Source: Ignavibacteriales bacterium (lineage in GTDB: Bacteria > Bacteroidota > Ignavibacteria > UBA10030 > UBA8401). Taken from it: a DNA stretch of 64,000 bases. Positions 1-64,000 of this stretch are shown here, piece by piece. Positions within the stretch are counted from its first letter, which is position 1. Every line of letters starts with the position of its first letter. Both the position numbers and the translations under genes were made by a program. Under the pieces are notes generated by a model. That model saw only the letters and a program-made list of their open reading frames with translations. It was not told where the DNA came from and did no database searches. The stretch spans positions 34,333-98,332 of the forward strand of contig JAPLFO010000139.1 of NCBI GenBank assembly GCA_026390635.1, in the 5' to 3' direction.

Positions 1-466
1 GGGTGTGCAATTCCGCCCCATCGTAGCAGTTGACCGTCAATCCGCCCATCATCGATGCAGAGATGTTGTCGGGGTGCCCTTCCAACGCCAATCCTATTGT
101 CAGCATCTGCGTTTCTGAAAGCTTCAGGTCAAAAAGCCTGTTGGCAAGAACGATGCCGGCGGTACATGCTGCCCCGCTTCCACCCAGGCCGCCGTACGCA
201 GGAATGTTATTCTCCAGGTGAAGCCGAAGATGTGCTTGCCGTGGATCTCTCCCCGCCGCATGCAGCGCTGCACAAATCCCTTGATAGACAAGATTGTTTG
301 AATCGGTTGCGATGTGGTTTATTCCTTCACCTTCCACTGTGATTGTCAACGGCGCCTGTTGATCCGCTTCTCCCGAAACAATGAGATAGCGATTCAATGC
401 CAGGCCCAGCACATCAAAACCGGGACCCAGATTGGATGTTGACGCCGGAACGCGAACTCTAACCAT
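1..466 (-). CDS. thrB: homoserine kinase, N-terminal part (gene continues beyond window start)
   Basis: Reverse-complement translation from the ATG at 464-466 gives MVRVRVPASTSNLGPGFDVLGLAL..., carrying the GHMP-kinase PxxxxNLGPGFD motif. Its start overlaps the thrC stop (TGATG). Confidence 0.8.
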   Translation of the reverse strand, partial: MVRVRVPASTSNLGPGFDVLGLALNRYLIVSGEADQQAPLTITVEGEGINHIATDSNNLVYQGICAALHAAGRDPRQAHLRLHLENNIPAYGGLGGSGAACTAGIVLANRLFDLKLSETQMLTIGLALEGHPDNISASMMGGLTVNCYDGAELHT

Positions 467-1752
467 CACCTTTCTGTCCTCTCTGAGAGAATTTTTTCGA
501 CATCGCCGATTTCTGCACGAATCTCGACCGGCGGATTAGCAAGAGGGTGTGTCTTTGCAAAATGATAATCCACGATACTCTGCGGATCTTTTAAAATATT
601 TCCGGTAAGGATCCCGACAACCGTCTCCCCTTCGTCGATGATTCCCGCCGTCACAAGTTTTTTCAGTCCGGCGACCGTTGCACACGATGCCGGTTCCGCT
701 CCTATGCCGGCGGCATCGACATGCGCTTTCGCCTCCAAAATCTCCTCATCTGTCACGCTCTCGACAATGCCGTTCGTCCATCGCAATGAACGGACAGCTT
801 TAGAATAGTTCACCGGGTTGCCGATCTTGATGGCTGTGGCAATGGTGTCTGCCTTTTGCGGTCGCAGTGTGGAAAACCCATTCTTGAATGCTTCATAAAA
901 AGGACTTGCACCCTGTGCCTGAATGACCGCAAAACGCGGCATTTTGTCAATCCACCCGAGTTCCACAGCTTCGTGCAGTGCCTTTCCAAAGGCGCTGGTA
1001 TTTCCAAGATTCCCGCCGGGAAAAACAAACCAATCCGGAACCCGCCAGCGCAATTGCAGAAGCGCCTCCCAGACGATCGTCTTCTGCCCTTCCAGTCTGA
1101 ATGGATTGATCGAGTTGAGAGGATAGGCACCGAGTCGTTCCTGCGCTTCCCGGATCAACCGCATGCAGTCATCAAAATCCCCGTCCACAACTAGCGTCTT
1201 CGTCCCGTAGGCAAGCGCCTGTGATATTTTTCCAACTGCAACATTTCCCTTGGGAATAAGCACCAGTCCCGCTATTTCCGCCTCGGAAGCATAAGCCGCC
1301 AGAGATGCAGACGTATTTCCGGTAGATGCGCATGTCACGGCGCGCTGCCCCAGCGCCCGCGCCTGAGTTACTGCAGCGGTCATGCCGCGATCTTTAAATG
1401 ATCCTGTCGGATTCTCTCCTTCGTGTTTTAAAAACAGATTTCGGCAACCGGTCCACAGAGAAACTTTTTTACTGCGGTACAAGCGCGTGTTCCCTTCTTG
1501 TTTGGAGACAATCGCTTCGTCTGGAAATCCCGGCAGGACCATGTTGCGGAATCGCCAGACACCGCCCGCAGGCTGGCCGTTCAACATGGCAGAATGCTCG
1601 CCGAACTGCTCACGGGACAGATCGAACGACGCGCGCACGCTCTGCCAATCATGAGACACATCCAACAGGTTGCCGCAGGTGCATGTGAATCGAATATCCG
1701 AGAGCAAATATTCCCTGCCGCATTCAATGCAGCGAAGACACGAATAGGTCAT
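466..1752 (-). CDS. thrC: threonine synthase
   Basis: 428-aa ORF with PLP-dependent threonine synthase features (N-terminal Cys-rich zinc-ribbon CLRCIECGREY..., ...FKDRGMT... motif). Start ATG overlaps proC stop (ATGA). Confidence 0.9.
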   Translation of the reverse strand: MTYSCLRCIECGREYLLSDIRFTCTCGNLLDVSHDWQSVRASFDLSREQFGEHSAMLNGQPAGGVWRFRNMVLPGFPDEAIVSKQEGNTRLYRSKKVSLWTGCRNLFLKHEGENPTGSFKDRGMTAAVTQARALGQRAVTCASTGNTSASLAAYASEAEIAGLVLIPKGNVAVGKISQALAYGTKTLVVDGDFDDCMRLIREAQERLGAYPLNSINPFRLEGQKTIVWEALLQLRWRVPDWFVFPGGNLGNTSAFGKALHEAVELGWIDKMPRFAVIQAQGASPFYEAFKNGFSTLRPQKADTIATAIKIGNPVNYSKAVRSLRWTNGIVESVTDEEILEAKAHVDAAGIGAEPASCATVAGLKKLVTAGIIDEGETVVGILTGNILKDPQSIVDYHFAKTHPLANPPVEIRAEIGDVEKILSERTER

Positions 1753-2631
1753 TGTGGTTGCACTGGTTTGGTGATGAGTTCACTGAGCTCCTTTGACCGG
1801 CGGGTTGCCGTCGCAACCGCATCAATAAGCATGGAGCGCAATCCGTGGGATTCCAATTCGTGTACTGCATTAATCGCCGTTCCGCCCGGTGTTGTCACTT
1901 GATCACGCAGAATGGCCGGATGCAGTTGAGATATTTTCACAAGTTTTGCCGAACCCAAAACGGTTTGAACTGCCAGCTTGGTTGCCACGTCGCGACTCAA
2001 TCCCATTTTGACACCGCCGTCGATCAGGGCTTCGATCACCATATAGATGTAGGCCGGCCCGCTGCCGCTGAGTCCCGTCACCGCATCCAGTTGATGTTCT
2101 TCGACGACGACAACCTCACCGACTGCTTCGAAAATTGCAATAGCCATCTGTGCATGTTCTTCCGTGACAGAATCCCCGAACGCGACGGCTGTCGCGCCTT
2201 CGTCAACCGTCGATGCGATGTTCGGCATCGAGCGAACAATCGGATTCTTCTTGCCAATCCGCTTCTGCAGCGCCTCTATGGTGACACCGGCGGCAATGGA
2301 GATGATGAGCTGGGATTCCAGAAGCGTTTCTTTGATCTCATCTATGACTTTTCCAATGGTATACGGTTTGACACAGAGCATCACGACGTCCGCATTGACG
2401 ACAGCATCCCGATTGTGCAGCGTCGTGCGTATTTTCCATTTGCTTGCAAGCCTCTCAAGCTTTTCACTATGAATACCGCTCGCGATGATTTTGTCATGCG
2501 GCGCGATCTTGGCATTGAGGATGCCGCGCAGCAATGACGTTCCCATATTGCCTGCACCGATGATGGCGATAGATCGATTGAGATTCTTCGAGGAACCGCG
2601 CGTGCTTGCCTGTTCATTCTGCGTAAACATG
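1749..2631 (-). CDS. proC: pyrroline-5-carboxylate reductase
   Basis: The ORF extends to 2813, but the conserved core begins at MFTQNEQ...IAIIGAGNMG (Rossmann GxGxxG) followed by a ProC-like C-terminal dimerisation region. Preferred start 2629-2631, giving about 294 aa. Confidence 0.8.
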
Positions 2632-3108
2632 TTCCACCTCTCCGGATTGATTTTTTCGTTCACATACTTCACGATTCGGGCGGGATGGTTGGCTCTTGAG
2701 ACTCCGGGAGAGATCAACCCCTTCCCAAGATTCTGACCGGGTCCCGTTTGGAAATCATTGAAAAGCTTTTCAGAACCGTGTAAATAAATATAGCAAAATT
2801 GCAAACTTGTCAAAGTCTATCGTGACGAATATCCTCGTCTTGCCGATACTCATCGGATTGAACTATTCTCAATTTCCTAGAATGATGGGAGCCGGATTGC
2901 GTCTTTCTACACTTTTCTGTCCAGTTGTTTTTGTTCACTGCTCCGGCAATGAAATTTTTTCCACTGCAGCACACTGGTCGCTCAGTCGACTGCGACATCA
3001 GCTTTTTTCCAACTATCGCGGCCTGTGTGCTTGCCTCTATTCTCTCAGGAGAGAACGGGATCAATTCCGCCGCTGATTGAAAACGAATTGTGCGTTGGAG
3101 GTCGAGTG

Positions 3109-3450
3109 CTAGAGGTACTTCACGAACTTGTTTTTACCGTCCACGAGGATAATTTTGGGGTGCAGGGGAACATCGCTCAACTCAAACCCCATTACAATAA
3201 TCTCTTCCCCTCCTTTGATCAGATGAGCTGCCGCGCCATTCATGCAAATGGTTCCGCTCCCCCGTTTGCCCAGCAGCACATATGTTTCCAGGCGGGCGCC
3301 TGTCGTGTTGCTGGACACAAGAACTTTCTCCCCCGGCAGAAATCCCACCAGATCGACAAGGTCCTCGTCAATGGTAATGCTCCCCACATATTCGACGTTG
3401 GCCTCGGTTACTGTCGCTTTATGTATTTTGGAACGAAGAATCCATCGCAT
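3109..3450 (-). CDS. panD: aspartate 1-decarboxylase
   Basis: 113 aa, MRWILRSKIHKATVTEANVEYVGSITIDEDL... is collinear with PanD, including the self-processing Gly-Ser region. Confidence 0.9.
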   Translation of the reverse strand: MRWILRSKIHKATVTEANVEYVGSITIDEDLVDLVGFLPGEKVLVSSNTTGARLETYVLLGKRGSGTICMNGAAAHLIKGGEEIIVMGFELSDVPLHPKIILVDGKNKFVKYL

Positions 3451-3469
3451 AAGGTAAAGTACTCAAATT

Positions 3470-4363
3470 CTATTTGAATTTCATCCGGTCGGTACGAAAC
3501 GGACTTTGATGAAATAGTTCTGGATGAGTTTTTGCATAAGAGGAGACACGATGTCTCTCTTTTTGGGCAACAATGATGATGTTGTTCGGCAGCATTGTTT
3601 GTGCGGCGAGGATGGAAAATCCGCATGCCTCTGTCATCTCAATTGCCAGTTGTGCGTCAAAAACATGGTGATGAATACCTCGCACGTGGAGATTGTCAAG
3701 TGTTGTTTTCCGGAAAGATTCCCGATCTTTTCCATAGCGAGTTAGTTTAAGATCTGTCAGATTCAAAAATTCCTGCACATGCGTCTCATCGCTCTCATCC
3801 ACCGCCGATTCTTCATCATGGATAAGGTGCTTAATGGTTGTGAGGGGACGACGATGATCAAATGTTCCATCGCGATGTGGGACAACGAGGACGAGAATGC
3901 CGTCGCCTGTGATCACCCTCCCCCATTCCCGAAGCGCACGCAGCGGATTCGCGATATGTTCAATCACATGGGAAGAAAGGATGCAATCATATTCGCCGGA
4001 CGGTACATCTGTCAACGATCCGGCTTCTGAAACGAAATATCGGCCGGCTGGTTTGTGCGGATCAAAGGCGTATGTTGATCCTGGCGAGCGACTTCCCTGC
4101 CACATCGTCGTAGAGGAGAAATTGCATCCGTCAATCGTCGCCGCATCGCCGTAGACCGGAAAAGCTCCTCCTCTCTCAAAGGTCGGACTTGGTCCACCGA
4201 TCTCAAGACATCGTGCCGACGCAATTCGACGGGATACAATGGTGTACTCTGAGAACACCGGTCGCTGGAAGAAGGCGATGATGTACTGCTGCAATCCATA
4301 TGCCCCCAGCGTTTTTGCAGAGACTGCGGCTTTGTGCAGCAAATGCCGCAGAGAAAGATTCAC
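3470..4363 (-). CDS. class I SAM-dependent methyltransferase
   Basis: 297 aa with LEIGGP (motif I, GxGxG-like) and an acidic-residue motif downstream. Substrate unknown. Confidence 0.55.
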
Positions 4364-5376
4364 AACGAACGCCCTTCGAGTGGAATATAGCGTCTTACCT
4401 CTGCCATCAGTGAGTCAAACATGGGAGGGGTGAGAGACTGTGCCCCATCGGAAAAAGCTTCTTCGGGATTGGGATGCACTTCGATGATCAATCCATCTGC
4501 GCCGACAGCGACTGCTGCTTTGGAGAGAGGGGTAATCAGGCTGCGCACTCCGGTTCCGTGGCTCGGATCGACAATCACCGGAAGATGACTTAGTTCTTTA
4601 ATTGCCGGGACGGCGGAGAGGTCACAGGTGTTCCGCGTATAGTCTTCGAAGGTTCGAATACCGCGTTCACAAAGCACAACATTATAATTGCCCTGGGACA
4701 TGATGTACTCGGCAGACATCAGGAGTTCCTTGATGGTGCTGGACATACCACGCTTCAGCAGTACCGGTTTTGCAATTTTCCCAACCGCTTTTAAGAGGGA
4801 AAAGTTCTGCATATTTCTTGCTCCGATTTGGAGCATGTCTGCGTACTCAGAGACCATCGGAACATCGGTCGGCGTAATCACTTCGGTGACAAATGGGAGG
4901 CCTGTTTCTTCTCTGGCTTCGGCGAGAAGTTTTAGTCCCTCTTCTTCAAGTCCTTGAAATGCATACGGTGATGTTCGCGGCTTGAATGCACCGCCGCGCA
5001 GCATCTGTGCACCTGCTTTTTTTACAAATGCGGCGCTCGCGAGAATTTGTTCGCGGGATTCCACCGAGCAGGGGCCGGCTATCACGACGAATTGATCACC
5101 GCCGATTTTTACGTTGCCAACCGCCACCACTGAAGACTCGCGGCGCATATCTTTGCTTGCGAGCTTATATGGCTTTAAAATTGGCATGACACTTTCCACG
5201 CCATCCGTCGACTCGAGCGCTTGTAGTTGTACTTTTCCGCGTTCATCGCCAACGCAGCCGATGACCGTTCGCTCAGTGCCGACTATCGAATGAGGCTGGA
5301 ATCCAAGCTGTCTTACTCTTTCGTAGACATGCTGCAATTGGGCGTCACTTGCGCCCGGCTTCATTACAATGATCAT
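4360..5376 (-). CDS. 3-deoxy-7-phosphoheptulonate (DAHP) synthase, class I-beta with N-terminal regulatory domain
   Basis: 338 aa. The C-terminal about 260 aa match the KDO8P/DAHP synthase I-beta fold (GPCSVES..., KPRTSPY..., [17 protein letters not shown]). An N-terminal about 80 aa ACT/ferredoxin-like extension matches Thermotoga/Bacillus-type enzymes. Confidence 0.8.
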
Positions 5377-5486
5377 GAACCTGCCCTTGGTATAGTTATT
5401 TGTATCCTAAAAATATAAGAGATTTCCACACCGAAGCAAGAACCAATTGCTTTTGAATCTTCAGGCGAATTGGATATATTTGGTAC

Positions 5487-6884
5487 ATGAAGCTGAAGAC
5501 CACATCCGATACCATTGCTGCTATTGCAACGCCGCCCGGAGAGGGTGGGATTGCCGTTATTCGTGTCAGCGGAATGAACGCTCTTGATATTGTGGGACCA
5601 TTGTTTTCCGGAAAGCGTTCTCTCCACGATAGTCCGTCGCATATGGCTTTGTTGGGGGAGTTCGGCGATGGGGTGGGTGGGTGCTTGGATTCTGTTCTTG
5701 CCACCGTGTTTCGGGCTCCACATTCCTACACTGGTGAAACTGTCGTGGAAGTTAGTTGTCATGGTGGATACTTTATCTCGCGATGCATTCTTGATACCGT
5801 TATTGCAAAAGGGGCCCGTCACGCACTTCCCGGTGAGTTTACGGAACGCGCGTTTTTGAACGGTAAGATAGATCTTAGCCAGGCAGAGGCGGTGGCCGAG
5901 CTCATACACGCTCGATCCGAGTCTGCACGAAAGGCTTCGTACGAACAACTTCACGGCAGACTTGGCGATCGCATCCGGACACTGCGTCGGGGACTACTTG
6001 ATCTATGTTCGTTATTGGAACTTGAGTTGGATTTTTCCGAAGAGGGCATACAAATCAATGGCCTTGACAATGTGTTAGACCAGTTGGCCCAGACAATCAA
6101 GGCTGTCGAAGAGATGTCCGCCACTTTCGCCTCGGGAAAGCTCATCCGCGAAGGTGTCCGAACGGTGCTGGCGGGCAGACCAAACACGGGCAAGTCCAGC
6201 CTCCTGAATATTCTGTTGCAGGAGAATCGGGCTATTGTCAGCGAGATCCCGGGAACCACAAGAGATGTGATTGAGGAGAGCGTATCTATTGATGGGATGC
6301 TTTTTCGCTTGGCTGATACGGCGGGACTCAGGAAGACTGTTAACGAGATCGAAAAAGAAGGAATCCGCCGGACGGAGCACCAGTTGGACAGGGCAGATCT
6401 TGTGCTCTACCTTATGGATACATCGCAACCCCTTGATCCGGAAGATATTTCCCTCATAAAGCCACTTGTCGATACCTGTGCCGGGAGCACTTCGAGGATA
6501 ATCCTTGTTCTCAATAAATCAGATGTTTGTTTGTCTGGATGGAGCAGTGGAGCAGATCTAGCAGGGCTCCCATCCGTAATGGTCTCCTGCAAGGAACACC
6601 GGGGAATAGATACGCTTAAGCGCTTGCTAGTGGATACAATTATGCCTCTACACGACCATTCTATCTCGAGTCCTTTAATATTGAGCTCTCGGCATAAGGC
6701 GGCCCTTGACGGGGCAGCGCTGTCTCTTCGGCTCGCACAAGAGTCCGTCCAACGGCGGATGAGTTTCGAATTTGTTGCCGTAGATATCCATGGAGCGATG
6801 GATGCATTGGGGGAAATTATCGGATACACAACGCCTGAAGACGTCCTCCAGAACATCTTTTCACAGTTTTGCATCGGAAAATAG
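5487..6884 (+). CDS. mnmE: tRNA modification GTPase MnmE
   Basis: 465 aa with G1-G4 GTPase motifs (GRPNTGKSS, DTAG) and the canonical C-terminal CIGK*. The stop codon is TAG. Confidence 0.9.
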   Translation: MKLKTTSDTIAAIATPPGEGGIAVIRVSGMNALDIVGPLFSGKRSLHDSPSHMALLGEFGDGVGGCLDSVLATVFRAPHSYTGETVVEVSCHGGYFISRCILDTVIAKGARHALPGEFTERAFLNGKIDLSQAEAVAELIHARSESARKASYEQLHGRLGDRIRTLRRGLLDLCSLLELELDFSEEGIQINGLDNVLDQLAQTIKAVEEMSATFASGKLIREGVRTVLAGRPNTGKSSLLNILLQENRAIVSEIPGTTRDVIEESVSIDGMLFRLADTAGLRKTVNEIEKEGIRRTEHQLDRADLVLYLMDTSQPLDPEDISLIKPLVDTCAGSTSRIILVLNKSDVCLSGWSSGADLAGLPSVMVSCKEHRGIDTLKRLLVDTIMPLHDHSISSPLILSSRHKAALDGAALSLRLAQESVQRRMSFEFVAVDIHGAMDALGEIIGYTTPEDVLQNIFSQFCIGK

Positions 6885-6913
6885 AGAAACCGTATGTTTC
6901 ACGTGAAACAAAC

Positions 6914-8803
6914 ATGCCCATAGTTCAATCACCTCAAAATCAATACGATGTAGTCGTCGTCGGCGGTGGCCATGCAGGAATTGAGGCTTGCCTGGCCGCT
7001 TCTCGTATGAAGTGCTCAACACTTCTTGTCACCCTAAGCGCGGCCGGGATTGGCCGCATGTCCTGTAACCCTGCTATCGGCGGTACGGCCAAGGGGCACC
7101 TGGTAAAAGAGATCGATTCTTTGGGTGGGGAAATGGGCAAGATTGCGGATGAATCCGGAATTCACTTTAGAATGCTCAACACATCCAAGGGACCGGCGGT
7201 CTGGTCTCCCAGGAGCCAGAATGATAGGGAATTGTATTCTCGCGCTGCATCCAACCGACTGCTGTCACAGGCTGGATTAGATCTCCTTGAAGACGATCTC
7301 TTGCACATCCATACTGAAGGCGAATTTGTTGTTGGAGTAAGCACCCGGGGTGGTCACAGCGTTTTCTGCGCAGCGCTTGTGATATGCACCGGGACGTTTC
7401 TCAATGGATTGATGCATACCGGACAGAAGAGCCGGGAAGGGGGGCGGTTTGGAGAGCGAAGCTCACGTGGCATCTCTGAGAGGCTTGTCGATCTTGGCTT
7501 TGTTGCGGGCCGATTAAAAACAGGAACTCCTCCTCGCATCGATTTGGACAGCATTGATCTTTCTCGCGTTGAAGTTCAACCCAGTGACGACCCACCAAAT
7601 CCGTTTTCACACACAACGAGGCAAATAAAAAATCAGTTGGTCCCAATGTACCTTACGTACACGAACACCGAAACCCACGCGATTCTTCGAAAGGGGTTTG
7701 ATCGGTCGCCGCTTTTCACTGGAAGAATAAAGGGGGTGGGGCCACGGTACTGTCCATCAATCGAAGACAAGGTGAACCGCTTCGCAGACAGAGATCGCCA
7801 TCACATTTTCCTTGAACCGGAAGGGTACAATACAAATGTTGTCTATGTCAACGGATTCTCAACTAGTCTTCCCGAAGAAATTCAGTTTGAAGCTTTGCGT
7901 TCGATTGCAGGTCTTGAACGTGTCGAAATGATCAGGCCTGGCTATGCCGTGGAATATGATTTCTTCCCTCCTCATCAATTGAATCATACTCTCGAGACAA
8001 AATTAGTTCACGGGCTCTTTTTTGCCGGTCAGATCAACGGGACATCTGGATATGAAGAGGCCGCTGGGCAGGGCTTGATGGCGGGAATAAATGCGGCACT
8101 TGCGGTCCAGGATCGTCCGCCATTGATACTTCGCAGGGACCAGGCCTATATCGCCGTCATGATCGACGATCTTATTAACAAGTCCACTGATGAGCCATAC
8201 AGAATGTTCACCTCGCGGGCCGAACACCGGCTTCTTCTGCGACAGGACAATTCCGATCGTCGACTTATGTCCATCGGGTATTCACTCGGTCTCATCTCTG
8301 AAGAATCGCACGCTTATCTTGACAGGAAAGAACGCCTCATAGAAAAGGGGATCTCCTTTCTTCTCTCCTCCTCCGTTGCCCCGACAGCAATTAATCCAAC
8401 ATTGGCAATGAAGGAAGAACGGTTGATCGTGGAGAACGAAAAGCTTTCTCAGCTACTAAAGCGATCGAATATTTCGATTGGAGACCTTGTCCCGGTATTG
8501 CCTCCGGTGGATCAAGAAACTGGAAACGCATTTTCCAACATAGAGATTTCCAGACAAATCGAGATCGATCTCAAATACGAAGGATACATCGCAAGAGAAT
8601 TGCAACAGATTTCTCGGGCGATTCGATTTGAGGAGATGGAGATACCCGAAACATTTGATTTCGCTGATATTAAATCTCTCAGTACCGAGGGAAGGGAGCG
8701 ACTTAAAAAAATTCGTCCGCGTTCGATCGGACAGGCTATGCGAATCTCCGGAGTGACGAGTTCCGACATATCTGTCCTTACAATCCATCTTCGCAAACAA
8801 TAG
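6914..8803 (+). CDS. mnmG: tRNA uridine-5-carboxymethylaminomethyl synthesis enzyme MnmG (GidA)
   Basis: FAD-binding N-terminus YDVVVVGGGHAGIEA. The ORF opens at 6869 but the MPIVQ start at 6914 fits the family. Directly follows mnmE. Confidence 0.9.
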   Translation: MPIVQSPQNQYDVVVVGGGHAGIEACLAASRMKCSTLLVTLSAAGIGRMSCNPAIGGTAKGHLVKEIDSLGGEMGKIADESGIHFRMLNTSKGPAVWSPRSQNDRELYSRAASNRLLSQAGLDLLEDDLLHIHTEGEFVVGVSTRGGHSVFCAALVICTGTFLNGLMHTGQKSREGGRFGERSSRGISERLVDLGFVAGRLKTGTPPRIDLDSIDLSRVEVQPSDDPPNPFSHTTRQIKNQLVPMYLTYTNTETHAILRKGFDRSPLFTGRIKGVGPRYCPSIEDKVNRFADRDRHHIFLEPEGYNTNVVYVNGFSTSLPEEIQFEALRSIAGLERVEMIRPGYAVEYDFFPPHQLNHTLETKLVHGLFFAGQINGTSGYEEAAGQGLMAGINAALAVQDRPPLILRRDQAYIAVMIDDLINKSTDEPYRMFTSRAEHRLLLRQDNSDRRLMSIGYSLGLISEESHAYLDRKERLIEKGISFLLSSSVAPTAINPTLAMKEERLIVENEKLSQLLKRSNISIGDLVPVLPPVDQETGNAFSNIEISRQIEIDLKYEGYIARELQQISRAIRFEEMEIPETFDFADIKSLSTEGRERLKKIRPRSIGQAMRISGVTSSDISVLTIHLRKQ

Positions 8804-8804
8804 G

Positions 8805-9527
8805 ATGTTCCACGTGAAACCGGACATCGAGCTTGTGCTCACACAAAATGGTCTTTCGTTTCAAACATCGCAGGTGCAACAACTGCACCGATATGTTGAG
8901 ATGCTTCTCGACTGGAACAAAAAGATCAATCTGATATCCCGAAAGGATGAAGAGTTGGTGTGGACAAACCATATACTGCTCTCCATGTCCTTTGCGTGCA
9001 TGTTTGAATTCCCCAGTGGAACATCCGTTCTCGACATGGGAACCGGGGGCGGGCTACCGGGCATTCCCCTCAGTATTGTTTTTCCGGAGACGCAATTTCT
9101 TCTTGTAGATTCAGTGCGGAAAAAAATTTCTGCTGTAGGGGAAATGATACAAGCGCTTGGCTTGAACAATGCAAGCACTGTTTGGGGCCGGGCAGAGGAC
9201 CTTTCCGTGACTCGCGGCTTCGCTCCCTTTGATTCCGTTATTGCCAGATCTGTCTCTTCGATAACAAACATCACAACTTGGTCGTTTCCGTTATTGCGAA
9301 AGGACTCCTGCGATACCGTGCAATCACCCTTAACGCGAAACAGGCCACGCCTTCCGTCTCCCGCAATCATTTCCTTGAAGGGGGGTGATGTCAGCGCCGA
9401 AATAGTCGAGACGCAAAAGGAACATCCCCGTGCATCAATCGAAGTGATGGATCTTTCCTTCCCGGGTAGTGAATATCTTCTAAATCAGGAAAAGAAGTTC
9501 GTCATTGTGCGCGAGAAACCGCTTTGA
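8805..9527 (+). CDS. rsmG: 16S rRNA (guanine527-N7)-methyltransferase RsmG (GidB)
   Basis: 240 aa with the SAM motif LDMGTGGGLPGIPL. Third gene of the conserved mnmE-mnmG-rsmG set. Confidence 0.85.
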   Translation: MFHVKPDIELVLTQNGLSFQTSQVQQLHRYVEMLLDWNKKINLISRKDEELVWTNHILLSMSFACMFEFPSGTSVLDMGTGGGLPGIPLSIVFPETQFLLVDSVRKKISAVGEMIQALGLNNASTVWGRAEDLSVTRGFAPFDSVIARSVSSITNITTWSFPLLRKDSCDTVQSPLTRNRPRLPSPAIISLKGGDVSAEIVETQKEHPRASIEVMDLSFPGSEYLLNQEKKFVIVREKPL

Positions 9528-9582
9528 TAAGTCACCCAAAATGCGTAATTTTTACGATTCCTCATAACATTCAGGATGCCTC

Positions 9583-10542
9583 TTGGAACAGACAAATCCC
9601 GTTTTTGAGCAACTCAAACACCTCACCACCGAGCAACGCAATCCAGCAAGCATGGATATTGACGCACGCTCCATTACCGATGTTCTCACTATTATCAACA
9701 ACGACGACATCAAGGTTGCCTATGCCGTTCAAGAGGAAATCCCGTATATCGCCAGAGCCGTAGAGCTTGTCGTTTATGCTTTCAAGCAGGGTGGACGATT
9801 GCTCTATGTTGGCGCCGGCACAAGTGGGCGCCTTGGCGTGCTTGATGCGGCCGAATGTCCACCAACGTATGGTAGCGACCCGGAGATGGTTCAGGGAATG
9901 ATTGCCGGCGGCGAGAAGGCCATGTTCAGGGCGCAGGAGGGAGCGGAAGATCGGGAGGAAAGTGGCGCGGCAGATATTGACGCTAAAGATGTTTCTTCCA
10001 AAGATGTTGTGTGCGGGATTGCGGCAAGTCTCCGCACACCGTATGTTATCGGCGCGGTGAAGCGCGCAAAAGAGCGCGGCGCTCAAACGCTTTATGTGAC
10101 CACAAATCCGCGCGACAGGTTCTCTCTTCCCGAATATCAATCCCTCGCACAGGCAATAGATATTCCAATATGCACCGTTGTGGGACCAGAGGTTGTCATG
10201 GGATCCACGCGTATGAAATCCGGTACGGCGCAGAAGCTGGTACTTAATATGATCACCACCTGTTCGATGATTCGCCTCGGCAAGGTGTACGAGAACATGA
10301 TGATCGACCTCCAGATGACAAATTTGAAGCTGAGGGAACGGGCAAAAAAAATAGTTATGACAATTACCGGCGCCTCGTATGAGGAAGCCGCTGCCGCATT
10401 AGACGCTGCGAATGGACACGTGAAGAGCGCCTTGGTAATGATCAAGACCGGTGTTTCATATGAAGAGGCTCGTACCCGCCTAGCAAGGGCTGATGGATTC
10501 GTCCGCGCCGCAATCGAGGGGAAAGAGTATTCGTCTCTTTGA
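9583..10542 (+). CDS. murQ: N-acetylmuramic acid 6-phosphate etherase
   Basis: 319 aa SIS-domain protein collinear with E. coli MurQ (…GGRLLYVGAGTSGRLGVLDAAECPPTYG…). Confidence 0.85.
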   Translation: MEQTNPVFEQLKHLTTEQRNPASMDIDARSITDVLTIINNDDIKVAYAVQEEIPYIARAVELVVYAFKQGGRLLYVGAGTSGRLGVLDAAECPPTYGSDPEMVQGMIAGGEKAMFRAQEGAEDREESGAADIDAKDVSSKDVVCGIAASLRTPYVIGAVKRAKERGAQTLYVTTNPRDRFSLPEYQSLAQAIDIPICTVVGPEVVMGSTRMKSGTAQKLVLNMITTCSMIRLGKVYENMMIDLQMTNLKLRERAKKIVMTITGASYEEAAAALDAANGHVKSALVMIKTGVSYEEARTRLARADGFVRAAIEGKEYSSL

Positions 10543-10567
10543 ACAAACATCTTTTAGAGTGTGAGCA

Positions 10568-11278
10568 ATGCAAATCCCACCCGTTTTCAACGAGACAGAC
10601 ATTCCTCCGTTTATTGGATTTCCCAAAGAAGCTCTCCAATTCCTTCGGCGTCTCAAGAAGAACAATAACCGGGAATGGTTCGGTGCCCATAAGGATGAAT
10701 TCGAAGATCTTGTTAAGGCGCCAATGGAGGCGCTGGTCACTTCGCTCCAACCCGGATTTGATACCTTTGCGCCGGATTTCGATTTGAATCCCAAGAAGGC
10801 GATTTTCCGGATCTATCGGGATGTCCGGTTCAGCAAAGACAAATCCCCATACAAGACGCATATTGCCGCCCATTTTGTGGTCGCTGGCCGGCCCAAGGGC
10901 TTGGAGGGATCCGGATACTACCTCCATATTGAACCGGGAGAGGTTTTTCTCGGTGGAGGCATCTACATTCCCGATGGCGATCAGTTGAAGAAAATTCGGC
11001 GCGCCCTCGCGGCAAGGCCGAAAGAATTTCTTGAAGTCCTCAGAAACAAGATGTTCCGAAAAGCTTTTGGCGAACTTCAGGGTGAGAAACTCCAACGCGT
11101 GCCCGCCGGATATACTCCCGACAATCCGATGGTAGAGTATCTCAAGTTGAAACAGTTTTTTGTCGGATCACAATTCAAAGACTCCGTTTGCCAAGATGAA
11201 GACTTTCTTCAACTTTGTCTTCGCACATTCGCGACAGCATCGCCATTGATAGAATTCTTGAACGACGCACTCCGCTAG
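10568..11278 (+). CDS. DUF2461 (TIGR02453) family protein
   Basis: 236 aa. The pattern …NNNREWFGAHKDEFE…YRDVRFSKDKSPYKTH… is characteristic of the conserved hypothetical family TIGR02453. Confidence 0.55.
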   Translation: MQIPPVFNETDIPPFIGFPKEALQFLRRLKKNNNREWFGAHKDEFEDLVKAPMEALVTSLQPGFDTFAPDFDLNPKKAIFRIYRDVRFSKDKSPYKTHIAAHFVVAGRPKGLEGSGYYLHIEPGEVFLGGGIYIPDGDQLKKIRRALAARPKEFLEVLRNKMFRKAFGELQGEKLQRVPAGYTPDNPMVEYLKLKQFFVGSQFKDSVCQDEDFLQLCLRTFATASPLIEFLNDALR

Positions 11279-11296
11279 CATTCTGCCGAGGTCCGA

Positions 11297-11893
11297 TTGC
11301 CGAGTCATCATCATCGGTACATTCTGCTTTTTAAGCCGTTCAATGTGCTTTCCCAGTTTACCGACAAAGAGGGGCGCTCAACACTTGCGTTGTTTGGCCC
11401 ATTTCCCAAAGAGGTCTATCCGGTCGGACGGCTTGACTTTGACAGCGAGGGACTGCTCCTGCTGACAGATGATACGGGATTGACCCACCGGCTGCTTGAA
11501 CCTCGTTTCGGTCATCCCCGCACTTATTGGGTGCAGGTTGAGGGAATTCCGACAGAGGATGCGTTGCGCCAGCTTCGCAGCGGCGTTATGATTCAAGATC
11601 AAAAAACTCTCCCCGCTGAAGCGCGAATTCTGCCGCTCGATCCCGCGTTCCCTGAACGGAGCGAACCGATCCGCGTACGGAAAAATATTATGACTCAGTG
11701 GATCGAATTGGTACTCCGCGAAGGTAGAAATCGACAGGTAAGGAAAATGACCGCTGCCGTCGGCTACTCGACACTTCGCATTGTCCGGGTCAGAATAGGA
11801 AACGTGGAGATCGGAGGATTGCAGCCCGGTGAACACCGGGAGCTGACTTCCGCAGAAATTCATTCTCTTCGACATTCAGTTCAACTTTCATAA
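11297..11893 (+). CDS. rRNA pseudouridine synthase (RsuA/RluE family)
   Basis: 198 aa with YPVGRLDFDSEGLLLLTDD (catalytic Asp motif of the RsuA/RluB/RluE family) and no S4 domain, so it is RluE-like. Confidence 0.7.
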   Translation: MPSHHHRYILLFKPFNVLSQFTDKEGRSTLALFGPFPKEVYPVGRLDFDSEGLLLLTDDTGLTHRLLEPRFGHPRTYWVQVEGIPTEDALRQLRSGVMIQDQKTLPAEARILPLDPAFPERSEPIRVRKNIMTQWIELVLREGRNRQVRKMTAAVGYSTLRIVRVRIGNVEIGGLQPGEHRELTSAEIHSLRHSVQLS

Positions 11894-11923
11894 ATCATCA
11901 CAATCCCCATGGAGGGGGCTTTC

Positions 11924-13261
11924 ATGAAATTGGTTCTCACTTCGTTCCTGCTATTCGCCGTCGGAGCTGTTGTCGCCGGAACGCCGCTCAATATTCCGTT
12001 CTAGAAATACGTTCTGCCGAACGGTGTCAACGTTATTCTTCACGAAGATCATTCTGTTCCAATTGTCTCTGTGAACGTCTGGTATCATGTCGGATCCAGC
12101 AGGGAGAAGCTGGGTAGAACGGGGTTTGCCCATCTCTTCGAGCACATGATGTTTCAGGGATCAGAACATGTCGATAAGGGTGGGCTCTTCGGAAAAATCC
12201 AGGATGCCGGTGGAACGCTGAACGGTTCAACCACCAATGATCGGACAAATTATTTTGAAACTGTTCCGAGTCAATTCCTTGAACTCGCACTCTGGCTTGA
12301 AGCTGATCGAATGGGATTTTTGCTTCCGTCCATGAATCAATCCAAACTCGACAATCAGCGGGACGTGGTCAAGAATGAGCGGCGTCAGAGCTATGATAAT
12401 CAACCCTATGGCCGTGCCGACGAAACGCTTTCGGCCATGATGTACGATGCTTCGCATCCATACGGCTAGCCCGTCATTGGATCGATGGCTGACCTGAGTG
12501 CGGCTTCTCTCGTCGATGTCAAGGATTTCTTCACACTGTATTACGCACTGAACAATGCCAGTCTCTGCGTTGCCGGAGACTTCAATCCCTCGCAAGCAAA
12601 AGAATGGGTCACAAAGTATTTCGGGAGCATCGCAAGGGGAAACGATGTGGCGCGAATTGAAATAGAGCAACCGGCAAAGAACGCTGCAAAGCGGGACATT
12701 ATGGAAGACCGCGTTCAATTGCCCCACCTGTATGTTGCCTGGCACTCCACGCCGTTGTCCGGAAAAGATGATGCAACGCTCGACGTTCTTGCGGATGTTC
12801 TTGCCGGCGGCAAGAACTCGCGATTCTACAAGACGCTGGTCTATGACAAACAAATTGCGTAGGATGTCGTTGCATATCAATACAGCCGCGAACGCGCCGG
12901 CGCCTTTCACATCGAAATCACCGCAAAGCCCGGAATCAGCCTGGCGGACGTCGAAAAAATCATGCGCGATGAAATTGCAAATGTGCAAAAGAATGGTGTA
13001 ACTGATCGCGAGGTCCAGCACGCGCGAAACGGTATTCGTTCTCAATTCGTTTTCCGGCTTCAATCCGTCGCCGGAAAATCCGACCAACTGAATCACTTCA
13101 ACGTCATGTGGGGAGATCCCGGCATGATCAACAAAGATCTTGCCCTGTACGACGGAATTACTCCCGAACAGGTACAAAATGCTGCAAAGAAGTACCGGAC
13201 TCCGAACACAATGGTTCTGAGCATTGTGCCAACGGGAAAACGGGAACTTGGCGCTCAATAA
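11924..13261 (+). pseudogene. M16 (pitrilysin-family) zinc peptidase, reading frame interrupted by three in-frame TAG codons
   Basis: A single frame is collinear with M16 peptidases for 446 codons (HLFEHMMFQGS = HxxEH zinc site, ...NERRQSYDNQPYG...). TAG codons at 12002-12004, 12467-12469 and 12860-12862 interrupt it, with no frameshifts. The RBS GGAGGGGG precedes the ATG at 11924. Confidence 0.7.
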
Positions 13262-13299
13262 CTTCCGACGATCATCACATGACCATGGAGTATGAACTC

Positions 13300-14738
13300 A
13301 TGAAATCGATAATGGTATTTTCATTTGTTGCGGTTCTCTGTGTCCCCGTCCTTGTTGCGCAAATAGACCGCAGCAAGGCGCCGGCACCACAACCCACACC
13401 ATCTATTTCACTTCCTAAAATTCAACGTACTGCACTTGCTAATGGCGCGACACTGATTGCTGTAGAGCATCATGAACTTCCCATTGTTCGGGTCCGCTTG
13501 ATTCTCAAATCGGGATCGTCGCTCGACCCCTCCGGCAAGGCCGGTGTTGCCAGTCTGACCGCACAAATGGTGCGTGAGGGAACCGAGAAGCGAACGTCTC
13601 TTCAGATAGATGATGAATTTGATTTTCTCGGCGCGAACTTCTTCATCACGTCTTCGGGAGATGCAACAACCGCATCTTTGCAGACACTGAAAGAGCCTCT
13701 CGATCGGTCTCTCGATGTGTTTGCGGATGTACTTTCACATCCATCGTTTCCATCGGCCGAATGGACGCGCGTTCAGCAACAACACCTGACAGGATTGTTG
13801 CAGCAAAAAGACCGCCCCACCACTGTTGCAAACAATGTGTTTGCGGCGTTGCTGTACGGCTCCGGCCATCCCTATGGCAGACCGGAAGACGGTACCGATC
13901 GAACCGTGCAATCTATTCTACTCGACGATGTGAGGGATTTCTATGCCAGGAATTACGTTTCGTTGAATGCGACAACCATCGTTGTCGGCGATATTGCGTT
14001 GGCTGAAATTCAATCTGCGCTTGATAAGCATTTTGCCGATTGGAAAAGTGCAACCGCACCGGGGGCCCGGTATTCGAACAGCCCGGCAATTGACGGCACA
14101 AAGATATTTCTTGTCGATAAGCCCAAACGGCTCAATCGGCTCAATCGGAAATCCGCATCGGTCATCTTGGCGCACCGCGCAATAGCGGCGACTACTATGC
14201 CCTGGCGATCATGAATATGATTCTCGGCGGACAATTCAGTTCCCGCATCAATCTGAATTTGCGCGAGGCAAAGGGCTATACATACGGCGTCCGTTCCGGA
14301 TTCACATGGAGAAGGGAAGTCGGTCCGTTTATCGCATCCTCCGGAGTGAAGATAGCAATCACAGACAGTGCTGTGATTGAAATTATGAGAGAATTGCACC
14401 GCATCAGAAAAGAAGATGTGGCCCCTGCAGAACTGGAACTTGCAAAAAATGGAATTATTCGAGGACAGCCACAGGGACTTGAAACGCCAATGCAGATCGT
14501 ACAGCAACTTTCGATGCTTGTGTTTTTTGGTTTGCCGGACACCTATTTCGACAACTTTGTTCAGAATATCGAACAGGTCGCCGCTGCCGATGTTCGCCGT
14601 GTTGCTGAAAAATATCCACGGCCGGATGCGGCAAATATTGTGATTGTGGGGGATGTTTCCGCGATCCGTCCGGGCCTAGATGCTCTGGGCTATGGAACGG
14701 TGACGATCGTGGACGTTGACGGAAAATCGATACAATAA
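13300..14738 (+). pseudogene. M16 peptidase non-catalytic partner subunit (signal peptide), disrupted by a -1 frameshift
   Basis: M16 fold without HxxEH (…VEHHELPIVRV…). The frame switches from the 13108 frame to the 14211 frame around 14122-14127 (…IFLVDKP | QTAQSAQSEIRIGHLGAPRNSGDYYALAIMNMILGG…). A 9-bp tandem duplication cggctcaat x2 sits at 14128-14145. Confidence 0.65.
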
Positions 14739-14759
14739 GAGTTTCCGCTTCTGCCAAAC

Positions 14760-14791
14760 GCCCTCTGAGGTTTTCGCCGGAGGGCTTTTTT
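14760..14791 (+). terminator. rho-independent terminator candidate downstream of the M16 pair
   Basis: gccctc-N14-gagggc stem followed by TTTTTT. Confidence 0.5.
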
Positions 14792-14792
14792 A

Positions 14793-16103
14793 TTACGTCT
14801 TCTGCTGTTTCTTCTTTGCAGCGGGAAAGAGGATGTTGTTCAGAATGAGCCGATAGCCCGGCGAATTTTTATGCAGCGCGAGATCTGTTGGAGGATCTCC
14901 CACTGCGTGTTGATAGTCTTCCGGATCATGACCGCCATAGAATGTGAATGTACCCCGACCGTAATTTCCGTGCAGATAACGAACCTCTTCCGTTCCTTCC
15001 CGCTCGGCAAGAATGACGACATTGGGTTTGACCAAGCGCTTCTTGAACGCGGTCGTCTGTCCCATGAACCCCTTGATAATATTGACATGATTCTGTGTCA
15101 ACATCGTTGGAACGGGATCATATTTTGCAGAGAATTCGAACAATGTAAAATAGTCTGTATCCGGATCACGGAGAGGAACCGGATCGCTCGGCGGAATGTC
15201 GATGTCCGAGTATTCATAGCGGAACGGATTCATCTCAAGAGTAAAATCTTGGAAGGCAAAGGTCTTCTTATAATCGAGGCGCTGCTGGGCGTTGCGATCT
15301 GACGGATCGCCATCGAACATTACGTCGCAGATATCCGTGTTTTCTGCGGCAAGGGCAATGTCGTAGCTGTCGGTGGCGGAACACATGGCAAACATAAAAC
15401 CACCGCTTCCGACAAAATCCTTGATGGCGCGGGCGACCGCTTTTTTTTCTTCTGAGACTTTCTTATATCCAAGTCTCTTCGCTTCCTTTTCATAGAGAAT
15501 TTGTTGTTCAATATACCATGCGGAATTGCGGTGTGATCCATAGAACTTTCCGTATTGACCGGTGAAATCCTCGTGATGGAGATGAAGCCAATCGCACTGC
15601 GCAAGTTTTCCCTGCAACACTTCATCATCCCAGAGTTTTTTGTATGGAATCTCCGCGTACTCCAGGGCAAGCGTCACCGCATCGTCCCACGGTTTGAATC
15701 CCGGCGGAACATAGACCCCTACCTTCGGGGCCTTTTCAAGTCGAATCACATCCTGGTTGTTGTCATCCCGGGCGATGGTGCCGTATATTTCGGCCGCGGC
15801 GGCAGCGCTCATCTCCTCGAACGACACACCCCGGATACGGCATTCATTTGCAATCTCGTTTGTGTTGTCAATCGCAAATGATCCTCCGCGATAATTCAGA
15901 AGCCAATCGATCTCAACGCCGTGCTCGAGCGCCCAGAATCCAATTCCGTATGCTTTCAAGTGGTTGGACTGCTTCGCGTCCATAGGGATGAGTAGCTTCT
16001 GCTGGGAGAAGGCGTTGAGGGCGCAGACTAGAAGAAATTGCACAATGACGATGAGTCGGCAAATTCCGAATGTTAGTACACAAAAAAAGTTCATACGCTG
16101 CAT
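14793..16103 (-). CDS. hypothetical secreted protein (N-terminal signal/TM; possible DJ-1/GATase1-like nucleophile elbow FAMCSAT)
   Basis: 436 aa with a hydrophobic N-terminus. No confident family assignment from sequence alone. Lies 39 nt downstream of the ECF sigma gene. Confidence 0.45.
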   Translation of the reverse strand: MQRMNFFCVLTFGICRLIVIVQFLLVCALNAFSQQKLLIPMDAKQSNHLKAYGIGFWALEHGVEIDWLLNYRGGSFAIDNTNEIANECRIRGVSFEEMSAAAAAEIYGTIARDDNNQDVIRLEKAPKVGVYVPPGFKPWDDAVTLALEYAEIPYKKLWDDEVLQGKLAQCDWLHLHHEDFTGQYGKFYGSHRNSAWYIEQQILYEKEAKRLGYKKVSEEKKAVARAIKDFVGSGGFMFAMCSATDSYDIALAAENTDICDVMFDGDPSDRNAQQRLDYKKTFAFQDFTLEMNPFRYEYSDIDIPPSDPVPLRDPDTDYFTLFEFSAKYDPVPTMLTQNHVNIIKGFMGQTTAFKKRLVKPNVVILAEREGTEEVRYLHGNYGRGTFTFYGGHDPEDYQHAVGDPPTDLALHKNSPGYRLILNNILFPAAKKKQQKT

Positions 16104-16141
16104 TATGCAACGTACGAACTTTCATTGATTAGAGCAACAGT

Positions 16142-16768
16142 TCAGGCGGCGGAGAGAACGATATCAAAGGCGCTGTCGGTCTCTTCTTCTTCCGCTGTTC
16201 CGGATTTAATGTAACCGTTCTTCTCGGCAAACGCTCGGAGTTTCTTTTGCATCACTTTGCGGGCACGATGGAGACGTGAGCGAACTGTGCCAAGTGGTAT
16301 ATTCAGAATTTCCGCGATTTCTTCGTACGTTAATCCTTCCAGATCGGAGAGAATGATAATCGTCCGGAATTCCTCTGTAAGACTCTCCATTGCTTTCACG
16401 ACCTCGTCGTCCAGAAGATTGTCAAACACTTGCTGCCGGAGGTCGTTGCCTTCGCCGGTGCGCTCTCTCACCAGATCATAGTATTCAGCAATCTCATCAT
16501 AGTCCACCTGATCGGGAGCCCGTGAGCTCTTGCGATAATCGTTGATGAAGGAATTCTTCATAATTCTGAAGAGCCACGCTTTGGCGTTTGTCCCTTTTTC
16601 GTACTTGTCAATAAACCGGTATGCTTTGAGAAAGGTATCCTGCAGAAGATCTTTCGCGTCGTCTGTACTGCCTGTGGTCTTGATGGCATAGTTGTAGAGC
16701 AGGTTCATGTGGGGAACCATTTCTTTCTTAAAGAGTGCCTCTTTCGCAGATGTTCTCATGGCTTTCAC
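16142..16768 (-). CDS. RNA polymerase ECF-type sigma-70 factor
   Basis: 208 aa with region 2 (…LLQDTFLKAYRFIDKY…) and region 4 helix-turn-helix (…LTYEEIAEILNIPLGTVRSRLHRARK…). Confidence 0.85.
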   Translation of the reverse strand: MKAMRTSAKEALFKKEMVPHMNLLYNYAIKTTGSTDDAKDLLQDTFLKAYRFIDKYEKGTNAKAWLFRIMKNSFINDYRKSSRAPDQVDYDEIAEYYDLVRERTGEGNDLRQQVFDNLLDDEVVKAMESLTEEFRTIIILSDLEGLTYEEIAEILNIPLGTVRSRLHRARKVMQKKLRAFAEKNGYIKSGTAEEEETDSAFDIVLSAA

Positions 16769-16998
16769 CTTTCAATGTTCTGTCCGTCTAAAGCATCTTA
16801 TACCCAATAGAACAAACGAGAGTTCCCGAACCCACAAAATCGTTGAATTTGGAGGTTTTTGCTGATTTCTGCCCGATTTGAGCGGATGGGGGGGTGGAGG
16901 CGGGGAAAAATCAGTCGGGGGACGGAATTATGTTCAGGAGGAAGCTCGGGATATCGAACTCTTTGGCCGAGCTCAGCGTCCAACAGGAATTGACGAGG

Positions 16999-18675
16999 TC
17001 AGACCTTCTCGGCGCCAAAGTCCCGGTATAGTTTTCCGAGCAGAGGGTGATCCTTTTCCGGTGTTGCAGGCGAGGACGTTGTTGCGACGGCCAGAACAGA
17101 TGGCAGCACCGGTGCATTCGCCTTGTGGAGAATTGGATTGACAGCAACAGACACTCCCGAGAGTTCGCAGAAGAGTTGTGTCAGATACTGTTGATTTCTT
17201 CGCAACGTGGAAAGATGGTACTCATCCGTACAGGCGATGCGAAATACTCCGACATGCACATCGAGCGGCGAGCACTTTTCAAGGATAGTGCCGACGCCAA
17301 TCTTTCCCCTTTTTGCGCTCTCAACAAACGCATCCCAATGCCCCCGCAATTGTTCGAAAGAAATCTTTGAGGCGGGCGGCGGCTGGGGAACTCGAACCGG
17401 CTCATTCTCTTTCCCGGTGAATGACTTCACCGGATTTGACTCGAATGGATTGGGTGTGCTTTGCGGGACGTATAGTGTTTTCTCTTCTGAGACCGCCGGG
17501 GACTTGTGCGCCGGCACTGTCGGAGCAACCGGACGCGGAACACCTCTCAGCGCTTCGATGTCCTGCAACAGCCGGCCAAGATCCACTGTTACGGAAATCT
17601 TCGCCATCTGTACGAGTGCCACCTCCAATGCGAATCTCGGCTGCGAGTGGTAGCGAAGCGAAGCCTCCGTATCGGTGGTGAGCTTACTCAATCGAAGGAT
17701 GTCTGCTTCTGTAAATTGCTCTGCCGCTGTCGCATATTGTGCCCGGTGAACTTCGGGCGCTTCGATCAATCGCGTTGAGCCGGTTGTCCTGGCGATGAGA
17801 AGGTTTCGCAAGTGCTCTGCTATTCCGGAGACGAATTCTTTCAGATCGTAGCCTGTCCGCACAACATCATCCACAAGCTGAAGCGCTGCACGCGAATCGT
17901 GTGCAGCAATTACATCGGTCACGCGAAAATAATATTCCAGATCAACAATATTCAGAACTGAAATAAGCTGCTTTGCCGTAATCCTGTCGTCGCAGAAGGA
18001 CACCGCCTGGTCAAAAAGGCTCTGCGCATCCCGCATCGCGCCGTCCGCCTTTTTAGCGATCATCAGCAGTGCATCGTCATCGATGGAAATTGTTTCTTGG
18101 CCGGCGATATGGCGAAGGCGTGACATAATGTCTTTAATGGAGATGCGCCGGAAATCGTACCTCTGGCAGCGGGAGATGATAGTGGTCGGAACTCTTTGAA
18201 TTTCCGTTGTTGCAAAAATGAAGATTACGTGCTCGGGTGGTTCTTCCAGCGTTTTCAACAGCGCATTAAACGCGCCTTTCGAAAGCATGTGAACTTCATC
18301 AATGATGTACACCCGTTTGCCACCACGCGACGGCGCGTAGCGCACCGCTTCCTTAATGCTGCGAATATCATCCACGCTGTTTGTGGAGGCGCCGTCGATT
18401 TCAATGATATCGAGGCTGCGGCCGGCATTAATCTCTTCGCAGATCTCGCATTCATTGCACGGATCGAAATTCTTTGGATGCAGACAGTTGACGGCCTTGG
18501 CGAGAATGCGGGCGGTTGTTGTCTTTCCGCAGCCGCGGCCGCCGGTAAAAATAAATGCGTGCGCCAACCGGTTCCCGGCAAGTGCATTGCGGAGAGTGTT
18601 GGAGATGTGTGATTGTCCAATGACATCATCGAACACCATTGGACGCCATTTACGGGCAGTGACTAAATAGGACAT
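16999..18675 (-). CDS. dnaX: DNA polymerase III subunit gamma/tau
   Basis: 558 aa with the N-terminal AAA+ clamp-loader motif FTGGRGCGKTTTARILAKAVNC followed by a Cys4 zinc module. Confidence 0.9.
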   Translation of the reverse strand: MSYLVTARKWRPMVFDDVIGQSHISNTLRNALAGNRLAHAFIFTGGRGCGKTTTARILAKAVNCLHPKNFDPCNECEICEEINAGRSLDIIEIDGASTNSVDDIRSIKEAVRYAPSRGGKRVYIIDEVHMLSKGAFNALLKTLEEPPEHVIFIFATTEIQRVPTTIISRCQRYDFRRISIKDIMSRLRHIAGQETISIDDDALLMIAKKADGAMRDAQSLFDQAVSFCDDRITAKQLISVLNIVDLEYYFRVTDVIAAHDSRAALQLVDDVVRTGYDLKEFVSGIAEHLRNLLIARTTGSTRLIEAPEVHRAQYATAAEQFTEADILRLSKLTTDTEASLRYHSQPRFALEVALVQMAKISVTVDLGRLLQDIEALRGVPRPVAPTVPAHKSPAVSEEKTLYVPQSTPNPFESNPVKSFTGKENEPVRVPQPPPASKISFEQLRGHWDAFVESAKRGKIGVGTILEKCSPLDVHVGVFRIACTDEYHLSTLRRNQQYLTQLFCELSGVSVAVNPILHKANAPVLPSVLAVATTSSPATPEKDHPLLGKLYRDFGAEKV

Positions 18676-18787
18676 AATTCCGCTTTGGTATTTAGTTTCC
18701 TCGCTACAGAGTTCACAGCGTTATGCTGCTGGAGATGTGAGCCGGCAATGTTCAGCCCGCCGATATTTTTCCTGTGGAAGCCTTCCA

Positions 18788-21172
18788 CTATTTTTTTCCA
18801 AAAACGTACGGCAGCGCCTGCTCGATGGTCTCGATGGGAATGATCTTCAGGCCATCTTTGACCTTCTCCTGAATTTCCACCAGATCTTTTTCATTTTCGC
18901 TCGGGATGAGCACCGTGGTAATTCCGTTGCGTTTTGCCGCGATGAGTTTTTCATTCAGCCCGCCGATCGGCAGAACATTTCCGCGGAGCGTAATTTCCCC
19001 TGTCATTGCGATATCCGCACGGGCGGGGATGCCGCGGAACACGGAAATCATCGCCATCGCCATTGTGATGCCGGCAGAGGGACCATCTTTGGGAATCGCG
19101 CCTTCGGGCAGATGAATGTGCACTTCTTTCTTTGTAAAGAAATCGTTCGGCAGTTTCAGTTTTTTCGCATTGGAGCGGATGTAGCTGAGCGCTGCATGCG
19201 CGGACTCCTTCATCACGTCGCCCAATTGGCCGGTGAGTGTCAGCCGCTCCGGACCGCGCATGACGGTTACATCGACTTCTAAAATGTCGCCGCCGACGCT
19301 TGTCCATGCGAGACCCGTCACCGAACCCACGCGCGGTTTTTGATCGGCATGACGTGCCCGGAATTTTGGAACTCCGAGGTACTGCTCTATATGCTTTTCA
19401 TCGACGATCAGCACGGCCGATTTTTTCTTTTTCTTCTTCTTGGAATTCTTCTCCAGCACAATTTCCTTTGCGATCTTCCTGCACACCGATGCAATCTCGC
19501 GTTCCAAATTACGGACACCGGCCTCACGCGTGTATTCACGCACGATCTTCATTAGAGAGGCATCGGGAATCTCGATCGATTTGTCTTTCAGCCCGTGTTC
19601 CATCATCTGCTTCGGAAGGATGTGCCGCCGTGCAATTTCGCGCTTGTCGTAATCCAGATATCCGGACAGTTCGATAATTTCCATGCGGTCCTGCAGCGGC
19701 AGCGGAATCTGGTAGCGCACGTTGGCGGTGGTGATGAACATCACACCGGACAGATCGTAGTCCACATCCAGATAGTGGTCGTTGAACGTATTGTTCTGCT
19801 CCGGATCGAGCACTTCAAGCAGGGCGGAGGCGGGATCGCCGTGGAAATCCATGCTCATCTTGTCCACTTCATCCATCAGCAGAACGGGATTTGTGCTGCC
19901 GGCACGTTTCATGGATTGAACGATCTTGCCCGGCATGGAGCCAATGTACGTACGGCGGTGACCGCGAATTTCCGCCTCATCTCTCACGCCGCCCAGTGAA
20001 ATGCGGACAAATTTTCTTCCAAGTCCGCGCGCGATCGATTTTGCAAGCGATGTTTTTCCGACGCCCGGTGGTCCGACAAGACAGAGGATTTGACCCTTCA
20101 TCTCCTTGACAAGATTTAGAACGGCGATGTGCTCCAGAATCCGTTCTTTCGGTTTCTCCAATCCAAAATGGTCTTCGTCAAGAATGGTCTTGACGTGATC
20201 GATCTTCAGATTGTCCTTGGTGCGCACATGCCATGGCACGCCGGTCAGCCAGTCCAGATAGTTGCGGGTGACGGTGAACTCCGGCGACATCGGCGGCGTT
20301 TTTTTCAGCTTGTTGAATTCCTCCATCGCCTTTTCGCGCGCCTCTTTCGGCATCTTTGCCTTTTCAATATCCTCCTTGATCTTCGCGAGTTCCGGTGACG
20401 ATTCATCCTCGCCCAGTTCATCCTGCAGAATCTTGATCTGCTCTTGAATGAAAAACTTGCGCTGTGATTTTTGAATATTTTCGTGCACCTTTGTGTCGAT
20501 CTCGCGTTCGATCTTCAGGACGCTGATCTCGCCGTTCAGAATGCGGATCATTTCCATGTACTGCTCGCGCGTGGTCTGAATGCGCAAGATCCGCTGTTTG
20601 GTTTCGACGTTTTGCGTAATGTTGGCGGCGATATAATACAGTTTGCGCTGCGGATCGTGGATATTGTCGAACGCGGAGAGAACTTCCGGCGGAATGTTCC
20701 GGTTGGTGCGGACGTATTCTGTGAATAAATTTGCCGCATGGCGGACGATTGCTTCAAGCTCTTTGGACGGTTTGGGTGAATCGCTCCAGAGTGCGACTTC
20801 TGCCTGCAGGAATTTTTCGTTGGGAAGATACTTCACGGCGGTCGCCTGCATCACGCCGTCCACCAGAATCTTCAGCATGCCGTTGGGCAGTTTAAGAATC
20901 TGTACAATGCGGGCGACAACGCCTTCCTTGAAAATATCGTCCTGTGTCGGTTCGTCGATGGTGGGATCCTGTTGCGCTGCAAGGAAAATATATTTGTCTG
21001 CCTCAAGCGCCGCGTTGGCTGCGTGCAGAGATGATTCACGGCCGACCAAAACCGGAAAAATCATATAGGGAAAAATCACCACATCCCGCAATGGTAGAAC
21101 GGGAAGCGTTGTGGGGATTGGTTCGGGAGGATCAACCAGTAATTCGGGTTGTTTTTTGTTCGATTGTGCCAT
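18788..21172 (-). CDS. lon: ATP-dependent Lon protease
   Basis: Lon N-domain, AAA+ (GPPGVGKTS) and an S16 protease domain with a catalytic Ser-Lys (…[10 protein letters not shown]…). The ORF extends to 21361, but the MAQSNKK start at 21170-21172 is preferred. It contains a lysine-run insertion. Confidence 0.9.
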
Positions 21173-21411
21173 GTGAGGATTGTGTTGATAAAAGAAAACA
21201 AGCGGAATATGTTTTTCCGCTTGCAGGGAAATAGAAATTTGAGTGGTAAAAGATAGGAAGAAAAAAGGCGATTTCCAAAAGGGATTAGAGTGCTGGCGCC
21301 GTGTGTTGCAAGCGATCCGCCGGGTATTGCCGATTACGGTGCACACTATGAGGCCTGTCACGCGCGTCCCGCTCCCGGCTTTTTCGCCGGGAGCGGAAAT
21401 CGGCGCTTCTG

Positions 21412-22776
21412 TCAGTTCCTAATGACGGGATAGGTTTCCAGTTCAGCCAGTGCTCGATCAATCTCTTCTGTCGGCAATTCGTAATCTTCCAGCTTGCCGT
21501 CGAGATATGCATCGTACGACGTCATGTCAAAATGCCCGTGGCCGCTGAGGTTGAAAAGTATTGTTTTCTTCGTGCCTTCGATCTTTGCTTTCTTCGCCTC
21601 TTCAATTGCAGCTTTGATTGCGTGCGCCGATTCCGGCGCAGGGATCAATCCTTCTGTGCGCGCAAACAACAGTGCGGCTTCAAAGACCTCCAGCTGCCTG
21701 TATGCCTGCGCCTCAATCAATCCGTCCAGATACACGCGACTGACAAGTGGAGACATGCCGTGATACCGCAATCCGCCCGCATGTATGGCGGGCGGCATGA
21801 ACGCGTGGCCAAGCGTATGCATGGGAAGCAAGGGTGTCATTTTTGCAATATCTCCAAAATCGTACCGAAACTGTCCTTTTGTCAGCGTTGGGCAGGAAGC
21901 CGGCTCGACTGCAATGGCGCGAAGTTTTTTTCCGCCGATCTTATCTTGTAGAAATGGAAACGCAATGCCGCCAAAATTCGATCCGCCGCCGACGCATCCG
22001 ATGATGATGTCGGGATAGCGATCAACTTTTTCCAGCTGCTTTTTCGCTTCCTGGCCGATGATCGTTTGGTGGAGCAGCACATGATTCAACACGCTGCCCA
22101 AGGCATAATTGGTGTCATCGCGCTTCGCGGCATCTTCCACCGCTTCACTGATTGCAATGCCGAGGCTGCCGTTGGAATCTGGAAATTTCGCAAGTACATC
22201 TCTGCCTGCCTGTGTATCCATGCTCGGGCTGGCAACCACTTCGCCGCCCCATACGCGCATCATCGAACGGCGATACGGCTTCTGGTGATAGCTGACTTTT
22301 ACCATATATACCTTGCACTCCAAGCCGAACATTTTACATGCCAGGCTGAGCGAGCTGCCCCACTGACCCGCACCCGTCTCCGTCGCAAGACGCTTTTTGC
22401 CTTCTTTTTTGTTGTAGTATGCCTGGGGAATTGCCGTGTTGGGTTTGTGGCTTCCCGCCGGACTGACGCCCTCGTATTTGAAATATATTTCTGCCGGCGT
22501 ATCAAGCGCCTTTTCGAGATTGAGCGCGCGAATGACCGGTGTGGGACGGTACATTCTGTAGGCGTCCTGAACTTCCTCGGGGATTTCAATATACCGTTCA
22601 TGGCTGACCTCCTGCTTGATCAGCTCCATTGGAAAGATCGCGGCAAGATCCTGCGGTCCGATCGGTTGGCCGGTGCCGGGATGCAGTGGAGGATCAAGCG
22701 GGTGCGGAAGATCGGCCTGAATATTGTAGTACGAGGTGGGCATTTCTTTTTCGAGAAGATGAATTTTTTGCTGCAT
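21412..22776 (-). CDS. trpB: tryptophan synthase beta chain, TrpB2 (long) type
   Basis: 454 aa PLP enzyme with the TrpB2-type N-terminal extension and …[16 protein letters not shown]… (PLP Lys). No trpA is adjacent. Confidence 0.85.
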
Positions 22777-23031
22777 GATGAATCTCCTTTTGAATAGTGT
22801 GAATGGTGATTTTGATTCTATATAACTCGGAAGAACTCAGAGCAAAAACACTTTGTCACAGAGAAAAAGATGAGAGCGCAGAGCCCTTGGGGGCGCCAAG
22901 CGGAGCCGAGGCGAGGCGTCCGGTGTAACCATTCTACCGCTCGCGGTCCTCTCGATTCCGCTCGATGACCGCCCTTTTCTCTGTGCTATCTGTGGCTATC
23001 TTTTGTCACCGAGTATTTTCTGTCTGCTGAG

Positions 23032-23120
23032 CAAAAAAAAATCGCGGGTTCTTTTGCGAACCCACGATTTCTTCCTTTGACGTACAAAAAAAGTGGGAAC
23101 GCTTTTTCCGGCGTTCCCAC
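23032..23120 (-). terminator. two tandem rho-independent terminators downstream of the thioredoxin-like gene
   Basis: On the minus strand: tcgtgggttc-gcaaaa-gaacccgcga followed by T9 (23032-23070), and aagtgggaacgc-loop-gcgttcccactt followed by T7 (23086-23120). Confidence 0.55.
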
Positions 23121-23293
23121 TTGAACTTTCAGCTATAGTTACTCAGTGTGGTTGAGACGCCGGTATTCGCCAACGCCACCACCAATTTTGCGTTCGTATG
23201 ATTGAATTGCTTTTCATGATAATATATCATACAAAAGAAGCGATAAAATGTCAAGCACTCTCTTATGAACTCTTGGTTCTTTTTTGCGGGGCA

Positions 23294-23845
23294 CTATGAG
23301 CGCCACTTGATGGAGCAGCCCATGGAGTGGTACTGTTTTTCCGCAACCGGTTTGCCCGCCGCGAGAGCAAGGACTGCCTCCTTCAATTCCCGCTGTGTGA
23401 CCTTTGATTCATCCTGCCAGTTGTCGTCGATCCGTCCATGATAGACCAGTGTTTGGGCCGGCCCGAAGAGATAAATGTCCGGCGTGCATTGCGCTTTGAA
23501 GGAACGCGCAACCGCCTGTGTTTCGTCTACAAGATAGGGAAAGGGGATTTTCCACTCAGCGATTTTTTTCTTCATCTGCCCGGGCGCATCATCCGGATAT
23601 GCCGGATTAATGTTGGGATTAATGGCAACCGTTTCTATTCCCAGCCTTTTTGCTACTTCGGCAATCCGGATCACTCTGGGCCATACCGCAATTGCGTACG
23701 GACAATGATTGCAGGTGATGACCACCAGCAGGCCTTTGCGCCCAAAGATCCGCCTGCTGTCGTGAGTTTTTTCGAACGGATCGTGAAGAACGAAATGTTC
23801 AATCGGAGTGCCCAATGGAATATCTACTGATTCAAGAAGCGCCAT
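23294..23845 (-). CDS. thioredoxin-fold thiol-disulfide oxidoreductase family protein
   Basis: 183 aa with a CNHCPY CxxC active-site motif in a thioredoxin-like context. Confidence 0.65.
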   Translation of the reverse strand: MALLESVDIPLGTPIEHFVLHDPFEKTHDSRRIFGRKGLLVVITCNHCPYAIAVWPRVIRIAEVAKRLGIETVAINPNINPAYPDDAPGQMKKKIAEWKIPFPYLVDETQAVARSFKAQCTPDIYLFGPAQTLVYHGRIDDNWQDESKVTQRELKEAVLALAAGKPVAEKQYHSMGCSIKWRS

Positions 23846-24124
23846 TGTGATTCCTCTCTGTTGGATGCAATTGTTCTATTAGATTCATTCTATCGGCGAG
23901 TGATTCTTTGATAACGCTTGTCTTCGCTGTTTTTTTTAAGATCATCTACACTGTTCTTGTGGAGACGTTCCCCTTGAACAAATTACGAAGATTCTACGGC
24001 TATTTGCAAACCCCCGTTCGTTCCCGGGGGGAATGGATCGCAAGCCAACGTCTCAATCCTCCATTGCATTATTGGCTCTCTTTCGCTACTTTCTAGCACA
24101 ATTGAGAGAATAGGGATCCCAGAA

Positions 24125-25552
24125 ATGTCTCGTCGCACACACCTTTCGTTTGCCGTTGTTACTCTAATCCTCCTAGCTGTCGCATCACCACTATCTGCCC
24201 AAAACTTTCAAGCTGAGCGGGCCCGCAAAATATCTGCACAGCCATCCCGGCCATCCGCAGAATGGGTGCGCGACGGAATTATCTACGAAATCTATCCGCG
24301 TTCATTCTCATCCGAAGGCACCTTTGCGGGTATCGAGAAAAGACTTCCGGAACTGAAAGCGCTTGGTGTCACCATTCTCTGGCTCATGCCCATTCATCCG
24401 GTCGGAGTGGTCAAGCGGAAGGGCCCCCTGGGCAGCCCATATTCGATCAGCGACTATTATGGAATCAATCCGGAGTTTGGCACTCTCGATGACTTTAAGC
24501 GACTCCTTACCGGTGCTCACGCTCTCGGCTTTCACCTTATTATAGATCTTGTGGCAAATCATACATCATGGGACAGCAAAATAATCCGAGAACATCCGGA
24601 ATGGTTCAAGAAAGATTCTGCGGGGACCATCGTCCCGCCGAATCCGGACTGGACGGATGTTGCGCATTTGGATTATTCCAAACCGGCGCTGCGACGATAT
24701 ATGATCGACATGTTGAAATACTGGGTGCGTGATGTCGGCATCGACGGCTTTCGTTGCGATGTTTCAGAAATGGTCCCGGTGGATTTTTGGAATGAGGCGC
24801 GGACTGCACTCGACAGCATCAGAACAATTATGATGCTCTCGGAGGGCGCCGATCCCGAACAGCACTTGAAAGCATTTGATATCACCTACGATTGGGACGT
24901 CTATCATGTGATCGCTCCGGTGTTATCCGGTGAGGCAACTGCGCGGGACTTGGATCGTGTTCTGAATCTCCAGGAATTGAGATTTCCGAAAAACGCGCTG
25001 CATCTTCGCTTCAGTTCAAACCATGACGAGAACGCCTGGGACATGGCAGATGTTGAAAAATTCGGGGTTGATGGCGCCAAGCTTGCCGCGGTTCTGGTGA
25101 ACACGCTTCCCGGCGTTCCTCTGCTCTATAACGGACAGGAGTCTGGAAATCCGGTAAAACTCAAGCTGTTTGAAAAAGTCCCGATTCAATGGAACTCTTC
25201 CGGAAATTTCCGGGAATTCTATACGAAGCTTTACCGCATTCGTGCATCGCATCCGGCGCTGACGGAAAAAACCATGGAGCGAATACCTTCTTCTAACGAT
25301 CGCCAGATTTTTGCGTACCTCCGAATCGCCGCGCACGATACGGTCCTGGTCGTCCTGAATTTCGGGCGTTTTCCGTTCGAGGGAGTACTCGATTTCTCCC
25401 AGACAGGAATCATGGTAAAAGAAACTGCCGCGTGGAAGAATGCTTTTTCCGATATCGTGATTTCGTCGGGCATGACACCGGAAAGGCGACTTTTTCTGAC
25501 TATCCCGGCAACGGGATTCGGTGTATATTCTTTAATCAACGATTCTCGATAG
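24125..25552 (+). CDS. secreted GH13 alpha-amylase family glycoside hydrolase
   Basis: 475 aa with a signal peptide and GH13 conserved regions (DLVANH, GFRCDV, …EGAD…, FSSNHD). Confidence 0.8.
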   Translation: MSRRTHLSFAVVTLILLAVASPLSAQNFQAERARKISAQPSRPSAEWVRDGIIYEIYPRSFSSEGTFAGIEKRLPELKALGVTILWLMPIHPVGVVKRKGPLGSPYSISDYYGINPEFGTLDDFKRLLTGAHALGFHLIIDLVANHTSWDSKIIREHPEWFKKDSAGTIVPPNPDWTDVAHLDYSKPALRRYMIDMLKYWVRDVGIDGFRCDVSEMVPVDFWNEARTALDSIRTIMMLSEGADPEQHLKAFDITYDWDVYHVIAPVLSGEATARDLDRVLNLQELRFPKNALHLRFSSNHDENAWDMADVEKFGVDGAKLAAVLVNTLPGVPLLYNGQESGNPVKLKLFEKVPIQWNSSGNFREFYTKLYRIRASHPALTEKTMERIPSSNDRQIFAYLRIAAHDTVLVVLNFGRFPFEGVLDFSQTGIMVKETAAWKNAFSDIVISSGMTPERRLFLTIPATGFGVYSLINDSR

Positions 25553-25601
25553 GCATGACGTTCGAATCGTCGCCTTCAGACAACCAACAAAGGATTCGGC
25601 T

Positions 25602-26756
25602 ATGGCAAAACATGAGCGCTTGATTTCGCTGGATGCATTTCGCGGCTTCACCATCGCCGGGATGATGCTGGTCAACAATCCAGGATCGTGGGGAATCATC
25701 TACCCGCAGCTGAAACACGCCGCCTGGAACGGGTGGACGTTTACTGATTTTATTTTTCCCTTCTTTCTCTGGATCGTCGGCGTGGCGATGACATTTTCTT
25801 TTGCGTATCGCAAAGAACGCGGCGATTCTGACAGCAAGCTGATGCTTCAGGTTTTCCGCCGCGCAGTGATCATTTTTCTGCTGGGGCTCCTTCTTTCCTC
25901 ATTTCCGTTCGGGCTCTTCGGCACAACCTTCTCGTTTGCGACATTGCGAATTCCGGGAGTGCTCCAGCGCATCGCAATCTGTTATTTTATCGCGTCACTT
26001 ATTTATCTGAAGACTTCGTTCCGCGGACAGATTCGTGTGATCGCTCTTTTGTTGGGTGGATACTGGCTTGCGGTCAGAATGATTCCGGTTCCCGGCTACG
26101 CTACCGGCGGATTGGACCCGATGGGCAATCTTGTCTGGTTCATCGATTCGGTGCTCTTGAAGGGACACACGTGGGGCGGCGCTCCCGCTCTGGGCGGTGA
26201 TCCCGAAGGACTTTTCAGCACAATTCCCGCAATCGCAACGACACTTTTCGGCACGCTTACCGGACAGTATCTGCGCAATTCCAACCACTCCAAAGAAGAG
26301 AAAACAATTTGGATGTTTGTATTCGGTTCTGCGCTTCTCTTTTTCGGCGCATGGTTCGACATGTATCTGCCGATCAACAAAAACATGTGGACAAGTTCAT
26401 ATTCAATCTTCATGGCTGGTTGGGCGATGACCATCTTCTCGATTTTCTATTTCCTGATCGATGTGAAGGGATATAAAAAATGGTCAACTCCGCTGGTCAT
26501 CTACGGAATGAATGCAATTTTCGTTTTTGTGCTCTCCGGTGTGCTGGGAAGAATAATGGGCCTTATCAAGTTTAACGTCATGCTGAGCGACGGAACTCTT
26601 GCCAATGTGGGACTGAAAACACTTATCGTCCAGAATCTGATTAATCCGTTCTTCTCCCCCCTGATGGCATCGTTGGTCTTTGCTATCCTTTGGGATTTGA
26701 TGCTGTTCTTGTTTGCGTGGGGTATGTGGAAAAAGAAATGGTTCTTGAAGGTGTAG
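25602..26756 (+). CDS. membrane acyltransferase-like protein (DUF5009/DUF1624, HGSNAT-like)
   Basis: 384 aa polytopic membrane protein with N-terminal ISLDAFRGFTIAGMMLVNNPG, typical of the heparan-alpha-glucosaminide N-acetyltransferase-like family. Confidence 0.6.
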   Translation: MAKHERLISLDAFRGFTIAGMMLVNNPGSWGIIYPQLKHAAWNGWTFTDFIFPFFLWIVGVAMTFSFAYRKERGDSDSKLMLQVFRRAVIIFLLGLLLSSFPFGLFGTTFSFATLRIPGVLQRIAICYFIASLIYLKTSFRGQIRVIALLLGGYWLAVRMIPVPGYATGGLDPMGNLVWFIDSVLLKGHTWGGAPALGGDPEGLFSTIPAIATTLFGTLTGQYLRNSNHSKEEKTIWMFVFGSALLFFGAWFDMYLPINKNMWTSSYSIFMAGWAMTIFSIFYFLIDVKGYKKWSTPLVIYGMNAIFVFVLSGVLGRIMGLIKFNVMLSDGTLANVGLKTLIVQNLINPFFSPLMASLVFAILWDLMLFLFAWGMWKKKWFLKV

Positions 26757-26782
26757 CTGTCTTTGCTGACGGCGTGCTTAAA

Positions 26783-26818
26783 AAGAAACAGCCCCGATAA
26801 CGGGGCTGTTTCTTTTTC
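26783..26818. terminator. bidirectional rho-independent terminator
   Basis: gaaacagccccg-ATAA-cggggctgtttc with A-run and T-run on both sides. Lies between the convergent DUF5009 and yidC genes. Confidence 0.6.
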
Positions 26819-26856
26819 TATCCTGAAAACCGCGAAAAACTCGCACTCACCTGAAA

Positions 26857-28671
26857 TCAGTTTCTTTTTTTAGGCAGCTTCGGCAAATTCTTCGTTAAGG
26901 AATTCATAATCCCGCCGCCGCCTTTTTTCGGTGTCACTTTCTGCAGCGGCTGATTATCGTGCTGCTTGTTCACAAAGAACTGCTGACCGATGGAGAGAAT
27001 ATTGAAAACAAAGTAATACAGATTTAGTCCGGACGGGAAGTTGTTGAACAAAAGCCACATCATGATCGGCATCATCCAGACCATGCTTTTCTGACGCGGG
27101 TCGGTCACCGTCATCTTCTGCTGAACGAACATTGTGATACCCATCAGCAGCGCTACGCCGCTCAGTGCGTGGACGCCAAACAGCGGCAGCGTAAACGGCA
27201 GGCTCAGAACAACATCCGGAACGGAAAGATCTTTAATCCACCAGAAAAATTCCGCATGCCGAAGGTTGATCGACGTCGTAAAGAGCGTATAGAGCGCATA
27301 GAGAATCGGCATCTGCAGTAGCAGCGGCAGACATCCGCCGGCCGGATTGACGCCGTAGTCTTTGTAGAGCTTCATCACCTGCTCGTTCATCTTTGCAGGA
27401 TCGTCTTTGTATTTTACCTTGATCTCTTCCATCATCGGCTGGAGAGCCTGCATCTTCTTCATCGACTTCATGCTGTTTTTGTTCAGCGGATGAAGGGCGA
27501 CTTTGATGAGGATGGAGAAGAGGATGATTACGATGCCGTAGTTCGGGATGAAGAGATGCAAAAAGCGAAATAGCGGCATGAATATGTAGTTGTTCAACGG
27601 CCGGATCCAGGACCATCCCATGCTGAGTATGTTGTCCAGGCTGCGCCCAATATTTTTGATTACTGTGAAGTCCAATGGACCAAGAAACACGGTGAAGGAT
27701 GTTGTTTCTTCCATTCCGTTTTTGTAAGGCACTTTGAGGCCGATGGAATAATGCTCAAGAGCTCCGCCGGATGGTGCGCTCTCATGTTTGCCGCCGAGAT
27801 ATCCCCCTTGCGCTTTTTTGTCATCAGAGAGGAGGGCAACGGCAAAATATTTTGTGCGCGCAGCCACCCAGTCTGTCGAACCATTGGTATTCGATTCCGG
27901 TAATTCTCCGACTTTGGCTGCATCGATCTCGCTCAGTTCGCCTCCGGCAAAAAGGAATGCTTTCGCAGACTGCGATTCGTCGACGCTGTTGTATTCCGCA
28001 TAGCGAAGACCGCTTTCCCAGACCACCTGGTACTCATAATTGGCAATAACCCGCTGCACCCCTTTGAATGTCACCGCCGCATTGAACGTATAGTCGCCGT
28101 TCTTAAAGCGAAGTGTTTTGATAATGCTTCCGTCGCCGGCTTTCAGCTCAAAGGCAACAGTGTACTCCTCGCTTCCCGTCAGCGTCACGGATTGCGATGT
28201 CCGGAATGATCCATCAAAAAAGAGCGAACGGGTGTTGATGAGCTTTCCGTCGGTGGTATTGAAGAGGAGTGAAAAATCTCCCTGCTCCGGCGACTGCACC
28301 AGCTGCACGGGATTTCCATCCCATGTTTTGTACTGTTTCATCTCCCACGTACGGATGACGCCGCCTTTGGTGGAAAGTACTGCTTTGTACTGATCTGTTT
28401 CAATCGTCAACAAGCGTTCTGTCCCATTCGCTGCTCCGGAAAAATACTTTCCCAGTGTATCGCGCAGTGATGCGTCTTCCGGCACGGATGTCGTAACAGA
28501 TTCTTTCTGCTGCGAACGTTGTGCGGCAGCCGGTTTTGCGTGGGCCGAGTCTTTTGTCAACTCGGACTTTGATTTCAACTCCTGCTTGTTGGGGTTTGGC
28601 GAAGAGTACCACATCCACGCCATCAATACCACCGCGATGAGAACAAATCCTATTGTTGACTGTTTATCCAT
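26857..28671 (-). CDS. yidC: membrane protein insertase YidC
   Basis: 604 aa with an N-terminal TM, a large periplasmic domain and the C-terminal 5-TM YidC/Oxa1 core. Confidence 0.9.
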   Translation of the reverse strand: MDKQSTIGFVLIAVVLMAWMWYSSPNPNKQELKSKSELTKDSAHAKPAAAQRSQQKESVTTSVPEDASLRDTLGKYFSGAANGTERLLTIETDQYKAVLSTKGGVIRTWEMKQYKTWDGNPVQLVQSPEQGDFSLLFNTTDGKLINTRSLFFDGSFRTSQSVTLTGSEEYTVAFELKAGDGSIIKTLRFKNGDYTFNAAVTFKGVQRVIANYEYQVVWESGLRYAEYNSVDESQSAKAFLFAGGELSEIDAAKVGELPESNTNGSTDWVAARTKYFAVALLSDDKKAQGGYLGGKHESAPSGGALEHYSIGLKVPYKNGMEETTSFTVFLGPLDFTVIKNIGRSLDNILSMGWSWIRPLNNYIFMPLFRFLHLFIPNYGIVIILFSILIKVALHPLNKNSMKSMKKMQALQPMMEEIKVKYKDDPAKMNEQVMKLYKDYGVNPAGGCLPLLLQMPILYALYTLFTTSINLRHAEFFWWIKDLSVPDVVLSLPFTLPLFGVHALSGVALLMGITMFVQQKMTVTDPRQKSMVWMMPIMMWLLFNNFPSGLNLYYFVFNILSIGQQFFVNKQHDNQPLQKVTPKKGGGGIMNSLTKNLPKLPKKRN

Positions 28672-28694
28672 TTACGTTGCTCCACCTCTGAAAA

Positions 28695-28907
28695 TTATTG
28701 TACCGGATCGTAGCCGCCTTTGTGCCACGGATGACATTTGCCGATGCGCCGTACTGTATGCCACAGTCCTTTCACGGCACCGAACTTCTGAAGAGCATCA
28801 ATGGAATATTGGGAACATGTGGGATAAAACCTGCATGTGTTTGCAGGAAGAAGGGGTGATATCAGGGTCTGATAGAGCCTGACCAATGCGATCAACACCA
28901 GCTTCAC
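28695..28907 (-). CDS. yidD: membrane protein insertion efficiency factor YidD
   Basis: 70 aa, …[39 protein letters not shown]…. Confidence 0.85.
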
Positions 28908-28910
28908 GGC

Positions 28911-29336
28911 CTACTCCATCGATGCGAGGATTTTTGCGGCGATCTCATTCCAGTCCTCCTGCAAAGACCGGAGAGATGCCCCGTGTGAAACGGGGCTGCT
29001 GCGTTGTTGATATACCAGAACAATCCGCAGATCTCTGGTATATTCATCTGCGGCGACGCGAAGTATGGTTGCCTTCATCCGATATGCCTCGCGCATCAGT
29101 CGTTTGATTCTATTCCGATCAACTGCGCGCGGCACTCTTTTTTTGGGAACAGCAAAGCCTGTTTTGACTCCCGCGCTCCGGTTATTGCTTTTTGTGTCAG
29201 CGCTTCGTTGAAGCATAACGACGTGGCACAGAAGACAGCCAGAGCGGACGCGTACACCGTTCCGGACGACATCCGCAAAGGCCTTAAAGCCCCGAAGTAT
29301 ATCCGTTTTTTGAAGAGTGTTACGCACACCTGTCAT
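28911..29336 (-). CDS. rnpA: ribonuclease P protein component
   Basis: Basic about 140-aa protein with an RnpA-like RNR motif region (…KKRVPRAVDRNRIKRLMREA…). Lies in the conserved rpmH-rnpA-yidD-yidC context. Confidence 0.8.
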   Translation of the reverse strand: MTGVRNTLQKTDILRGFKAFADVVRNGVRVRSGCLLCHVVMLQRSADTKSNNRSAGVKTGFAVPKKRVPRAVDRNRIKRLMREAYRMKATILRVAADEYTRDLRIVLVYQQRSSPVSHGASLRSLQEDWNEIAAKILASME

Positions 29337-29359
29337 AGGGGATGTTTGATGCCGGGCGG

Positions 29360-29503
29360 CTACTCGTCGCTAACGCTTAGTTTGTGGCGCCCTTTTGCTC
29401 TGCGGCGGGAAAGAACTTTGCGTCCGTTCTTCGTGGACATCCGTTCGCGGAAACCGTGTGTATTCTTGCGCTTCCGATTGTGTGGCTGAAAAGTGCGTTT
29501 CAT
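29360..29503 (-). CDS. rpmH: 50S ribosomal protein L34
   Basis: Not in the ORF track (47 aa). Manual reverse-complement translation gives [47 protein letters not shown]. Confidence 0.9.
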
Positions 29504-29697
29504 CAAAAACTCCTGTGTTTCAAATAAAAAAGGGGTGCCGTCGGCAATCCTTTGCGTATGTCAAATGAAAATAGGAAAAAAAAAGACCATAAACAAGAGG
29601 CGTCGTCTCCCTTTTTTTGCATTTTTGTCTTGACAACCCTTCAATTTTTAATGTATTATTAGTGTTCGAGGTATGGTGTTCTGGAGTGTTGACAAAA

Positions 29698-29930
29698 TGT
29701 TGATAACCTTTCCCCATCCACACCCTGTTTTTGCCCTTGACTTTGTAGCCCGAAATTGAATCTTTTTGGGATGTGAATAACTGGTAAATAAGTCTATCGA
29801 TGTGTTATATGTCAATAAGTTAGCGCGGTTTATCTTATGTTATTAATTTTTTGATCGGTCTAAGTTATTAACTAACGCTTTTCCTCTTTGTTGATAAGTA
29901 TGTTGATAACTTTACGGGAACTGTGAATAA
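29698..29930. promoter_or_regulatory. DnaA-box cluster in the rpmH/dnaA divergent intergenic region (dnaA autoregulation and/or left part of a bipartite oriC)
   Basis: 9-mers matching TTATNCACA, all in the same orientation as read on the minus strand: tgttgataa at 29698, 29889 and 29901; tgtgaataa at 29772 and 29922; ccatccaca at 29715. An AT-rich tract lies at 29760-29880. Three boxes sit within 45 nt of the dnaA ATG. Confidence 0.55.
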
Positions 29931-29933
29931 CCT

Positions 29934-31349
29934 ATGGAACATGTTACGACTTCCCATCTAAGCAGCCTAGAAACAGCGGAAGCAGGAGGGGTTTGGGAGA
30001 AATGCCTCTCTCTTGTCAAGCCACAAATTCCCACACAAAGCTACAAAACGTGGTTTGAACCCATTCGACCGGTGAAAATCGGCGAAGATGGAGAATTGGT
30101 GGTCAACGTCCCCAGCCAATTTTTTTATGAGTGGTTGGAAGAGCACTATGCGCCGTTGATAAAGAACACTATCACACAATTATTGGGCGGTTTGGGACGC
30201 CTCACGTACATCGTCGTCCCCCCGGACGAATCGGACGCTCCTGTTCCCGTACTTCTGAAGGAACGCGCCGTTGCTCCTCCCCCGCTGGTCCAGATGGAAG
30301 AGCTGCTTCCACCGATCCGTTCTCATCTGAATCCGCGTAATACCTTTGCGAATTTCATCAAGGGGGAGAGCAACCAGCTCGCAAGGGCGGCGGCAACAGC
30401 GGTTGCAAATAATCCCGGAGGAACATCTTTCAATCCCCTCGTCATCTACGGGGGAACCGGATTGGGAAAGACGCATCTTGTTCAGGCAATCGGCAACAGC
30501 TCACTGGAATCTGGAAAGGCAAAACGCGTCGATTATGTCTCCAGCGAGAAATTCATGGTCGAGTTCGTGGAGTCCATCAAGTCCGACACAATGGCACACT
30601 TTTCGAACTACTATCGAAGCATGGATATTTTAATAGTCGACGACATCCAGTTCCTTGCCGGAAAAGAAAAGACACAGGATAGTTTCTTCCATACATTTAA
30701 CACGCTTCACCAGTTGGGAAAACAGATTGTCCTTTCATCGGACAGGGCTCCCAAAGATTTAAAGGGACTCGATGACCGTCTCTTGTCCCGATTTCAGTGG
30801 GGATTGACGGCTGACATCCAGCCGCCGGATCTGGAAACCAGAACAGCCATTCTGCGCAAGAAGTGCGATGATGACAGTATTGATATGCCGCAGGAAGTCT
30901 TGGATTTTATGGCGGCAAATGTCACTTCCAATATCCGCGAATTGGAGGGATGTTATATCAGCCTTCTTGCAAAGTCATCTCTCGAAAACAGAGAGATCAA
31001 CATCGATCTTGCACGTGATGTGCTCCGAATCGTCGTCAATGATGTCAGAATGCCGATTACTGTCGATGCTATTCAACGCACCGTGGCAGAGTACTATGAC
31101 ATTCCTACGGATCTGTTGCGTGCAAAAACCCGGCGACAGGAGATTGTTACTGCCCGCCAGGCGGCGATGTATCTTGCAAAGGAAATGACCAATTGTTCGC
31201 TGAAGACCATTGGGCTTCATTTTGGAGGCCGCGACCACAGCACGGTAATTCATGCATACCAATGCGTCGAGGATCAGCTCAAGACAGATTCCACCTTCAG
31301 AGACACGCTCGATCAGATGCGGAAAAAGATCACCAACACTTCTCGCTGA
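29934..31349 (+). CDS. dnaA: chromosomal replication initiator protein DnaA
   Basis: 471 aa with AAA+ (GGTGLGKTHL), sensor motifs and a C-terminal DNA-binding domain (…HSTVIHA…). Confidence 0.95.
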   Translation: MEHVTTSHLSSLETAEAGGVWEKCLSLVKPQIPTQSYKTWFEPIRPVKIGEDGELVVNVPSQFFYEWLEEHYAPLIKNTITQLLGGLGRLTYIVVPPDESDAPVPVLLKERAVAPPPLVQMEELLPPIRSHLNPRNTFANFIKGESNQLARAAATAVANNPGGTSFNPLVIYGGTGLGKTHLVQAIGNSSLESGKAKRVDYVSSEKFMVEFVESIKSDTMAHFSNYYRSMDILIVDDIQFLAGKEKTQDSFFHTFNTLHQLGKQIVLSSDRAPKDLKGLDDRLLSRFQWGLTADIQPPDLETRTAILRKKCDDDSIDMPQEVLDFMAANVTSNIRELEGCYISLLAKSSLENREINIDLARDVLRIVVNDVRMPITVDAIQRTVAEYYDIPTDLLRAKTRRQEIVTARQAAMYLAKEMTNCSLKTIGLHFGGRDHSTVIHAYQCVEDQLKTDSTFRDTLDQMRKKITNTSR

Positions 31350-31391
31350 GACCGAGGAACCTTCCAACCACGTTGAATTCTTTGCCGCTCA

Positions 31392-31770
31392 TTCTGTGGA
31401 ATTACTACTATTTCCTTCTTTCTTAATTCTTTTTCCGGTGTTCATAATTCTGTGGATACCTTGTTGGCCACTGTGAATCCATTGTGAACATCTTCTATTA
31501 TATTGAGCGTGTGCATTCCCAACCGGCGTTTTTTGTGGATAACATAACATTTATCCACGTTGCATTCACAAATTGAGAACTTCCAAATGTATGTTTTCAC
31601 CCCATGGTTACTGCATAATTATTCAATCTTAAAAAGATTGTCCACATATCCACCGTAATACTAATCTTCTTCTTTCTTTTATTCTTAAATCTATTATATA
31701 TATAGATACGACTGAGTATAGAAATTACGTTACTATATATCGATTACCCTATCATTTTCAGGAGAATTAT
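31392..31770. other. candidate oriC: DnaA-box cluster plus AT-rich DNA unwinding element
   Basis: A perfect box tgtggataa at 31534-31542. Near-perfect boxes at 31451-31459 (tgtggatac), 31551-31559 (ttatccacg) and 31638-31646 (ttgtccaca), plus weaker ones at 31392, 31471, 31483 and 31564. A very AT-rich block at 31656-31770 (…ttattcttaaatctattatatatatagatacgact…) lies immediately downstream of dnaA. Confidence 0.6.
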
Positions 31771-32739
31771 ATGTGGACTGCAGCTATTCTTGCCGCATTT
31801 GTCTGTATATGGATAGTGTTTGAATATAGACTTCGTAAGCCCGATCAGTTGGTGCTTCGCGAAACTGCCAAAGGACTGACAATCCGCACGGGACGTTTCT
31901 ATCCGCGTCATTTCAGTCTGGCAATGTCCCGTACCACTCACTCTTTTGCCGTCACCGTGGATGCTTCAGCAAAAGGAAACCTCGATGTGCGCGTGAAAAT
32001 TGCCGTTTCAGTTACAGCGTCCACAGATAATATTTTCGCTTTAATGCGGGTAGGAGGCTGGAATTCCGGAGCGGTTGAAAAGGCAGCGAAAGAACTGGAA
32101 TCGATTTTCATCGGAACAGTAAAAGGATATACCGAACATTTGGATATTGAAAGCATTTCGTCTGCGCAGATTGCACAACATTTGATGCAAAGTGCAAAAA
32201 ATGTTCGGGAGACATTGGGTCTGGAAATTCTATCATTGTCGATACTTTCTTCCGAACCGGTGAACATACAGATATCGGAAGCGCTGCGGCAGAGAGAAAG
32301 CGCGCGCATTCTCGAACAAACAGAAATGCTGAATCAACAGGCACGCGTTGCCACCGCAAGAGCACGTGCTGCTGCCGATGAGGAGATAGCGTTGGTTGAA
32401 CATCAACGCGAGGTGAAACAGATTGAACTGAAGACAGCTTCTTTCGCAAAAGAGTCCCACCTACAATCTCTGCGTGTGGAAGAAGAGATAAAACACACAA
32501 AACTGCGTCTGGAGATGGAAAAGAAAGAACTCGACCTTCTCAAAGGAAGTCCCGAGTTGCTGATGTTGACACCACAGGCGGCGAGGTTGGCCGAAGCAAG
32601 CCAGGGACTGAAAAACGCGCGAACAGTCGTCTCCGTTGGATCAAAGGAAATTGCACAAGGAGTTGAACTGTTTGGTATTTTTCAAAAAGTATTCGAACAA
32701 GCCGTCACGACATACAAGCAGAAATCAAAAGACAAATAA
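31771..32739 (+). CDS. SPFH/band-7 (flotillin-like) membrane protein
   Basis: 322 aa with an N-terminal TM helix, an SPFH domain, then an Ala/Glu-rich coiled-coil (…ARARAAADEEIALVEHQREVKQIELK…). Its stop TAA is immediately followed by the ATG of the next gene. Confidence 0.75.
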   Translation: MWTAAILAAFVCIWIVFEYRLRKPDQLVLRETAKGLTIRTGRFYPRHFSLAMSRTTHSFAVTVDASAKGNLDVRVKIAVSVTASTDNIFALMRVGGWNSGAVEKAAKELESIFIGTVKGYTEHLDIESISSAQIAQHLMQSAKNVRETLGLEILSLSILSSEPVNIQISEALRQRESARILEQTEMLNQQARVATARARAAADEEIALVEHQREVKQIELKTASFAKESHLQSLRVEEEIKHTKLRLEMEKKELDLLKGSPELLMLTPQAARLAEASQGLKNARTVVSVGSKEIAQGVELFGIFQKVFEQAVTTYKQKSKDK

Positions 32740-35700
32740 ATGACGGTCTCTTCATTTCATCTCAAACCGCTGAAAGCGGCGAAGGTATCGGAAATAAGCG
32801 AAGCAACGGCGTCATCCGCCGTGGCACCGGCGGACCGTGTCAATTTCCATATAGGAAATCCAGTGCAGGATACGCGCCTGACGTCGGCGTACTTGCGCAT
32901 GGTTCTTGGAGTGGATATCAACCGCGAAGAACTTGCCGATTCCAATGTGCCGCAATTGCTGCACTTTCTGGGATGGAAGGAGAAGGACGAGGAGGTTATT
33001 GCTTTCTATAGGACGCTAATCCAACGAAGTTCGCCGTACACTCCCCGTGGAGGATTCTCACGCACAGCTCCGCATTCCCTGGTGAAAACTTTTCAGCAGT
33101 GGCTGATGAACCAGCAGGAGCCGCTGGTGTATGATGGAGGAGAAACAAGCGGGCGGCGCGAAATGTCGTTGGGATCCGGCGGAATCGCGGAAGCACTTCG
33201 TGTCTTTTTTCACATGTTGACGCTTTGTGTGGAGATGCGTCCGGTGCACGTTTTTGTTTATGGGACAAGTCTGCCGGCCCCCGTGATGGGGTTTCAGGAG
33301 TTGTTGGTAGAGTATTTGCCGGACGACGAAAAAAAAGCGTTGGAATTTCTTGAGCACGCTCTTGAAGAAAATCCATTTCCTTCCTATGTCGTCCTAGGAC
33401 GAATTTGCAGAGAAGAAACACGGCGCATGCTCCGGTTGTTGAGTATGCGGCACCCATTGTATTTCGTCGAGGCGAATGATGCACCCAACCATCTCTCGCT
33501 GTCGCGCGAAGCAAAACTGGCGCAGAGGGTGATTCGATTTCTATCGGCCGGCATTTTTTCTTCGCGATTCTCCGGACTTTCCACCGTCTTTGTTGCCGGA
33601 CCGTATGAATATCTCGAACTTTTCGACACGATCCATTTTCAGCTCAAAGGAACGCCGTCAGCGTCCGAAATAGAGCTGCTCTCGTATGCCATGACGCATG
33701 ACTTCAGCGCCGTTCCATCCGAGCACATTTCTTCCGACGTTATTATCGACGCTCCTTATGAGGGATTCGGTTTCGGGAACGATCGTGCGTTGCCGCAGAT
33801 CGCCTTCCGCACAGAAGAACGACTTGGCCGCCTCGTTGCGGGGGCGGGGGTAAAACTGAAAGGACTTGCCGATTCGGTTTATCGGCGGACGGAAACTATC
33901 GGTTCCCACATCGGCGATCTTCCATTTATGCAGCCGTTCGATTCGTTTTCCGGAAGGGAAGCAAACAAACTTCTGGAAGACGCACTTCGTTTCATCGATA
34001 GCTCCGAATGGCATGCAGAGCTCACACAGAATTTTCTTGTTGCATTTACGAAGCATCATCCTGAATACCGGTTGAAGAGATGCTGTGCCGCAAGCGGCTC
34101 GTCGCGTACAGCATTGAGTCTGATCGGATTCCACTGCGGGATTTCAGACGTCATTGTTCCAGATCTGAGCTGGACGTACGAGCACTGTTTTCCACGCGTG
34201 GATGCCGTTCCATTGACGGAAGCATTCGATCTTGATGCGGAAGCAATGATTGCCGCTGCCGCCGAAAAGCTTGCGGTCGACCCATCATGGAAAAAACGCG
34301 GGGCGATTGTCCTCAACAATCCGCACAACGCGACGGGAAAAGTATTCAGCGATTCGGCGATCAGGAAACTGATCACGTGGCTGCTGACAAACGGGATCGC
34401 CGTCATCGACGATTTGTCCTATCAAAATGTTGCGCCAAGGGAAGAGTGGGCAGAAGTGCCGACATTGCGTCAAACGGCGGACGAATTGGTGCGCGGCGGC
34501 ATGGTGACAAGCGCACAAACAGATCGTGTAATTACTGTGCACTCCCTGTCGAAAACAGATTGCTTGGCCGGAGCACGCCTTTCGGTTGTGGAACTACGGG
34601 ATGAGCATCTCTTTGAGAAATTCAAGACGATCAACGCAGGAATACCCGCCAACAGCGGTGCAATATTTCTGACGTATTTGTTCTATCGCAATACCAGGGA
34701 ATCGGTGCGCGCGTACTGGCGGCTGCGAAACGCCATATTCCTTGAACGCTCCGCCGCGTTGCAGGCGGCGGCTGAAAATCTTCCAGCAGAACGGAATCCT
34801 TGCGAAATATCCATTATTCCTCCCACCGGCAGCATGTATCCCCTCCTGCGTGTCGGAAAACTTCCTTCGGGACTTTCGCTGGACTGGCTGGCATCAGGTC
34901 TTGCTCGGCAGGGAATCGGGCTGGTTCCTCTCAGTGCATTTGCGCGAACAGAAAAAGGATTTGAGACAGCGCGCCGCACATTTCGTCTGACGCTGGGCGG
35001 AGTAGATGCGGCGGACACCCTGCTGAAAAAAACACGGCGGGTTCTGATCGATCTGAATCATCTGATCGCGGAGGAGGCCGGGCACTACAATCGTACGGAG
35101 CCGCGGCGTTCGTTGCTTGTCCGGCATTCATCGGGAACCGATTTGTGGGATTCGGTCGAACTACGCGTGCTGGAAAACGCGAAGCAATTGGCAGAGAGCC
35201 GGCGCTTCCTGAAAGGAGAGAAGAACTCCGAATCCCTCCGCGGTCACTTTGCCGAGCGGCTTTCCCGCTTCCGGCAGCGCTTTGTGGATCGGCACGATAC
35301 AGCGACAGCTCTTGTGCAGCGTGCACAAGAAAGCAATGGGCGCACACTGAGTGCTGTTCTCGAGAGGGAATTTCATAAAGAGCCGCTTGCCGTGCGCGAG
35401 GAGACATTCCGTCAACGACTCTTCGACCGGACCGTTCATCCGACGCAAATGTACTCTATTCGTTCTGAAGCGGCGTGGGACGTTCTGATTCATGCGACGT
35501 TGCGCGGAAGAAATCCGTCTGAAACGCTGGTGCAGTGTGCGGCGGAGGAAATGCTTCGCGAGTACTACGGCATGAACGTTGCCATCAATTCCGGGGACGA
35601 ATCGCAGGAACTGATTATCGATCTGGATGCAATGATCGCCGCCGAACTTTCGTCCGAGCTTTGGTTCGAACCGTCGCGGGCATTTGTATCGTTCTGGGGG

Positions 35701-38298
35701 GATTGGGACGGCAGCACACGTCCTTCCGGGCAGGGACATCGATTGGTTGCTTCGGTCTTGATTGAAAATGTCACCCGGCAGTCTGCAATTCTTTCTCTTC
35801 TTTTGGCGTGCGAGCCGTCGTTGTCCATCGATCCGTCGCTCCGCACAGCGCTGGAGCACCTCCGCGAGCAGACGGTAAAATTTACGCGGCTCCTCAACAC
35901 GATCACACAACTGACGCATCAATTGGAGAAGCGATATCGCGGGATTCTTCCATTCAACGTTCGCGCAAGTGCTGCGCGGCGATTGGGTATGTCGCTGCAT
36001 CTTGCCCGCGATCCCGTGACGCTGCTGTGGCATCATAACGATCGTTTGGAACGGACAATGCTGGATCTTCGCCGCAAACGTCGCGAGATGCTGACATACT
36101 ATTTTGCGCTGAATAAAAAACTGCGGAAGGAGTTATTCAAACTTATACCCGCGATCCAGCGCAATATTCACGATCCGGCGATTGCACTGGAAGCAGGTAT
36201 GTATCGCGATTTGCTGCGGCGAATGGTTATTACGCCGCGCATCCACCAGAAAATGATTACAGCGCAGGATCAATTTGCAATCGATACAACGGTTCACAAT
36301 ATCAACGAGATCAACGAAATTGCCGGTCGTCATGGCAATCCCGGAATGGTGCTCGCGCTGCAGGTGAGCATGGCGGCAAAAGCGGAAGCACTGATTTCAC
36401 TCGACAGAAAAATGGGAGCTGCGCGCGAAACAATTTTGCGCGAACATCCGGATGCAGATCTGGCAGCGGTCCGGCTGGTGCCGTTGTTTGAGGATCTTGA
36501 TGCCGTAAGCGAGATTCCCCAATATCTGAATCGGGTCTGGGAGTATTGCCTGCAAAGCCGGCGGATGAATCAGGAACCGCGCGAACGTTTTGCGGAAATT
36601 GTGGGAGAAGTCTTTATTGCCGGATCGGACCTGAGCCAGCAAATCGGGCAAACAGCAGGATCGGCCGCATACCGACGTGCAAAAAAAGACCTTATCTTCT
36701 GGTTGGCCGAGCGCGGATTGACGGATGCCGTTCGCTTGAAGATGGGGAGCGGAGAACCGATGCAGAGGCAGGGCGGTTACTATGCAGAGTACTCCGGCGC
36801 GGCGGCATTTCTCCATACGCCCGAAATAGAGCAGCGACTCGTCAGCCAGCTTCATGCATCCACCCGAAAGAGTACGGAATACGCAACGACGCCGTTGATG
36901 GGCGTGTTTGCCGGAGGAGATCTCCGCACATTTCAATCCGCAATTTCGGAACAGCTTCGTTACCTTTCAACCTCCGATCTCTCGCGGCTGCTCCATCATA
37001 TTCGATCGACGCAGCAAACACACCGCAGCGATCTCGTTCGGGCCAGCGAATCATTTGCCGAGACGCGCCTGAAAGGAACGTCGCACGGAACACAGGAACT
37101 GGAGCGCCTCACCATCGGTACGCAGGAAAAGGCATTCGAAGAATTCCTGCCGTTGGTAACCAAGAATTTCCGCCAGATATTGTACGGAGCCGATGACGAT
37201 GTCGTCGGCATTCATCTGATCTCGTACTTCATCGCGAGATCGTCACCAATTCTACGAGATCGTCCGACCGTCCGTCCCAGCCGGACCATGTCCGCAGACC
37301 GCGGACAGAAGATCCTGGAACGCATTGCCGAAACGATTCCATCGTCGCGTTACGGAAGCATGCTGCGGGCGATTGCACATAACCAGGCCCAGACAACCGT
37401 GCTGGGTGTCAATCAATTGACCACCGGATTGTTTCGTGCGCTCGATACGGTTTCGCGGACGGAAACAGGAGAGCGTTCCGTCGAAGCGGCGGCGGTGGAA
37501 CGGATTCTTCCCCATCTTCCGGTCTACGAAATTCTGCAGACGCTCCGATTGTATCACGATCCCGCGCTTCACTATTTGCAGAGAATAGAACGCGCTTTTC
37601 CTGCGGGCAACTCTGCGTTTCTCGCGCTGCGTGAAGACAATGATGCCATGGCAGGATTTGTCGGCATCTTTCAAAAGGAGCTACTCCGGCGTCATGGTGT
37701 CGACGTTCCCGATTTTTTTGACGGTGATACATTTATTCCAGATCTCTTGCCGACACTTCGTCCCGATCTCGCGGTGCTGCTGCAGCCGGATCTCTTCAAC
37801 ACAAATGCCGAGATATTGCGGGAATCCATTCACGGACCTGTTCCATCCTCCTGGACGAAGTCGGTCGATGAACTGCTGGCCGCGCCCCGGAAGATTGCTG
37901 CATGGCGTGAAAACATCTGGCAGATACTGGAGCGGCCGGTATTTCAGCGCGTACAGAGTTTTGCCGAGCTTGCAATTTCGCTTCATTCACTCTCGCGGTC
38001 AACGGGCGCGCCGGAAACAGGCGGGAGCAAAAAGGGATTGAAGCTTTCTCCGGATCTTTCCCATTTCTTCCGTATTGCCCGATCAGACGACGACATGCGC
38101 CAGTTCCTTGCGGCCTCGCTGGAATATCTTTCGTCCATGTCCGGCGGCATGGTGGAGGTGCCCATCAGTATTGTGCGCGCGATGAAAGAAGTCGAGAGGA
38201 TTGCCAAAATTGAGGAGCAGGTGCTGTTGCCCAAAGAGCAGGATGTGCTGCGTTTCTATCTGCTGCAAATAGCCCGGCTCACCGGCGAGAACGGATAA
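32740..38298 (+). CDS. giant (1852 aa) multidomain protein: class I/II aminotransferase-like domain with a large insertion, fused to a full-length divergent phosphoenolpyruvate carboxylase-like domain
   Basis: The aminotransferase domain shows the N-terminal RVNFHIGNPVQDT (as in NLGIGEPDF), AIVLNNPHNATGKVF (NPxNPTG), IAVIDDLSYQN (Asp/Tyr), VHSLSKTDCLAGARLS (PLP Lys and Arg at +8) and a C-terminal small domain ending FRLTLGG at about residue 760. A roughly 420-aa insertion sits between the first and second motifs. The PEPC-like domain shows TVHPTQ at residue 900 (TAHPTE), VPLFEDLDAV at 1247 (VPLFETIEDL), IAGSDLSQQIGQTAGSAAYRRAKKDL at 1293 (GYSDSxKDAG…WAxYxAQ), LKMGSGEPMQRQGG at 1333 (FHGRGGSxGRGG, with His/Arg replaced) and a C-terminal …RLTGENG* (PEPC ends …RNTG). 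Spacing between these motifs matches E. coli Ppc. Confidence 0.65.
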   Translation: MTVSSFHLKPLKAAKVSEISEATASSAVAPADRVNFHIGNPVQDTRLTSAYLRMVLGVDINREELADSNVPQLLHFLGWKEKDEEVIAFYRTLIQRSSPYTPRGGFSRTAPHSLVKTFQQWLMNQQEPLVYDGGETSGRREMSLGSGGIAEALRVFFHMLTLCVEMRPVHVFVYGTSLPAPVMGFQELLVEYLPDDEKKALEFLEHALEENPFPSYVVLGRICREETRRMLRLLSMRHPLYFVEANDAPNHLSLSREAKLAQRVIRFLSAGIFSSRFSGLSTVFVAGPYEYLELFDTIHFQLKGTPSASEIELLSYAMTHDFSAVPSEHISSDVIIDAPYEGFGFGNDRALPQIAFRTEERLGRLVAGAGVKLKGLADSVYRRTETIGSHIGDLPFMQPFDSFSGREANKLLEDALRFIDSSEWHAELTQNFLVAFTKHHPEYRLKRCCAASGSSRTALSLIGFHCGISDVIVPDLSWTYEHCFPRVDAVPLTEAFDLDAEAMIAAAAEKLAVDPSWKKRGAIVLNNPHNATGKVFSDSAIRKLITWLLTNGIAVIDDLSYQNVAPREEWAEVPTLRQTADELVRGGMVTSAQTDRVITVHSLSKTDCLAGARLSVVELRDEHLFEKFKTINAGIPANSGAIFLTYLFYRNTRESVRAYWRLRNAIFLERSAALQAAAENLPAERNPCEISIIPPTGSMYPLLRVGKLPSGLSLDWLASGLARQGIGLVPLSAFARTEKGFETARRTFRLTLGGVDAADTLLKKTRRVLIDLNHLIAEEAGHYNRTEPRRSLLVRHSSGTDLWDSVELRVLENAKQLAESRRFLKGEKNSESLRGHFAERLSRFRQRFVDRHDTATALVQRAQESNGRTLSAVLEREFHKEPLAVREETFRQRLFDRTVHPTQMYSIRSEAAWDVLIHATLRGRNPSETLVQCAAEEMLREYYGMNVAINSGDESQELIIDLDAMIAAELSSELWFEPSRAFVSFWGDWDGSTRPSGQGHRLVASVLIENVTRQSAILSLLLACEPSLSIDPSLRTALEHLREQTVKFTRLLNTITQLTHQLEKRYRGILPFNVRASAARRLGMSLHLARDPVTLLWHHNDRLERTMLDLRRKRREMLTYYFALNKKLRKELFKLIPAIQRNIHDPAIALEAGMYRDLLRRMVITPRIHQKMITAQDQFAIDTTVHNINEINEIAGRHGNPGMVLALQVSMAAKAEALISLDRKMGAARETILREHPDADLAAVRLVPLFEDLDAVSEIPQYLNRVWEYCLQSRRMNQEPRERFAEIVGEVFIAGSDLSQQIGQTAGSAAYRRAKKDLIFWLAERGLTDAVRLKMGSGEPMQRQGGYYAEYSGAAAFLHTPEIEQRLVSQLHASTRKSTEYATTPLMGVFAGGDLRTFQSAISEQLRYLSTSDLSRLLHHIRSTQQTHRSDLVRASESFAETRLKGTSHGTQELERLTIGTQEKAFEEFLPLVTKNFRQILYGADDDVVGIHLISYFIARSSPILRDRPTVRPSRTMSADRGQKILERIAETIPSSRYGSMLRAIAHNQAQTTVLGVNQLTTGLFRALDTVSRTETGERSVEAAAVERILPHLPVYEILQTLRLYHDPALHYLQRIERAFPAGNSAFLALREDNDAMAGFVGIFQKELLRRHGVDVPDFFDGDTFIPDLLPTLRPDLAVLLQPDLFNTNAEILRESIHGPVPSSWTKSVDELLAAPRKIAAWRENIWQILERPVFQRVQSFAELAISLHSLSRSTGAPETGGSKKGLKLSPDLSHFFRIARSDDDMRQFLAASLEYLSSMSGGMVEVPISIVRAMKEVERIAKIEEQVLLPKEQDVLRFYLLQIARLTGENG

Positions 38299-38393
38299 GA
38301 TTTCCGACGGATTTGAATAGAAAGCATTGACCATCCCGGGCAAAGAGTCGGGCACGCAGACGATGGCGGATGTTTTCTTTCAGAATGCCGCCG

Positions 38394-40676
38394 TCATGTT
38401 TGCGGTGACCGTGCTTCCGCAGCGGGAAGCTCAATGAAGAATTTACTGCCAACCCCTTCTTGCGATTCCACCCATACGGTGCCGTTGTGACGTTCTACAA
38501 TCTTCTTCACGAGCGGCAGGCCAAGTCCCTCACCCTGAATAATTCCGCGCGGGTTCAGGCGGTGAAAGAGTTCCCACACCTTCTGCCTGTGCTCGGCGGC
38601 AATTCCGATTCCGTTGTCTTCAACAGAGTAAACGATGCTCTCCCGGTGAAAACTGGCGCCAATTGTGATGACGGGATGACGCTCCGACGCGGCGTATTTC
38701 AGGGCATTGTCGATAAGATTGGAAAACACCTGGTTGATTTGACCGGAATCTCCGTGGCAGGGAGGAAGGTTTCCCGCGATAATGGAAGCATGCGCATTTT
38801 CTATTTGATATTTTAGAGAGTCAACAACATTTTCGAGCAGCTGATTCATGTTGATATACTCAGCGTGAAGATCGATGCGCCCACTGCGCGAGAATCGGAG
38901 GAGTCCACTGATGAGGGAATCCATTTTCTTGCCGCTGCTTTGAATGAAACGCAATGACGTTTCGATATCGTCGGTCAGCGTGGGCAGCGTTTTTGTCTTG
39001 AATGCGTCGGGAGGTAGAAGCGTCTGAAGAAGCTGCGAGAATTCGCGAAAAGAACGCGCAAGCTGCTCGCCAAAGCCAAGGATGTTGATTATAGGAGAAC
39101 GAAGGTCGTGTGATGTAACATACACAACATTTTCCAAATCCTGGTTTTTTTGTGCAAGCTGCACCAGAAGCGCCCCACGCTCGGTCTCGGCAAACCGCCT
39201 GTCTGTAACATCCTGCGTTGTGCCGAACACATCATACACATTGTCCCGCGCGATAGATTCGGCGACAGTGCGCAGGTGGCGGAGGCCGGATTCTCCAGCG
39301 GGAAGAGCGCGATATTCCACACCCATGGGCATTCCCTCATTCAGCGCAGAACGGAATGCCGAGTCCACCATCGGACGATCCTCCTCAACGACCGTTGCAA
39401 GAAAGTCTTTCAGAAAAAGATGGGCATCAGCTGGATATCCCAAAAGACGGCACATCTCTGTAGAGGAATCGAAGAGACCGCTGCGTCCGTCAAAATGCCA
39501 GCTACCGATATGGGCGATGGATTGAGCGCGGTGCAGCTGTGCTTCACTTTCGCGCAGAGCCTCTTCTGCCTTGTTTCGTCGAATGATGTTCATGCGCTGT
39601 ACAAAAATTGCAAGCGCGAGAAATAATATTATCACCGCCGCCGTATTGATGACCGTACGATGGACTTCGTAGAATCCGGGAGGGCGGTTGATCAAAACAA
39701 CGCCGGCGGGAAGCCGCTGATTTGTAAGACCATAGCGCTCCAGGGCGTTGTAGTCCAACACTAAACGATACGGGTTATTGACAACAACCGGAATAAGTGA
39801 CGCATGCTCTCCAGCCAGGATGCGAAGCGCGAGCTCTGCGGCGCGCATTGCATGAGGACGTCCGCCCAAAACGCTGCCACCGACAGCTCCAAATCCCATC
39901 CGCTCACCGTGAACGGCATATACGGGTACCGACGAAGCCTTGGCAAGTATGCGCGAGATATCCGGATGATTAAAGAGCTCACCGGAATTATCCCTGCTGA
40001 ACGACAGCGACAGGAGGATGGTGCCGTCAGAGAGACGGCGGACTGTATCAAGGATCTGTCCGATCGAGAGCGGCGGGAGATAGCGTACATGAATTCCAGA
40101 ATTCAATCCACGTAACCGTTCTTCCGCTTCCCGGCGAGTGGAAAGACCGGTACTGGTATAGTCATGAAGAACAACAATGTTGCGGATCTCAGGCTGCAGC
40201 GCAAGGGCAAGAGAAACGGTGCCGATGATATCCAGATATTCTGCGACACCGGTAATCTGTTGTATTCCCGTCACCATCTCCGGTCGATAGCCATTAATGC
40301 CCATGAAAACAATGGGGATGCCGGGAAAGAGTTGATCCCGAAACCTCACTGCGAAATCAAGAGCTGGATTGTCGAGAACAAAAACGATCGAAACCGGAAC
40401 GAGAGACAACTTTGTTTTTAGAAGATTCTTTGCAGCTTCAAAATGTTCGTAGGTCGGAAAGTGTTTGCAGTCAAGATACTCGATCATCGGATCGATTGGA
40501 ATTCTTGCAGCGGAAAAAGATTCAAGAATTCCGTTCACTTCTTCGTCAGACCAGGAATAGCCGTAATGATACGAATTCAGAATCAGAATGCTTTTCGTGG
40601 TTGATGGAACAGCAGAAGAGGTGGAGAGCAGAAGGAGGCTCATTCCCGCTATCAGACAGATGCGACATCGCCACAT
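38394..40676 (-). CDS. sensor histidine kinase with periplasmic ABC-type substrate-binding-protein-like sensor domain
   Basis: 760 aa with a signal peptide, a roughly 300-aa periplasmic binding-protein-like domain, a TM helix, a PAS-like region, HisKA (VTSHDLRSP) and HATPase_c (…DNGIGIAAEH…GLGLPLVK…). No response regulator is adjacent. Confidence 0.8.
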   Translation of the reverse strand: MWRCRICLIAGMSLLLLSTSSAVPSTTKSILILNSYHYGYSWSDEEVNGILESFSAARIPIDPMIEYLDCKHFPTYEHFEAAKNLLKTKLSLVPVSIVFVLDNPALDFAVRFRDQLFPGIPIVFMGINGYRPEMVTGIQQITGVAEYLDIIGTVSLALALQPEIRNIVVLHDYTSTGLSTRREAEERLRGLNSGIHVRYLPPLSIGQILDTVRRLSDGTILLSLSFSRDNSGELFNHPDISRILAKASSVPVYAVHGERMGFGAVGGSVLGGRPHAMRAAELALRILAGEHASLIPVVVNNPYRLVLDYNALERYGLTNQRLPAGVVLINRPPGFYEVHRTVINTAAVIILFLALAIFVQRMNIIRRNKAEEALRESEAQLHRAQSIAHIGSWHFDGRSGLFDSSTEMCRLLGYPADAHLFLKDFLATVVEEDRPMVDSAFRSALNEGMPMGVEYRALPAGESGLRHLRTVAESIARDNVYDVFGTTQDVTDRRFAETERGALLVQLAQKNQDLENVVYVTSHDLRSPIINILGFGEQLARSFREFSQLLQTLLPPDAFKTKTLPTLTDDIETSLRFIQSSGKKMDSLISGLLRFSRSGRIDLHAEYINMNQLLENVVDSLKYQIENAHASIIAGNLPPCHGDSGQINQVFSNLIDNALKYAASERHPVITIGASFHRESIVYSVEDNGIGIAAEHRQKVWELFHRLNPRGIIQGEGLGLPLVKKIVERHNGTVWVESQEGVGSKFFIELPAAEARSPQT

Positions 40677-40821
40677 AACCGGTCCTTTGAGTAATCAGCA
40701 CAACCTACAATTTTTTGCATTGATTCGCAATTGATGGCGTGCGACCGATACCGTTTGCAGAAAAAAAGTCGTCCGGACGCAGTGCCCTGCGCCCCCTCGT
40801 TTTCGCCAGATGAAAATGAAA

Positions 40822-41742
40822 TCACAATACCTCGCCAAGATCCAAATCGACGTCATAATTGCGACCGCCGATGGCGATACGCCCCCTTGATCCGCCCAGT
40901 GTGATGGTGAACGAGCGGTCAATTGTTCGTTCGGAATAGACGATTCCGCGAGTGACGCTGACGGTGGCGTGATACGTTCCGGTGATTGTTCCACCGGTCT
41001 TGGATGAGAGATTCAAGCGATCTCCGCGGGGACCGGTGACGCCGATGAATGTCATGCTGAGCGAATCATTCAGCGTTCGCACAGCATTGAGTGTCGTGAC
41101 AACATTACTTGCGACCCTTGTATAGGCGCCGCCGTTGATTGTGTTGATGGTGATTGTGGACGTATAGGCACCGGTGACCATCCACTCTGCGTGCAGAGAG
41201 CTGAGTGTATGGGAAAGACGACGCGTCTGGAATGTACCGGTTCCGCTTTGAATGATATGATGAACCGAATAGGCAGTATCAACCGCCCCGGTTCGGTCCA
41301 CGCTGCGCCAGTTTTTCAAAAAGGCACCAAACTTACTCAAGAACTGATATTTATAGACGCGATTGATTTCGGCATAGGGGACACCATTCACAATGCCGCG
41401 TTGGCGGCTAAGCGTCAACGTCCACCAACCGGTGGTGGAATCGTATTGCTTCTGTACGGTTGCCGGAGTGCCGTAGTAGGAAATTTCTGACATGCCCGGA
41501 GAAGCCTTTGCAAGCCCCGCACCAGTGGTAATGTCGAGCACATCTCCGACCTGATCGAGCGCACCGCCATTGTTGATGCCAACAGCGCCCGCGACGGATT
41601 CTGCCGCATCATCGGTGGCCGTGATTTCAGCGGCGGCAGCTGCGGGATTGTTGTCTTTCTTGCATCCTCCCCATGTCAATGCCGCGACCAGCAAAAGAGC
41701 CAAAAGGGGCACAAGCGCTTTCTGATATGTCGTTGATGTCAT
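40822..41742 (-). CDS. hypothetical lipoprotein
   Basis: The lipobox LTWGGC follows a signal peptide, and a GGAGG RBS precedes the ATG at 41740-41742. Thr/Gly-rich, no recognisable family. Confidence 0.5.
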   Translation of the reverse strand: MTSTTYQKALVPLLALLLVAALTWGGCKKDNNPAAAAAEITATDDAAESVAGAVGINNGGALDQVGDVLDITTGAGLAKASPGMSEISYYGTPATVQKQYDSTTGWWTLTLSRQRGIVNGVPYAEINRVYKYQFLSKFGAFLKNWRSVDRTGAVDTAYSVHHIIQSGTGTFQTRRLSHTLSSLHAEWMVTGAYTSTITINTINGGAYTRVASNVVTTLNAVRTLNDSLSMTFIGVTGPRGDRLNLSSKTGGTITGTYHATVSVTRGIVYSERTIDRSFTITLGGSRGRIAIGGRNYDVDLDLGEVL

Positions 41743-41845
41743 GAGTTGTTCCTCCAGAAAAATGTCTTTGGTTGCGCCCTCAACTTGGTGCCAGAGATTT
41801 TGAATCAACAAAAAAAATCGGCGAGTCTCTTGCCCCTATCTTCCA

Positions 41846-42220
41846 TTACTCCCGATTGCGCATGCGCTCCTGCATCTGCTTTCTGCGCTGCTCCTGAAGC
41901 TCTTCGTACTTCTTCTTCTGATCGGGCGTCAAGATCTTGGCAATTTCCTTGTCGGCGTGTTCTGTGTTTTTCGTCATCGCCGCACGCATGGCATCACGAT
42001 CATCCTGATTTGCTTCCCGATCTTTCTGCATCTGCTCCTGCGATTTTTGAAGAATGATTTTAATTTGTTCAGCTTGTTTGTCGGAAAGCTTGAGGGAGTC
42101 TGTCAGCATTTTCAGACGCTGTTCCATCCGCGGTCCGCGGGTACCACGATCCTGCGGTTGGGCTGACAGCGGAAGCGCGAAGAGCATAGCGGCAGCGAGA
42201 AGAAGAACTATTTTTTTCAT
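41846..42220 (-). CDS. periplasmic Spy/CpxP-like (LTxxQ motif) protein
   Basis: 124 aa from MKKIVLLLAAAML… with a signal peptide, a basic/acidic helical body and KILTPDQKKKYEEL (LTxxQ). Confidence 0.55.
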   Translation of the reverse strand: MKKIVLLLAAAMLFALPLSAQPQDRGTRGPRMEQRLKMLTDSLKLSDKQAEQIKIILQKSQEQMQKDREANQDDRDAMRAAMTKNTEHADKEIAKILTPDQKKKYEELQEQRRKQMQERMRNRE

Positions 42221-42429
42221 ATGAAGATTCCTTATATAAAAATGAATAAGTGATGGGTGAACAAGCGTCACAATAAAGGTCAGACACCCGTCGGCGGGTT
42301 GCGGTTTAATCGGAAAGAATGGCGGCGCCGCATCCATAACTCCGTCTCCACATTATTGCAGAAGGTGCAAAAAAGAGCTACATTTTCCAAACATTTTTCC
42401 GCACCAAAGCAAGTTCTGAAAATAGAAGG

Positions 42430-43365
42430 ATGCACCCGATGTGTTACTTTCGCCCAAGAGATATTCTTTGCTGCCTTCTGGCGGCCTTCATTGCGGCACC
42501 GGTCGTCGCAAACGCACAATCCATCGACACCGCGTTTTCCACGTATGGCCGATTGATTCGTGCGGCATTGTCGACGGCGCCATTTCCCCATCCGAAACGT
42601 GCCGACGGGCATAAATATCGGGACTCTCTTTATTCCGCCGCAGATCACTACCGGGATAGTTCTGTGGCGATCTTTGTTCCAAAGGGATTCCGGCGTTCAC
42701 TCACAACAGATTTTGTTGTCTATTTTCACGGATGGTTCAACAATATCGATTCGGTTCTTCGCCAGTATCGGTTGATTGAGCAGTTTATGGACAGCAAGAA
42801 GAATGCAATTCTTGTCATCCCGGAAGGGCCGCGTAACGCGCCGAACTCCTATGGCGGAAAACTGGAAGACGAAAATGGATTCAAGAAATTTATGACGGAT
42901 GTGGTAAAAGTCCTTGTGAAAACAAAGATTGTCCGATCCAAACAGGTTGGCCGTATTATTCTTGCCGGACACAGCGGCGGATACAACGTAATGTCCTATA
43001 TTGTACTGCGCGGCGGAATGAACGCGCATATTAAAGAACTCTACCTCTTTGATGCCTGGTACGGTCAGACTGAAAAATTCACCTACTGGCTCGATCATTT
43101 TAAGGGGCGGATTGTGAATATCTACACCGAGCAAGGGGGAACAAAATGGGAAACAGAAGCCGTGATGGAAGATCTGGATGGCTGGCACATTCCCTACGCG
43201 GCAACAGAAGACACGCTCGTCACACAGCGTCTGTTCCACAGGAACCGGCTTTTGTTTCTTCACACGGATCTTACCCATAACAACGTTGTGTCTGTGCGCA
43301 ATGCGTTTCGCGACTATCTTTCATCCAGCGTGCTGACAAATCGCGTCATCGACCGCAGGAAATAA
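42430..43365 (+). CDS. secreted alpha/beta-hydrolase-like protein
   Basis: 311 aa with a signal peptide and a nucleophile elbow ILAGHSGGY (GxSxG). Confidence 0.5.
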   Translation: MHPMCYFRPRDILCCLLAAFIAAPVVANAQSIDTAFSTYGRLIRAALSTAPFPHPKRADGHKYRDSLYSAADHYRDSSVAIFVPKGFRRSLTTDFVVYFHGWFNNIDSVLRQYRLIEQFMDSKKNAILVIPEGPRNAPNSYGGKLEDENGFKKFMTDVVKVLVKTKIVRSKQVGRIILAGHSGGYNVMSYIVLRGGMNAHIKELYLFDAWYGQTEKFTYWLDHFKGRIVNIYTEQGGTKWETEAVMEDLDGWHIPYAATEDTLVTQRLFHRNRLLFLHTDLTHNNVVSVRNAFRDYLSSSVLTNRVIDRRK

Positions 43366-43369
43366 CCGC

Positions 43370-45349
43370 ATGAGAAGGAACACCGTAATGAAGAGAATCG
43401 GATGGTGCACACAACTCGCACTTGTGATGGCCCTGGCCGCGGCCACAGCATCTGCGGCGCCGGAGACAGGGATCGCCAATTATGCGATCGACGTGACCCT
43501 CGATGCCGGAAAGAAAACGCTGCATGGAAAAGAAACGCTGAACTGGACCAACACATCGAACGATCTTGTGCGTGAACTGCAGCTTCACCTCTATCTGAAC
43601 GCGTTCAAGAATACCCGTTCCACATTTATCCGCGAATCCGGCGGGCGCTTGCGCGGCGATGTGATGGCGAAGGACGGGTGGGGATGGATCGATGTGGATT
43701 CGCTGACGGTGAACAGCGGTAAAAATCTTCCGGTCGCCTTTATTCATCCGGATGACGCCAACACCGACGACCGGACTGTGGTGCAGATCGATCTGCCGTC
43801 GCCGGTGCAACCACACCAGTCCATCGTTGTGCAGCTGTCGTTCACCGTTCAGCTGCCGAAAGTCTTCGCACGCTCCGGTTATCATGGTGATTTCTTTCTA
43901 GCAGGACAGTGGTTTCCGAAAGCGGGTGTGTATGAGGAAGGAAAAGGATGGAACTGTCATCAGTATCACGCAAACTCGGAATTCTTCGCGGACTTTGGAA
44001 CATATACGGTGCGCATTACAACGCCGCAGCGATTTATTGTCGGGGGGACGGGCGCGCTGCAGAAGGAGACAAAGAATTCTGACGGTACAAAAACAGTTTC
44101 TTATCACGCGGAAAACGTTCATGATTTTGCCTGGACCGCCTGTCCCGACTATCTGGATCTAAACGAGCGGTGGAAAAACATTTCGATACGGCTCTTGCTC
44201 CAGCCGCAGCATCGCGATCAGGCGGAACGTCATTTCCAGGCCGCAAAAGCGGCTCTTGAATACTGCGACACACACATTGGACCGTATCCATATGCAACAC
44301 TGACGATTGTCGATCCAGCGTACGGTGCATCCGGTGCAGAGGGAATGGAATATCCGACATTTATTACAGCGGGAACCATGCAGTTCTTCGGTACGTGGCT
44401 GCGCATGCCGGAAGCGGGGACGGTGCATGAATTTGGACATCAGTATTTCTACGGCATGCTCGCCACAAACGAATTTGAACATCCATGGATGGACGAGGGA
44501 ATGACTCAATATCTGGAATCCCGCATTATGGATGAGACGTACGGCGCCGGAAGCTCGCTTGCTTCTCCATTTGGATTTGCAGTCGGGGACGCGGAGCTTT
44601 CGCGCGCGATGTACGTCCTGATGCGGAATCCCAAAATTGCACCGCTATCGATGATGGCCTGGAAATTTCCCCCGGGATCATATTCGTCGCTTGCCTACGG
44701 AAAGACTGCGGTTGTCCTGACGACGCTGGAGAGATTGATCGGCCGGGCTGCAATGGATTCGGTGTTGAGGACGTACTACGGCCGCTGGCGATTCAAACAC
44801 CCGGCGCCCGCCGATTTCATTGCCATTGTGAACGAGATTGCTCCGCACATGACAAAGAGCAAATACGGTACAACATTCAACTGGTTTTTTGATCAGACGC
44901 TGTTCGGCACAGACGTCTGCGACTATGAACTGACATCGATTGCCGTGAACAAGATCGAATCCATGGCGGGGCTCGTGGAGAAGAATGGATCCAAGGTTCC
45001 GATCGAGAAAAGTAACGATACGTCATCCACACCGCGCTACGAATCGGTTGTGTGTGTATCGCGTCTCGGCGATGTGCAGATCCCCGTCTCAATCCTGATC
45101 CGGTTCGACAATGGAGAAGAAGTCCGCGAAGAATGGGACGGCCGATCGCGCACTGTGGAATTTCGTTATGAGCGTGCGGCACGAGCTATCTGGGCAGGTG
45201 TAGATCCTGAAGCAAAACTTATAATAGACATCAACAGAATCAACAATACCAGGACTGCCGAAACTGCGCAGGGTGCTATTTGGAAATATGCCGTGAAGAT
45301 GCTCTTCTGGGTTCAACAACTCCTCCACTGGTCACTTCTCGTTGCGTGA
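43370..45349 (+). CDS. M1-family zinc metallopeptidase (aminopeptidase N-like)
   Basis: 659 aa with a signal peptide and HEFGHQYFYGMLATNEFEHPWMDEG (HExxH…E gluzincin motif). Confidence 0.8.
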   Translation: MRRNTVMKRIGWCTQLALVMALAAATASAAPETGIANYAIDVTLDAGKKTLHGKETLNWTNTSNDLVRELQLHLYLNAFKNTRSTFIRESGGRLRGDVMAKDGWGWIDVDSLTVNSGKNLPVAFIHPDDANTDDRTVVQIDLPSPVQPHQSIVVQLSFTVQLPKVFARSGYHGDFFLAGQWFPKAGVYEEGKGWNCHQYHANSEFFADFGTYTVRITTPQRFIVGGTGALQKETKNSDGTKTVSYHAENVHDFAWTACPDYLDLNERWKNISIRLLLQPQHRDQAERHFQAAKAALEYCDTHIGPYPYATLTIVDPAYGASGAEGMEYPTFITAGTMQFFGTWLRMPEAGTVHEFGHQYFYGMLATNEFEHPWMDEGMTQYLESRIMDETYGAGSSLASPFGFAVGDAELSRAMYVLMRNPKIAPLSMMAWKFPPGSYSSLAYGKTAVVLTTLERLIGRAAMDSVLRTYYGRWRFKHPAPADFIAIVNEIAPHMTKSKYGTTFNWFFDQTLFGTDVCDYELTSIAVNKIESMAGLVEKNGSKVPIEKSNDTSSTPRYESVVCVSRLGDVQIPVSILIRFDNGEEVREEWDGRSRTVEFRYERAARAIWAGVDPEAKLIIDINRINNTRTAETAQGAIWKYAVKMLFWVQQLLHWSLLVA

Positions 45350-46232
45350 AAGGATCGCCATGATTGTACGTGTACTGCAAACAGGATGGAGGCACGCCGT
45401 CGCACAATGGAGGATGGCGGCGCTTCTCTATGCGGTGAATCTCTCGGCCGCACTTCTTCCGGCGCTCGCGTTTCGCTCATCGGCTTCGTCGCTGGGAACA
45501 TTTCCCGCAGTGCAGGACCTGCTGTCCGTCTTTCGTTTTTCCACATTCATTGATGTTTTGCGTGTCTATGGAAGAGAAGTGACGGGAGTTCTGCCGGTAC
45601 TGCCATGGCTGGTGCTTCTGTTCATTGTGATCAATACATTTCTTGCCGGAGGAATTGTCGCCTCATTTTGCGGAATGGAGATGGAGTTTTCCGGCAAGGG
45701 ATTCTTCTCCTCATGCGCAGAGTACTTCTTCCGGTTTCTTCGCCTGTTGCTGTTATGGGGAGTGTGTGTCGTCATCGTGTCGGGGCTCTCTCTGGGAATC
45801 ATGGCTGTGGCATGGAGCTGGATCACAGACAACGCTCAGACAGAAACAGCCGGATTGACGGTTCTGGCGGTTGCCGGATTCGTGTTTCTTCTTATTGCAA
45901 CGTGGATGGTCGCAATTGCAGACTATGCACGGATTATTGTTGTTGCCAACGATGAGCGGCGCGTGTTTCGCGCATTCGTGGGCGGCGCCAAATTTGTTGC
46001 CGGGAATCTCTTTCGCACACTTCTCGTGCTCCTTGTGCCGCTGCTGATATTTGTCATCGCTCTTGTCATCTACTTTGTCAAGGAAGATTGGCTGGGAATG
46101 ACGTCGGCGGGAACCGTGTTCCTTGTTTTTGTATTGCAGCAGGCGTTGACGATGGTCAGACACTGGCTGCACATTTTTGCGTATGCATCGGAGACAACAC
46201 TGTATATGGACCAGGTGCCGATGATTGTGTAA
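45342..46232 (+). CDS. hypothetical polytopic membrane protein
   Basis: 296 aa with several hydrophobic segments. It overlaps the M1 peptidase gene by 8 nt, so the two are probably co-transcribed. Confidence 0.5.
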   Translation: MRERIAMIVRVLQTGWRHAVAQWRMAALLYAVNLSAALLPALAFRSSASSLGTFPAVQDLLSVFRFSTFIDVLRVYGREVTGVLPVLPWLVLLFIVINTFLAGGIVASFCGMEMEFSGKGFFSSCAEYFFRFLRLLLLWGVCVVIVSGLSLGIMAVAWSWITDNAQTETAGLTVLAVAGFVFLLIATWMVAIADYARIIVVANDERRVFRAFVGGAKFVAGNLFRTLLVLLVPLLIFVIALVIYFVKEDWLGMTSAGTVFLVFVLQQALTMVRHWLHIFAYASETTLYMDQVPMIV

Positions 46233-46270
46233 GATGATGGCCCGGTCTGCATTATGAAAATTTCCCCGGT

Positions 46271-48511
46271 TCAACGAAGCAGGATAAGTTTCTTTGTTGA
46301 CACGAAATTGTCTGCCGCGAGTCTGCAAAAGTAAACACCGCTCGCACAGCGGGATGCATTCCACCTCACCGAATATTTTCCCGCAGGTTTTTTCTCATCC
46401 ACCAGCACCGCCACTTCGCGACCGAGGAGATCGAATACTTTCACCATAATACATGATTGCCGAGGGATGTTGTATTCGATAGTTGTGCTTGGATTAAAAG
46501 GGTTTGGATAATTCTGGCACAAAGAAAATTCCTTGGGGAATCGTTCGGCGGCTACCGGAACGGGAGTAGCAATTGAATTCCTGTATGATATTTCGCGCGA
46601 CGTTCCGATGGACTTATCGGTGAATCGAATACTATAATAGAACGAAAGATTCCAGTTCACCGGAGGTGTTTTCAAGATACATGCCCATATGGTGTCATTT
46701 GCCGCACCGTCACCATGCAGTCCGTCGTTGAAGAACTGGGCGCTGTCTGCAACGACATCGCTTGTGGTGAATAATTTGCCGGTGAGAGCAAGATTATGAT
46801 TGAGAGGATTCCGAACGGTTACACTCAGAACGATGGTATCTCTCTGGCGGTAATTCATCTTGTCGGTGACAGGGGAAGATGCGTATGCCACTGCATTGAT
46901 CCATTCGACCGCCTGCTTCACCACGTCATCCTCGCCGCATACAGCGCCTTCCTGTGTCAGCCATACATCTTTGTCTACAGGAAAGCTTTTATGAATCAAA
47001 TATCCTTCATTATTATATGTGGTGAATATTGATCCATTATCAACCCGGTAGTAGTATGAACCAGCCCATCGTTTATCTCCGGTAAAATATGCAGTGTAAG
47101 CTCCATTCGTCCGCTTCCCAAAAAAACGAGCCATAGGATGAAACCGCATTCGAAACGCGTTATAGTCTCCTGAACTTCCGCAGTTTGGTCCGACAAGAAC
47201 CGCGATCGGCCGGTCAAAAATGAACGTGCCGGGAGTAAAATTCTCTGCTGCCCTTGGAGTAGTGATGGTAAACTCATTGTGCGCGCCGCCGGATATCCTC
47301 TTTGCCTGTGAATAATTCTTTGTCGGATCAAAATTGAATATCTGCTTGAATCCATCGTTGGCATATTCCGTGAGACCGCCTGCATTAGTTCGAAAATCCA
47401 GAACGAGGCCGGATAACCCAGGCGTCTGAAGCAGATCGGTCATTGCCTGACCAAAAAGGATTCTTGTTTGATTTGTAGATGCAGGAACACCCATCCAGTC
47501 CCATGCATAGATATATCCAATTTTAGTACCTTCAACAATTCCCGATGAGACGAATTTCTTCGCTGCAAAATTAGGGAACGGAACTCCTTTAACGGGAAGC
47601 TGTTCCGTCGCAACAAAATATGGAGGCGTGATACTTTTTAAGAGGGATGTTGGCAGATGGACGGTGTCTTTCGTCCAATACCTGAATATGTCGATGGTGT
47701 CAAAAAGCCCCCAGTTCATTCCCACGCTCATGGTTGAAACATGAAAGGCGACGTATGGTGTCGATCCAAGAAGACAAGCACCATAGCTGATCGGCAATTC
47801 GGCATCGAGAATCTCCTTCACGAGATCCTTCCAGGGAATTCCATCATACCCAAGAACGATGTCTCCTGGATGCAGACCGAGAGGATGATTAGGCATAACG
47901 CTGTACACCAGCGCAGTACTGTCAGGGAGAGCCGTCACACCGGCGCCAAAACAAGTCTGGAAAAAGCATGGATTCACACTGAAAATCGGTATGCCCGGTT
48001 TGTACACGTAGGAGGTGAATGGATATTCGGTGACAGTATAGTATTTAAACGTGCTGTCGATCCCAGTGTCGAGAGCATATGAATGCCATTCATTAAGCGC
48101 CCTGGACATGCGGGTCAGAATTCCATAAAAACGGCCGCGGCTCACGCCTGCTGCAACTTGCGGACGATAAACACTTTTCAAGGAATCCCAATTGACAGTA
48201 GTATTTGGAAATCCGCCCCAGGTTTGATCGAAAAGTGTCCAATAGAAGTCGAAGAAATTGAGCTTTTCCGCAGCGGAGATTCCCGAACCCCACGCTGAAT
48301 CAATGAGATTCCTCCAGTCTTTTACCGTGTAATGACCCAGCCGCTTCATCGCTGCAGGATTCTGGAATTGCCATGCAGTCTGTGCGGATGATGCAGCGGA
48401 ATTCGCCGCACCCCGTGATTGGAACAACTCACCAGAAACTTGTTGTTCTGTTTGACCAACGAGAGTGTGGCAAACAATCAAGACCGGAAGAAGCCAACAG
48501 GTCTGTTTCAT
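46271..48511 (-). CDS. T9SS-sorted S41-like serine peptidase (PDZ + C-terminal Por secretion domain)
   Basis: 746 aa with a signal peptide, a PDZ-like GLHPGDIVLGYDGIPWKDL, an S41-like IAVLVGPNCGSSGDYNAF, and a C-terminal …FNPSTTIEYNIPRQSCIMVKVFDLLGREVAVLVDEKKPAGKYSVRWNASRCASGVYFCRL… (T9SS CTD). Confidence 0.65.
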   Translation of the reverse strand: MKQTCWLLPVLIVCHTLVGQTEQQVSGELFQSRGAANSAASSAQTAWQFQNPAAMKRLGHYTVKDWRNLIDSAWGSGISAAEKLNFFDFYWTLFDQTWGGFPNTTVNWDSLKSVYRPQVAAGVSRGRFYGILTRMSRALNEWHSYALDTGIDSTFKYYTVTEYPFTSYVYKPGIPIFSVNPCFFQTCFGAGVTALPDSTALVYSVMPNHPLGLHPGDIVLGYDGIPWKDLVKEILDAELPISYGACLLGSTPYVAFHVSTMSVGMNWGLFDTIDIFRYWTKDTVHLPTSLLKSITPPYFVATEQLPVKGVPFPNFAAKKFVSSGIVEGTKIGYIYAWDWMGVPASTNQTRILFGQAMTDLLQTPGLSGLVLDFRTNAGGLTEYANDGFKQIFNFDPTKNYSQAKRISGGAHNEFTITTPRAAENFTPGTFIFDRPIAVLVGPNCGSSGDYNAFRMRFHPMARFFGKRTNGAYTAYFTGDKRWAGSYYYRVDNGSIFTTYNNEGYLIHKSFPVDKDVWLTQEGAVCGEDDVVKQAVEWINAVAYASSPVTDKMNYRQRDTIVLSVTVRNPLNHNLALTGKLFTTSDVVADSAQFFNDGLHGDGAANDTIWACILKTPPVNWNLSFYYSIRFTDKSIGTSREISYRNSIATPVPVAAERFPKEFSLCQNYPNPFNPSTTIEYNIPRQSCIMVKVFDLLGREVAVLVDEKKPAGKYSVRWNASRCASGVYFCRLAADNFVSTKKLILLR

Positions 48512-48556
48512 GCAACCTCCGAAAAATATATTAGTGGAAAAAAGACGGTCTTCGCC

Positions 48557-51121
48557 CTATTTCACCACCATACACTTTTTCGTTTCCGAAAATAATCTTT
48601 CCCCTCCCGCCGCGTCTAATCTGTAAAAGTAGATACCGCTGGATATTGCTGACGCGTCCCATGTCACCGAATATTTCCCCGCTGGTTTTTCCTCATTGAC
48701 CAACACCGCTACCTCGCGACCGAGGAGATCGAAAACCTGCAATCTAATAATTGCTGAATTTGGAATTGAAAATGCGATCGATGTTGACGGGTTAAATGGA
48801 TTAGGATGGTTCTGGTGCAGGAAATATTGTGCCGGCAGATTATTTTCTTGCACCACACTGTTCGTCGACGGTTGGACCAGCAACGAGACTGTGTCAATCC
48901 ACGCCGGATACTCTTCCGTCATGATATTCATCAGGAGTTGCACCCTAATATTGGGCGGACAGACAGGTTGGATTTTCAGTGCCCGGGGAACTTCTGCCAG
49001 TGCCTCTTTACCCGGAAGCAGATTGCCATAAATAAGCTGGTCCGTACCGCTGGTGATTGATACCATAGTATCCAACACAGCTATCGTTGCGGTCACATTT
49101 CTAACAGTATCTGTCTTTCCATTATTGATGAGTCGGAATTTAACACGAATCACGTCTCCCGGATTTGGAATTGTATCAGTCGATGTGTACGTCCACCCCT
49201 TCAAGTTCACCGGTCCATTGGTGAAGAACCGTTGTGCATTTTGAAGATGACGGTATGTTCCGGCCGTGATATCTGTAGTCCGCAGCGAAACTCCGTATGT
49301 ACTTTCTTTGGTTGGCGGTCCGATTCTTCCTCCATACACCTTATCGCCCGCGACCCCATCGTTGTGTAGACCATCATCAAGCAATTGGCAGCTGTCCACG
49401 AGTGCTCCTGCTCGATCAGAGAGATAGGACCAGACAGACACCGCATGCTTTTGCGGATTCTCGACCGTCGTCGTTACCCTGATCGTGTCTTGCGCTGGCT
49501 TCCCAAATTGTTTTGCGAGCGTCACGTCATGGCCATGCGTGAGCCCCGCAATCCACTCAAGGGCACGCTTGACTATCGTATCGTCTCCTTTCGCCACATC
49601 ATCCTTTGCAAACCACACTCTCTCATCGACGTCAAATCCTTTGTGAACCAGGTGTCCCTCGCCCGGATAGTTCGAGTAGGCTCCTTCTTTCGATACCCCA
49701 TAGTACCAAAGATTGTTTAGATAGTAGCCCTCCATGGAAGATAGGCCGTACGCGGTTGACGTCGGCTTTCCAAAGAACCGAACCATCGGATGACTTCTCA
49801 TAAAGAATGCTCCCCAATCACCGATACTCCCGCATTCAGGGCCAGTCAATACTGCGATCGGTCGATCGTAGAACTTCTGCTTCGGCGGCACACTGTAGCT
49901 CAAACGAGCGACCTTAAAGTCCATCTTGTCCGACGTGCTCGTTCTGGTCGCATCTGATAGCCACACCCACGGATCACTGTTAAACAGTCCACCAAGTTCC
50001 GACAGGAGTTTGGTGGAACCCCCTCCATTCACTCGAAAATCAATGATGAGACCATCGACTTTCTTGACATTTGTAAGTTCGTTGACGGCGGCGCTCACCA
50101 GCGAGGTGGTTGAGTACCAGTCCCGGATGTAGACATAACCCACATTCGTTCCTTCGACAATACCCCTCGTGCATTGCGGGCCTTGGTAGCGTTCGACGAT
50201 CGGAACGCCTTTCACAGGAAGCTGTTCAGCATAGCCAAAACTGTCCCAGTCTGTATTGTCCAACTTCCAGGTGGGAAGATGCACGGTATCACTGGTGGAA
50301 TACCTGATGACATCGAGAGAATCGAAGAGATACCAGTTGCACGCTGCTGATGTCAGAAGGTTGTGCGTCCAGCTTTCGGGCGAAGCGCCCCACATTGATA
50401 GTCCCCAATTGAGGGAAGCTACAGGAAGTTGAGCATCCAGGAGCTGCCGTATGAGTTGCTTCCAGGGAACGCGATCGTAACCAAGGACGATATCGCCCGC
50501 TTTCAGTCCCAACGGCTGGTGAGGGTCCACCTGGATCACAAGCAACGAACTGTCAGGCAGAGGGGTCATTGTCGCTCCCATGCCCCAGGCACACCAGCCG
50601 GAAATCCCGAGAATCGGCACTCCGCGCGGTCGATGGCTTGAGCCACGAAAACTCACGCTGTCAATACCCTGATCGATAATCAGCGTGTGCCCGTCGCGCA
50701 AAGCGAGAACCATATTCGACAAGATTCCGGCGAAACGGCCACGACTGACGCCTTGAGCTACTTCGGGGCGGAAAACGTTTTTCAGCGAGTCCCAGTTTAC
50801 ATCGAGGTTCGGGAAACCTCCGTAGTACATATTGACGTTGTTCCAGAAGCCGTCGAAGATCTGAAGCTTTTGGTCGGTTGGTAGTCCGGGGCCCCAAGTG
50901 GAATCGATGAGCCTCCGCCAATCATCCTTCGAATACTGCGACGCCTTCTTGCCAGAGATTCTGTATCGCGGGAAACTTTCCGATTGTGGTTGTGGCGGGG
51001 ACAAAGATAGCCTGACACGCCTGTGAGTAATATCGGGTGGTATTTCCTGTGCGCTTGCCGATAGCTCCATCAGCAAATAGAGCGCCCCGGCGCAAAGCAA
51101 GAATCCGAGTGCTGTTTTCAT
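48557..51121 (-). CDS. T9SS-sorted S41-like serine peptidase, tandem paralog of the upstream gene
   Basis: 854 aa. Long blocks match the neighbour (…NWDSLKNVFRPEVAQGVSRGRFAGIL…, IAVLTGPECGSIGDWGAF) and a T9SS CTD is present (…FNPSTSIAFSIPNSAIIRLQVFDLLGREVAVLVNEEKPAGKYSVTWDASAISSGIYFYRL…). Confidence 0.65.
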   Translation of the reverse strand: MKTALGFLLCAGALYLLMELSASAQEIPPDITHRRVRLSLSPPQPQSESFPRYRISGKKASQYSKDDWRRLIDSTWGPGLPTDQKLQIFDGFWNNVNMYYGGFPNLDVNWDSLKNVFRPEVAQGVSRGRFAGILSNMVLALRDGHTLIIDQGIDSVSFRGSSHRPRGVPILGISGWCAWGMGATMTPLPDSSLLVIQVDPHQPLGLKAGDIVLGYDRVPWKQLIRQLLDAQLPVASLNWGLSMWGASPESWTHNLLTSAACNWYLFDSLDVIRYSTSDTVHLPTWKLDNTDWDSFGYAEQLPVKGVPIVERYQGPQCTRGIVEGTNVGYVYIRDWYSTTSLVSAAVNELTNVKKVDGLIIDFRVNGGGSTKLLSELGGLFNSDPWVWLSDATRTSTSDKMDFKVARLSYSVPPKQKFYDRPIAVLTGPECGSIGDWGAFFMRSHPMVRFFGKPTSTAYGLSSMEGYYLNNLWYYGVSKEGAYSNYPGEGHLVHKGFDVDERVWFAKDDVAKGDDTIVKRALEWIAGLTHGHDVTLAKQFGKPAQDTIRVTTTVENPQKHAVSVWSYLSDRAGALVDSCQLLDDGLHNDGVAGDKVYGGRIGPPTKESTYGVSLRTTDITAGTYRHLQNAQRFFTNGPVNLKGWTYTSTDTIPNPGDVIRVKFRLINNGKTDTVRNVTATIAVLDTMVSITSGTDQLIYGNLLPGKEALAEVPRALKIQPVCPPNIRVQLLMNIMTEEYPAWIDTVSLLVQPSTNSVVQENNLPAQYFLHQNHPNPFNPSTSIAFSIPNSAIIRLQVFDLLGREVAVLVNEEKPAGKYSVTWDASAISSGIYFYRLDAAGGERLFSETKKCMVVK

Positions 51122-51749
51122 GCTAATCCTTCTTCTGATTGAACAGATCGGTCACTAGCTAAGTGATACTAAATAACAGTCGCGGACCGCTAGGCCATGA
51201 ACGTACCTCGAAGTGGCAGTTGGCGCGCAGCGAACGAGCTGACTCATGTCGACAATCCGCTTTCCGACCATGGATCACCATGATTAAAAGATATCCGACG
51301 GCACAAAAATAATAAAGCCCCCGCCGGCTTATCGCCAACAGAGGCTTCTAGGTATTAACGGTAGTGTTGCCAGCGCTTAGGAGTCCTCCGGTGAGGACAG
51401 CTGGGTCAATGTGTGTGTGCAAATCTATGGGAATTCGAGACAACTTTCAACCCCCGAGGCTTTCGCAGCACACAGTGTGAAGAATCACTCGCATTGGAGT
51501 AAGTCCTGAAAAACAGGCCATTTACTCCTTGATTTGCATACCGAAACAATGTCTAAGCAATTGTGGATATTTTCTCCTCACAAAACAACAATATCAGAGC
51601 GCCGTCCCCTAACGAGATATGGACGAAAATCTAGCTTTCGTATCAATCACATTAAGCTCACAATTGTCCAAAATAACTATCGCCGGACCTTCGAAAAATA
51701 TGGAAGCAAAACAAGGCGAACGAAGCGGCCGCACGGCCCCTCGACGCGG

Positions 51750-51846
51750 CATCGCTTCGCGATACCTTGCTCGGGGTGACGCAACACGTCATGGTGAGCG
51801 AGGGAGCCCCGTTGCACGGGGTAAACTCCGCGACCGAGTCGAACCA
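51750..51846. repeat. intergenic structured element, copy A, related to the element at 54257-54330
   Basis: …atcgcttcgcgataccttgctcggggtgacgcaacacgtcatggtgagcgagggagccccgttgcacggggtaaactccgcgaccgagtcgaacc…. Shares tcgcttcgc…tgacgcaa…gtca…catggtgagc…cggg…tcgaac blocks with copy B, and the hairpins differ by compensating changes. Confidence 0.4.
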
Positions 51847-52087
51847 TGCAGCAAAGTGAGCCGTCGTTTTGCCCATATTTTTCGTCAGTCTTGAATCTGG
51901 GTCATTTCGGTTTCAAGACAAAAGAAACGACGCTTCTGCATACTTTTAGAGAAAACAACAATAGACCCATGCTCAAATAGTAAGGCTAACTCTTATGACT
52001 CGCAAAGAATTCGTCATCTATGCGCAGGAGGCCCGTATTCCTTTCTTCCCAGATTATTCTGGACAGCAGTGCATTAAGTCCCTAAAC

Positions 52088-52150
52088 AAAAAAACAGCCG
52101 CAATGTCCCAGAGAGTGAATGAAGGATCTCTGTTGTCACTGCGGCTGTTT
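52088..52150 (-). terminator. candidate terminator hairpin downstream of the OPT transporter gene
   Basis: aacagccgca (52092-52101) pairs with tgcggctgtt (52140-52149) around a 38-nt loop holding an inner cagaga/tctctg hairpin. On the minus strand the stem is followed by TTTTTTGTTT. The atypically large loop lowers confidence. Confidence 0.35.
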
Positions 52151-52177
52151 ATATAACAGCTGATCAATCTTCGAACG

Positions 52178-54181
52178 TTATTCTTCCTTTGCGCGCATCG
52201 TATCCCACAACGTATACGCCGCGAGCAGAATGAACATCACAATAGCAACGAATTCACCCTGATGAGATTCTGCGAGTTCCGCATTGTACCAGGACGTATA
52301 TCCGAAGCGATATAACTGATCGTCGAAGAATCTCATAAATGCATTCAAAACACCGAACAATGCTCCGCCCGCGATAAAGCCGGACGCGATCAATGTACCG
52401 CGCGAGAAGCGTGCGTTGTTCAGCTTTTCATTTGTCGAACGGCTTGTGGCCCACCACGCAATTAATCCGCCGGCGACGAGCGGGAAATTTAATTCCTGCG
52501 GAATGTACATGCCGAGAGCAAATGCAAGCGGGGGAATCTTCACCGCAACGAGAATCAACGCGATCACCGCGCCGACAAGATAGAGAATCCAGGGAGCGCC
52601 CGTATTCGACATCAGCGGCTTGATAACGGCAGCCATGGCGTTGGCCTGCGGCGCGACCATCGCACCCTCGCCCTTGAATCCGAACGACTTATTGAGAATA
52701 AGAATCACAGCGGCAACTGTGGCGGCGGAGACGATCGTGCCGAGGAACTTCCATGCTTCCTGCTTCTTCGGCGTCGTGCCGAGCCAGTAGCCGATTTTCA
52801 GATCGGTGATAAATCCGCCGGCCATCGAAAGCGCCGTGCAGACAACGCCGCCGATGATCAGGGCGCTCATCATGCCGCTGTCACCGGTCAATCCGATTTG
52901 GGTAAGGATAAACGAAGAGAGAATCAACGTCATCAGCGTCATGCCGGACACGGGATTCGTTCCGACAATTGCCGTGGCATTGGCGGCCACGGTGGTGAAG
53001 AGAAAAGCGACAACAAGAACAATCAGCAAGCCGACAACGGCATGTGTGAAGTTGAAAACTACTCCGGCGTAAAAGAAGATGAAAATCATAAGCGCGGTCA
53101 GAAGAATCAGCAGGACGATATGCAGCATCTTCAAATCAGTCTGCCAGCGCACCTCAGATGAAGAGTCAGCGCTTTTTGACCGGAATATTTCGTGGTAGGC
53201 AAGACTGAATGCACCCGCAATAATTTTCGAAGAGCGCAGAATACCAATAATACCAGCCATTGCGATGCCGCCGATACCGATCTGCCGCACATACGCACGG
53301 AAAATTTCTTCTGCAGTCATAGCATTGATCAATTTCGTTGCCGTCGCGCCAAAGGGAGCCGTCAATCCAGCGCCAAGATTTGCCACCAGCGGCACAAGAA
53401 CAAACCAGGACAACGCGGAACCGGCGGCAATGATAACGGCGTACTTGACGCCGATGATGTAGCCAAGTCCGAAAATCATGGCGGAGACGTCGAAACGGAA
53501 TACCATTTTAACTTTCGTTGCGAGCAGATCGCCGAGCGGCACAACGCGTGATGTCACCACTTCCGACCACCATCCGAAAGCGCTGAAGACAAAATCAAAC
53601 AAGCCGCCGATGAGTCCGCTGACGACAAGCACGCCCGCCTGCTTGCCACCTTTTTCTCCGGCAATGAGAATTTCCGTCGTGGCCGTTGCTTCGGGGAATG
53701 GGAATTTGCCGTGCATGTCCTTCACAAAGAATTTTCTAAACGGAATCATGAAAAGAATTCCGAGAAAACCTCCGAACAGGGAAGACAGAAACATCTGATA
53801 GTATGTCGCAGGCAGATCGAGAATGTAGAGAGCGGGGATGGTGAAAATTGCGCCGGCGACAACAACACCGGAGCTCGCACCAATGGATTGAATAATGATG
53901 TTTTGCCCTAGGGCATTCGGACGTTTGAAGAGCGTTGAGAGACCGACGGCAAGAATGGCAATCGGAATGGCCGCCTCAAAGACCTGTCCGATCTTCAGTC
54001 CGGAATAGGCCGCCGCGGCAGAAAATAGGACTGCCATAACCAATCCCCAGCCGACAGACCACGGCGTCACTTCGGCAATCTGTGCCGTGGGATTCATGAC
54101 CGGCGTGTAGCTTTCTCCCTCCTTCAATTCTCTATAGGCATTGTCCGGGAGGCTGCTGTTGCCCGCGTTTTTTTGTTCCAT
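52178..54181 (-). CDS. OPT-family oligopeptide transporter
   Basis: 667 aa, about 16 TM segments, collinear with TIGR00733-type OPT transporters. Confidence 0.85.
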   Translation of the reverse strand: MEQKNAGNSSLPDNAYRELKEGESYTPVMNPTAQIAEVTPWSVGWGLVMAVLFSAAAAYSGLKIGQVFEAAIPIAILAVGLSTLFKRPNALGQNIIIQSIGASSGVVVAGAIFTIPALYILDLPATYYQMFLSSLFGGFLGILFMIPFRKFFVKDMHGKFPFPEATATTEILIAGEKGGKQAGVLVVSGLIGGLFDFVFSAFGWWSEVVTSRVVPLGDLLATKVKMVFRFDVSAMIFGLGYIIGVKYAVIIAAGSALSWFVLVPLVANLGAGLTAPFGATATKLINAMTAEEIFRAYVRQIGIGGIAMAGIIGILRSSKIIAGAFSLAYHEIFRSKSADSSSEVRWQTDLKMLHIVLLILLTALMIFIFFYAGVVFNFTHAVVGLLIVLVVAFLFTTVAANATAIVGTNPVSGMTLMTLILSSFILTQIGLTGDSGMMSALIIGGVVCTALSMAGGFITDLKIGYWLGTTPKKQEAWKFLGTIVSAATVAAVILILNKSFGFKGEGAMVAPQANAMAAVIKPLMSNTGAPWILYLVGAVIALILVAVKIPPLAFALGMYIPQELNFPLVAGGLIAWWATSRSTNEKLNNARFSRGTLIASGFIAGGALFGVLNAFMRFFDDQLYRFGYTSWYNAELAESHQGEFVAIVMFILLAAYTLWDTMRAKEE

Positions 54182-54256
54182 GCAAAGGGTTCCTTTTTAG
54201 TTGTGTAACAACTACCTGCGAGTTAAAACGACAAAGCTTTGCCACAGGGTCCCCCG

Positions 54257-54330
54257 ACTCGCTTCGCTCGCTTGGGATGACGCAAGAGTCACACTCCATG
54301 GTGAGCCAGCCCAACGGGACGATTCGAACT
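54257..54330. repeat. intergenic structured element, copy B, related to the element at 51750-51846
   Basis: …gactcgcttcgctcgcttgggatgacgcaagagtcacactccatggtgagccagcccaacgggacgattcgaact…. Same orientation as copy A. Lies 75-150 nt upstream of the OPT start, on the opposite strand. Confidence 0.4.
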
Positions 54331-54413
54331 AAGCTCTGTGAGCTCTGTGTTCTTCCGAATGATGCCTGCGGCATCATTCGAGATCCTCTGGACTGTGGCC
54401 ATTTTTCTCTTCA

Positions 54414-54818
54414 CTACGTACGATCTTCGGGCGGCCTGTTCAGCGACGAGTGATCGATCACAACCATCGAACATTGTTCGCATCGCCACGCTGCGTTGAA
54501 CTTCATTGAAATACCATGATTGAGTGTGTTGGGCAGCACGGCTTTCAGCCAGGCAAGGCTCATGCGTCCGGGGATTTTTTTATCACCGTCACACCACGCA
54601 ATTCCGCGCTCGGCAGCGGTGAATCCACTCCGCATGAGCACGCGGCATTTCGGACACAGTACTGGCTGCATTGCATGTGCGGGCGATGTTATGTGCGATG
54701 GACGGTGTGACTGCTGCTGTGTGTGTGCCCGCTGACGAAGGAGAACGATCAGTATCAGCCACACGACGGCAGTCAGGACGATGACAGCGATGGCTACTGG
54801 AATAACGATCATAGACAC
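54414..54818 (-). CDS. small membrane-anchored protein with Cys4 zinc-ribbon-like motif
   Basis: 134 aa with an N-terminal TM helix, then CPKC…(39 aa)…C-x2-C. It overlaps the pepT stop by 10 nt, so the two are probably co-transcribed. Confidence 0.45.
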   Translation of the reverse strand: MSMIVIPVAIAVIVLTAVVWLILIVLLRQRAHTQQQSHRPSHITSPAHAMQPVLCPKCRVLMRSGFTAAERGIAWCDGDKKIPGRMSLAWLKAVLPNTLNHGISMKFNAAWRCEQCSMVVIDHSSLNRPPEDRT

Positions 54819-56062
54819 TTCTCCACCCAGATTTGGGCAAGATGGACAACGGTCTCAACAGATCTTTCCATTCCGAAAAGGGAGACCCATTCGTTCTTGC
54901 TGTGATAATTATTGCCGCCGGTGAAAATATTGGGCGTCGGCAATCCGGCTGCCGTCAAGCGTGAGCCATCGGTGCCGCCCCGGATGGGCCGCCACTCCGG
55001 CTTCAATCCGGTGCGCCGTGTTGCTTCTTCAAGAGCATCGAGTCCGCGGGGATCTTTTTCCAACCCTTCGCGCATATTGCGGTACGATTCGATGATTTCA
55101 AGTTCAATCACCGCCTTCGGATACAGCGGCTGAACTTCAGCAATCACTTTTCGAACAATGCCGTCCAGCGTCTGCAGTCCAGCGGTCTCAAAATCGCGGA
55201 AGAGGAGCTTCACAACCGCTTTGGAGATCGATGCGTCAATTGTATAGGGATGGATATAGGGCTCGTAGCCTTCTGTTGTTTCGGGCGCCATGTTTTTCGG
55301 CAGGCGTGCTATCAGATCCGACATGACGCGAATAGCGTTGATCATGATGTTCTTAGCGGATCCTGGATGTATATCACGGCCGCGAATCGTAATAACCGCC
55401 GTATTTGCGCTGAAGGTTTCCTTATTCAGTTCGCCCGGTGTATCGCCGTCCACGGTGTACGCATACGCGGTATTGAATTTTTTTATGTCGAAATATTTTG
55501 TTCCTGCACCCACCTCTTCATCCGGCGTGAAAGCAATCCTGATATCGCCGTGGAGATAAGAAGGATTCTTCAGCAGCACATCCACAGCAGTCATGATGAT
55601 GGCGATGCCGGCCTTGTCGTCGGCGCCGAGCAGCGTTGTGCCATCGGTCGTGATGATCGTTTTGCCGATGTTGTGCTCTAATTCTTTATTCTCATTCATG
55701 CGGATGACGACGGAGGGATCGCCGGGAAGAACGATATCGCCGCCTTGATACGGCGCGATGATGTTCGGCTTAACGTTTGCGCCGGAAACTTCGGGCGACG
55801 TATCGACGTGAGCGAGAAAGCCGATTGCAGGCGCTTTGCCGTATGCCGGATGTGACGGTGGAATGTTGGACGGCAGCGTCGCGGTGACGTAGCCGTACTG
55901 ATCGATCTCAACGCGCTGAAGATTCAGCGCCTGTAGTTCCTGTTGCAGCAAATGAAGAAGATCGAACTGCTTGGATGTGCTGGGATAGGTTTCCGAGTTC
56001 TCATCGGACTGCGTGTCGATCTGCACGTAGCGAAGAAATCGGGAAAGAACCGTGTCATTCAT
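54809..56062 (-). CDS. pepT: peptidase T (tripeptide aminopeptidase, M20B)
   Basis: 417 aa collinear with PepT (…GFLAHVDTSPE…, …GADDKAGIAIIM…, …GGTDGS…). Confidence 0.9.
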   Translation of the reverse strand: MNDTVLSRFLRYVQIDTQSDENSETYPSTSKQFDLLHLLQQELQALNLQRVEIDQYGYVTATLPSNIPPSHPAYGKAPAIGFLAHVDTSPEVSGANVKPNIIAPYQGGDIVLPGDPSVVIRMNENKELEHNIGKTIITTDGTTLLGADDKAGIAIIMTAVDVLLKNPSYLHGDIRIAFTPDEEVGAGTKYFDIKKFNTAYAYTVDGDTPGELNKETFSANTAVITIRGRDIHPGSAKNIMINAIRVMSDLIARLPKNMAPETTEGYEPYIHPYTIDASISKAVVKLLFRDFETAGLQTLDGIVRKVIAEVQPLYPKAVIELEIIESYRNMREGLEKDPRGLDALEEATRRTGLKPEWRPIRGGTDGSRLTAAGLPTPNIFTGGNNYHSKNEWVSLFGMERSVETVVHLAQIWVEKCL

Positions 56063-56199
56063 GTGCCGGCCTCGCGTAATGGTGAAAAACTATTGTCGGG
56101 AAAGATAGTAAGATTCGATGAGAAAAACAGCGGAAAAGGAAAGGCCGGCAGGGGCGGCGACGCATCTTCTCCGCTCCGGTTCATTTCGTCGGTGACGAC

Positions 56200-56910
56200 T
56201 CACTGCATGGTATGGTACACAGAAAGGACGTCGTCGTCTTCCTCCATCTTGTCAATGAGGATCTGGATTTCCTGGGCCTCGGCTTCCGTCACCTCTTTCG
56301 CGATGGTGGGAATGAACTGCAATTCCGAATTGACGACCTCAATGCCTTTTCCCTCGAGCGCTTTCTGCATTGCACCGAAATCCTGGAATGATGTGTATAT
56401 GAAGATTTCCTGATCCTGTATGCTGAATTCTTCAAGGCCCGCATCAATCAGTTCCAACTCCAGTTCGTCGGTATTCGCAATTCCCGCCGCAGAAATCTTG
56501 AAGACGCCCTTTCGCTCAAACATAAAGCCGATAGATCCGGTGGTGCCGAGCGATCCGCCGTAGCGCGTGAACGCATGGCGAATATTGGCGACCGTTCGGG
56601 TGGGATTGTCTGTCGCGCATTCAACAAGGATTGCTACGCCATGAGGCCCGTAGCCCTCATATGTGATTTCCTGATATCCTGCGGTATCTTTGGAGACTGC
56701 GCGCTTGATCGCTGCATCGACGCGATCTTTGGGCATGTTGACACTCTTGGCATTCTGTATCGCAAGGCGCAGGCGCGGATTAATGGTCTTGTCGGGTCCG
56801 CCGCTCTTCACAGCGATTTCGATTTCTCTTCCAATCCGGTTGAACGCTTTGGACATGCGTGCAAACCGTGCGAACATCTTGTATTTCCGTTTTTCGAAAA
56901 TGCGGCCCAT
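56200..56910 (-). CDS. yebC: YebC/PmpR-family transcriptional regulator
   Basis: 236 aa collinear with E. coli YebC (…IYEGYGPHGVAILVEC…). Confidence 0.85.
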   Translation of the reverse strand: MGRIFEKRKYKMFARFARMSKAFNRIGREIEIAVKSGGPDKTINPRLRLAIQNAKSVNMPKDRVDAAIKRAVSKDTAGYQEITYEGYGPHGVAILVECATDNPTRTVANIRHAFTRYGGSLGTTGSIGFMFERKGVFKISAAGIANTDELELELIDAGLEEFSIQDQEIFIYTSFQDFGAMQKALEGKGIEVVNSELQFIPTIAKEVTEAEAQEIQILIDKMEEDDDVLSVYHTMQ

Positions 56911-57350
56911 ACATAATCCTTTTCGTTTTCAATTGCCCGGATAATCGTACAACAATGGCGCCACATTCCCTGCGGCGCTGGAAAATACGGAATTCCGGGA
57001 AGAAGTAAAAGAAGATTACACGCCGCACCATTCAGAAGAGGAGAAGATGTGGAAAAGAATCACATGGCCACGGAATCCTCTCGACAGATGGAAAATACTT
57101 TTGTGGCCGGATTTTTTGATCTCGATAAATTTGTTCATAACAAGACATCGAACATTCTTCTTCATCTCTGGTTTTTCGAAATGGGTTGCCGGAAATTGCG
57201 TGCGAAAAACTATCGCGCGCCACAAAGGCTCCAAGTCACGAAGAAAAACGTTGACCAAAACAAGCGCTGCGCCTCCGCTTGAAATTCGTTCCGTTTGTGG
57301 CTATATTAATCTCCGAACAAGCCAATTATCCGAGAGAAGCCAGCGAATCG

Positions 57351-58517
57351 ATGAGAATTATCAGCACTATTGTCTGCGTTGTCATTCTTCTGACGCAGTT
57401 TGCCTGCGCACCCAAGAAAAAATCCGGAACCATTCCCCCAAAGAAGAAACCATACGCGGGAAAAACAACGAAAGTGAAGCCGGTTACCATCGATTCGCTG
57501 AATAATGACATCGCGAATTTTGTCAGTGGTATTGTGCCCGGAAAATTTTTGAAGCTTCGCGCAGAACTTCCGTGGTGGAAGACGTACAGTGCATCGATCG
57601 ACAAAGAATGGGATATCGTCCGGGAAAACAAAGTTCGCCCTATCCGTTCCTGGGCCGATTCGCTCCAGATTTCAAAAGATATGAACGGACAGACGCTGTT
57701 TTATCCTTTCTCCGGTCCCGATTTTCTCTACGCCAACCTTTTCTTTCCAACCGTGAAGAACTATGTGCTGATTGCACTTGAGCCGCTCGGAACGCTTCAC
57801 AACGTGACAATGGAAGAAAACGAGTATTCCGAACACTATCTGCAGCAAATTCAGAAATCCCTTTTCTTCTCCACTCATGATGGATTTTTCCGCACCAAAA
57901 GCATGGAAAAGGAGCTGAATCAGATCGATCTCAACGGCACCGTCCACCTCCTTCTCTTCTACATCAAACGGTGCGGCTATCAGATCACCGCGGTTACACC
58001 CATCGAGCTGGATACGGCGGGGAATGTGCTTCCATTCGATGCCTCGAATCTCGGCACCGTAACATCGGTGAAAATCGATTTCTGTGATTCCACGAAGCGT
58101 GACACAAAAACGCTCTACTACTTTTCCTATGATCTCTCGGACGAGAATCTTCAAAAACATCCACGCGTACTGCGTTTTGCAGAGCAGATGGGCACACAAA
58201 GCACACTACTAAAAGCGGCATCGTATCTTCTCCATCGTCCCGAATTCACCATCATGCGTCAGTATGTGCTGAACAACTCACAGCTTATTCTGCAGGATGA
58301 TTCCGGTGTTCCCTACAAGCGGTTTGACCGCAGCGGCTGGACCGTCGAGCTCTTTGGTAACTACTCACGGACCATTGACCTCTTCACTCACAAGTACCAG
58401 GCAGACCTGAAAGCCGCATACGATGCCCGGAAACAGAAACATCTCCTTCCTTTCCGTATCGGCTATAATCTTGTGCATAGCGAAGTGAACATGATGCTTG
58501 CCCGAAGAATCCACTAA
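57351..58517 (+). CDS. hypothetical lipoprotein
   Basis: The ORF opens at 57279, but MRIISTIVCVVILLTQFACAPKKK (lipobox FAC) at 57351 is the likely start. No family recognised. Confidence 0.45.
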   Translation: MRIISTIVCVVILLTQFACAPKKKSGTIPPKKKPYAGKTTKVKPVTIDSLNNDIANFVSGIVPGKFLKLRAELPWWKTYSASIDKEWDIVRENKVRPIRSWADSLQISKDMNGQTLFYPFSGPDFLYANLFFPTVKNYVLIALEPLGTLHNVTMEENEYSEHYLQQIQKSLFFSTHDGFFRTKSMEKELNQIDLNGTVHLLLFYIKRCGYQITAVTPIELDTAGNVLPFDASNLGTVTSVKIDFCDSTKRDTKTLYYFSYDLSDENLQKHPRVLRFAEQMGTQSTLLKAASYLLHRPEFTIMRQYVLNNSQLILQDDSGVPYKRFDRSGWTVELFGNYSRTIDLFTHKYQADLKAAYDARKQKHLLPFRIGYNLVHSEVNMMLARRIH

Positions 58518-59441
58518 TTGACGACCATCCCAATGACACTTTGTAGTGCGTACCAATGGCGGCGCGGCCGGATGGCTGTGTCGGTGCTTTGCGTTCTCTT
58601 TGAATATTGTATGAATCCGGTTGCGGTATTCGGCCAGCAGCTCAAGTCCGAGATTGTTGATACGGCGGAAGCGCACACCGGCCGGATCATTCTTTTTAAG
58701 AATCACACATGGTCCTATATCCGGGAGTATGCCGGCGATTCCAACGGCCTGCGTTCGCCCCGCGTCTTTGATACCGCATGGATCGGAAATCAAATCAACG
58801 CGTACGGCAAAACGAAAATCCCATTCGATACATCAAACCGGTACGAAATCAACCTGATCGAAAACGAAGGCGAGTTCTGTATTCCCGTCGTGGGACACGT
58901 CGTGCGAGGCATGGATTACCGGCACGACGGCGTCGATGTTTCAATGGAAACCGGAGACACGGTGCGCGCCGCATTTGACGGCAAAGTGCGCTACGCGATG
59001 TACAATACCGGCGGGTACGGCAATCTGATTATCGTCCGCCACATGAACGGACTTGAAACATATTATGCACACCTTTCCGGATTTCTGTGTTTGCCGAATC
59101 AGGATGTACGCGCAGGGGATCCGATTGCTCTGGTCGGTAACACGGGTCACTCAAAGGGTGCGCACCTTCATTTCGAATTCCGATTTATGGACGTGCCGCT
59201 TGATCCGCAGGAAGTGATCGACTTCACGGAAAATACGCTCAAGTCCGACCGGCTGACCATCAACGCAAACGACATTGCAAAGTCGTACGCGAGTACCCGC
59301 AAAGTGTACAAGATCAGAAAAGGGGATACACTTGCCTCGATCGCAAAAAAGTATCACACGACAACACTGCGTCTGGCAAAGCTCAATCATTTAAAAAAGA
59401 ACACGCGTATTCGACCCGGCAGGAGATTGATTCTTGGATAG
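58518..59441 (+). CDS. M23-family peptidoglycan metalloendopeptidase with C-terminal LysM domain
   Basis: The M23 motifs HxxxD (…YRHDGVDVS…) and HxH (…KGAHLHFEF…) are present. A C-terminal LysM follows (YKIRKGDTLASIAKKYHTTTLRLAKLNHL…). Confidence 0.75.
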   Translation: MTTIPMTLCSAYQWRRGRMAVSVLCVLFEYCMNPVAVFGQQLKSEIVDTAEAHTGRIILFKNHTWSYIREYAGDSNGLRSPRVFDTAWIGNQINAYGKTKIPFDTSNRYEINLIENEGEFCIPVVGHVVRGMDYRHDGVDVSMETGDTVRAAFDGKVRYAMYNTGGYGNLIIVRHMNGLETYYAHLSGFLCLPNQDVRAGDPIALVGNTGHSKGAHLHFEFRFMDVPLDPQEVIDFTENTLKSDRLTINANDIAKSYASTRKVYKIRKGDTLASIAKKYHTTTLRLAKLNHLKKNTRIRPGRRLILG

Positions 59442-60756
59442 AAAGAAATACGGACTGTTTATGGCGACATCCATCGTGATCGCCAACATGGTGGGTACCG
59501 GCGTATTTACCAGCCTCGGCTTTCAGGTTCTCGGGACAACAACGGGTTTTGCACTGCTGATGCTCTGGATTATCGGCGGCGTGATCGCTTTCTGCGGCGC
59601 GGCATCGTATGCCGAACTCGGCGCCATGATGCCGCGATCCGGCGGAGAATATCATTTTCTTTCCCGCATCTTTCATCCGTCTGTCGGATTCATGTCCGGC
59701 TGGATTTCCTTCTCCATCGGCTTCGCCGCGCCGATTGCTGCTGCGTCGATGGCGTTCGGCGGCTATCTCATCGGGACATTTCATCTGCCGGCCATGACCG
59801 CCGGCGTTAATACACAAATGCTCTACGCCGCGGCAATTATTACCGTCCTGACAAGTGTGCACCTCGGCGAGCGTTCGATCGGATCAGCTTTTCAATCGTT
59901 CTTTACGTCGGCGAAAGTGCTGGCGATATTTTTCCTGATCACGGCAGGACTTTTCCACGGCAACACGTCGGGACTCAGCTTCAGCATTTCTGCGGCGGCG
60001 CTGCAGGACATGATGACGCCGGCATTTGCAATCTCTCTCTTTTTTGTGACGTACTCTTATTCAGGATGGAACGCAGCCGCCTATATTGCCGGTGAAATCG
60101 AGCAGCCGCAGCGGAACATTCCCCGCTCACTGCTCATCGGTACGGGGGCGGTGATCATAATGTACGTTCTATTCAATTTCGTGATGCTCCTCGCGGTACC
60201 AATTCACCAGCTTGCGGGAAAAATTGAAATCGGATATGTGTATGCCGACGTGATTTTCGGGACAGGAATGGGAACAGTGATGGGCGGCGTCATTTCTTTT
60301 CTCCTGATTTCCACCATCAGTTCGATGATTGTGGCGGGTCCGCGGGTGTCACAATCAATGGGTGACGATATTCCACTCTTCGGCATTCTGGCGCGAAAAA
60401 ACAACAAGGATATTCCATCCCGCGCCATCATGGCGCAGAGCGCCCTCTCGCTGCTCTACGTGGTGACGACGACGTTTGAACAGATGATCATTTTGATCGG
60501 ATTTGCCCTCAATCTCTATACATTCTTGACAGTCGTCGGATTGTTTGTCGAGCGCCGCCGTCACCCCCATGCCGTCCGGCCATTCCGCGTTCCCGGCTAT
60601 CCATTTGTACCGGGACTCTTTTTGGTGATTAATGTCTGGATTCTGGTGTACGGAATTATCTACAAACCTGGCGAGTCAATAGCCGGAATCGGAATTTCGG
60701 CTGTCGGTCTTGCGATATTTTACGCGGAACGATTCTTCCGAACGAAAGCAGCGTAA
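59434..60756 (+). CDS. APC-family amino acid permease
   Basis: 440 aa with 12 predicted TM segments and an APC signature near the N-terminus (…GVFTSLGFQV…). Confidence 0.8.
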   Translation: MDRKKYGLFMATSIVIANMVGTGVFTSLGFQVLGTTTGFALLMLWIIGGVIAFCGAASYAELGAMMPRSGGEYHFLSRIFHPSVGFMSGWISFSIGFAAPIAAASMAFGGYLIGTFHLPAMTAGVNTQMLYAAAIITVLTSVHLGERSIGSAFQSFFTSAKVLAIFFLITAGLFHGNTSGLSFSISAAALQDMMTPAFAISLFFVTYSYSGWNAAAYIAGEIEQPQRNIPRSLLIGTGAVIIMYVLFNFVMLLAVPIHQLAGKIEIGYVYADVIFGTGMGTVMGGVISFLLISTISSMIVAGPRVSQSMGDDIPLFGILARKNNKDIPSRAIMAQSALSLLYVVTTTFEQMIILIGFALNLYTFLTVVGLFVERRRHPHAVRPFRVPGYPFVPGLFLVINVWILVYGIIYKPGESIAGIGISAVGLAIFYAERFFRTKAA

Positions 60757-60790
60757 GCATTTTGATGCGAGTGCGATTGGGTGTGCACAT

Positions 60791-61336
60791 ATGAATACCT
60801 TTCTATCATTGGCGGCAGCCCGGTGCAGCGTTCGATCGTACACGGATCGGACGGTTGAGCCGAAAAAAATCGAGCATTGTCTGGAAGCGGCACGCCTTGC
60901 ACCGTCTGCCTGCAACGCCCAGCCGTGGAAATTCATCGCCGTTACCAATCCGGAGCTAAAGAATGAAATCGCGGCATATACATTCGATCCACTTCTTTCA
61001 TTTAACCGCTTCACTCACACCGCGCCCGTGTTGATTGTGATCGTTACCGAGAAGCCGCTGATCGTTGCGCAAATCGGCGCTGCGCTGAAGAATCGCGATT
61101 TCAATCTGATTGATGTCGGCATTGCTGCGGAGCACATCTGTCTCGCTGCCGCGGACGAAGGATTGGGCACCTGCATGATCGGTTGGTTCAATGAACGCGC
61201 CGTCAAGAAGCTCCTTCATATTCCATCCCGGAAAAGAATCGGACTGCTTATCACACTGGGATATCCCGCAGAGGGATATGCCCGTCCGAAGGTGCGCAAA
61301 TCCAAAAACGATGTAATTTCGTTCAATCAATACTGA
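60791..61336 (+). CDS. nitroreductase-family protein
   Basis: The ORF opens at 60710 but MNTFLS… is the preferred start. …RCSVRSYTDRTVEPKKIEHCLEAARLAPSACNAQPWKF… is the typical NADH-oxidase/nitroreductase N-terminus. Confidence 0.75.
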   Translation: MNTFLSLAAARCSVRSYTDRTVEPKKIEHCLEAARLAPSACNAQPWKFIAVTNPELKNEIAAYTFDPLLSFNRFTHTAPVLIVIVTEKPLIVAQIGAALKNRDFNLIDVGIAAEHICLAAADEGLGTCMIGWFNERAVKKLLHIPSRKRIGLLITLGYPAEGYARPKVRKSKNDVISFNQY

Positions 61337-61437
61337 CACTCCACGAGTGCAGCGGTCATTCGTTAAACCTCCCTTCCAGCTTCTTGTCAAATGTCAGTGA
61401 AGCAGCACGACTGAGTAGACAAAAAGAAGAGAGCCGT

Positions 61438-61788
61438 ATGAAGAAGAAAGTGTTTGCAATCGCAGCGTGCCTGTTGCTGTTGTGCACAACATCAGCAATG
61501 GCGCAAATCCATATCGGCGTTGGAATTCGCGTCGGACCGCCGCCGCCGGTGCGAGAGGTTATCGTCGATGGTCCATTTCGAAACGCAGTATGGATTCCGG
61601 GATTCTATCGATGGCATATGCATCGCCATGAGTACGCATGGGTGCCGGGACATTGGGCGCGAGCATCGCGGCCGGGTGCTGTTTGGATTCCGGAACGATG
61701 GGAACGGCGGCGAGGGGAGTGGGTATGTTTTGAAGGACGCTGGAAAGAGGAACGCCCTGCCGGGCGCGAACGACGTCGTGGTAATTAG
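61438..61788 (+). CDS. small secreted Trp/Pro/Gly-repeat protein
   Basis: Starts MKKKVFAIAACLLLLCTTSAMA (signal peptide). This is followed by repeats of W-[IV]-PG-x-[WY] spaced about 12 aa apart, and an Arg/Glu-rich tail. Confidence 0.45.
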   Translation: MKKKVFAIAACLLLLCTTSAMAQIHIGVGIRVGPPPPVREVIVDGPFRNAVWIPGFYRWHMHRHEYAWVPGHWARASRPGAVWIPERWERRRGEWVCFEGRWKEERPAGRERRRGN

Positions 61789-61819
61789 AATTCGCGACAT
61801 CTGAAAAACTCTTGGCGCC

Positions 61820-61923
61820 GTCATTCTGAGTCGTCCGCCTACGGCGGGATAAACTTCGCGACGAAGAATCCATCACTTTGGTCTAATTTTAGCGCATGGA
61901 TTCTTCGCTTCGCTCAGAATGAC
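61820..61923. repeat. 104-nt near-perfect inverted repeat (long hairpin) between convergent genes
   Basis: Outer arms gtcattctgag/ctcagaatgac (11/11) and inner arms cgaagaatccat/atggattcttcg (12/12), with a side hairpin ccgcc-tac-ggcgg and a loop ttttagcgc. Confidence 0.5.
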
Positions 61924-61989
61924 CCACCGACAAGACTTTTTCAGAAGTGTCAATTCATTCGATTCGCGGAAACGCGGAGGGCATCTTTA

Positions 61990-62571
61990 TTACAAGACGT
62001 CTTTGGAAATCCACTTCTGGGTTTTGGGCGCGACGTACCGTTCCATCCTGTCCAGCAGCCGCTCACTATCATCATCCACAAGAAGCATGTCCTGATTTGC
62101 CGTCTTTAAAAAGCTGCGATCAACCATCGTCTGCACCATCATACAAAGAGCGTCGTAATAACCGGCGATATTGAGCAATCCGATTGGTTTGGCATGAAGT
62201 CCGAGTTGTGCCCAGGTCAGCATCTCAAAAAGTTCATCCAGCGTTCCGAACCCACCGGGAAGCGCAATCACGCCGTCGCACAAATTGTTCATGGTGGTTT
62301 TTCGCTCGTGCATCGTGTTGACAACAATGAGTTCTGTAATGCCTGGATGAGCGATTTCCTTGTCCCGGAGGAAAACCGGAAGAACGCCGATCGACTTACC
62401 GTCCCCTGAAAGAACTCCATCTGCCACCGCCCCCATCAAACCAATCCTTGTTCCGCCGTAGACCAGCGTAATGCCGCGCCGTGCCAGTGTCGTTCCGAGC
62501 AACCGGGCTTGCGTAGCGTAGAGAGGATCCAGTCCCGAACTGGAGCCGCAAAAGACTGTAATGCTTTTCAT
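61990..62571 (-). CDS. LOG-family cytokinin riboside 5-prime-monophosphate phosphoribohydrolase
   Basis: 193 aa with a TIGR00730-type PGGxGTxxE motif (…LPGGFGTLDELFE…). Confidence 0.85.
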   Translation of the reverse strand: MKSITVFCGSSSGLDPLYATQARLLGTTLARRGITLVYGGTRIGLMGAVADGVLSGDGKSIGVLPVFLRDKEIAHPGITELIVVNTMHERKTTMNNLCDGVIALPGGFGTLDELFEMLTWAQLGLHAKPIGLLNIAGYYDALCMMVQTMVDRSFLKTANQDMLLVDDDSERLLDRMERYVAPKTQKWISKDVL

Positions 62572-62745
62572 AGCAATGAATTGCTTCTACAAAAGAATAA
62601 TCGAGTAACATCAGAAGGTCTTCTGAAGTCGAACAACAAGTGCACGGCTATAGTCATCGGTCATCGTGCGTGCGACAAAAATTCGCACAACCAATACCCT
62701 GAAAGAGCCCAAACATTGCCGCTTCTTATCGGTGGCAAATAGTGA

Positions 62746-64000
62746 CTAGTGAGTCAAAAAAAAGTCCCATGCCGCTCGTGCTATTGACGAAATAGTCGCA
62801 TCACGAGCATCTTCGTTCGCGGTGGAGTTGGACACGAAGACAACGATCACATAATGTCTTCCATCCGGAAGCGTCACAATGCCGACATCATTGGTTGCCG
62901 CGGCAATGCCAACCTCGTTTTCACCGGACGATCCCGTCTTGTGCGACACAAGCGTTCCCGGAGGAAGTTGTCCCCGTATTCGGCCCGGACCAGTGCCGGT
63001 TCTTTCCATGACAGTCCGAAGAAATGCAGTATTTCCAGAGGAGAGAATATTTCCCAGATAGAACTGCTTCAGAAGCTGCAGCATTGCTTTCGGCTCACAC
63101 CAATTCGCAAACTGAACATTCCAATCTTTGTGCATTTGTTCTTCCGTGGCAGCAATTGCGATACCGGTGATGCCGAGTGATCGAATGTATGCCTGGACGC
63201 TATCAGTTCCTCCAAGAAGGCGGAAAAGAATGTCACATCCATTGTTGTCGCTCTGCGATATCATGGCGCTCAGGATTTCCCGCAGCGGCAGATCAACGTT
63301 TCCCGCGGGGTATCGTTCCCGCAACGGGCTCCAGGTATCAGGAAGAAGATCTGTTTTGGTGACGCGGATCATTTGATCAAGCGACAGAAGGTGATGGTCC
63401 ACGCGATTGAGCACTGCAAGCGCGACGGGGAATTTGTAAACGCTCTGCATCGGAAGATGAAGAAGCGGATTGACGGTCAGCGAGTCGCCGGATTCGAGCA
63501 ATTCGATGGCAACGCCGATCACTCCGGGAGAGGCTGAAACAATGGAATCGATTTTTGCCCGAAATGCATCCGGTTGTGCAAAGATTCCCGAGGGAAAAAG
63601 CAAAAAATCAATAACGCGTGCCGGGCCATCGGAACAGCCGGTATCGAACACCGCCTTCCATGTGCTATCCGGCTGCTTCATCCATACCGTGGCATAGGTG
63701 CCATACTGCAATGTCATTGCTCCATCGCTGTTCTTTCTACGACGTTCAGATTTTCCAATCGTGTATCCCACGCGCCCGGGTATCATCATTTCCGCATGAA
63801 CCGGTTTCCAGCGGAGCGAGAATGATGGAAGCGCAAAGATCGGTGCCATGACTTTACGTATTGCCTCGCGTCCAACAATGGGCTGCGACGTATCACCGAT
63901 CATTGAACCATTTGGCGCAAAAAAGGAAATCCATGCATCAACACCGTGCTGAGAGACCGCCAGGTCAAAGGCACGGTCTGCCTGCATCAATTGCTCCGGT
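62746..64000 (-). CDS. DUF4440 (SnoaL/NTF2-like) domain fused to class A beta-lactamase (partial; N-terminus may lie beyond window end)
   Basis: The C-terminal about 290 aa carry SVYK (Ser70-x-x-Lys), SDN and KTG motifs. The N-terminal about 120 aa match DUF4440 (…AWISFFAPNG…GREAIRKVMAPIF…TVWMKQPDSTWKAVFDTG…). The ORF reaches within 10 nt of the window edge without an upstream stop. Confidence 0.65.
   Translation of the reverse strand, partial: PEQLMQADRAFDLAVSQHGVDAWISFFAPNGSMIGDTSQPIVGREAIRKVMAPIFALPSFSLRWKPVHAEMMIPGRVGYTIGKSERRRKNSDGAMTLQYGTYATVWMKQPDSTWKAVFDTGCSDGPARVIDFLLFPSGIFAQPDAFRAKIDSIVSASPGVIGVAIELLESGDSLTVNPLLHLPMQSVYKFPVALAVLNRVDHHLLSLDQMIRVTKTDLLPDTWSPLRERYPAGNVDLPLREILSAMISQSDNNGCDILFRLLGGTDSVQAYIRSLGITGIAIAATEEQMHKDWNVQFANWCEPKAMLQLLKQFYLGNILSSGNTAFLRTVMERTGTGPGRIRGQLPPGTLVSHKTGSSGENEVGIAAATNDVGIVTLPDGRHYVIVVFVSNSTANEDARDATISSIARAAWDFFLTH

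Follow-up and report, generated by a model that had tools for sequence, protein, structure and literature searches.

Two-subunit zinc peptidases of the M16B family are represented by the heterodimer 3AMJ from Sphingomonas sp. A1, in which an active subunit (chain C) is paired with an inactive one (chain B); the two genes are adjacent, and only the first carries the HxxEH motif. Ordinary bacterial pseudogenes decaying under AT-biased mutation (Hershberg and Petrov 2010, PMC2936535) show stop codons a single step from a sense codon and mainly of G:C>A:T origin, indels in homopolymer runs, elevated numbers of replacements and the loss of functionally linked partner genes as well. In-frame TAG codons within a conserved coding frame are also the mark of systems that decode TAG, namely pyrrolysine insertion, phage recoding of TAG to glutamine and suppressor tRNAs. 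The window analysed here, a 64,000-nucleotide stretch of Ignavibacteriales DNA, contains a pair of adjacent M16B genes that resembles each of these in part: its first gene is interrupted by three in-frame TAG codons and its second by a frameshift. We read the pair as an inactivated two-gene M16B operon, an ordinary pseudogene pair fixed in an uncultured Ignavibacteriales population, and put the probability of this reading at about 90%.

The first gene, for the active subunit, occupies 11924–13261 on the forward strand. Its frame of 446 codons begins with a signal peptide, ends in TAA and is broken by internal stops only at codons 27, 182 and 313. Peptidase_M16 (E = 7.7e-20) and Peptidase_M16_C (E = 1.7e-37) domains together span the frame in Pfam, the closest intact orthologue (P0001) is 79% identical over 445 amino acids, full length, and an alignment of the window gene with 26 homologues (27 sequences) is collinear on both sides of each TAG. 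All three stops are thus bridged by homology in a single frame, and the 446-codon frame is therefore not a chance one. The codons of the zinc-binding motif HLFEH (12131–12145, forward strand) are intact at alignment columns that are invariant, as is the glutamate of the downstream NERRQ motif, and there are zero indels across the 1338 bp. Translation, Pfam and alignment thereby bear out the first-pass annotation of the window, which had described a 446-codon M16 frame, collinear with M16 peptidases, with an intact HxxEH site and TAG at these three codons. Its further statement that there are no frameshifts holds within 11924–13261 and fails for the adjoining partner gene, which it had overlooked.

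Each TAG stands where orthologues carry a well-defined residue. TAG 1 (12002–12004, forward strand; codon 27) lies directly behind the signal peptide, at a position where orthologues have Q (CAA in the closest relative, L081) or E (GAG in two more distant relatives, L089 and L090). TAG 2 (12467–12469, forward strand; codon 182) replaces a near-invariant W (TGG) through a G>A transition, and TAG 3 (12860–12862, forward strand; codon 313) replaces a near-invariant Q (CAG) through a C>T transition. Two other ways of accounting for this stretch were rejected. A split gene with separately functional pieces does not fit TAGs that fall inside both domains rather than at the domain boundary, the first of them directly behind the signal peptide. 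An antisense open reading frame of 343 amino acids at 12227–13258 on the reverse strand is a shadow of codon usage and not a gene, because it occupies the codon-complement frame and the same frame is open for 174–196 amino acids in the orthologues.

The partner gene, for the inactive subunit (13279–14738, forward strand; without HxxEH), is split by a frameshift into ORFs at 13279–14214 and 14211–14738, which encode an N-terminal piece of 311 amino acids and a C-terminal piece of 175 amino acids in different frames. Comparison with three intact orthologues located two lesions. The run CCCAAA (14122–14127, forward strand; ancestrally CCC-CAA or CCC-AAA-A) has lost 1 bp, which displaces the downstream frame by −1, and an in-frame 9-bp tandem duplication (14130–14147, forward strand; GCTCAATCG twice), which is not in the three orthologues, inserts AQS into the conserved motif AQSEIRIG. 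Programmed −1 frameshifting was considered for this site and rejected for want of a canonical slippery heptamer, because CCC-AAA-C does not have the form X-XXY-YYZ.

Both M16 proteins have signal peptides and each contains Peptidase_M16 and Peptidase_M16_C domains; in the partner, ASLTAQMVREG stands where the active-site motif would be. The best solved match of the first gene is 3amj_C, a 'zinc peptidase active subunit' (5.9e-59), and the best solved matches of the second are 'inactive subunit' chains, 3gwb_A (4.5e-49) and 3amj_B (1.2e-45). Like 3AMJ, then, the window pair consists of two adjacent genes with HxxEH in the first only. Unlike 3AMJ, it survives as relics, the first gene carrying three TAGs, the second a frameshift and the 9-bp duplication; an active heterodimer calls for both frames to be intact, and here they are not. 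Judged by domains and motifs, the pair is best described as the relic of a putative secreted or periplasmic two-subunit zinc peptidase.

Relatives retain the ancestral arrangement. L081 has an intact M16 pair (450 and 483 amino acids) and the same gene order as the window (DAHP synthase, mnmE, mnmG, rsmG, SIS, DUF2461, pseudouridine synthase, M16, M16), and the more distant L089 and L090 have intact M16 pairs too. Identity to L081 is 79% for the first M16 gene and 71% for the second, with intact neighbour genes ranging from 56 to 92%. A search among 5.8 billion clustered proteins returned no intact allele of the window gene, the best full-length match being 79% identical, and among the matches listed the best identity in GTDB representative genomes was 54–55%. 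Database entries for the window gene are limited to fragments; one of them, NCBI MCX6137588.1, comes from a 160-kb contig and is annotated as 'insulinase family protein [Ignavibacteriales bacterium]'.

The surroundings of the pair include several other features. The most conserved neighbour gene is a 436-amino-acid ORF without a Pfam match (14793–16103, reverse strand), 92% identical to its L081 counterpart; it adjoins an ECF sigma factor gene (16142–16768), and its two population SNPs are non-synonymous (C170Y and L10P). The window spans the neighbourhood of the chromosomal replication origin, at 5487–9527 (mnmE, mnmG and rsmG) and 26857–31349, the latter with yidC (26857–28671, reverse strand), rnpA (28911–29336, reverse strand) and dnaA (29934–31349, forward strand) and a gap of ~600 bp between rnpA and dnaA. 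Beyond it, at 31771–38298 on the forward strand, a 322-amino-acid ORF without a Pfam match is followed by an ORF of 1852 amino acids (32740–38298, forward strand), the ATG of which abuts the TAA of the first. The sole Pfam match of the longer ORF is a class I/II aminotransferase domain at residues 424–754. Both ORFs are unchanged in independent assemblies.

The course of inactivation that we propose for the M16 pair is a simple one. The active-subunit gene would have acquired three independent nonsense mutations (CAG or GAG to TAG, TGG to TAG and CAG to TAG), and the partner gene would have acquired the 1-bp deletion and the 9-bp duplication; loss of either subunit would remove selection on the other. 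Translation of the first gene would stop at codon 27, right behind the signal peptide, so that presumably no enzyme is made. We infer the order of these events, as well as the absence of a product. The locus offers what is expected of a pseudogene: full-length homology, intact orthologues, real lesions, a stop codon that does terminate translation and relaxed constraint. A 'young pseudogene' had been one of three options left by the first-pass annotation, and it is supported here because the partner gene is broken as well, constraint is relaxed and each TAG lies one step from its ancestral codon.

First, the mutations are of an ordinary kind. A single substitution in the inferred ancestral codon accounts for each TAG. 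At sites 2 and 3 it is a G:C>A:T transition; at site 1 the change was C>T if the codon was CAG and G>T if it was GAG. The comparison with orthologues that the first-pass annotation had proposed, in which particular sense codons at these positions would indicate point nonsense mutations, accordingly gave Q/E, W and Q (codons CAA/GAG, TGG and CAG) and supports that origin. Bacterial mutation is dominated by G:C>A:T transitions (Hershberg and Petrov 2010, PMC2936535). Of the 148 single-base routes to a nonsense codon in the restored gene, 59 lead to TAG, which gives three TAGs out of three a probability of ~0.05–0.06; the value is unremarkable because the feature was singled out after the fact.

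Second, the first gene has accumulated replacements. We counted private changes at columns identical among the other three members of a set of four sequences (the window, L081, L089 and L090), with third codon positions as the internal control in the rate comparison; among the 90 loci there were no outgroups for the flanking genes with which to run control relative-rate tests. The first window gene has 31 private amino-acid changes (29 missense and 2 stops) against 11 in L081, and 30 private third-position changes against 34. The signal in the second gene is weaker, with 26 against 19 amino-acid and 39 against 33 third-position private changes. At near-invariant columns, the first window gene has six private changes, five of them radical (H88L, P209L, R366H, R408L and L425R), and close relatives have 0–2, mostly conservative. 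Population SNPs in the M16 pair are non-synonymous in three of three cases, one of them (V264I) at an invariant column, and those in intact neighbours comprise 4 non-synonymous and 7 synonymous changes. From the excess of ~18 missense changes, ~1 nonsense change would be expected, and the three observed are within Poisson range (p ~0.07). These substitution counts indicate a lineage-specific relaxation of constraint on the first M16 gene, and suggest it with moderate confidence for the second.

Some properties of the first gene sit less easily with decay. All three stops are TAG and at least two are G:C>A:T transitions, which is mildly improbable (~0.05), and there are no indels despite ~20 excess replacements, with catalytic codons intact. 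The decay would be modest to moderate rather than ancient, because identity to L081 is mid-range among the neighbour genes, the first gene has no indels and its catalytic codons are intact.

A different account is that the TAGs arose together in a burst of cytosine deamination, brought about by a mutator episode or by a toxin with deaminase activity, and not one after another by slow neutral decay. Sites 2 and 3 are of the G:C>A:T type that such a burst would leave and site 1 may be, and G:C>A:T accounts for 33 of the 69 private nucleotide changes of the window gene; in the sister lineage L081, however, the figure is 26 of 67, so that the excess is small. The lesions of the partner gene are indels, the mutated cytosines stand in differing contexts (TCA, CCA and GCA) and therefore reveal no single deaminase motif, and the ordinary bacterial spectrum already favours G:C>A:T (PMC2936535). 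We consider a burst very unlikely, and it is in any case a variant of the pseudogene explanation that confers no alternative function on the gene.

Third, TAG is a normal terminator in this genome. It ends 13 of the 46 greedily chosen ORFs of the window (~28%), among them those of mnmE, mnmG, Lon, an S41/T9SS protein and an M23-LysM protein; the first-pass annotation had already pointed to TAG at the ends of mnmE (5487–6884) and mnmG (6869–8803), and rightly so. The TAG-ended ORFs that we checked have complete Pfam architectures and no back-up stops, with as many as 204 and 761 codons before the next non-TAG stop, and efficient read-through would therefore fuse neighbouring proteins. Its products would include a fusion of DUF2461 with the pseudouridine synthase and another of two secreted proteins of ~800 amino acids. 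These two secreted proteins are tandem paralogues encoded at 46271–51121 on the reverse strand (746 and 854 amino acids). Both possess a signal peptide, a Peptidase_S41 domain and a C-terminal T9SS sorting domain, and they share a reading frame with a TAG and 15 codons between them. Two complete secreted proteins in one frame amount to an internal proof of TAG termination here. When the window was scanned from stop to stop with TAG read as sense, every TAG inside a long frame outside the first M16 gene separated two complete genes or marked a normal gene end, leaving one gene in ~45 with internal TAGs.

This usage bears directly on amber suppression or programmed read-through, another of the options raised by the first-pass annotation, according to which a suppressor tRNA(CUA) of host or phage origin, or a local signal, would yield a full-length peptidase, perhaps conditionally. 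TAG is indeed the sole stop type that interrupts the frame, the catalytic motif is intact in a gene without indels, and Q, which TAG-to-Q recoding inserts, is the aligned residue at two of the three sites. Yet ~28% of ORFs end in TAG without nearby back-up stops, the aligned residues are not uniform (Q/E, W and Q) and the second TAG replaces a near-invariant W. The bases 3′ of the three TAGs differ (A, C and G), the 90 nt that follow each TAG show no more structure than shuffled sequence (z = 0.2, 1.1 and 1.7), a search near the TAGs found no SECIS- or PYLIS-like structure, and the 64-kb window contains no tRNA and no Rfam match. The signal of relaxed constraint points the opposite way, and the frameshift in the obligate partner subunit means that reading through the TAGs would not by itself give back a complete enzyme. 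The locus thus shares with TAG-decoding systems the in-frame TAGs within a conserved coding frame, and differs from them in that the window often uses TAG as a terminator without the protection of back-up stops, a single gene in ~45 is interrupted, the aligned residues are mixed and no tRNA or recoding element was found nearby. With TAG terminating, the residues differing and the partner frameshifted, we regard suppression as very unlikely.

A narrower version would have the TAGs decoded only under certain conditions, for example through a suppressor tRNA whose gene lies outside the window or that a TAG-recoding phage brings in, with the peptidase subunit made only then; if true, this would be a natural amber-gated gene in Ignavibacteriales, and we hold it to be highly improbable. 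Editing of UAG to UGG by A-to-I deamination through TadA was rejected: the three sites read TAGA, TAGC and TAGG and are without TACG, the known TadA editing motif.

Fourth, the pair, under relaxed constraint as shown above, carries lesions that are genuine and fixed. Using the intact neighbouring DUF2461 protein (10568–11278) as a query, we retrieved 16 contigs from independent Logan assemblies and compared seven, from runs in three accession series (ERR15302187, ERR15302198, ERR15302214, ERR15302224, SRR20698638, SRR20698651 and SRR25046533). They are 99.9–100% identical to the window. Base by base, the seven have TAG at each of the three sites that they cover, one contig ending after the first site, and the six that reach the partner gene all carry the identical frameshift sequence, with deletion and 9-bp duplication. 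Gene calls in these assemblies split the first M16 gene in the same manner, into pieces of 31, 132, 125 and 99 amino acids. At 12 further SNPs in this stretch the seven depart from the window (16 when all the assemblies compared are counted), and they are therefore not the same data.

It follows that sequencing or assembly error, in which the true genome would have sense codons at the three positions and which the first-pass annotation had listed as a systematic possibility, is refuted as an explanation because seven independent assemblies carry the same TAGs. Metagenome-assembled genomes can a priori carry consensus errors, and nothing specific of that kind was found; six assemblies share the frameshift as well while other SNPs differ, and three stop-creating substitutions in one gene, with ~45 neighbouring ORFs unaffected, are no error pattern. 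What chance remains for this explanation is next to negligible.

The same contigs drew attention to two other stretches of the window. In the two SRR-series contigs that reach 12713–19153 (L083 and L086), all SNPs relative to the window lie within that interval, and the ~7 kb upstream (5012–12700), covered by L083, have zero SNPs, which may reflect a recombination boundary or chance. Inside lon (18788–21361, reverse strand), position 19874 is the exact end of four of the seven independent contigs and 20304 the start of another, which suggests that 19874–20304 is strain-variable or hard to assemble; nearby there is only a weak 32-nt direct repeat.

Finally, acquisition of the gene from a donor that reads TAG as an amino acid, such as a phage, would suit the two TAGs of three that align with Q, but the conserved chromosomal gene order as in L081, the 79% identity, the TAG that aligns with W and the uniform G+C across the region leave it a vanishingly small chance.

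Read as an ordinary pseudogene pair, the M16 pair matters mainly for annotation. In its single-step stops of mainly G:C>A:T type, its indel in a homopolymer run, its elevated replacements and the loss of the functionally linked partner, nothing essential sets it apart from other bacterial pseudogenes, the one difference being the all-TAG coincidence (p ~0.05–0.06). Both M16 genes should be labelled pseudogenes, and not several short 'insulinase family proteins' of the type represented by MCX6137588.1. The locus is also a control case for scans for stop reassignment, given that one stop type alone can interrupt a gene by chance (p ~0.05). Such cases are worth checking against the use of the codon as a terminator nearby, the residues aligned at each stop and the state of functionally linked genes.

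Follow-up and report, generated by a model that had tools for sequence, protein, structure and literature searches.

Where does chromosome replication begin in an uncultured bacterium whose dnaA gene is not followed by dnaN? The locus considered here lies within a 64,000-nucleotide stretch of DNA (the window, analysed at its full length), and the initial annotation had read it as oriC, with DnaA boxes on both sides of dnaA, unwinding downstream and no dnaN. This reading is supported by a BUS-type module downstream of dnaA, by conservation and by a change of GC skew in relatives. With a probability of about 0.82, we conclude that the locus is the chromosomal oriC of an uncultured Ignavibacteria/Kryptonia-like (FCB group) bacterium, built like the origins of B. 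subtilis and H. pylori (Table 1).

The 471-aa DnaA scores 527.7 bits against the NCBIfam equivalog TIGR00362 (cut-off 343.9), and the Pfam assignments and strands agree with the annotated divergence of rpmH-rnpA-yidD-yidC from dnaA. These four genes (26857-29506) are a conserved origin-proximal cluster, and the same arrangement with dnaA was seen in relatives L007 and L010-L014. The locus lies both between this cluster and dnaA and directly 3' of dnaA. The likeness to E. coli drawn in the initial annotation holds for the rpmH/dnaA gene order only and fails for the position of oriC, which in E. coli is not beside dnaA. The E. coli origin is continuous, is situated between gidA and mioC some 40 kb away from dnaA, works with 13-mers and IHF, and has many GATC sites; shared with the locus here are the divergent rpmH-rnpA-yidD-yidC/dnaA order and an R1-type DnaA box that faces an AT-rich unwinding element. 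With 1 and 0 GATC sites in the two origin spacers, a Dam/GATC-rich origin of the E. coli kind is ruled out. Rfam and tRNA scans of the 64-kb window gave no matches, so no structured RNA explains the spacers.

Table 1. Features of the dnaA locus and its flanks (window coordinates).
Feature	Position	Strand	Basis or remark
yidC	26857-28671	-	Pfam 60KD_IMP/YidC_periplas
yidD	28695-28907	-	Pfam YidD
rnpA	28911-29336	-	Pfam Ribonuclease_P
rpmH	29360-29506	-	Pfam Ribosomal_L34
Upstream DnaA-box cluster (sub-region 1), also dnaA promoter and leader	29507-29933		rpmH-dnaA spacer
Probable dnaA promoter, TTGACA-18-TATTAT	29630-29659	+	Consensus scan, 11/12 matches
Upstream boxes, <=1 mismatch	29698, 29772, 29889, 29901, 29922	all -	Consensus scan
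Upstream boxes, 2 mismatches	29687, 29810, 29714	-, -, +	
dnaA, chromosomal replication initiator, 471 aa	29934-31349	+	Pfam DnaA_N, Bac_DnaA, Bac_DnaA_C
Distal leftward-facing boxes, TTATGAACA (2 mismatches) and GTATCCACA	31439-31459	-	Box scan
Head-to-head box pair	31534-31559	-, +	Perfect TTATCCACA (31534-31542, -); TTATCCACG (31551-31559, +)
Fused double DnaA box, TTGTCCACATATCCACC	31638-31654	+	Faces AT-rich tract
DnaA-trio-like array, 11 consecutive	31655-31687	-	3'-NAN-5' pattern
AT-rich DNA unwinding element	31656-31770		Core about 31658-31708
322-aa ORF and 1852-aa ORF	31771-38298	+	In place of dnaN-recF-gyrB; outside origin

DnaA boxes were counted as matches to the consensus TTATCCACA with at most one mismatch unless stated otherwise. 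The window holds 30 of them, against 10.8 +/- 3.3 in shuffles, and 9 of the 30 fall within the two spacers that flank dnaA (29507-29933 and 31350-31770, 848 bp), where 0.14-0.28 would be expected (Poisson P about 1e-11 to 1e-13). In neither spacer was the observed count matched in any of 2000 dinucleotide shuffles, and the densest two 500-bp box clusters of the window are those flanking dnaA. Boxes were found on both sides of the gene as annotated, five upstream (0.17 expected from shuffles of the same spacer) and four downstream (starting at 31451, 31534, 31551 and 31638), and the perfect box that had been reported downstream is there at its exact position, on the - strand. It forms one half of a head-to-head pair whose box starts are 17 bp apart, and the same -/+ pair with the same offset occurs in L008, L013, L015 and L016. 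The layout is bipartite, with clusters at 29687-29930 and 31439-31654, and the BUS-type module and the least stable DNA occur in the downstream part only.

Under the published BUS rule, a box with at most 2 mismatches lies 0-16 bp from at least three consecutive 3'-NAN-5' trios (PMC8287927); the trios are defined in the same work and in PMC8235120, and the box-to-trio polarity in the latter. Fused or overlapping boxes next to the DUE, and a GC stretch after the R1-type box, have been described in B. subtilis and H. pylori (PMC8235120). At the start of the AT-rich block here sits what is, on sequence criteria, a BUS-type module (double box, short GC spacer, trios, AT tract), which the initial annotation had not remarked. 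Its first box, TTGTCCACA (31638-31646), has 1 mismatch and overlaps by 1 nt a second, ATATCCACC (31646-31654), which has 2 mismatches where up to 4 are allowed. From the first box, an 8-bp spacer leads to the 11 trios, which read GTA ATA CTA ATC TTC TTC TTT CTT TTA TTC TTA on the + strand. The TTATCCACA-type box runs 5'->3' and is followed on the same strand by 5'-NTN-3' trios, which fits the described polarity; the DnaA filament is predicted to bind the - strand of the array. The GC-rich stretch between proximal box and trios, usually 4-5 bp in BUS elements, is only CCG here (~3 nt, two bases of it inside the second box). T-rich DNA satisfies the trio criterion easily. Of 195 box-like sites in the window, the box at 31638 is followed by 11 trios and the next best by 5, with no more than 5 at the other 193. 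The combination of a box (<=2 mismatches), a fused second box and at least three NAN trios within 16 bp occurs nowhere else in the window.

The very AT-rich 115-nt block that had been annotated after the boxes is also borne out: at 76.5% A+T, it ranks first in A+T content among the 115-nt stretches of the window, whose G+C in 1-kb steps is about 43-56%, and 5e-5 of such stretches are as high. It also contains the segments of lowest stability in the 64 kb, at both 50 nt and 100 nt (-0.98 and -1.06 kcal/mol per step in silico, the latter at 31656-31756), about 5 SD from the window mean nearest-neighbour energy of -1.435 kcal/mol per step.

About 10 related genomes share the module at the same position, in the same orientation and with a conserved sequence. 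A 17-nt element, TTATC[A/C]ACATATCCACA, lies 100-320 bp 3' of dnaA in L007-L013, L015 and L016; L014 has a degenerate copy, and the other loci, L017-L086, lack it downstream of dnaA. Of the 10 closest relatives (Ignavibacteria/Kryptonia-like), 9-10 have double box and trios after dnaA, whatever the next gene. At the equivalent place the relatives carry TTA, CTA, GTA or ATA trios, and their GC stretch between box and trios reads CCC, GCCC, CCGC, CTGC or GGAG.

Two experimentally studied origins share this build. The B. subtilis oriC (incA/B-dnaA-incC) likewise has boxes on both sides of dnaA, unwinding downstream and rpmH upstream (PMC6669920, PMC8287927, PMC8235120); its downstream part also comprises distal and proximal box sub-regions, and its fused DUE-proximal boxes (#6/#7) likewise precede DnaA-trios and an AT tract, with a GC stretch in between. 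In B. subtilis, however, that part lies between dnaA and dnaN of one operon, whereas here dnaN is missing from the window and the GC spacer is shorter. The H. pylori origin (oriC1-dnaA-oriC2) is similarly split by dnaA, with its unwinding element in the downstream half (PMC3479198, PMC8235120), where fused ts1/ts2 boxes precede a GC stretch, trios and an AT tract. In strain 26695, dnaN does not follow dnaA either, dnaA being flanked by punB and HP1527 (PMC3479198, PMC8235120). The oriC2 boxes of H. pylori are topology-sensitive and of another sequence, whereas the boxes here are near the E. coli consensus, and the phylum differs.

The TTGACA and TATAAT-like hexamers of the probable dnaA promoter are conserved in the alignment of the relatives, as are the positions and orientation of the upstream boxes (L007-L011). 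Since this promoter lies upstream of the boxes, they sit in the dnaA leader, and a cluster placed between promoter and start codon most likely also autoregulates dnaA. We consider it somewhat unlikely that the origin is monopartite, that is, that oriC comprises 31350-31770 only and that the upstream boxes have no role other than autoregulation of dnaA transcription. Such a reading would fit the placing of every upstream box between a conserved promoter-like site and the start of dnaA, where autorepression classically acts, and the lack of any BUS-like arrangement among them; moreover, the downstream spacer has distal and proximal boxes of its own, as does B. subtilis incC, in which the box 6/7 pair and trios suffice when DnaA is over-produced (PMC6669920). 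On the other hand, the upstream cluster aids origin function in both experimentally studied origins of the same layout (PMC3479198), and the clade has kept at least five upstream boxes of the same orientation, a number beyond the usual requirement for repression. To judge by sequence, conservation of the upstream cluster would be explained equally well by autoregulation and by bipartite function.

A further question is whether the locus is the origin at all or only a set of regulatory or titration sites (autoregulation, datA-like), the true origin lying elsewhere, as in E. coli and many Bacteroidia. GC skew bears on this. A cumulative minimum had been expected at the locus, and within the window it is not found there: the lowest value lies near 3-4 kb, with a local dip at 31-32 kb and an amplitude too small to decide. 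In the window, the 10-kb flanks have skews of +0.003 (left) and +0.037 (right), a right-minus-left difference of +0.034 at weak amplitude, so that skew left of the locus is about 0 and not negative. A regression of third-codon-position skew on gene strand and origin side gave a side effect of 0.027 +/- 0.015, and gene-strand bias shows no switch at the locus within the window. Because skew is very weak in this genome, the in-window tests (1-kb cumulative skew, third-codon regression and gene-strand bias) are uninformative. In all five relatives with enough flanking DNA, the expected sign change occurs across the locus (right-minus-left 0.024-0.26). In Melioribacter roseus (Ignavibacteria), the nearest cultured lineage in our literature search, the whole-genome skew switch lies in the 303-bp dnaA-dnaN spacer, the predicted oriC (PMC3534657). 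Its origin, like the one here, is placed just after dnaA, although M. roseus retains dnaN there and the present organism does not.

An origin elsewhere is very improbable, although a second dnaA or a stronger origin may lie in the rest of the genome, outside the 64 kb covered here. An origin elsewhere would be consistent with the lack of a clear skew switch in the window and with the Bacteroidia-like loci, in which no conserved double box lies beside dnaA, which shows that linkage of dnaA to oriC is not universal in the wider phylum. Against it, fused boxes, trios and least stable DNA in a fixed order and polarity, kept in about 10 genomes, would be needless for titration, and the skew of the relatives switches at the same locus, as does that of M. 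roseus in the homologous spacer. Highly improbable is unwinding at the upstream AT-rich stretch (about 29775-29875). Among the 100-nt segments of the window this stretch ranks second in instability, and there are DnaA boxes around it, but it has no correctly oriented box with a trio run (at most 5 trios anywhere outside 31638), is inside the dnaA leader, is less AT-rich than the downstream block (72% vs 77%) and is not where the conserved module lies, which is downstream of dnaA in all relatives carrying it; in the absence of a box-to-trio module there, it was rejected as the unwinding site.

From which sequence elements are present, how far they exceed chance, how they are arranged and how well they are conserved, we infer the following course of DnaA binding, unwinding, looping and autoregulation at a bipartite oriC. 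DnaA would bind the double-stranded boxes of two clusters parted by its own gene. The rightward-facing fused boxes of the downstream cluster would anchor DnaA, and a filament of ATP-DnaA would extend from them onto the - strand trios, stretching and melting the AT-rich tract to about 31720-31770, where the replicative helicase would be loaded. The distal boxes (31439-31559) would concentrate DnaA locally, probably in concert with the upstream cluster and possibly with dnaA looped out between them.

That dnaA is not followed by dnaN, recF or gyrB was confirmed by tblastn with the DnaN, RecF and GyrB of relatives, which found no match in the 64 kb; mreD, pbp2 and rodA were likewise not found over the window. 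For at least 32 kb beyond dnaA there is no dnaN, and as tblastn finds none in the window, its loss is not due to a short insertion between the two genes. In its place are two ORFs whose products were found in no relative's locus. In Pfam and NCBIfam searches, the 1852-aa protein has an aminotransferase domain only and the 322-aa protein no family above threshold. The initial label of SPFH for the latter has no sequence support, there being no SPFH/Band-7 match in Pfam (E up to 10), NCBIfam or PDB sequences; its sole PADLOC match, to PbeC, is marginal (E about 1e-3). The 3' end of the AT-rich block also carries the AGGAG ribosome-binding site of this gene.

Genomes whose DnaA is at least 60% identical keep synteny on the left flank but differ in their right neighbours: the module is followed by dnaN-recF-gyrB, by mreD-pbp2-rodA, where the mre operon was apparently cut after mreC, or by the 322-aa/1852-aa pair. 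More distant relatives have dnaN next, the two closest have mreD, and here the 322-aa ORF follows; the double-box and trio module found in the window also occurs in the MAG relatives with dnaA-dnaN. We propose that dnaN was split from dnaA by a rearrangement just past the unwinding element and that the origin stayed with dnaA. It is possible, though rather unlikely, that rearrangement breakpoints have recurred in this lineage at the outer edge of the unwinding element, with the ancestral dnaA-dnaN operon uncoupled more than once. No terminator follows dnaA in this organism, so transcription may run through the origin into the lineage-specific giant-protein operon; if the breakpoint reading is true, this read-through may link expression of that operon to initiation.

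The locus is very probably an ordinary origin of the well-known Bacillus/Helicobacter type, its one unusual feature being that dnaN has moved away, and it leaves the accepted view of how origins work unchanged. For the genome of an uncultured member of the FCB group it fixes the origin, and hence coordinate zero and the orientation of the replichores, and it extends the box/trio unwinding module, with conservation at the level of single bases, to a clade whose origins had been predicted from skew only. Rearrangement of the locus leaves the origin joined to dnaA and not to dnaN.

Sequences within one mismatch of the DnaA box TTATCCACA occur 30 times in the window, compared with 10.8 ± 3.3 in shuffles, and nine of them lie within the two spacers that flank dnaA (848 bp, 1.3% of the window), where about 0.14–0.28 would be expected (Poisson P about 1e-11 or less). 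The two spacers hold the densest box clusters of the window, and no dinucleotide shuffle reached the observed count in either. All five upstream boxes are on the minus strand; the four downstream include the perfect box noted in the initial annotation, which our box scan recovered on the minus strand at 31534–31542. The DnaA protein scores 527.7 bits against the NCBIfam equivalog TIGR00362 (cut-off 343.9), and scans of the window for tRNAs and Rfam families returned none.

Features of the dnaA locus (window positions)
Feature	Position	Strand	Remarks
Locus extent	29504-31770		rpmH start codon (minus strand) to the base preceding the next plus-strand ORF
yidC, yidD, rnpA, rpmH		minus	divergent from dnaA; Pfam
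dnaA	29934-31349		diverges from the minus-strand cluster; full-length, 3/3 DnaA domains (Pfam)
Leftward boxes	31439-31459		downstream spacer
Head-to-head box pair	31534-31559		downstream spacer
Fused double box	31638-31654	plus	TTGTCCACA + ATATCCACC, one-base fusion; left edge of AT-rich block
322-aa and 1852-aa ORFs	31771-38298	plus	in the place of dnaN

The AT-rich block at 31656–31770 (76.5% A+T) has the highest A+T content of all 115-nt stretches of the window and, by nearest-neighbour energy, also holds the least stable segments at a length of 50 nt as well as 100 nt, which deviate from the mean by about 5 SD. The box clusters and AT-rich block proposed from the sequence alone are both borne out. 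The second least stable segment of the window, 29775–29875, falls in the upstream spacer. Directly 3' of the fused double box the sequence reads GTA ATA CTA ATC TTC TTC TTT CTT TTA TTC TTA, eleven consecutive central-T triplets that correspond to 3'-NAN-5' on the minus strand. When the 195 box-like sites of the window (at most two mismatches) were scanned with the published rule for basal unwinding systems (a box, 0–16 bp, then at least three NAN trios; PMC8287927), this site was the outlier with 11 trios, all others having at most five.

The layout matches the bipartite origins of Bacillus subtilis and Helicobacter pylori, and in H. pylori an origin of this kind was already known to lack a neighbouring dnaN (PMC3479198). 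Shared with both are the polarity, with the box 5'-TTATCCACA-3' followed by same-strand 5'-CTA-like trios, and the fused or overlapping boxes proximal to the unwinding element (PMC8235120). The short GC stretch described between box and trios in those origins is here just CCG, with two of its bases inside the box. The head-to-head pair and leftward boxes further recall the distal part of incC in B. subtilis (PMC6669920). On the other side of dnaA, a strong promoter-like site (TTGACA-18-TATTAT, 29630–29659) lies 5' of the same-orientation upstream boxes, which therefore fall within the dnaA leader. Between rpmH and this promoter, a short GC hairpin and the T-run after it (GAGGCGTCGTCTC CCTTTTTTTG, 29597–29619) resemble a plus-strand terminator, yet no plus-strand gene terminates there. 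The 64 kb contain 403 GATC sites, against about 250 expected at random for the same composition, with one copy in the upstream spacer (29507–29933) and none in the downstream (31350–31770).

One genome per species was scanned for dnaA loci of relatives (L007–L086), yielding a close set with DnaA 60–71% identical, from metagenome-assembled genomes (MAGs) labelled Ignavibacteriales, Ignavibacteriae, Kryptonia-like and Bacteroidota or bearing labels that seem erroneous, and many Bacteroidia loci at about 50%. The rpmH-rnpA-yidD-yidC/dnaA arrangement is kept across the close set, box clusters again flank dnaA on both sides, and the order of upstream promoter and boxes is alignable. A 17-nt fused double box (consensus TTATCAACATATCCACA), a GC stretch of 1–5 nt and TTA/CTA/GTA trios follow dnaA by 100–320 bp in L007–L013, L015 and L016, with a degenerate copy in L014; searches downstream of dnaA in L017–L086 gave no match. 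The −/+ head-to-head pair with its 17-bp offset recurs in L008, L013, L015 and L016. L009 has more leftward-facing boxes (GTGTGGATGTGTGGATAACCCTGTGGACA, 2680–2720) beyond its AT-rich tract, so that its unwinding element has boxes at both ends, whereas that of the window does not. The 'Chitinophagaceae' MAGs L007 and L008 and the 'Acidobacteriota' MAG L009 share 66–71% DnaA identity and their origin architecture with Ignavibacteria/Kryptonia-like genomes; these labels are probably mistaken. The origin sequence is also found in contigs of several ERR153022xx runs (100% identity) and one SRR run (99.9%).

The cumulative GC-skew minimum anticipated here by the initial annotation lies instead near 3–4 kb of the window, with only a local dip at 31–32 kb, and gene orientation in the window does not switch at the locus. 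Skew in the window is weak, at +0.003 for the left and +0.037 for the right 10-kb flank, and when third-position skew was regressed against gene strand and locus side, the side effect was +0.027 ± 0.015, of the right sign and not significant. The clade is supportive: five close relatives have 5 kb or more of flanking sequence in both directions, and right-minus-left skew is positive in each, strongly in L012–L014 (0.12–0.26) and weakly in L007 and L011 (0.02–0.03), and in the cultured Melioribacter roseus the likely origin was placed in the dnaA-dnaN spacer, alongside two clear genome-wide GC-skew transitions (PMC3534657).

We suggest that at this probable chromosomal origin DnaA would occupy the boxes to either side of its own gene, the fused proximal pair positioning an ATP-DnaA oligomer that would spread onto the minus-strand trios and melt the AT-rich tract, so that the helicase can be loaded. 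Further DnaA would reach the unwinding site from the distal downstream boxes and probably from the upstream cluster too, possibly via looping as shown in B. subtilis and H. pylori (PMC6669920, PMC3479198); the upstream cluster would most likely also repress the dnaA promoter. A monopartite origin, with the downstream spacer alone as oriC and the upstream cluster solely autoregulatory, differs from this bipartite reading just in the role of one part and is possible, if rather less probable. That the origin lies elsewhere, the clusters being regulatory or titration sites, is improbable, and the conserved order of boxes, trios and AT-rich tract speaks against it. Unwinding upstream of dnaA is unlikely, because no correctly oriented box there is followed by a trio run.

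The origin's right-hand neighbour differs within the clade, where dnaN, mreD and the 322-aa ORF form three kinds of junction. Further out in the close set the module is followed by dnaN (Pfam-confirmed in L010, L011 and L013, with RecF and GyrB next in L011), and ORF sizes suggest the same order in L009 and L012–L014. In the two closest relatives, L007 (11420–15449) and L008 (2137–6183), mreD-pbp2-rodA directly follows the origin without mreB or mreC, and the mre operon seems to have been severed at the origin edge. As initially noted, dnaN, recF and gyrB do not follow dnaA in the window, and tblastn over the 64 kb found no match to these or to mreD, pbp2 or rodA. The 322-aa and 1852-aa ORFs adjoin (stop at 32739, ATG at 32740), are possibly translationally coupled, and encode proteins absent from the loci of all fetched relatives. 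The SPFH identity proposed for the former found no support in Pfam, NCBIfam or PDB sequence searches, which gave no significant family and no SPFH/Band-7 domain (a PADLOC PbeC match was marginal, E about 1e-3); in the latter the single recognised domain is a class I/II aminotransferase (residues 424–754), with about 1500 residues left unassigned. L007 (11440–11480) and L008 (2160–2195) carry a clear hairpin and T-run terminator immediately after the dnaA stop. At window positions 31350–31440 neither inspection of the spacers by eye nor a scan found a terminator, so dnaA transcripts may run through the origin into the 322-aa and 1852-aa genes.

To the left of the locus the window and L007 are syntenic (amylase, a 384-aa ORF, yidC and others). 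From this and the three neighbour types we infer that the origin module has remained with dnaA and that, past the AT-rich tract, the sequence has apparently been swapped at least twice in the lineage. The layout itself is already known, and the small twist is that the gene to its right, where the unwinding element ends, has changed repeatedly.

Follow-up and report, generated by a model that had tools for sequence, protein, structure and literature searches.

In a 64,000-nucleotide stretch of Ignavibacteriales DNA (the window), we identified a self-contained gene pair. One gene encodes a divergent SPFH (Band 7) protein, which is small and anchored in the membrane, and the other a cytoplasmic polypeptide of 1852 amino acids. 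With the help of structure prediction, the large protein is described as a degenerate aminotransferase-like domain, an intact class I PLP aminotransferase and a very divergent PEP-carboxylase (PEPC)-fold barrel. That the aminotransferase and the PEPC-fold domain form a true, conserved single polypeptide is supported, and the three-domain arrangement is named by no database. As the best explanation, at a probability of about 0.45, we propose that this SPFH-paired chain, with its predicted PEPC-like and aminotransferase domains, may be a one-protein converter of PEP to oxaloacetate to aspartate.

Organization and conservation of the gene pair

The uninterrupted long ORF and the upstream ORF abutting it are both present as an earlier sequence-only reading had described them.

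31771-32739, + strand: upstream SPFH-like gene (ORF, 322 aa)
32740-38298, + strand: three-domain protein gene (intact ORF, 1852 aa)
31350..31770, no strand: spacer next to dnaA, containing DnaA-box-like sites and AT-rich in one stretch (context only, outside the conserved module)

The genes meet at ...AAATAAATGACG, where the stop codon TAA (32737-32739) is followed without a gap by the ATG at 32740. The TAAATG coupling proposed earlier holds for this junction but is not universal, since at locus L002 the paired genes as called are about 460 nt apart. The large protein is identical to database protein P0001, titled 'pyridoxal phosphate-dependent aminotransferase [Ignavibacteriales bacterium]'.

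Full-length homologues of the large protein number more than 100 (53-79% identity); the best 120 homologues listed are 1816-1938 aa long, with a query coverage of 97-100%. Ignavibacteriota, Chloroflexota and Acidobacteriota together contribute 348 species genomes with relatives, and cultured carriers are Melioribacter roseus, Stygiobacter electus and Rosettibacter primus, among others. Averaged over 1850 residues, column identity is 63-65%. Wherever the flank is long enough (78/78 loci), the large gene is immediately preceded by the SPFH gene. Fusion and neighbour, whose conservation the sequence-only reading had proposed to check, are both conserved; there are no other conserved neighbours, every further family being found in ≤12/83 loci. 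When 1.84 billion representatives were searched, the long proteins with the C-terminal domain were all of 1690-1950 aa and carried it at their end. The C-terminal 1000 residues are unnamed in any library used here, in line with the earlier remark that a described family of such architecture was not known.

An assembly chimera was ruled out because of the more than 100 full-length homologues and the relatives in 348 species genomes. The feared misassembly splitting the ORF was not borne out.

In this genome dnaA lies at 29934-31349, and DnaA-box-like sites cluster around it and in the 31350-31770 spacer, which is probably part of oriC. Four TTATCCACA-like sites lie at 31451-31646, and the sole perfect match of the window is at 31534-31542; the window has 30 such sites against 10.8 expected. 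The clustering agrees with the claimed position at the edge of oriC, but this position is particular to the present genome, as dnaA adjoins the gene pair in 0/82 other loci.

The SPFH-like partner protein

Two parts of the small protein were located:

31771..31821, + strand: predicted N-terminal membrane anchor, aa 1-17 (MWTAAILAAFVCIWIVF; hydrophobic helix read from the sequence)
32542..32631, + strand: most conserved segment (KGSPELLMLTPQAARLAEASQGLKNARTVV; columns 257-285 invariant or near-invariant in 34 orthologues from three phyla)

Behind the hydrophobic helix come an SPFH-like region (~aa 50-190), a stretch resembling a coiled coil and, at aa 258-287, a strongly conserved C-terminal segment. 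Because the anchor is followed by the basic residues EYRLRKPDQ, the positive-inside rule suggests a cytoplasmic SPFH domain. The most conserved segment is a candidate contact surface.

Four orthologues (57-60% identity) passed Pfam Band_7 over residues ~46-191 with 25.4-27.7 bits against a cut-off of 23.6, and a fifth (P0356) scored 22.5 bits, just under it. One NCBI record is titled 'SPFH domain-containing protein'. The 322-aa protein of the window had no match to Band_7, and none in the PDB profile search. The SPFH identity given to this gene before is thus upheld by its orthologues but not by a Pfam match of the window copy itself.

SPFH scaffolds are encoded in operons such as HflK/HflC with FtsH and stomatin or flotillin with NfeD. 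The protein described here resembles them in being small, in carrying its membrane anchor at the N terminus, in combining an SPFH domain with a coiled coil and in sharing a strictly conserved operon with a single partner. Unlike in those operons, this partner is not a protease or NfeD but a giant metabolic enzyme that is soluble. The SPFH domain has also diverged too far for Pfam to recognise the window copy.

Two aminotransferase-like domains in tandem

The sequence-only reading had assigned residues 1-780 to a single aminotransferase with an inserted region. The expected Pfam match was found at aa 424-754, but the supposed insertion is a separate, degenerate domain, which carries the GNP motif (aa 39-41).

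32827..33729, + strand: degenerate aminotransferase-like (fold type I PLP-enzyme-like) domain, aa ~30-330 (AlphaFold and Foldseek)
34009..35001, + strand: class I aminotransferase domain, aa 424-754 (Pfam PF00155)
34552..34554, + strand: codon of K605, the predicted PLP Schiff-base lysine (alignment with 2dou and invariance)

The middle domain matched Aminotran_1_2 (PF00155) with an E-value of 8.9e-12 and 45.3 bits against a cut-off of 19.7. Its motifs NPHNATG (527-533), DDLSY (557-561) and SLSK (602-605) with R613 align with LNYPNNPTG, IHDNPY and SLSKSYNLAGFRL of Thermus 2dou, and N530, D557/D558, Y561, K605, R613 and R749 are invariant among 34 homologues. All NCBIfam matches were far under their cut-offs (best, 33.7 bits against 355), and therefore no known specificity subgroup fits this aminotransferase.

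The AlphaFold model of aa 1-430 (pLDDT 85.4) has seven strands alternating with helices, and the top Foldseek matches of the N-terminal domain were all class I aminotransferases (E-values 2e-9 to 1e-7, probability 1.00, identity 11-17%). This domain had no Pfam match, and hhalign found nothing between it and the catalytic domain. There is no conserved Lys between its sixth and seventh strands; its sole invariant Lys, K303, is located after the last strand. The N-terminal domain, lacking the Schiff-base lysine, is probably non-catalytic.

Like other class I aminotransferases (PF00155; Thermus 2dou, AspAT 1bjw, yeast Bna3 3b46 and E. coli YbdL 1u08), the middle domain keeps the Asn, Asp/Tyr, Lys and Arg of the PLP site, and the N-terminal domain has the same fold. 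In contrast to them, the large protein has two copies in tandem in one chain, the first without Schiff-base lysine and without profile match.

A predicted, divergent PEP-carboxylase-like barrel

Residues 771-859 form a helical linker ahead of the C-terminal domain, whose parts are as follows.

35317..38295, + strand: PEPC-like domain, aa ~860-1852 (eight-stranded barrel with large helical decorations, from structure prediction)
35431..35448, + strand: TVHPTQ, aa 898-903, corresponding to PEPC TAHPTE (E. coli His138), after predicted strand aa 895-898
36481..36492, + strand: PLFE (in VPLFE, aa 1247-1251), corresponding to PEPC PLFE (E. coli Glu506, metal ligand); invariant, after strand aa 1245-1250
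36619..36639, + strand: AGSDLSQ, aa 1294-1300, corresponding to PEPC GYSDSAK; D1297 is Asp543, and invariant Q1300 replaces Lys546
36739..36777, + strand: KMGSGEPMQRQGG, aa 1334-1346, corresponding to the PEPC glycine-rich loop FHGRGGSIGRGG (motif alignment)
37258..37275, + strand: DRPTVR, corresponding to PEPC SRPAKR (E. coli Arg699, Arg703); R1508, P1509 and R1512 invariant
37363..37374, + strand: LRAI, corresponding to PEPC LRAIPW (E. coli Arg713); invariant

An AlphaFold model made without templates, with family sequences as sole input, reached a pLDDT of 82.8. Its top 41 Foldseek matches were all PEPC, and it matched both PEPC types well above other barrels, covering 90% of the archaeal-type chain. 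The structural alignment to PEPC spans only 471-582 of 1082 residues, and long extra helical regions are present. Each of the eight predicted strands is followed by its matching PEPC-like motif. By profile, Pfam and NCBIfam gave no PEPC match even at lax thresholds, and the family profile found only aminotransferases, and no PEPC, in the PDB. The profile-profile E-value with PEPC was only 0.0073 (shuffled controls, 0.014 to 0.94 by column and 0.019 to 0.034 by block), and the 30/66 identities at PEPC-invariant columns were not above column-shuffled controls. We confirmed the PEPC fold solely at the level of predicted structure.

All the motifs named before were found in the 1852-aa protein. 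The barrel retains counterparts of six functional E. coli residues: His138 for catalysis, Glu506 and Asp543 as metal ligands, Arg587 of the lid, and Arg699 and Arg713 for phosphate binding. Across 37 diverse members T898, H900, P901, E1251, D1297, R1508 and R1543 are invariant, and R1343, the Arg587 counterpart in the loop KMGSGEPMQRQGG, is near-invariant (36/37). The counterpart of Arg396 is uncertain. In the same loop His579 is replaced by M/L and Arg581 by S. Of the residues invariant in 11 canonical PEPCs, K546, H579, G583, G588 and R725, plus R581 (by motif register), are replaced, and the seven invariant PEPC signature runs are all altered (0/7 kept verbatim). Owing to these replacements we call the domain 'PEPC-like': the 'complete PEPC fold' claimed earlier agrees with AlphaFold and Foldseek as a fold, but the expected Pfam PEPcase match is absent, an outcome that the sequence-only reading had itself named as refuting, so that at the profile level the claim fails, and only structure prediction rescues it. 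With K546, H579 and R581 exchanged for Q, L/M and S, and with a remodelled glycine-rich lid, the carboxyphosphate chemistry may be altered.

The bacterial/plant-type PEPC (PF00311; E. coli Ppc 1jqn, maize 5vyj, Flaveria 3zge) and the PEPC-like domain share the predicted decorated barrel, the colinear motifs T-x-HPT, D-x-DG, (I/V)SM, PLFE, SD, G-x-G...R-x-G(G), LR-x-T/x-Q, RP-x-x-R and LRAI, and an invariant C-terminal Gly. However, identity is only 10-13%, with no profile-level match, the stretch beyond LRAI is ~140 residues longer in the PEPC-like domain, and this domain is never free-standing but fused behind the two aminotransferase-like domains. Compared with the archaeal-type PEPC (PEPcase_2 PF14010; Clostridium perfringens 3odm), it is twice as long and fused, and again has no profile match.

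Proposed function

A coupled reaction from PEP through oxaloacetate to aspartate is plausible, and we regard channelling of PEP to aspartate as the most economical reading. The PEPC-like domain would bind PEP with Mg2+ and carboxylate it with bicarbonate. The resulting oxaloacetate, an unstable 2-oxo acid, would be converted at once to aspartate at the neighbouring aminotransferase site, with an amino donor such as glutamate. In class I aminotransferases, which act as dimers, the active sites are shared. Here the dead copy at the N terminus most likely pairs with the live copy within one chain, which would give one transaminase site per PEPC-like site. The SPFH partner would most likely tether or organise the enzyme on the cytoplasmic side of the membrane.

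PEPC followed by aspartate aminotransferase converts PEP through oxaloacetate to aspartate in aspartate-forming C4 plants and in bacterial anaplerosis. If our reading is true, the same two activities would act in the same order, but in one polypeptide, whereas in those systems the enzymes are separate, unlinked proteins.

In the M. roseus genome paper, the metabolic map lists Pyc, Mae and Pck, and not Ppc (PMC3534657), context that we counted for the converter reading. This organism is already equipped with other anaplerotic enzymes, which makes a physiological need for the converter less evident, a point that we counted against this reading.

The same architecture might serve other chemistry, which we consider possible but rather unlikely. 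After its divergence the barrel would catalyse a different reaction, with PEP or a related 2-oxo/enol-phosphate compound as substrate. It might, for example, hydrolyse PEP to pyruvate, carboxylate a different enolate, or carry out one of the lyase or decarboxylase reactions of the PEP/pyruvate barrel superfamily; the aminotransferase would act on that other product or substrate, and the pathway product would therefore not be aspartate. The invariant replacements of K546, H579 and R581 with the rebuilt lid, the alteration of each invariant PEPC signature and the extra helical regions around a partial alignment all favour this, and the E. coli PEPC mutants H138N and R587S, which hydrolyse PEP without carboxylation, show how easily the outcome shifts. 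Yet precisely the counterparts of His138 and Arg587, which define the PEPC-specific steps, are kept invariant or nearly so, and the best structural match by far is PEPC, not lyases or kinases.

It is improbable that the PEPC-like and N-terminal domains are non-catalytic sensing or scaffolding modules, with PEP or aspartate as allosteric ligand, which would make the protein either an aminotransferase under regulation or cargo with a structural role in an SPFH membrane assembly. The clearly degenerate N-terminal domain, the constant presence of a scaffold-type SPFH partner and the strong allostery of canonical PEPC itself are in line with such a role, but the barrel-mouth residues typical of catalysis and metal binding are very strongly conserved in three phyla, and the mean column identity exceeds what a mere scaffold would be expected to show. 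Hardly any weight is left for an artefact, whether a chimera or frameshift fusion of two genes or chance PEPC motifs with an over-confident structure prediction: the missing PEPC profile match and borderline sequence statistics would fit it, but the chimera is refuted by the recurrence of the full-length architecture in isolate genomes and in assemblies made independently from many samples, and the template-free model fits both PEPC types far better than other barrels. If the converter reading is true, PEP would be turned into an amino acid within one protein.

The gene pair and its genomic surroundings

The sequence-only reading had placed an uninterrupted large ORF behind a gene for an SPFH/flotillin-like protein, at the edge of oriC. 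Both ORFs were read in the window, and the large one is present as described, encoding a protein of 1852 amino acid residues. The pair and its surroundings in the window are as follows.

29698-29930, five DnaA-box-like sites just upstream of dnaA
29934-31349, dnaA, upstream of the pair (Pfam Bac_DnaA, E 2e-67)
31451-31646, four DnaA-box-like sites in the spacer of about 420 bp between dnaA and the SPFH-like gene
31534-31542, the sole perfect TTATCCACA of the window, in the same spacer
about 31690-31750, AT-rich stretch
31771-32739 (+), gene of the SPFH-like protein, 322 aa
32740-38298 (+), gene of the large protein, 1852 aa
38394-40676 (-), sensor histidine kinase gene (ABC_sub_bind-like, PAS, HisKA and HATPase)

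The stop codon TAA of the first ORF directly abuts the ATG of the second. This TAAATG junction, which had been read as translational coupling, is present in the window, but the spacing of the two genes differs in other loci. The SPFH-like gene (7036-8001) and the large gene (8001-13607) overlap by 1 nt in locus L001 and are about 460 nt apart in locus L002 (2405-3370 and 3830-9376); therefore, the junction is not a conserved feature. In 78 of the 78 loci with enough flanking sequence, tblastn places the SPFH-like gene immediately before the large gene. Adjacency of the two genes is universal and tight coupling is not.

While dnaA lies upstream of the pair, the kinase gene downstream is convergent with it, and the unit therefore consists of two genes. 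A wider conserved gene cluster was rejected, because clustering of all ORFs of the 83 loci gave no third conserved partner, the next family occurring in 12 loci only. The window kinase clusters with ORFs in seven pair-carrying loci (L010, L025, L029, L033, L039, L043 and L064), which may be loose synteny or merely similarity of kinase domains.

DnaA-box-like sites number 30 in the window, against 10.8 expected, and their clusters on both sides of dnaA suggest an origin flanking this gene. The oriC-edge placement holds in that dnaA and these clusters adjoin the pair, but dnaA adjoins the pair in the window only, and linkage of the module to the origin was rejected for this reason.

Conservation and distribution of the large protein

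A search of 5.8 billion proteins recovered the same protein under the name 'pyridoxal phosphate-dependent aminotransferase [Ignavibacteriales bacterium]'. The matches listed include more than 100 homologues of 1816-1938 aa with the same architecture, 52-79% identity and 97-100% query coverage. With such full-length homologues, the large protein is real and conserved, neither a chimera nor a misassembly, and an artefactual ORF is essentially excluded. Relatives were found in 348 genomes, from at least 348 species and three phyla, in a scan with one genome per species. Ignavibacteriota carriers include the cultured Melioribacter roseus, Rosettibacter primus and Stygiobacter electus; carriers elsewhere include Chloroflexota (Anaerolineales) and Acidobacteriota (Bryobacterales, Solibacteraceae).

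In a full HMMER pass (phmmer) over 1.84 billion cluster representatives, only 221 proteins matched the C-terminal 1082 residues, and the search found the protein's own family only. In every long match among the 221, the C-terminal domain ends a protein of 1690-1950 aa, and the remainder look like fragments. P0155, a database homologue of 994 aa that begins MRRRF, matches the PEPC-like domain only (38% identity, query aa 94-1082). This may be the PEPC-like domain on its own or a truncated gene call, a point that bears on how the fusion arose.

Orthologues from loci L004-L083 share about 51-61% identity with the window protein across Ignavibacteriota, Chloroflexota and Acidobacteriota, with no clear drop between phyla. 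This flat identity may point to horizontal transfer of the gene pair.

One intact and one degenerate aminotransferase domain

Pfam finds only Aminotran_1_2 (PF00155) in the large protein, at aa 424-754 (45.3 bits against a cut-off of 19.7, E 8.9e-12), the profile match that had been expected for this part; the middle domain run alone scored 49.8 bits. N530, D558, Y561, K605, R613 and R749 of the PLP site are invariant in 34 homologues. N530 is the Asn of NPxNxTG, D558 and Y561 belong to DxxY, K605 is the Schiff-base Lys of SxSK, and R613 and R749 are the phosphate/carboxylate Arg residues. Because these residues are invariant and the motifs align with those of Thermus 2dou (LNNPHNATG with LNYPNNPTG, IDDLSY with IHDNPY, SLSKTDCLAGARL with SLSKSYNLAGFRL), the middle domain looks catalytically intact. 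Judged by its profile match, the large protein belongs to the class I aminotransferase family through this domain. The scores of the NCBIfam equivalog models, which stand for specificity subgroups, were all far under their cut-offs, the best being DapC_actino (33.7 bits against 355.65).

The region in front of it (aa 1-423), which has no Pfam match, had been read as part of one aminotransferase with an inserted region. The AlphaFold model of aa 1-430, built from a 103-sequence alignment, has a pLDDT of 85.4 and seven strands alternating with helices, and all its Foldseek matches are class I aminotransferases (E 2e-9 to 1e-7, probability 1.00). The insertion model was rejected, as a chimera of aa 25-62 and aa 424-775 failed to extend the Pfam match toward the start of the profile and the N-terminal region folds as an aminotransferase-like domain of its own. 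The 'insertion' is therefore a second, degenerate aminotransferase-like domain. There is no conserved Lys at the Schiff-base position of this domain (aa 30-330); K303, its sole invariant Lys, is placed after the last strand. The modelled N-terminal copy is therefore probably inactive. No hhalign match was found between the N-terminal and catalytic domains, so that either the duplication is ancient or the copies are of separate origin. In class I aminotransferases, which are obligate dimers, the active sites are shared, and because of this we infer that the two copies would form a pseudo-dimer within one chain.

A predicted PEPC-like fold in the C-terminal domain

The case for PEPC homology of the C-terminal domain rests on its predicted structure. 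The AlphaFold model of aa 771-1852, made from family sequences only and with no templates, has a pLDDT of 82.8 and a pTM of 0.86. The top 41 Foldseek hits of this model in the PDB are all PEP carboxylases (E 5e-12 to 1e-7, probability 1.00), among them those of Arabidopsis, E. coli (1jqn), maize and Flaveria and the archaeal-type 3odm, and beyond them the E-values drop to 6e-4 and worse; thus the similarity reaches well past a generic barrel. The predicted fold has the eight-stranded barrel and the PEPC-specific helices, with one PEPC-like motif to each strand. DRPTVR and LRAI come later in the chain, past the eight strand-motif pairs.

Predicted strands of the C-terminal model (aa) and their PEPC-like motifs
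895-898, then HPT
983-986, then WGDWDG
1162-1169, contains PRIHQ
1206-1210, then (QV)SM
1245-1250, then (PLF)E
1290-1293, then AGSD
1332-1335, then GSGE...R
1395-1398, then (LRTF)QS

The PEPcase profile match that had also been expected was absent, as a Pfam search with E up to 10 gave no match at all in aa 771-1852. Neither did NCBIfam match this domain, nor did phmmer and the family profile find a PEPC in the PDB. In BLASTP, E. coli Ppc came out at E 0.4, and the profile against the single E. coli Ppc sequence reached E 0.62. A profile of 37 diverse family sequences was then compared by hhalign with a PEPC profile of 11 sequences, consisting of E. coli ppc and ten ppc genes that bacteria and haloarchaea carry on plasmids or chromids. 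One local match was obtained (E 0.0073, probability 5%), spanning family positions 1201-1346 and E. coli 466-590, in which QVSM is paired with ISM, PLFE with PLFE, AGSD with GYSD and GSGEPMQRQGG with GRGGSIGRGG. This E-value is within reach of the controls, since column-shuffled PEPC profiles reach E-values down to 0.014. A post hoc test for colinear motifs was equalled by 11 of 3000 shuffles. Together the match and the motif test lend modest support to a PEPC relation, and the sequence evidence for homology, taken alone, would amount to p ~0.005.

A greedy alignment was colinear between family positions 860-1759 and E. coli 89-883. It gave identities at 30 of the 66 columns invariant in the 11 canonical PEPCs; column- and block-shuffled controls gave 19-47% identities by the same procedure (21-46% for the column shuffles of the PEPC profile), and therefore this count was rejected as evidence.

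Among 37 diverse members, H900, E1251, D1297, R1508 and R1543 do not vary, and R1343 is present in 36. Their putative E. coli counterparts, paired from a weak profile alignment, are the catalytic H138, the metal ligands E506 and D543, the phosphate-binding R699 and R713 and the lid residue R587, respectively, and the counterpart of R396 is uncertain. The conserved His, metal-ligand and Arg counterparts stand in partial PEPC motifs after predicted strands. Six canonical PEPC-invariant residues are replaced (K546 by Q1300, H579 by L/M1335, R581 by S1337, G583 by E1339, G588 by Q1344 and R725 by Q1551), and none of the seven invariant PEPC signature runs, including GYSDS, FHG, TEQGE and LRAIPW, is kept verbatim. 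The 'complete PEPC fold' that had been claimed is recovered as a fold by AlphaFold and Foldseek, but with no profile match and with several canonical residues replaced.

The large protein ends in RLTGENG (aa 1846-1852; window 38275-38295), in which G-E-N-G is near-invariant and the terminal Gly invariant. All 11 canonical PEPCs compared end in Gly as well, in the form ...N(T/S)G or ...(G/W)TG; the greedy alignment leaves the two C-termini unpaired, so that the resemblance is tentative.

The SPFH-like partner

The 322-aa protein begins with a hydrophobic segment (aa 1-17) and basic residues. A region of some 140 residues and a charged helical stretch come next, and the C-terminal segment is highly conserved. 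Its charged aa 170-260 are heptad-like; anchor and coiled coil were read by eye. This layout is consistent with a putative membrane anchor in front of an SPFH domain and a coiled coil. The window copy had no Band_7 (PF01145) match in Pfam at E up to 10. Four orthologues with 57-60% identity (P0282, P0284, P0288 and P0318) scored 25.4-27.7 bits against the Band_7 cut-off of 23.6, two fell below it (P0356, 22.5 bits; P0275, 20.9 bits), and P0348 had no match. The family profile gave no SPFH match in the PDB, and one NCBI record names the partner 'SPFH domain-containing'. For the SPFH/flotillin assignment of the neighbour there are thus Band_7 matches of four orthologues, but none of the window copy itself.

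PADLOC gave only a weak PbeC match to aa 127-272 (E 1e-3, 15.7 bits), and an anti-phage defence system was rejected. The resemblance probably comes from general likeness among coiled coils or SPFH-type proteins, and it does not speak for a role in defence.

Proposed function and alternatives

We are confident of the three-domain architecture of the large protein (probability about 0.9). As to its working, we tentatively propose a route from PEP through oxaloacetate to aspartate, to which we give somewhat less than even odds. The PEPC-like barrel would bind PEP and Mg2+ and, with bicarbonate, form oxaloacetate by PEPC-type chemistry; the adjacent transaminase would turn the labile oxaloacetate into aspartate. 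The dead N-terminal copy would serve as the internal dimer partner that completes the transaminase, and the SPFH-like protein may tether or organise the large enzyme at the membrane's inner face. This is the same two-step order as that of PEPC and aspartate aminotransferase. The central-metabolism map of M. roseus shows Pyc, Mae and Pck and lacks Ppc (PMC3534657), so that no canonical PEPC would compete there, and other anaplerotic routes exist.

The altered lid and the loss of K546, H579 and R581 in the PEPC-like domain may mean a different reaction of PEP or a 2-oxo acid, with a different amino-acid product; this is the main alternative, and we consider it less likely than the aspartate route. 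Because of the same rebuilt lid and lost residues, a bolder proposal can be made, that the domain is a third PEPC-superfamily lineage with altered chemistry, whose product would be a 2-oxo acid other than or besides oxaloacetate, aminated by the fused pseudo-dimer, and that the 200-kDa enzyme is a dedicated client of an SPFH assembly; this is less likely still. A non-catalytic role in sensing or as a scaffold fits the conservation pattern poorly, and we hold it to be the least probable of these.

Relation to known families and significance

Two sequence families of the textbook enzyme PEP carboxylase are recognised. The large protein shares the predicted fold and core residues with the PEPC families PF00311 and PF14010, but lies outside both because it has no profile match to them. 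We regard it as a possible third PEPC-like lineage, one that is fused and has an SPFH partner. The sequence-only reading knew of no described family with this architecture, and the libraries (Pfam, NCBIfam) and literature searched likewise hold no description of it; literature searches on the fusion, on SPFH-aminotransferase neighbourhoods and on PEPC catalytic residues found nothing relevant. The architecture is widespread and would surprise a specialist, and its function is still inferred. Cultured carriers (M. roseus, S. electus, R. primus) make direct testing feasible.

If the assignment is true, current profiles miss a third PEPC lineage that occurs in three phyla and at least 348 species and is annotated merely as 'aminotransferase'. 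Its permanent fusion to a dead-plus-live tandem transaminase would be a natural covalent coupling around the unstable oxaloacetate, and may interest metabolic engineers concerned with CO2/bicarbonate fixation and aspartate-family products. Through the invariable pairing with the SPFH-like gene, a metabolic enzyme is tied to a membrane-organising family that is poorly understood; if the large enzyme is indeed an SPFH client, this would be the first SPFH scaffold devoted to an enzyme of central carbon or amino-acid metabolism and not to a protease or NfeD partner.

Follow-up and report, generated by a model that had tools for sequence, protein, structure and literature searches.

Within the analysed window, a stretch of 64,000 nucleotides from an Ignavibacteriales bacterium, a single open reading frame encodes a protein in which two motifs of one class I aminotransferase lie several hundred residues apart. 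A preliminary description of the sequence proposed that about 420 residues of unknown function had been inserted into the aminotransferase domain, which raises the question of what this extra material is and what it does there. The protein is identical to MCX6137603.1 in NCBI ('pyridoxal phosphate-dependent aminotransferase [Ignavibacteriales bacterium]') and has more than 120 full-length homologues with 53–79% identity. A gene fusion, a frameshift or an assembly artefact was ruled out as the source of the unusual layout because the full length is conserved across the family; the protein is a conserved, uncharacterised protein of Ignavibacteria. The features on which the analysis relies are listed below, in window coordinates.

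32740..38298, forward strand: large open reading frame of 1852 amino acid residues, which holds the region flagged in the preliminary description
32740..32874, forward strand: N-terminal segment (residues 1–45), with a helix at 15–24 and a strand carrying the motif at 33–44
32836..32871, forward strand: N-terminal motif RVNFHIGNPVQD (residues 33–44)
32875..33705, forward strand: domain A (residues about 46–322), a lysine-less, diverged fold-type-I (class I aminotransferase) large domain
33034..33054, forward strand: PYTPRGG loop of domain A (residues 99–105), counterpart of the class I Y-x-P-x-x-G loop
33706..33939, forward strand: variable linker (residues 323–400), disordered at 323–348 and followed by a long helix at 350–391
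33940..35109, forward strand: domain B (residues 401–790), a catalytic class I aminotransferase with a large and a C-terminal small domain, lacking an N-terminal 'G.P' strand of its own
34315..34338, forward strand: NNPHNATG, the NPxNxTG motif (residues 526–533)
34552..34554, forward strand: codon of Lys605, the predicted Schiff-base lysine and the only one in the protein, in an S-L-S-K motif after the strand 597–602

The wide spacing is real. The motif RVNFHIGNPVQD and the NNPHNATG sequence, which had been placed a few residues off (at 518–529), are separated by ~490 residues. In ordinary class I aminotransferases this distance is about 135 residues, so the extra material amounts to about 355 residues (about 46–400) and not to 420. 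The span originally assigned to it, 32900–34200, corresponds to residues 54–487 and runs ~85 residues too far, into the true catalytic domain. The three peptides quoted from the inserted region, SSPYTPRGGFSRTAPHSLV (residues 97–115), EMRPVHVFVYGTSLPAPVMGF (165–185) and RFSGLSTVFVAGPYEYLELFD (276–296), were all found in the protein, and a discrete module does part the N-terminal aminotransferase motif from the remainder of the domain that Pfam detects.

The Pfam family PF00155 matches only residues 424–754 (profile positions 43–348 of 361), with a score of 45.3–51.1 bits against a cut-off of 19.7, the upper figure being that of a chimera described below. The residues N530, D558, Y561, S604, K605, R613 and R749 do not vary among 150 sequences, the lysine being present in 150 of 150. 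Judged by its sequence, domain B is a complete and intact catalytic aminotransferase domain, for which PLP binding and transaminase activity are predicted. All its NCBIfam matches score far below the equivalog cut-offs (the best, DapC_actino, reaches 33.7 bits vs 355.65), and no substrate specificity can therefore be assigned. Domain B has no Y-x-P-x-x-G loop of its own, and the region 418–424 is variable.

The start of the aminotransferase profile is found at the other end of the extra material. The N-terminal (small-domain/lid) segment of class I aminotransferases occurs just once in the protein, as residues 1–45, and H37, I38, G39 and P41 are invariant in all 148 aligned sequences. When residues 1–41 were joined to residues 401–790, the PF00155 alignment reached back to profile position 4, starting from V34, and the score rose from 49.7 to 51.1 bits, whereas in control chimeras, which carried 41 reversed or unrelated residues instead, the alignment still started at profile position 44 (49.4 and 49.9 bits). 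The gain of 1.4 bits is small but specific and suggests that the profile takes the distant motif as its missing start, as the preliminary description had it. A second chimera, of residues 1–56 and 418–790, did not extend the PF00155 alignment. Nor does the profile place the N-terminal motif elsewhere, which would have left no insertion to explain: domain B contains no second 'G.P' strand, only a D401-x-F403 remnant. The mean pLDDT of residues 11–40 was 52/54/47 in an isolated model of residues 1–400 vs 71/82/83 in a model of residues 1–800, in which beta-bridges at 34–35 and 42 also show up. In the models, the N-terminal segment thus appears ordered only with residues 401–800 present, and part of the rise in pLDDT could reflect the deeper alignment (36 vs 23 rows).

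What lies between the N-terminal segment and domain B escaped sequence searches. Pfam gave no match in residues 1–424 even at E≤10, domain A failing the gathering threshold, and both single-sequence and HMM searches of this region against Pfam, NCBIfam and the PDB sequences were without a match, so that sequence methods on their own would have left it 'unknown'. An exhaustive HMMER search with a profile of domain A returned 140 cluster representatives, with full-length members of ~1700–1950 amino acid residues and not one ordinary aminotransferase. All of these hits belong to the large-protein family or are fragments thereof, except P0257, a chance-level MyTH4 protein. The empty searches and the absence of ordinary aminotransferases from the exhaustive one are what would speak for an unrelated module, with a new fold and function, inserted in an aminotransferase. 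This literal reading of the preliminary description is already refuted, and we give it practically no weight: the model of domain A, which makes up the bulk of the supposed insertion, has the seven-stranded alpha/beta fold of an aminotransferase large domain, and domain A aligns with domain B in structural register (hhalign, E=0.0035 over 189 columns, with a probability of only 9%). With 120 close homologues the comparison gave no signal (E=0.42), and the lower E-value was obtained only after divergent members from the exhaustive search had been added. Nor is the region without motifs that can be placed: those of class I known from the family include the Y-x-P-x-x-G loop, present as PYTPRGG, and a strand that leads into a helix capped by Gly-Gly. 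Residues Y100, G104 and G105 of the loop are invariant in 150 of 150 sequences.

The alignment of the two domains shows what domain A has lost. The NNPHNAT loop of domain B faces a 7-residue gap in domain A, and Y561 and the phosphate-binding R613 face gaps as well. Domain A has no conserved Schiff-base lysine; the position opposite K605 is occupied by I272 (Ile/Val/Ala/Met in the family) according to the strand register or by S275 (Pro/Ser/Lys/Glu) according to hhalign. Only the acidic residue survives among the PLP-ligand positions, D558 being aligned with E244. Likewise, the model contains no C-terminal small domain of domain A: past the helix 308–321 there are just the disordered linker and one long helix. 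Residues about 46–322 are a degenerate duplicate of a class I aminotransferase large domain, a pseudo-enzyme without the Schiff-base lysine. The suggestion of an additional catalytic module is unlikely to hold, because the catalytic lysine and most of the PLP ligands are missing.

The protein therefore has the large domain twice, but the N-terminal segment and the small domain only once. In evolutionary terms, a tandem duplication followed by reciprocal loss describes this arrangement better than an insertion does: copy A lost its C-terminal small domain and catalytic residues, and copy B its N-terminal segment and tyrosine loop. The linker between the copies has pLDDT values below 50 at 323–348 and the lowest conservation in the protein (identity 0.21–0.25), and members of the family differ in its length (17 to 109 residues). 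The shortest one is found in P0252, a complete gene of 650 amino acid residues that consists of domains A and B only, with domain A running almost straight into the helix that precedes the first strand of domain B.

To our knowledge, ordinary fold-type-I aminotransferases work only as dimers, in which every active site needs the partner subunit to be complete. The tyrosine of the class I Y-x-P-x-x-G loop contacts the cofactor phosphate in the active site of the partner, across the dimer interface, and we take Y100, from family knowledge and its position and not from coordinates, to be this cross-subunit tyrosine. We consider it probable that the dead domain A is the built-in dimer partner of domain B, and that the protein is a single-chain pseudo-dimer with one active site. 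Domain A would pack against domain B within the chain, giving one active site centred on Lys605. It would have retained what a partner contributes, namely the interface of the large domain together with the invariant PY100xPRGG loop, and shed the parts of use only to an active site of its own (the lysine, the asparagine loop, the tyrosine, the phosphate-binding arginine and the C-terminal small domain). The N-terminal segment, with its FHIGxP sequence, would most likely dock on the small domain of domain B and supply the piece of the lid that domain B lacks. The dead large domain would thus lie topologically 'inside' the aminotransferase, as the preliminary description had sensed. The fold, the catalytic losses of domain A, the completeness of domain B, the conservation and the confident two-domain model are results of the analysis; the pseudo-dimer geometry, what Y100 does and where the N-terminal segment docks are inferred. 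The model of residues 1–800 (pTM 0.85, mean pLDDT 86.8) confidently places domains A and B together in a defined arrangement. In a Foldseek search with this model, no solved chain in the PDB matched both halves at once.

The two domains might instead be unpaired, with domain B homodimerising with domain B of a second chain, and domain A pairing with another domain A or serving as a scaffold for the C-terminal part of the protein; this would give a conventional dimeric aminotransferase with an extra dead domain. Domain B has the full catalytic set and a complete large and small domain, all characterised class I aminotransferases are homodimers as far as we know, and contacts between chains are expected anyway, since PEPC-type enzymes, to which the C-terminal region is compared below, are oligomeric. 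However, domain B is without the Y-x-P-x-x-G loop and the N-terminal segment, so that a homodimer of domain B would miss the cross-subunit contacts kept invariant in domain A. The confident placement of both domains in the single-chain model and the linker of just 17 residues in P0252 also argue against such an arrangement, which we regard as improbable.

The conservation of domain A bears on a further possibility. Many polar residues of domain A are invariant (E151, E225, R228, R229, E244, N246, N250, R266, K303, E310 and E312), seemingly more than would be required of a partner with a structural role alone. Domain A could be a regulatory or substrate-handling module, whose remodelled cofactor pocket holds a phosphorylated or acidic small molecule; this could be an effector, non-covalently bound PLP or PMP, or an intermediate exchanged with the C-terminal PEPC-like domain. 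Such a role is compatible with the pseudo-dimer model, but locates the function in the pocket of domain A itself. The invariant Gly147-Gly148 helix cap lies where aminotransferases bind the cofactor phosphate, the invariant acidic E244 lies opposite D558 of domain B, and R266, K303 (148 of 150 sequences), R228, R229, N246, N250, E310 and E312 are invariant or nearly so. A similar role, PLP binding without catalysis, has been suggested for the N-terminal half of GLDC, which lacks the lysine (PMC7259800). On the other hand, deletion or substitution has removed four of the five canonical PLP ligands from domain A, E244 and N246 are not retained in the compact relative P0252, the sequence allows no ligand to be inferred, and the conserved polar residues are equally explicable as interfaces with domain B or with the C-terminal domain. 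We therefore regard a ligand-binding function of domain A as rather unlikely, and the built-in partner remains the preferred reading.

A partner without a lysine has precedents. Glycine decarboxylase is a single chain of two structurally similar fold-type-I halves with the Schiff-base lysine in the C-terminal half only, and in some organisms the halves are separate alpha and beta subunits (PMC7259800). The 1852-residue protein likewise joins two fold-type-I halves, of which only the C-terminal one has the lysine, and it would share with the glycine decarboxylase P-protein (GLDC/GcvP) the design principle of a built-in lysine-less partner; neither sequence nor structure placed it in the GcvP family. 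In SerTA (Ser4/Ser5) of Serratia sp. ATCC 39006, the dead partner Ser4 resembles domain A in consisting of little more than a large domain and in having no active-site lysine. Ser4 and Ser5 are, however, separate polypeptides annotated as sugar aminotransferases, whereas the protein described here is fused and belongs to class I (PF00155); unlike in SerTA, its dead copy comes first and bears the sole N-terminal segment. Ordinary class I aminotransferases (the AspAT-Ib, LysN, YbdL and ACC synthase group) are proteins of ~400 residues that form symmetric homodimers with two active sites. The present protein instead has two large domains but a single small domain and a single lysine in one chain, which continues for ~1060 more residues. 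The M. penetrans MetRS, considered as another tandem-aminotransferase precedent, was rejected, as it is not such a case.

The remainder of the chain and the neighbouring gene provide the context of the aminotransferase.

35317..38295, forward strand: C-terminal region (residues about 860–1852), a putative, very remote PEP-carboxylase-like domain with the motifs TVHPTQ (898–903), WGDWDGS (986–992), VPLFED (1247–1252), AGSDLSQ (1294–1300) and GSGEPMQRQGG (1336–1346); the protein ends in ...GENG
31771..32739, forward strand: upstream partner gene of 322 amino acid residues; its product is hydrophobic at the N-terminus, and the C-terminal half is long and coiled-coil-like

Even at E≤10, neither Pfam nor the search of PDB sequences gave a match for the C-terminal region, and a search of its HMM against the PDB sequences was also empty. 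Comparison of a 120-sequence family alignment with a 15-sequence PEPC alignment by hhalign gave E=4.1e-4 and a probability of 35% over 225 columns, corresponding to residues 466–702 of E. coli Ppc. Weaker matches were obtained for sub-slices of the region, collinear with Ppc 103–292 (E=0.092) and 219–483 (E=0.0065), and the match to the single E. coli Ppc sequence (E=0.035) is too weak on its own. The PEPC alignment was built from diverse plasmid and chromid ppc loci; a contig scan with E. coli Ppc gave only PEPCs at least 91% identical, from Enterobacteriaceae and close relatives, which were unusable for a profile. The region seems to align collinearly with most of Ppc, and the Ppc motifs TAHPTE, SWxGGDRDGNP, ISM, PLFET, GYSDS, GRGGxxGRGG and LQxELL (near the C-terminus) as well as the terminal glycine have counterparts in it. 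The histidine of TAHPTE, the glutamate of PLFE, the aspartate of SD and one arginine of RxGG are kept. In contrast, the arginine of GDRDG is replaced by tryptophan, the lysine of SDSxK by glutamine, and the histidine and arginine of FHGRGG by glycine and serine, and the arginine of GSRP is not conserved; because of these changes the region is not a canonical PEPC. On this evidence, the C-terminal ~1000 residues look like a very remote relative of PEP carboxylase.

The stop codon (TAA) of the 322-residue gene directly abuts the ATG of the large open reading frame. This gene also lies immediately upstream of the homologue P0105 (50% identity, E=4e-115) and of the distant P0174 (36%, E=1e-61), and is a conserved partner; its product had no match in Pfam, NCBIfam or the PDB. 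A role of the locus in defence was considered and rejected, as PADLOC did not recognise the large protein and matched the upstream gene only marginally, to PbeC (E about 1e-3).

The second subunit of a fold-type-I enzyme has been replaced by a lysine-less copy in the glycine decarboxylase P-protein and in the recently solved Ser4/Ser5 complex. The large-protein family would carry this design to the class I aminotransferases, and within a single chain, with the twist that the sole N-terminal lid segment is on the dead copy and the sole small domain on the live one; it would be a clean natural case of reciprocal degeneration following tandem duplication. More than 650 database proteins of this family (at 90% clustering) are labelled just 'PLP-dependent aminotransferase', with ~80% of each chain unannotated. 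For these, the analysis provides a conserved partner gene and a domain map that runs from a dead large domain through a linker to a live aminotransferase and a PEPC-like region. As a tentative and more far-reaching proposal, the protein may be the founding member of an enzyme family in which a class I aminotransferase that is self-sufficient as a single chain (a pseudo-dimer having one active site and an N-terminal lid that is domain-swapped) is fused to a very divergent PEP-carboxylase-type domain and works with a conserved, membrane-anchored coiled-coil partner protein, and in which the 2-oxo-acid of the C-terminal domain would be channelled into transamination (e.g. from an oxaloacetate-like to an aspartate-like compound). 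The overall function of this large protein of Ignavibacteria is now testable.

The aminotransferase region singled out in the preliminary description lies within one uninterrupted reading frame:

32740..38298, forward strand: large ORF, 1852 residues

The encoded protein is identical to NCBI MCX6137603.1 from an Ignavibacteriales MAG, annotated solely as 'pyridoxal phosphate-dependent aminotransferase'. More than 120 full-length homologues were found among the matches listed (53-79% identity, all 1816-1938 residues), mostly from Ignavibacteria, Melioribacter and Bacteroidota MAGs, and the whole chain is conserved, with dips at residues ~321-400 and 801-840. The length of the ORF is thus genuine and not a product of misassembly or a frameshift. 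No description of the family was found in the literature searched.

The N-terminal motif RVNFHIGNPVQD occupies residues 33-44 and the NPxNxTG motif, in the form NNPHNATG, residues 526-533, so that the unusual separation reported for them (~490 residues) is borne out; the three peptides quoted from the intervening region are also present, at residues 97-115, 165-185 and 276-296. The extra material is real, but it comprises ~355 residues (46-400) rather than 420, and the span originally assigned to it, residues 54-487, extends too far, taking in ~85 residues of the catalytic domain proper. The Pfam PF00155 match is limited to residues 424-754 (profile positions 43-348 of 361); residues 1-424 gave no Pfam match even at E<=10, and PDB sequence searches with the N-terminal region, as a single sequence or as a 23-sequence profile, were empty. 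When residues 1-41 were joined to 401-790, the Pfam alignment reached back to profile position 4, starting from V34, with 51.1 bits compared with 49.7 bits for domain B (401-790) alone, whereas control chimeras, in which the 41-residue segment was reversed or unrelated, started at position 44 (49.4 and 49.9 bits). This small but specific gain suggests that the N-terminal motif fits the aminotransferase profile.

In 150 sequences, the (nearly) invariant residues of domain B are S452-G453-S454, R456, N526, P528, N530, D557, D558, Y561, S602, S604, K605, R613 and R749, which in this enzyme family represent the phosphate cap, O3' Asn, N1 Asp, Tyr, Schiff-base Lys, phosphate Arg and carboxylate Arg. 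Judged by these residues, domain B is a complete aminotransferase and probably an active one. It lacks its own N-terminal 'G.P' strand, and the Y-x-P-x-x-G loop is also missing, residues 418-424 being variable.

The extra region was modeled with AlphaFold2 as residues 1-400, using 23 diverse homologues (mean pLDDT 81, pTM 0.70). Domain A (residues ~46-322) contains seven beta-strands (142-145, 169-174, 188-192, 215-219, 240-244, 264-269 and 283-286) with helices between them; residues 323-345 after it are disordered, and a single long helix spans 350-393. The profile-profile comparison of domains A and B was repeated after adding divergent members from the exhaustive search, and aligned residues 111-321 with 425-651 across 189 columns (E=0.0035). 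The two domains are in structural register at strand a and its Gly-rich helix cap, from strand e via a helix to strand d, and at strand b. In this alignment the NNPHNAT loop of domain B faces a 7-residue gap in domain A, Y561 and R613 likewise face gaps, and the residue facing K605 is I272 when judged by strand register or S275 according to hhalign; column counts over the 150 sequences revealed no conserved lysine at either position. The sole survivor is the acidic residue, D558 pairing with E244. These losses and column counts therefore identify domain A as a lysine-less pseudo-aminotransferase domain. An unrelated new module is excluded as the identity of the extra region: as first proposed, a discrete module does separate the N-terminal motif from the remainder of the domain, yet it proves to be a dead second copy of the domain's own fold rather than a catalytic insert of unknown type. 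In the exhaustive HMMER search, in which the domain-A profile was run against 1.84 billion representatives, 140 proteins matched, all from this family or its contig fragments except for one chance-level match, and no ordinary aminotransferase was among them.

Ordinary fold-type-I aminotransferases are obligate dimers, in which the partner across the interface completes the active site. The elements kept invariant here are those contributed by a dimer partner or completing a lid: Y100, G104 and G105 of PYxPRGG (150/150 sequences), H37-I38-G39 and P41 (148/148), and G147-G148. Among the invariant residues of domain A are also many polar ones (E244, R266, K303, R228 and R229, for example), which favor the main rival reading, possibly a complementary one, that its remodelled pocket binds a ligand; we consider this rather improbable. 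We favor, as the probable explanation, a dimer partner built into the same chain. The protein has one N-terminal segment (1-45), two large domains and one small domain, and a model of residues 1-800 (36 sequences) reached a mean pLDDT of 86.8 and a pTM of 0.85; the relative placement of A and B in this model is therefore confident. N-terminal blocks 11-20, 21-30 and 31-40 had pLDDT values of 71, 82 and 83, against 52, 54 and 47 in the 1-400 model, and beta-bridges at 34-35 and 42 were new, while the remainder of domain A was essentially the same. We infer that domain A would pack on domain B as an intramolecular pseudo-dimer with a single active site around K605, that Y100 would take the cross-subunit Tyr role, and that the N-terminal segment would dock on the small domain of B as the missing lid piece. 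The dead large domain would thereby lie topologically 'inside' the aminotransferase, as the preliminary description had sensed. The fold, the lost residues, the completeness of B, the conservation and the confident co-placement of A and B come directly from the computed results, and the geometry of the interface is proposed, as are the roles of Y100 and residues 1-45. A conventional B-B homodimer with a passive A domain seems quite unlikely.

The A-B linker is the least conserved stretch, its length ranging from 17 to 109 residues across the family. The shortest occurs in a compact relative, P0252:

L096 (Logan SRR12689826) 452..2404: complete 650-residue P0252 gene with a stop codon, followed by convergent genes

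P0252 consists of A and B only and has no C-terminal (PEPC-like) region. Its convergent downstream neighbors are a response regulator and a PAS histidine kinase, and the large ORF of the window likewise has a convergent kinase just downstream (PAS/HisKA/HATPase, 38394..40676, minus strand); this shared neighbor may be a coincidence. In the large protein, what remains in domain B of the canonical N-terminal motif region is D401-x-F403 and, after it, helix 408-417 (33940..34011 compared with 32740..32874). Since P0252 lacks even a counterpart of this helix, the N-terminus of the second copy seems to have eroded to different degrees in different family members.

The remaining features of the locus are as follows:

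35317..38295: C-terminal region of the large protein, residues ~860-1852 (~1000 residues), with profile-profile likeness to PEP carboxylase (PEPC)
31771..32739, forward strand: 322-aa partner gene; product hydrophobic at the N-terminus and coiled-coil-like in its C-terminal half
29934..31349: dnaA (Pfam Bac_DnaA, DnaA_N, Bac_DnaA_C)
26857..28671, minus strand: yidC

The C-terminal region has no Pfam or PDB sequence match. Compared with a profile built from E. coli ppc and from plasmid and chromid loci (15 diverse PEP carboxylases in all), it aligned with E. coli Ppc 466-702 (E=4.1e-4, probability 35%, 225 columns), pairing VSM/ISM, PLFED/PLFET, AGSDLSQ/GYSDSxK and GSGEPMQRQGG/GRGGxxGRGG; weaker collinear segments are TVHPTQ/TAHPTE, SFWGDWDGSxRP/SWxGGDRDGNP and FQxELLRR/LQxELLxR, and the protein ends in ...GENG. 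The likeness is collinear and visible by profile-profile comparison only, and several Arg and Lys positions of PEPC are replaced, pointing at most to a putative, very divergent PEPC-type domain. The partner gene, which has no family match, ends in a TAA stop directly abutting the ATG of the large ORF. The same gene lies immediately upstream of both a close homologue, P0105 (50% identity), and a very distant one, P0174 (36%), so that the pairing of the two genes is conserved. GC content falls to 0.376 at 29500-29999, ahead of dnaA, against ~0.52 in the surroundings. The region of the chromosomal replication origin is probably within the window.

The design principle of a lysine-less built-in partner is already known. 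Glycine decarboxylase (P-protein, GcvP) has two fold-type-I halves, as a single chain or an alpha-beta pair, with an N-terminal half lacking the lysine (PMC7259800), and in Ser4/Ser5, a heteromeric aminotransferase of Serratia sp. ATCC 39006, a lysine-less, large-domain-only chain joins a complete chain, so that each heterodimer has one active site (PMC11726168). Unlike both, the present family is of class I (PF00155-type) and carries its sole N-terminal segment and its sole small domain on different copies; it has both halves fused in one chain, in contrast to Ser4/Ser5, and shows no relationship to GcvP either in sequence or in its best structural match. It seems to have arisen by tandem duplication followed by reciprocal loss, and overall it is a tidy case of pseudo-enzyme evolution in a large, conserved protein without an assigned function.
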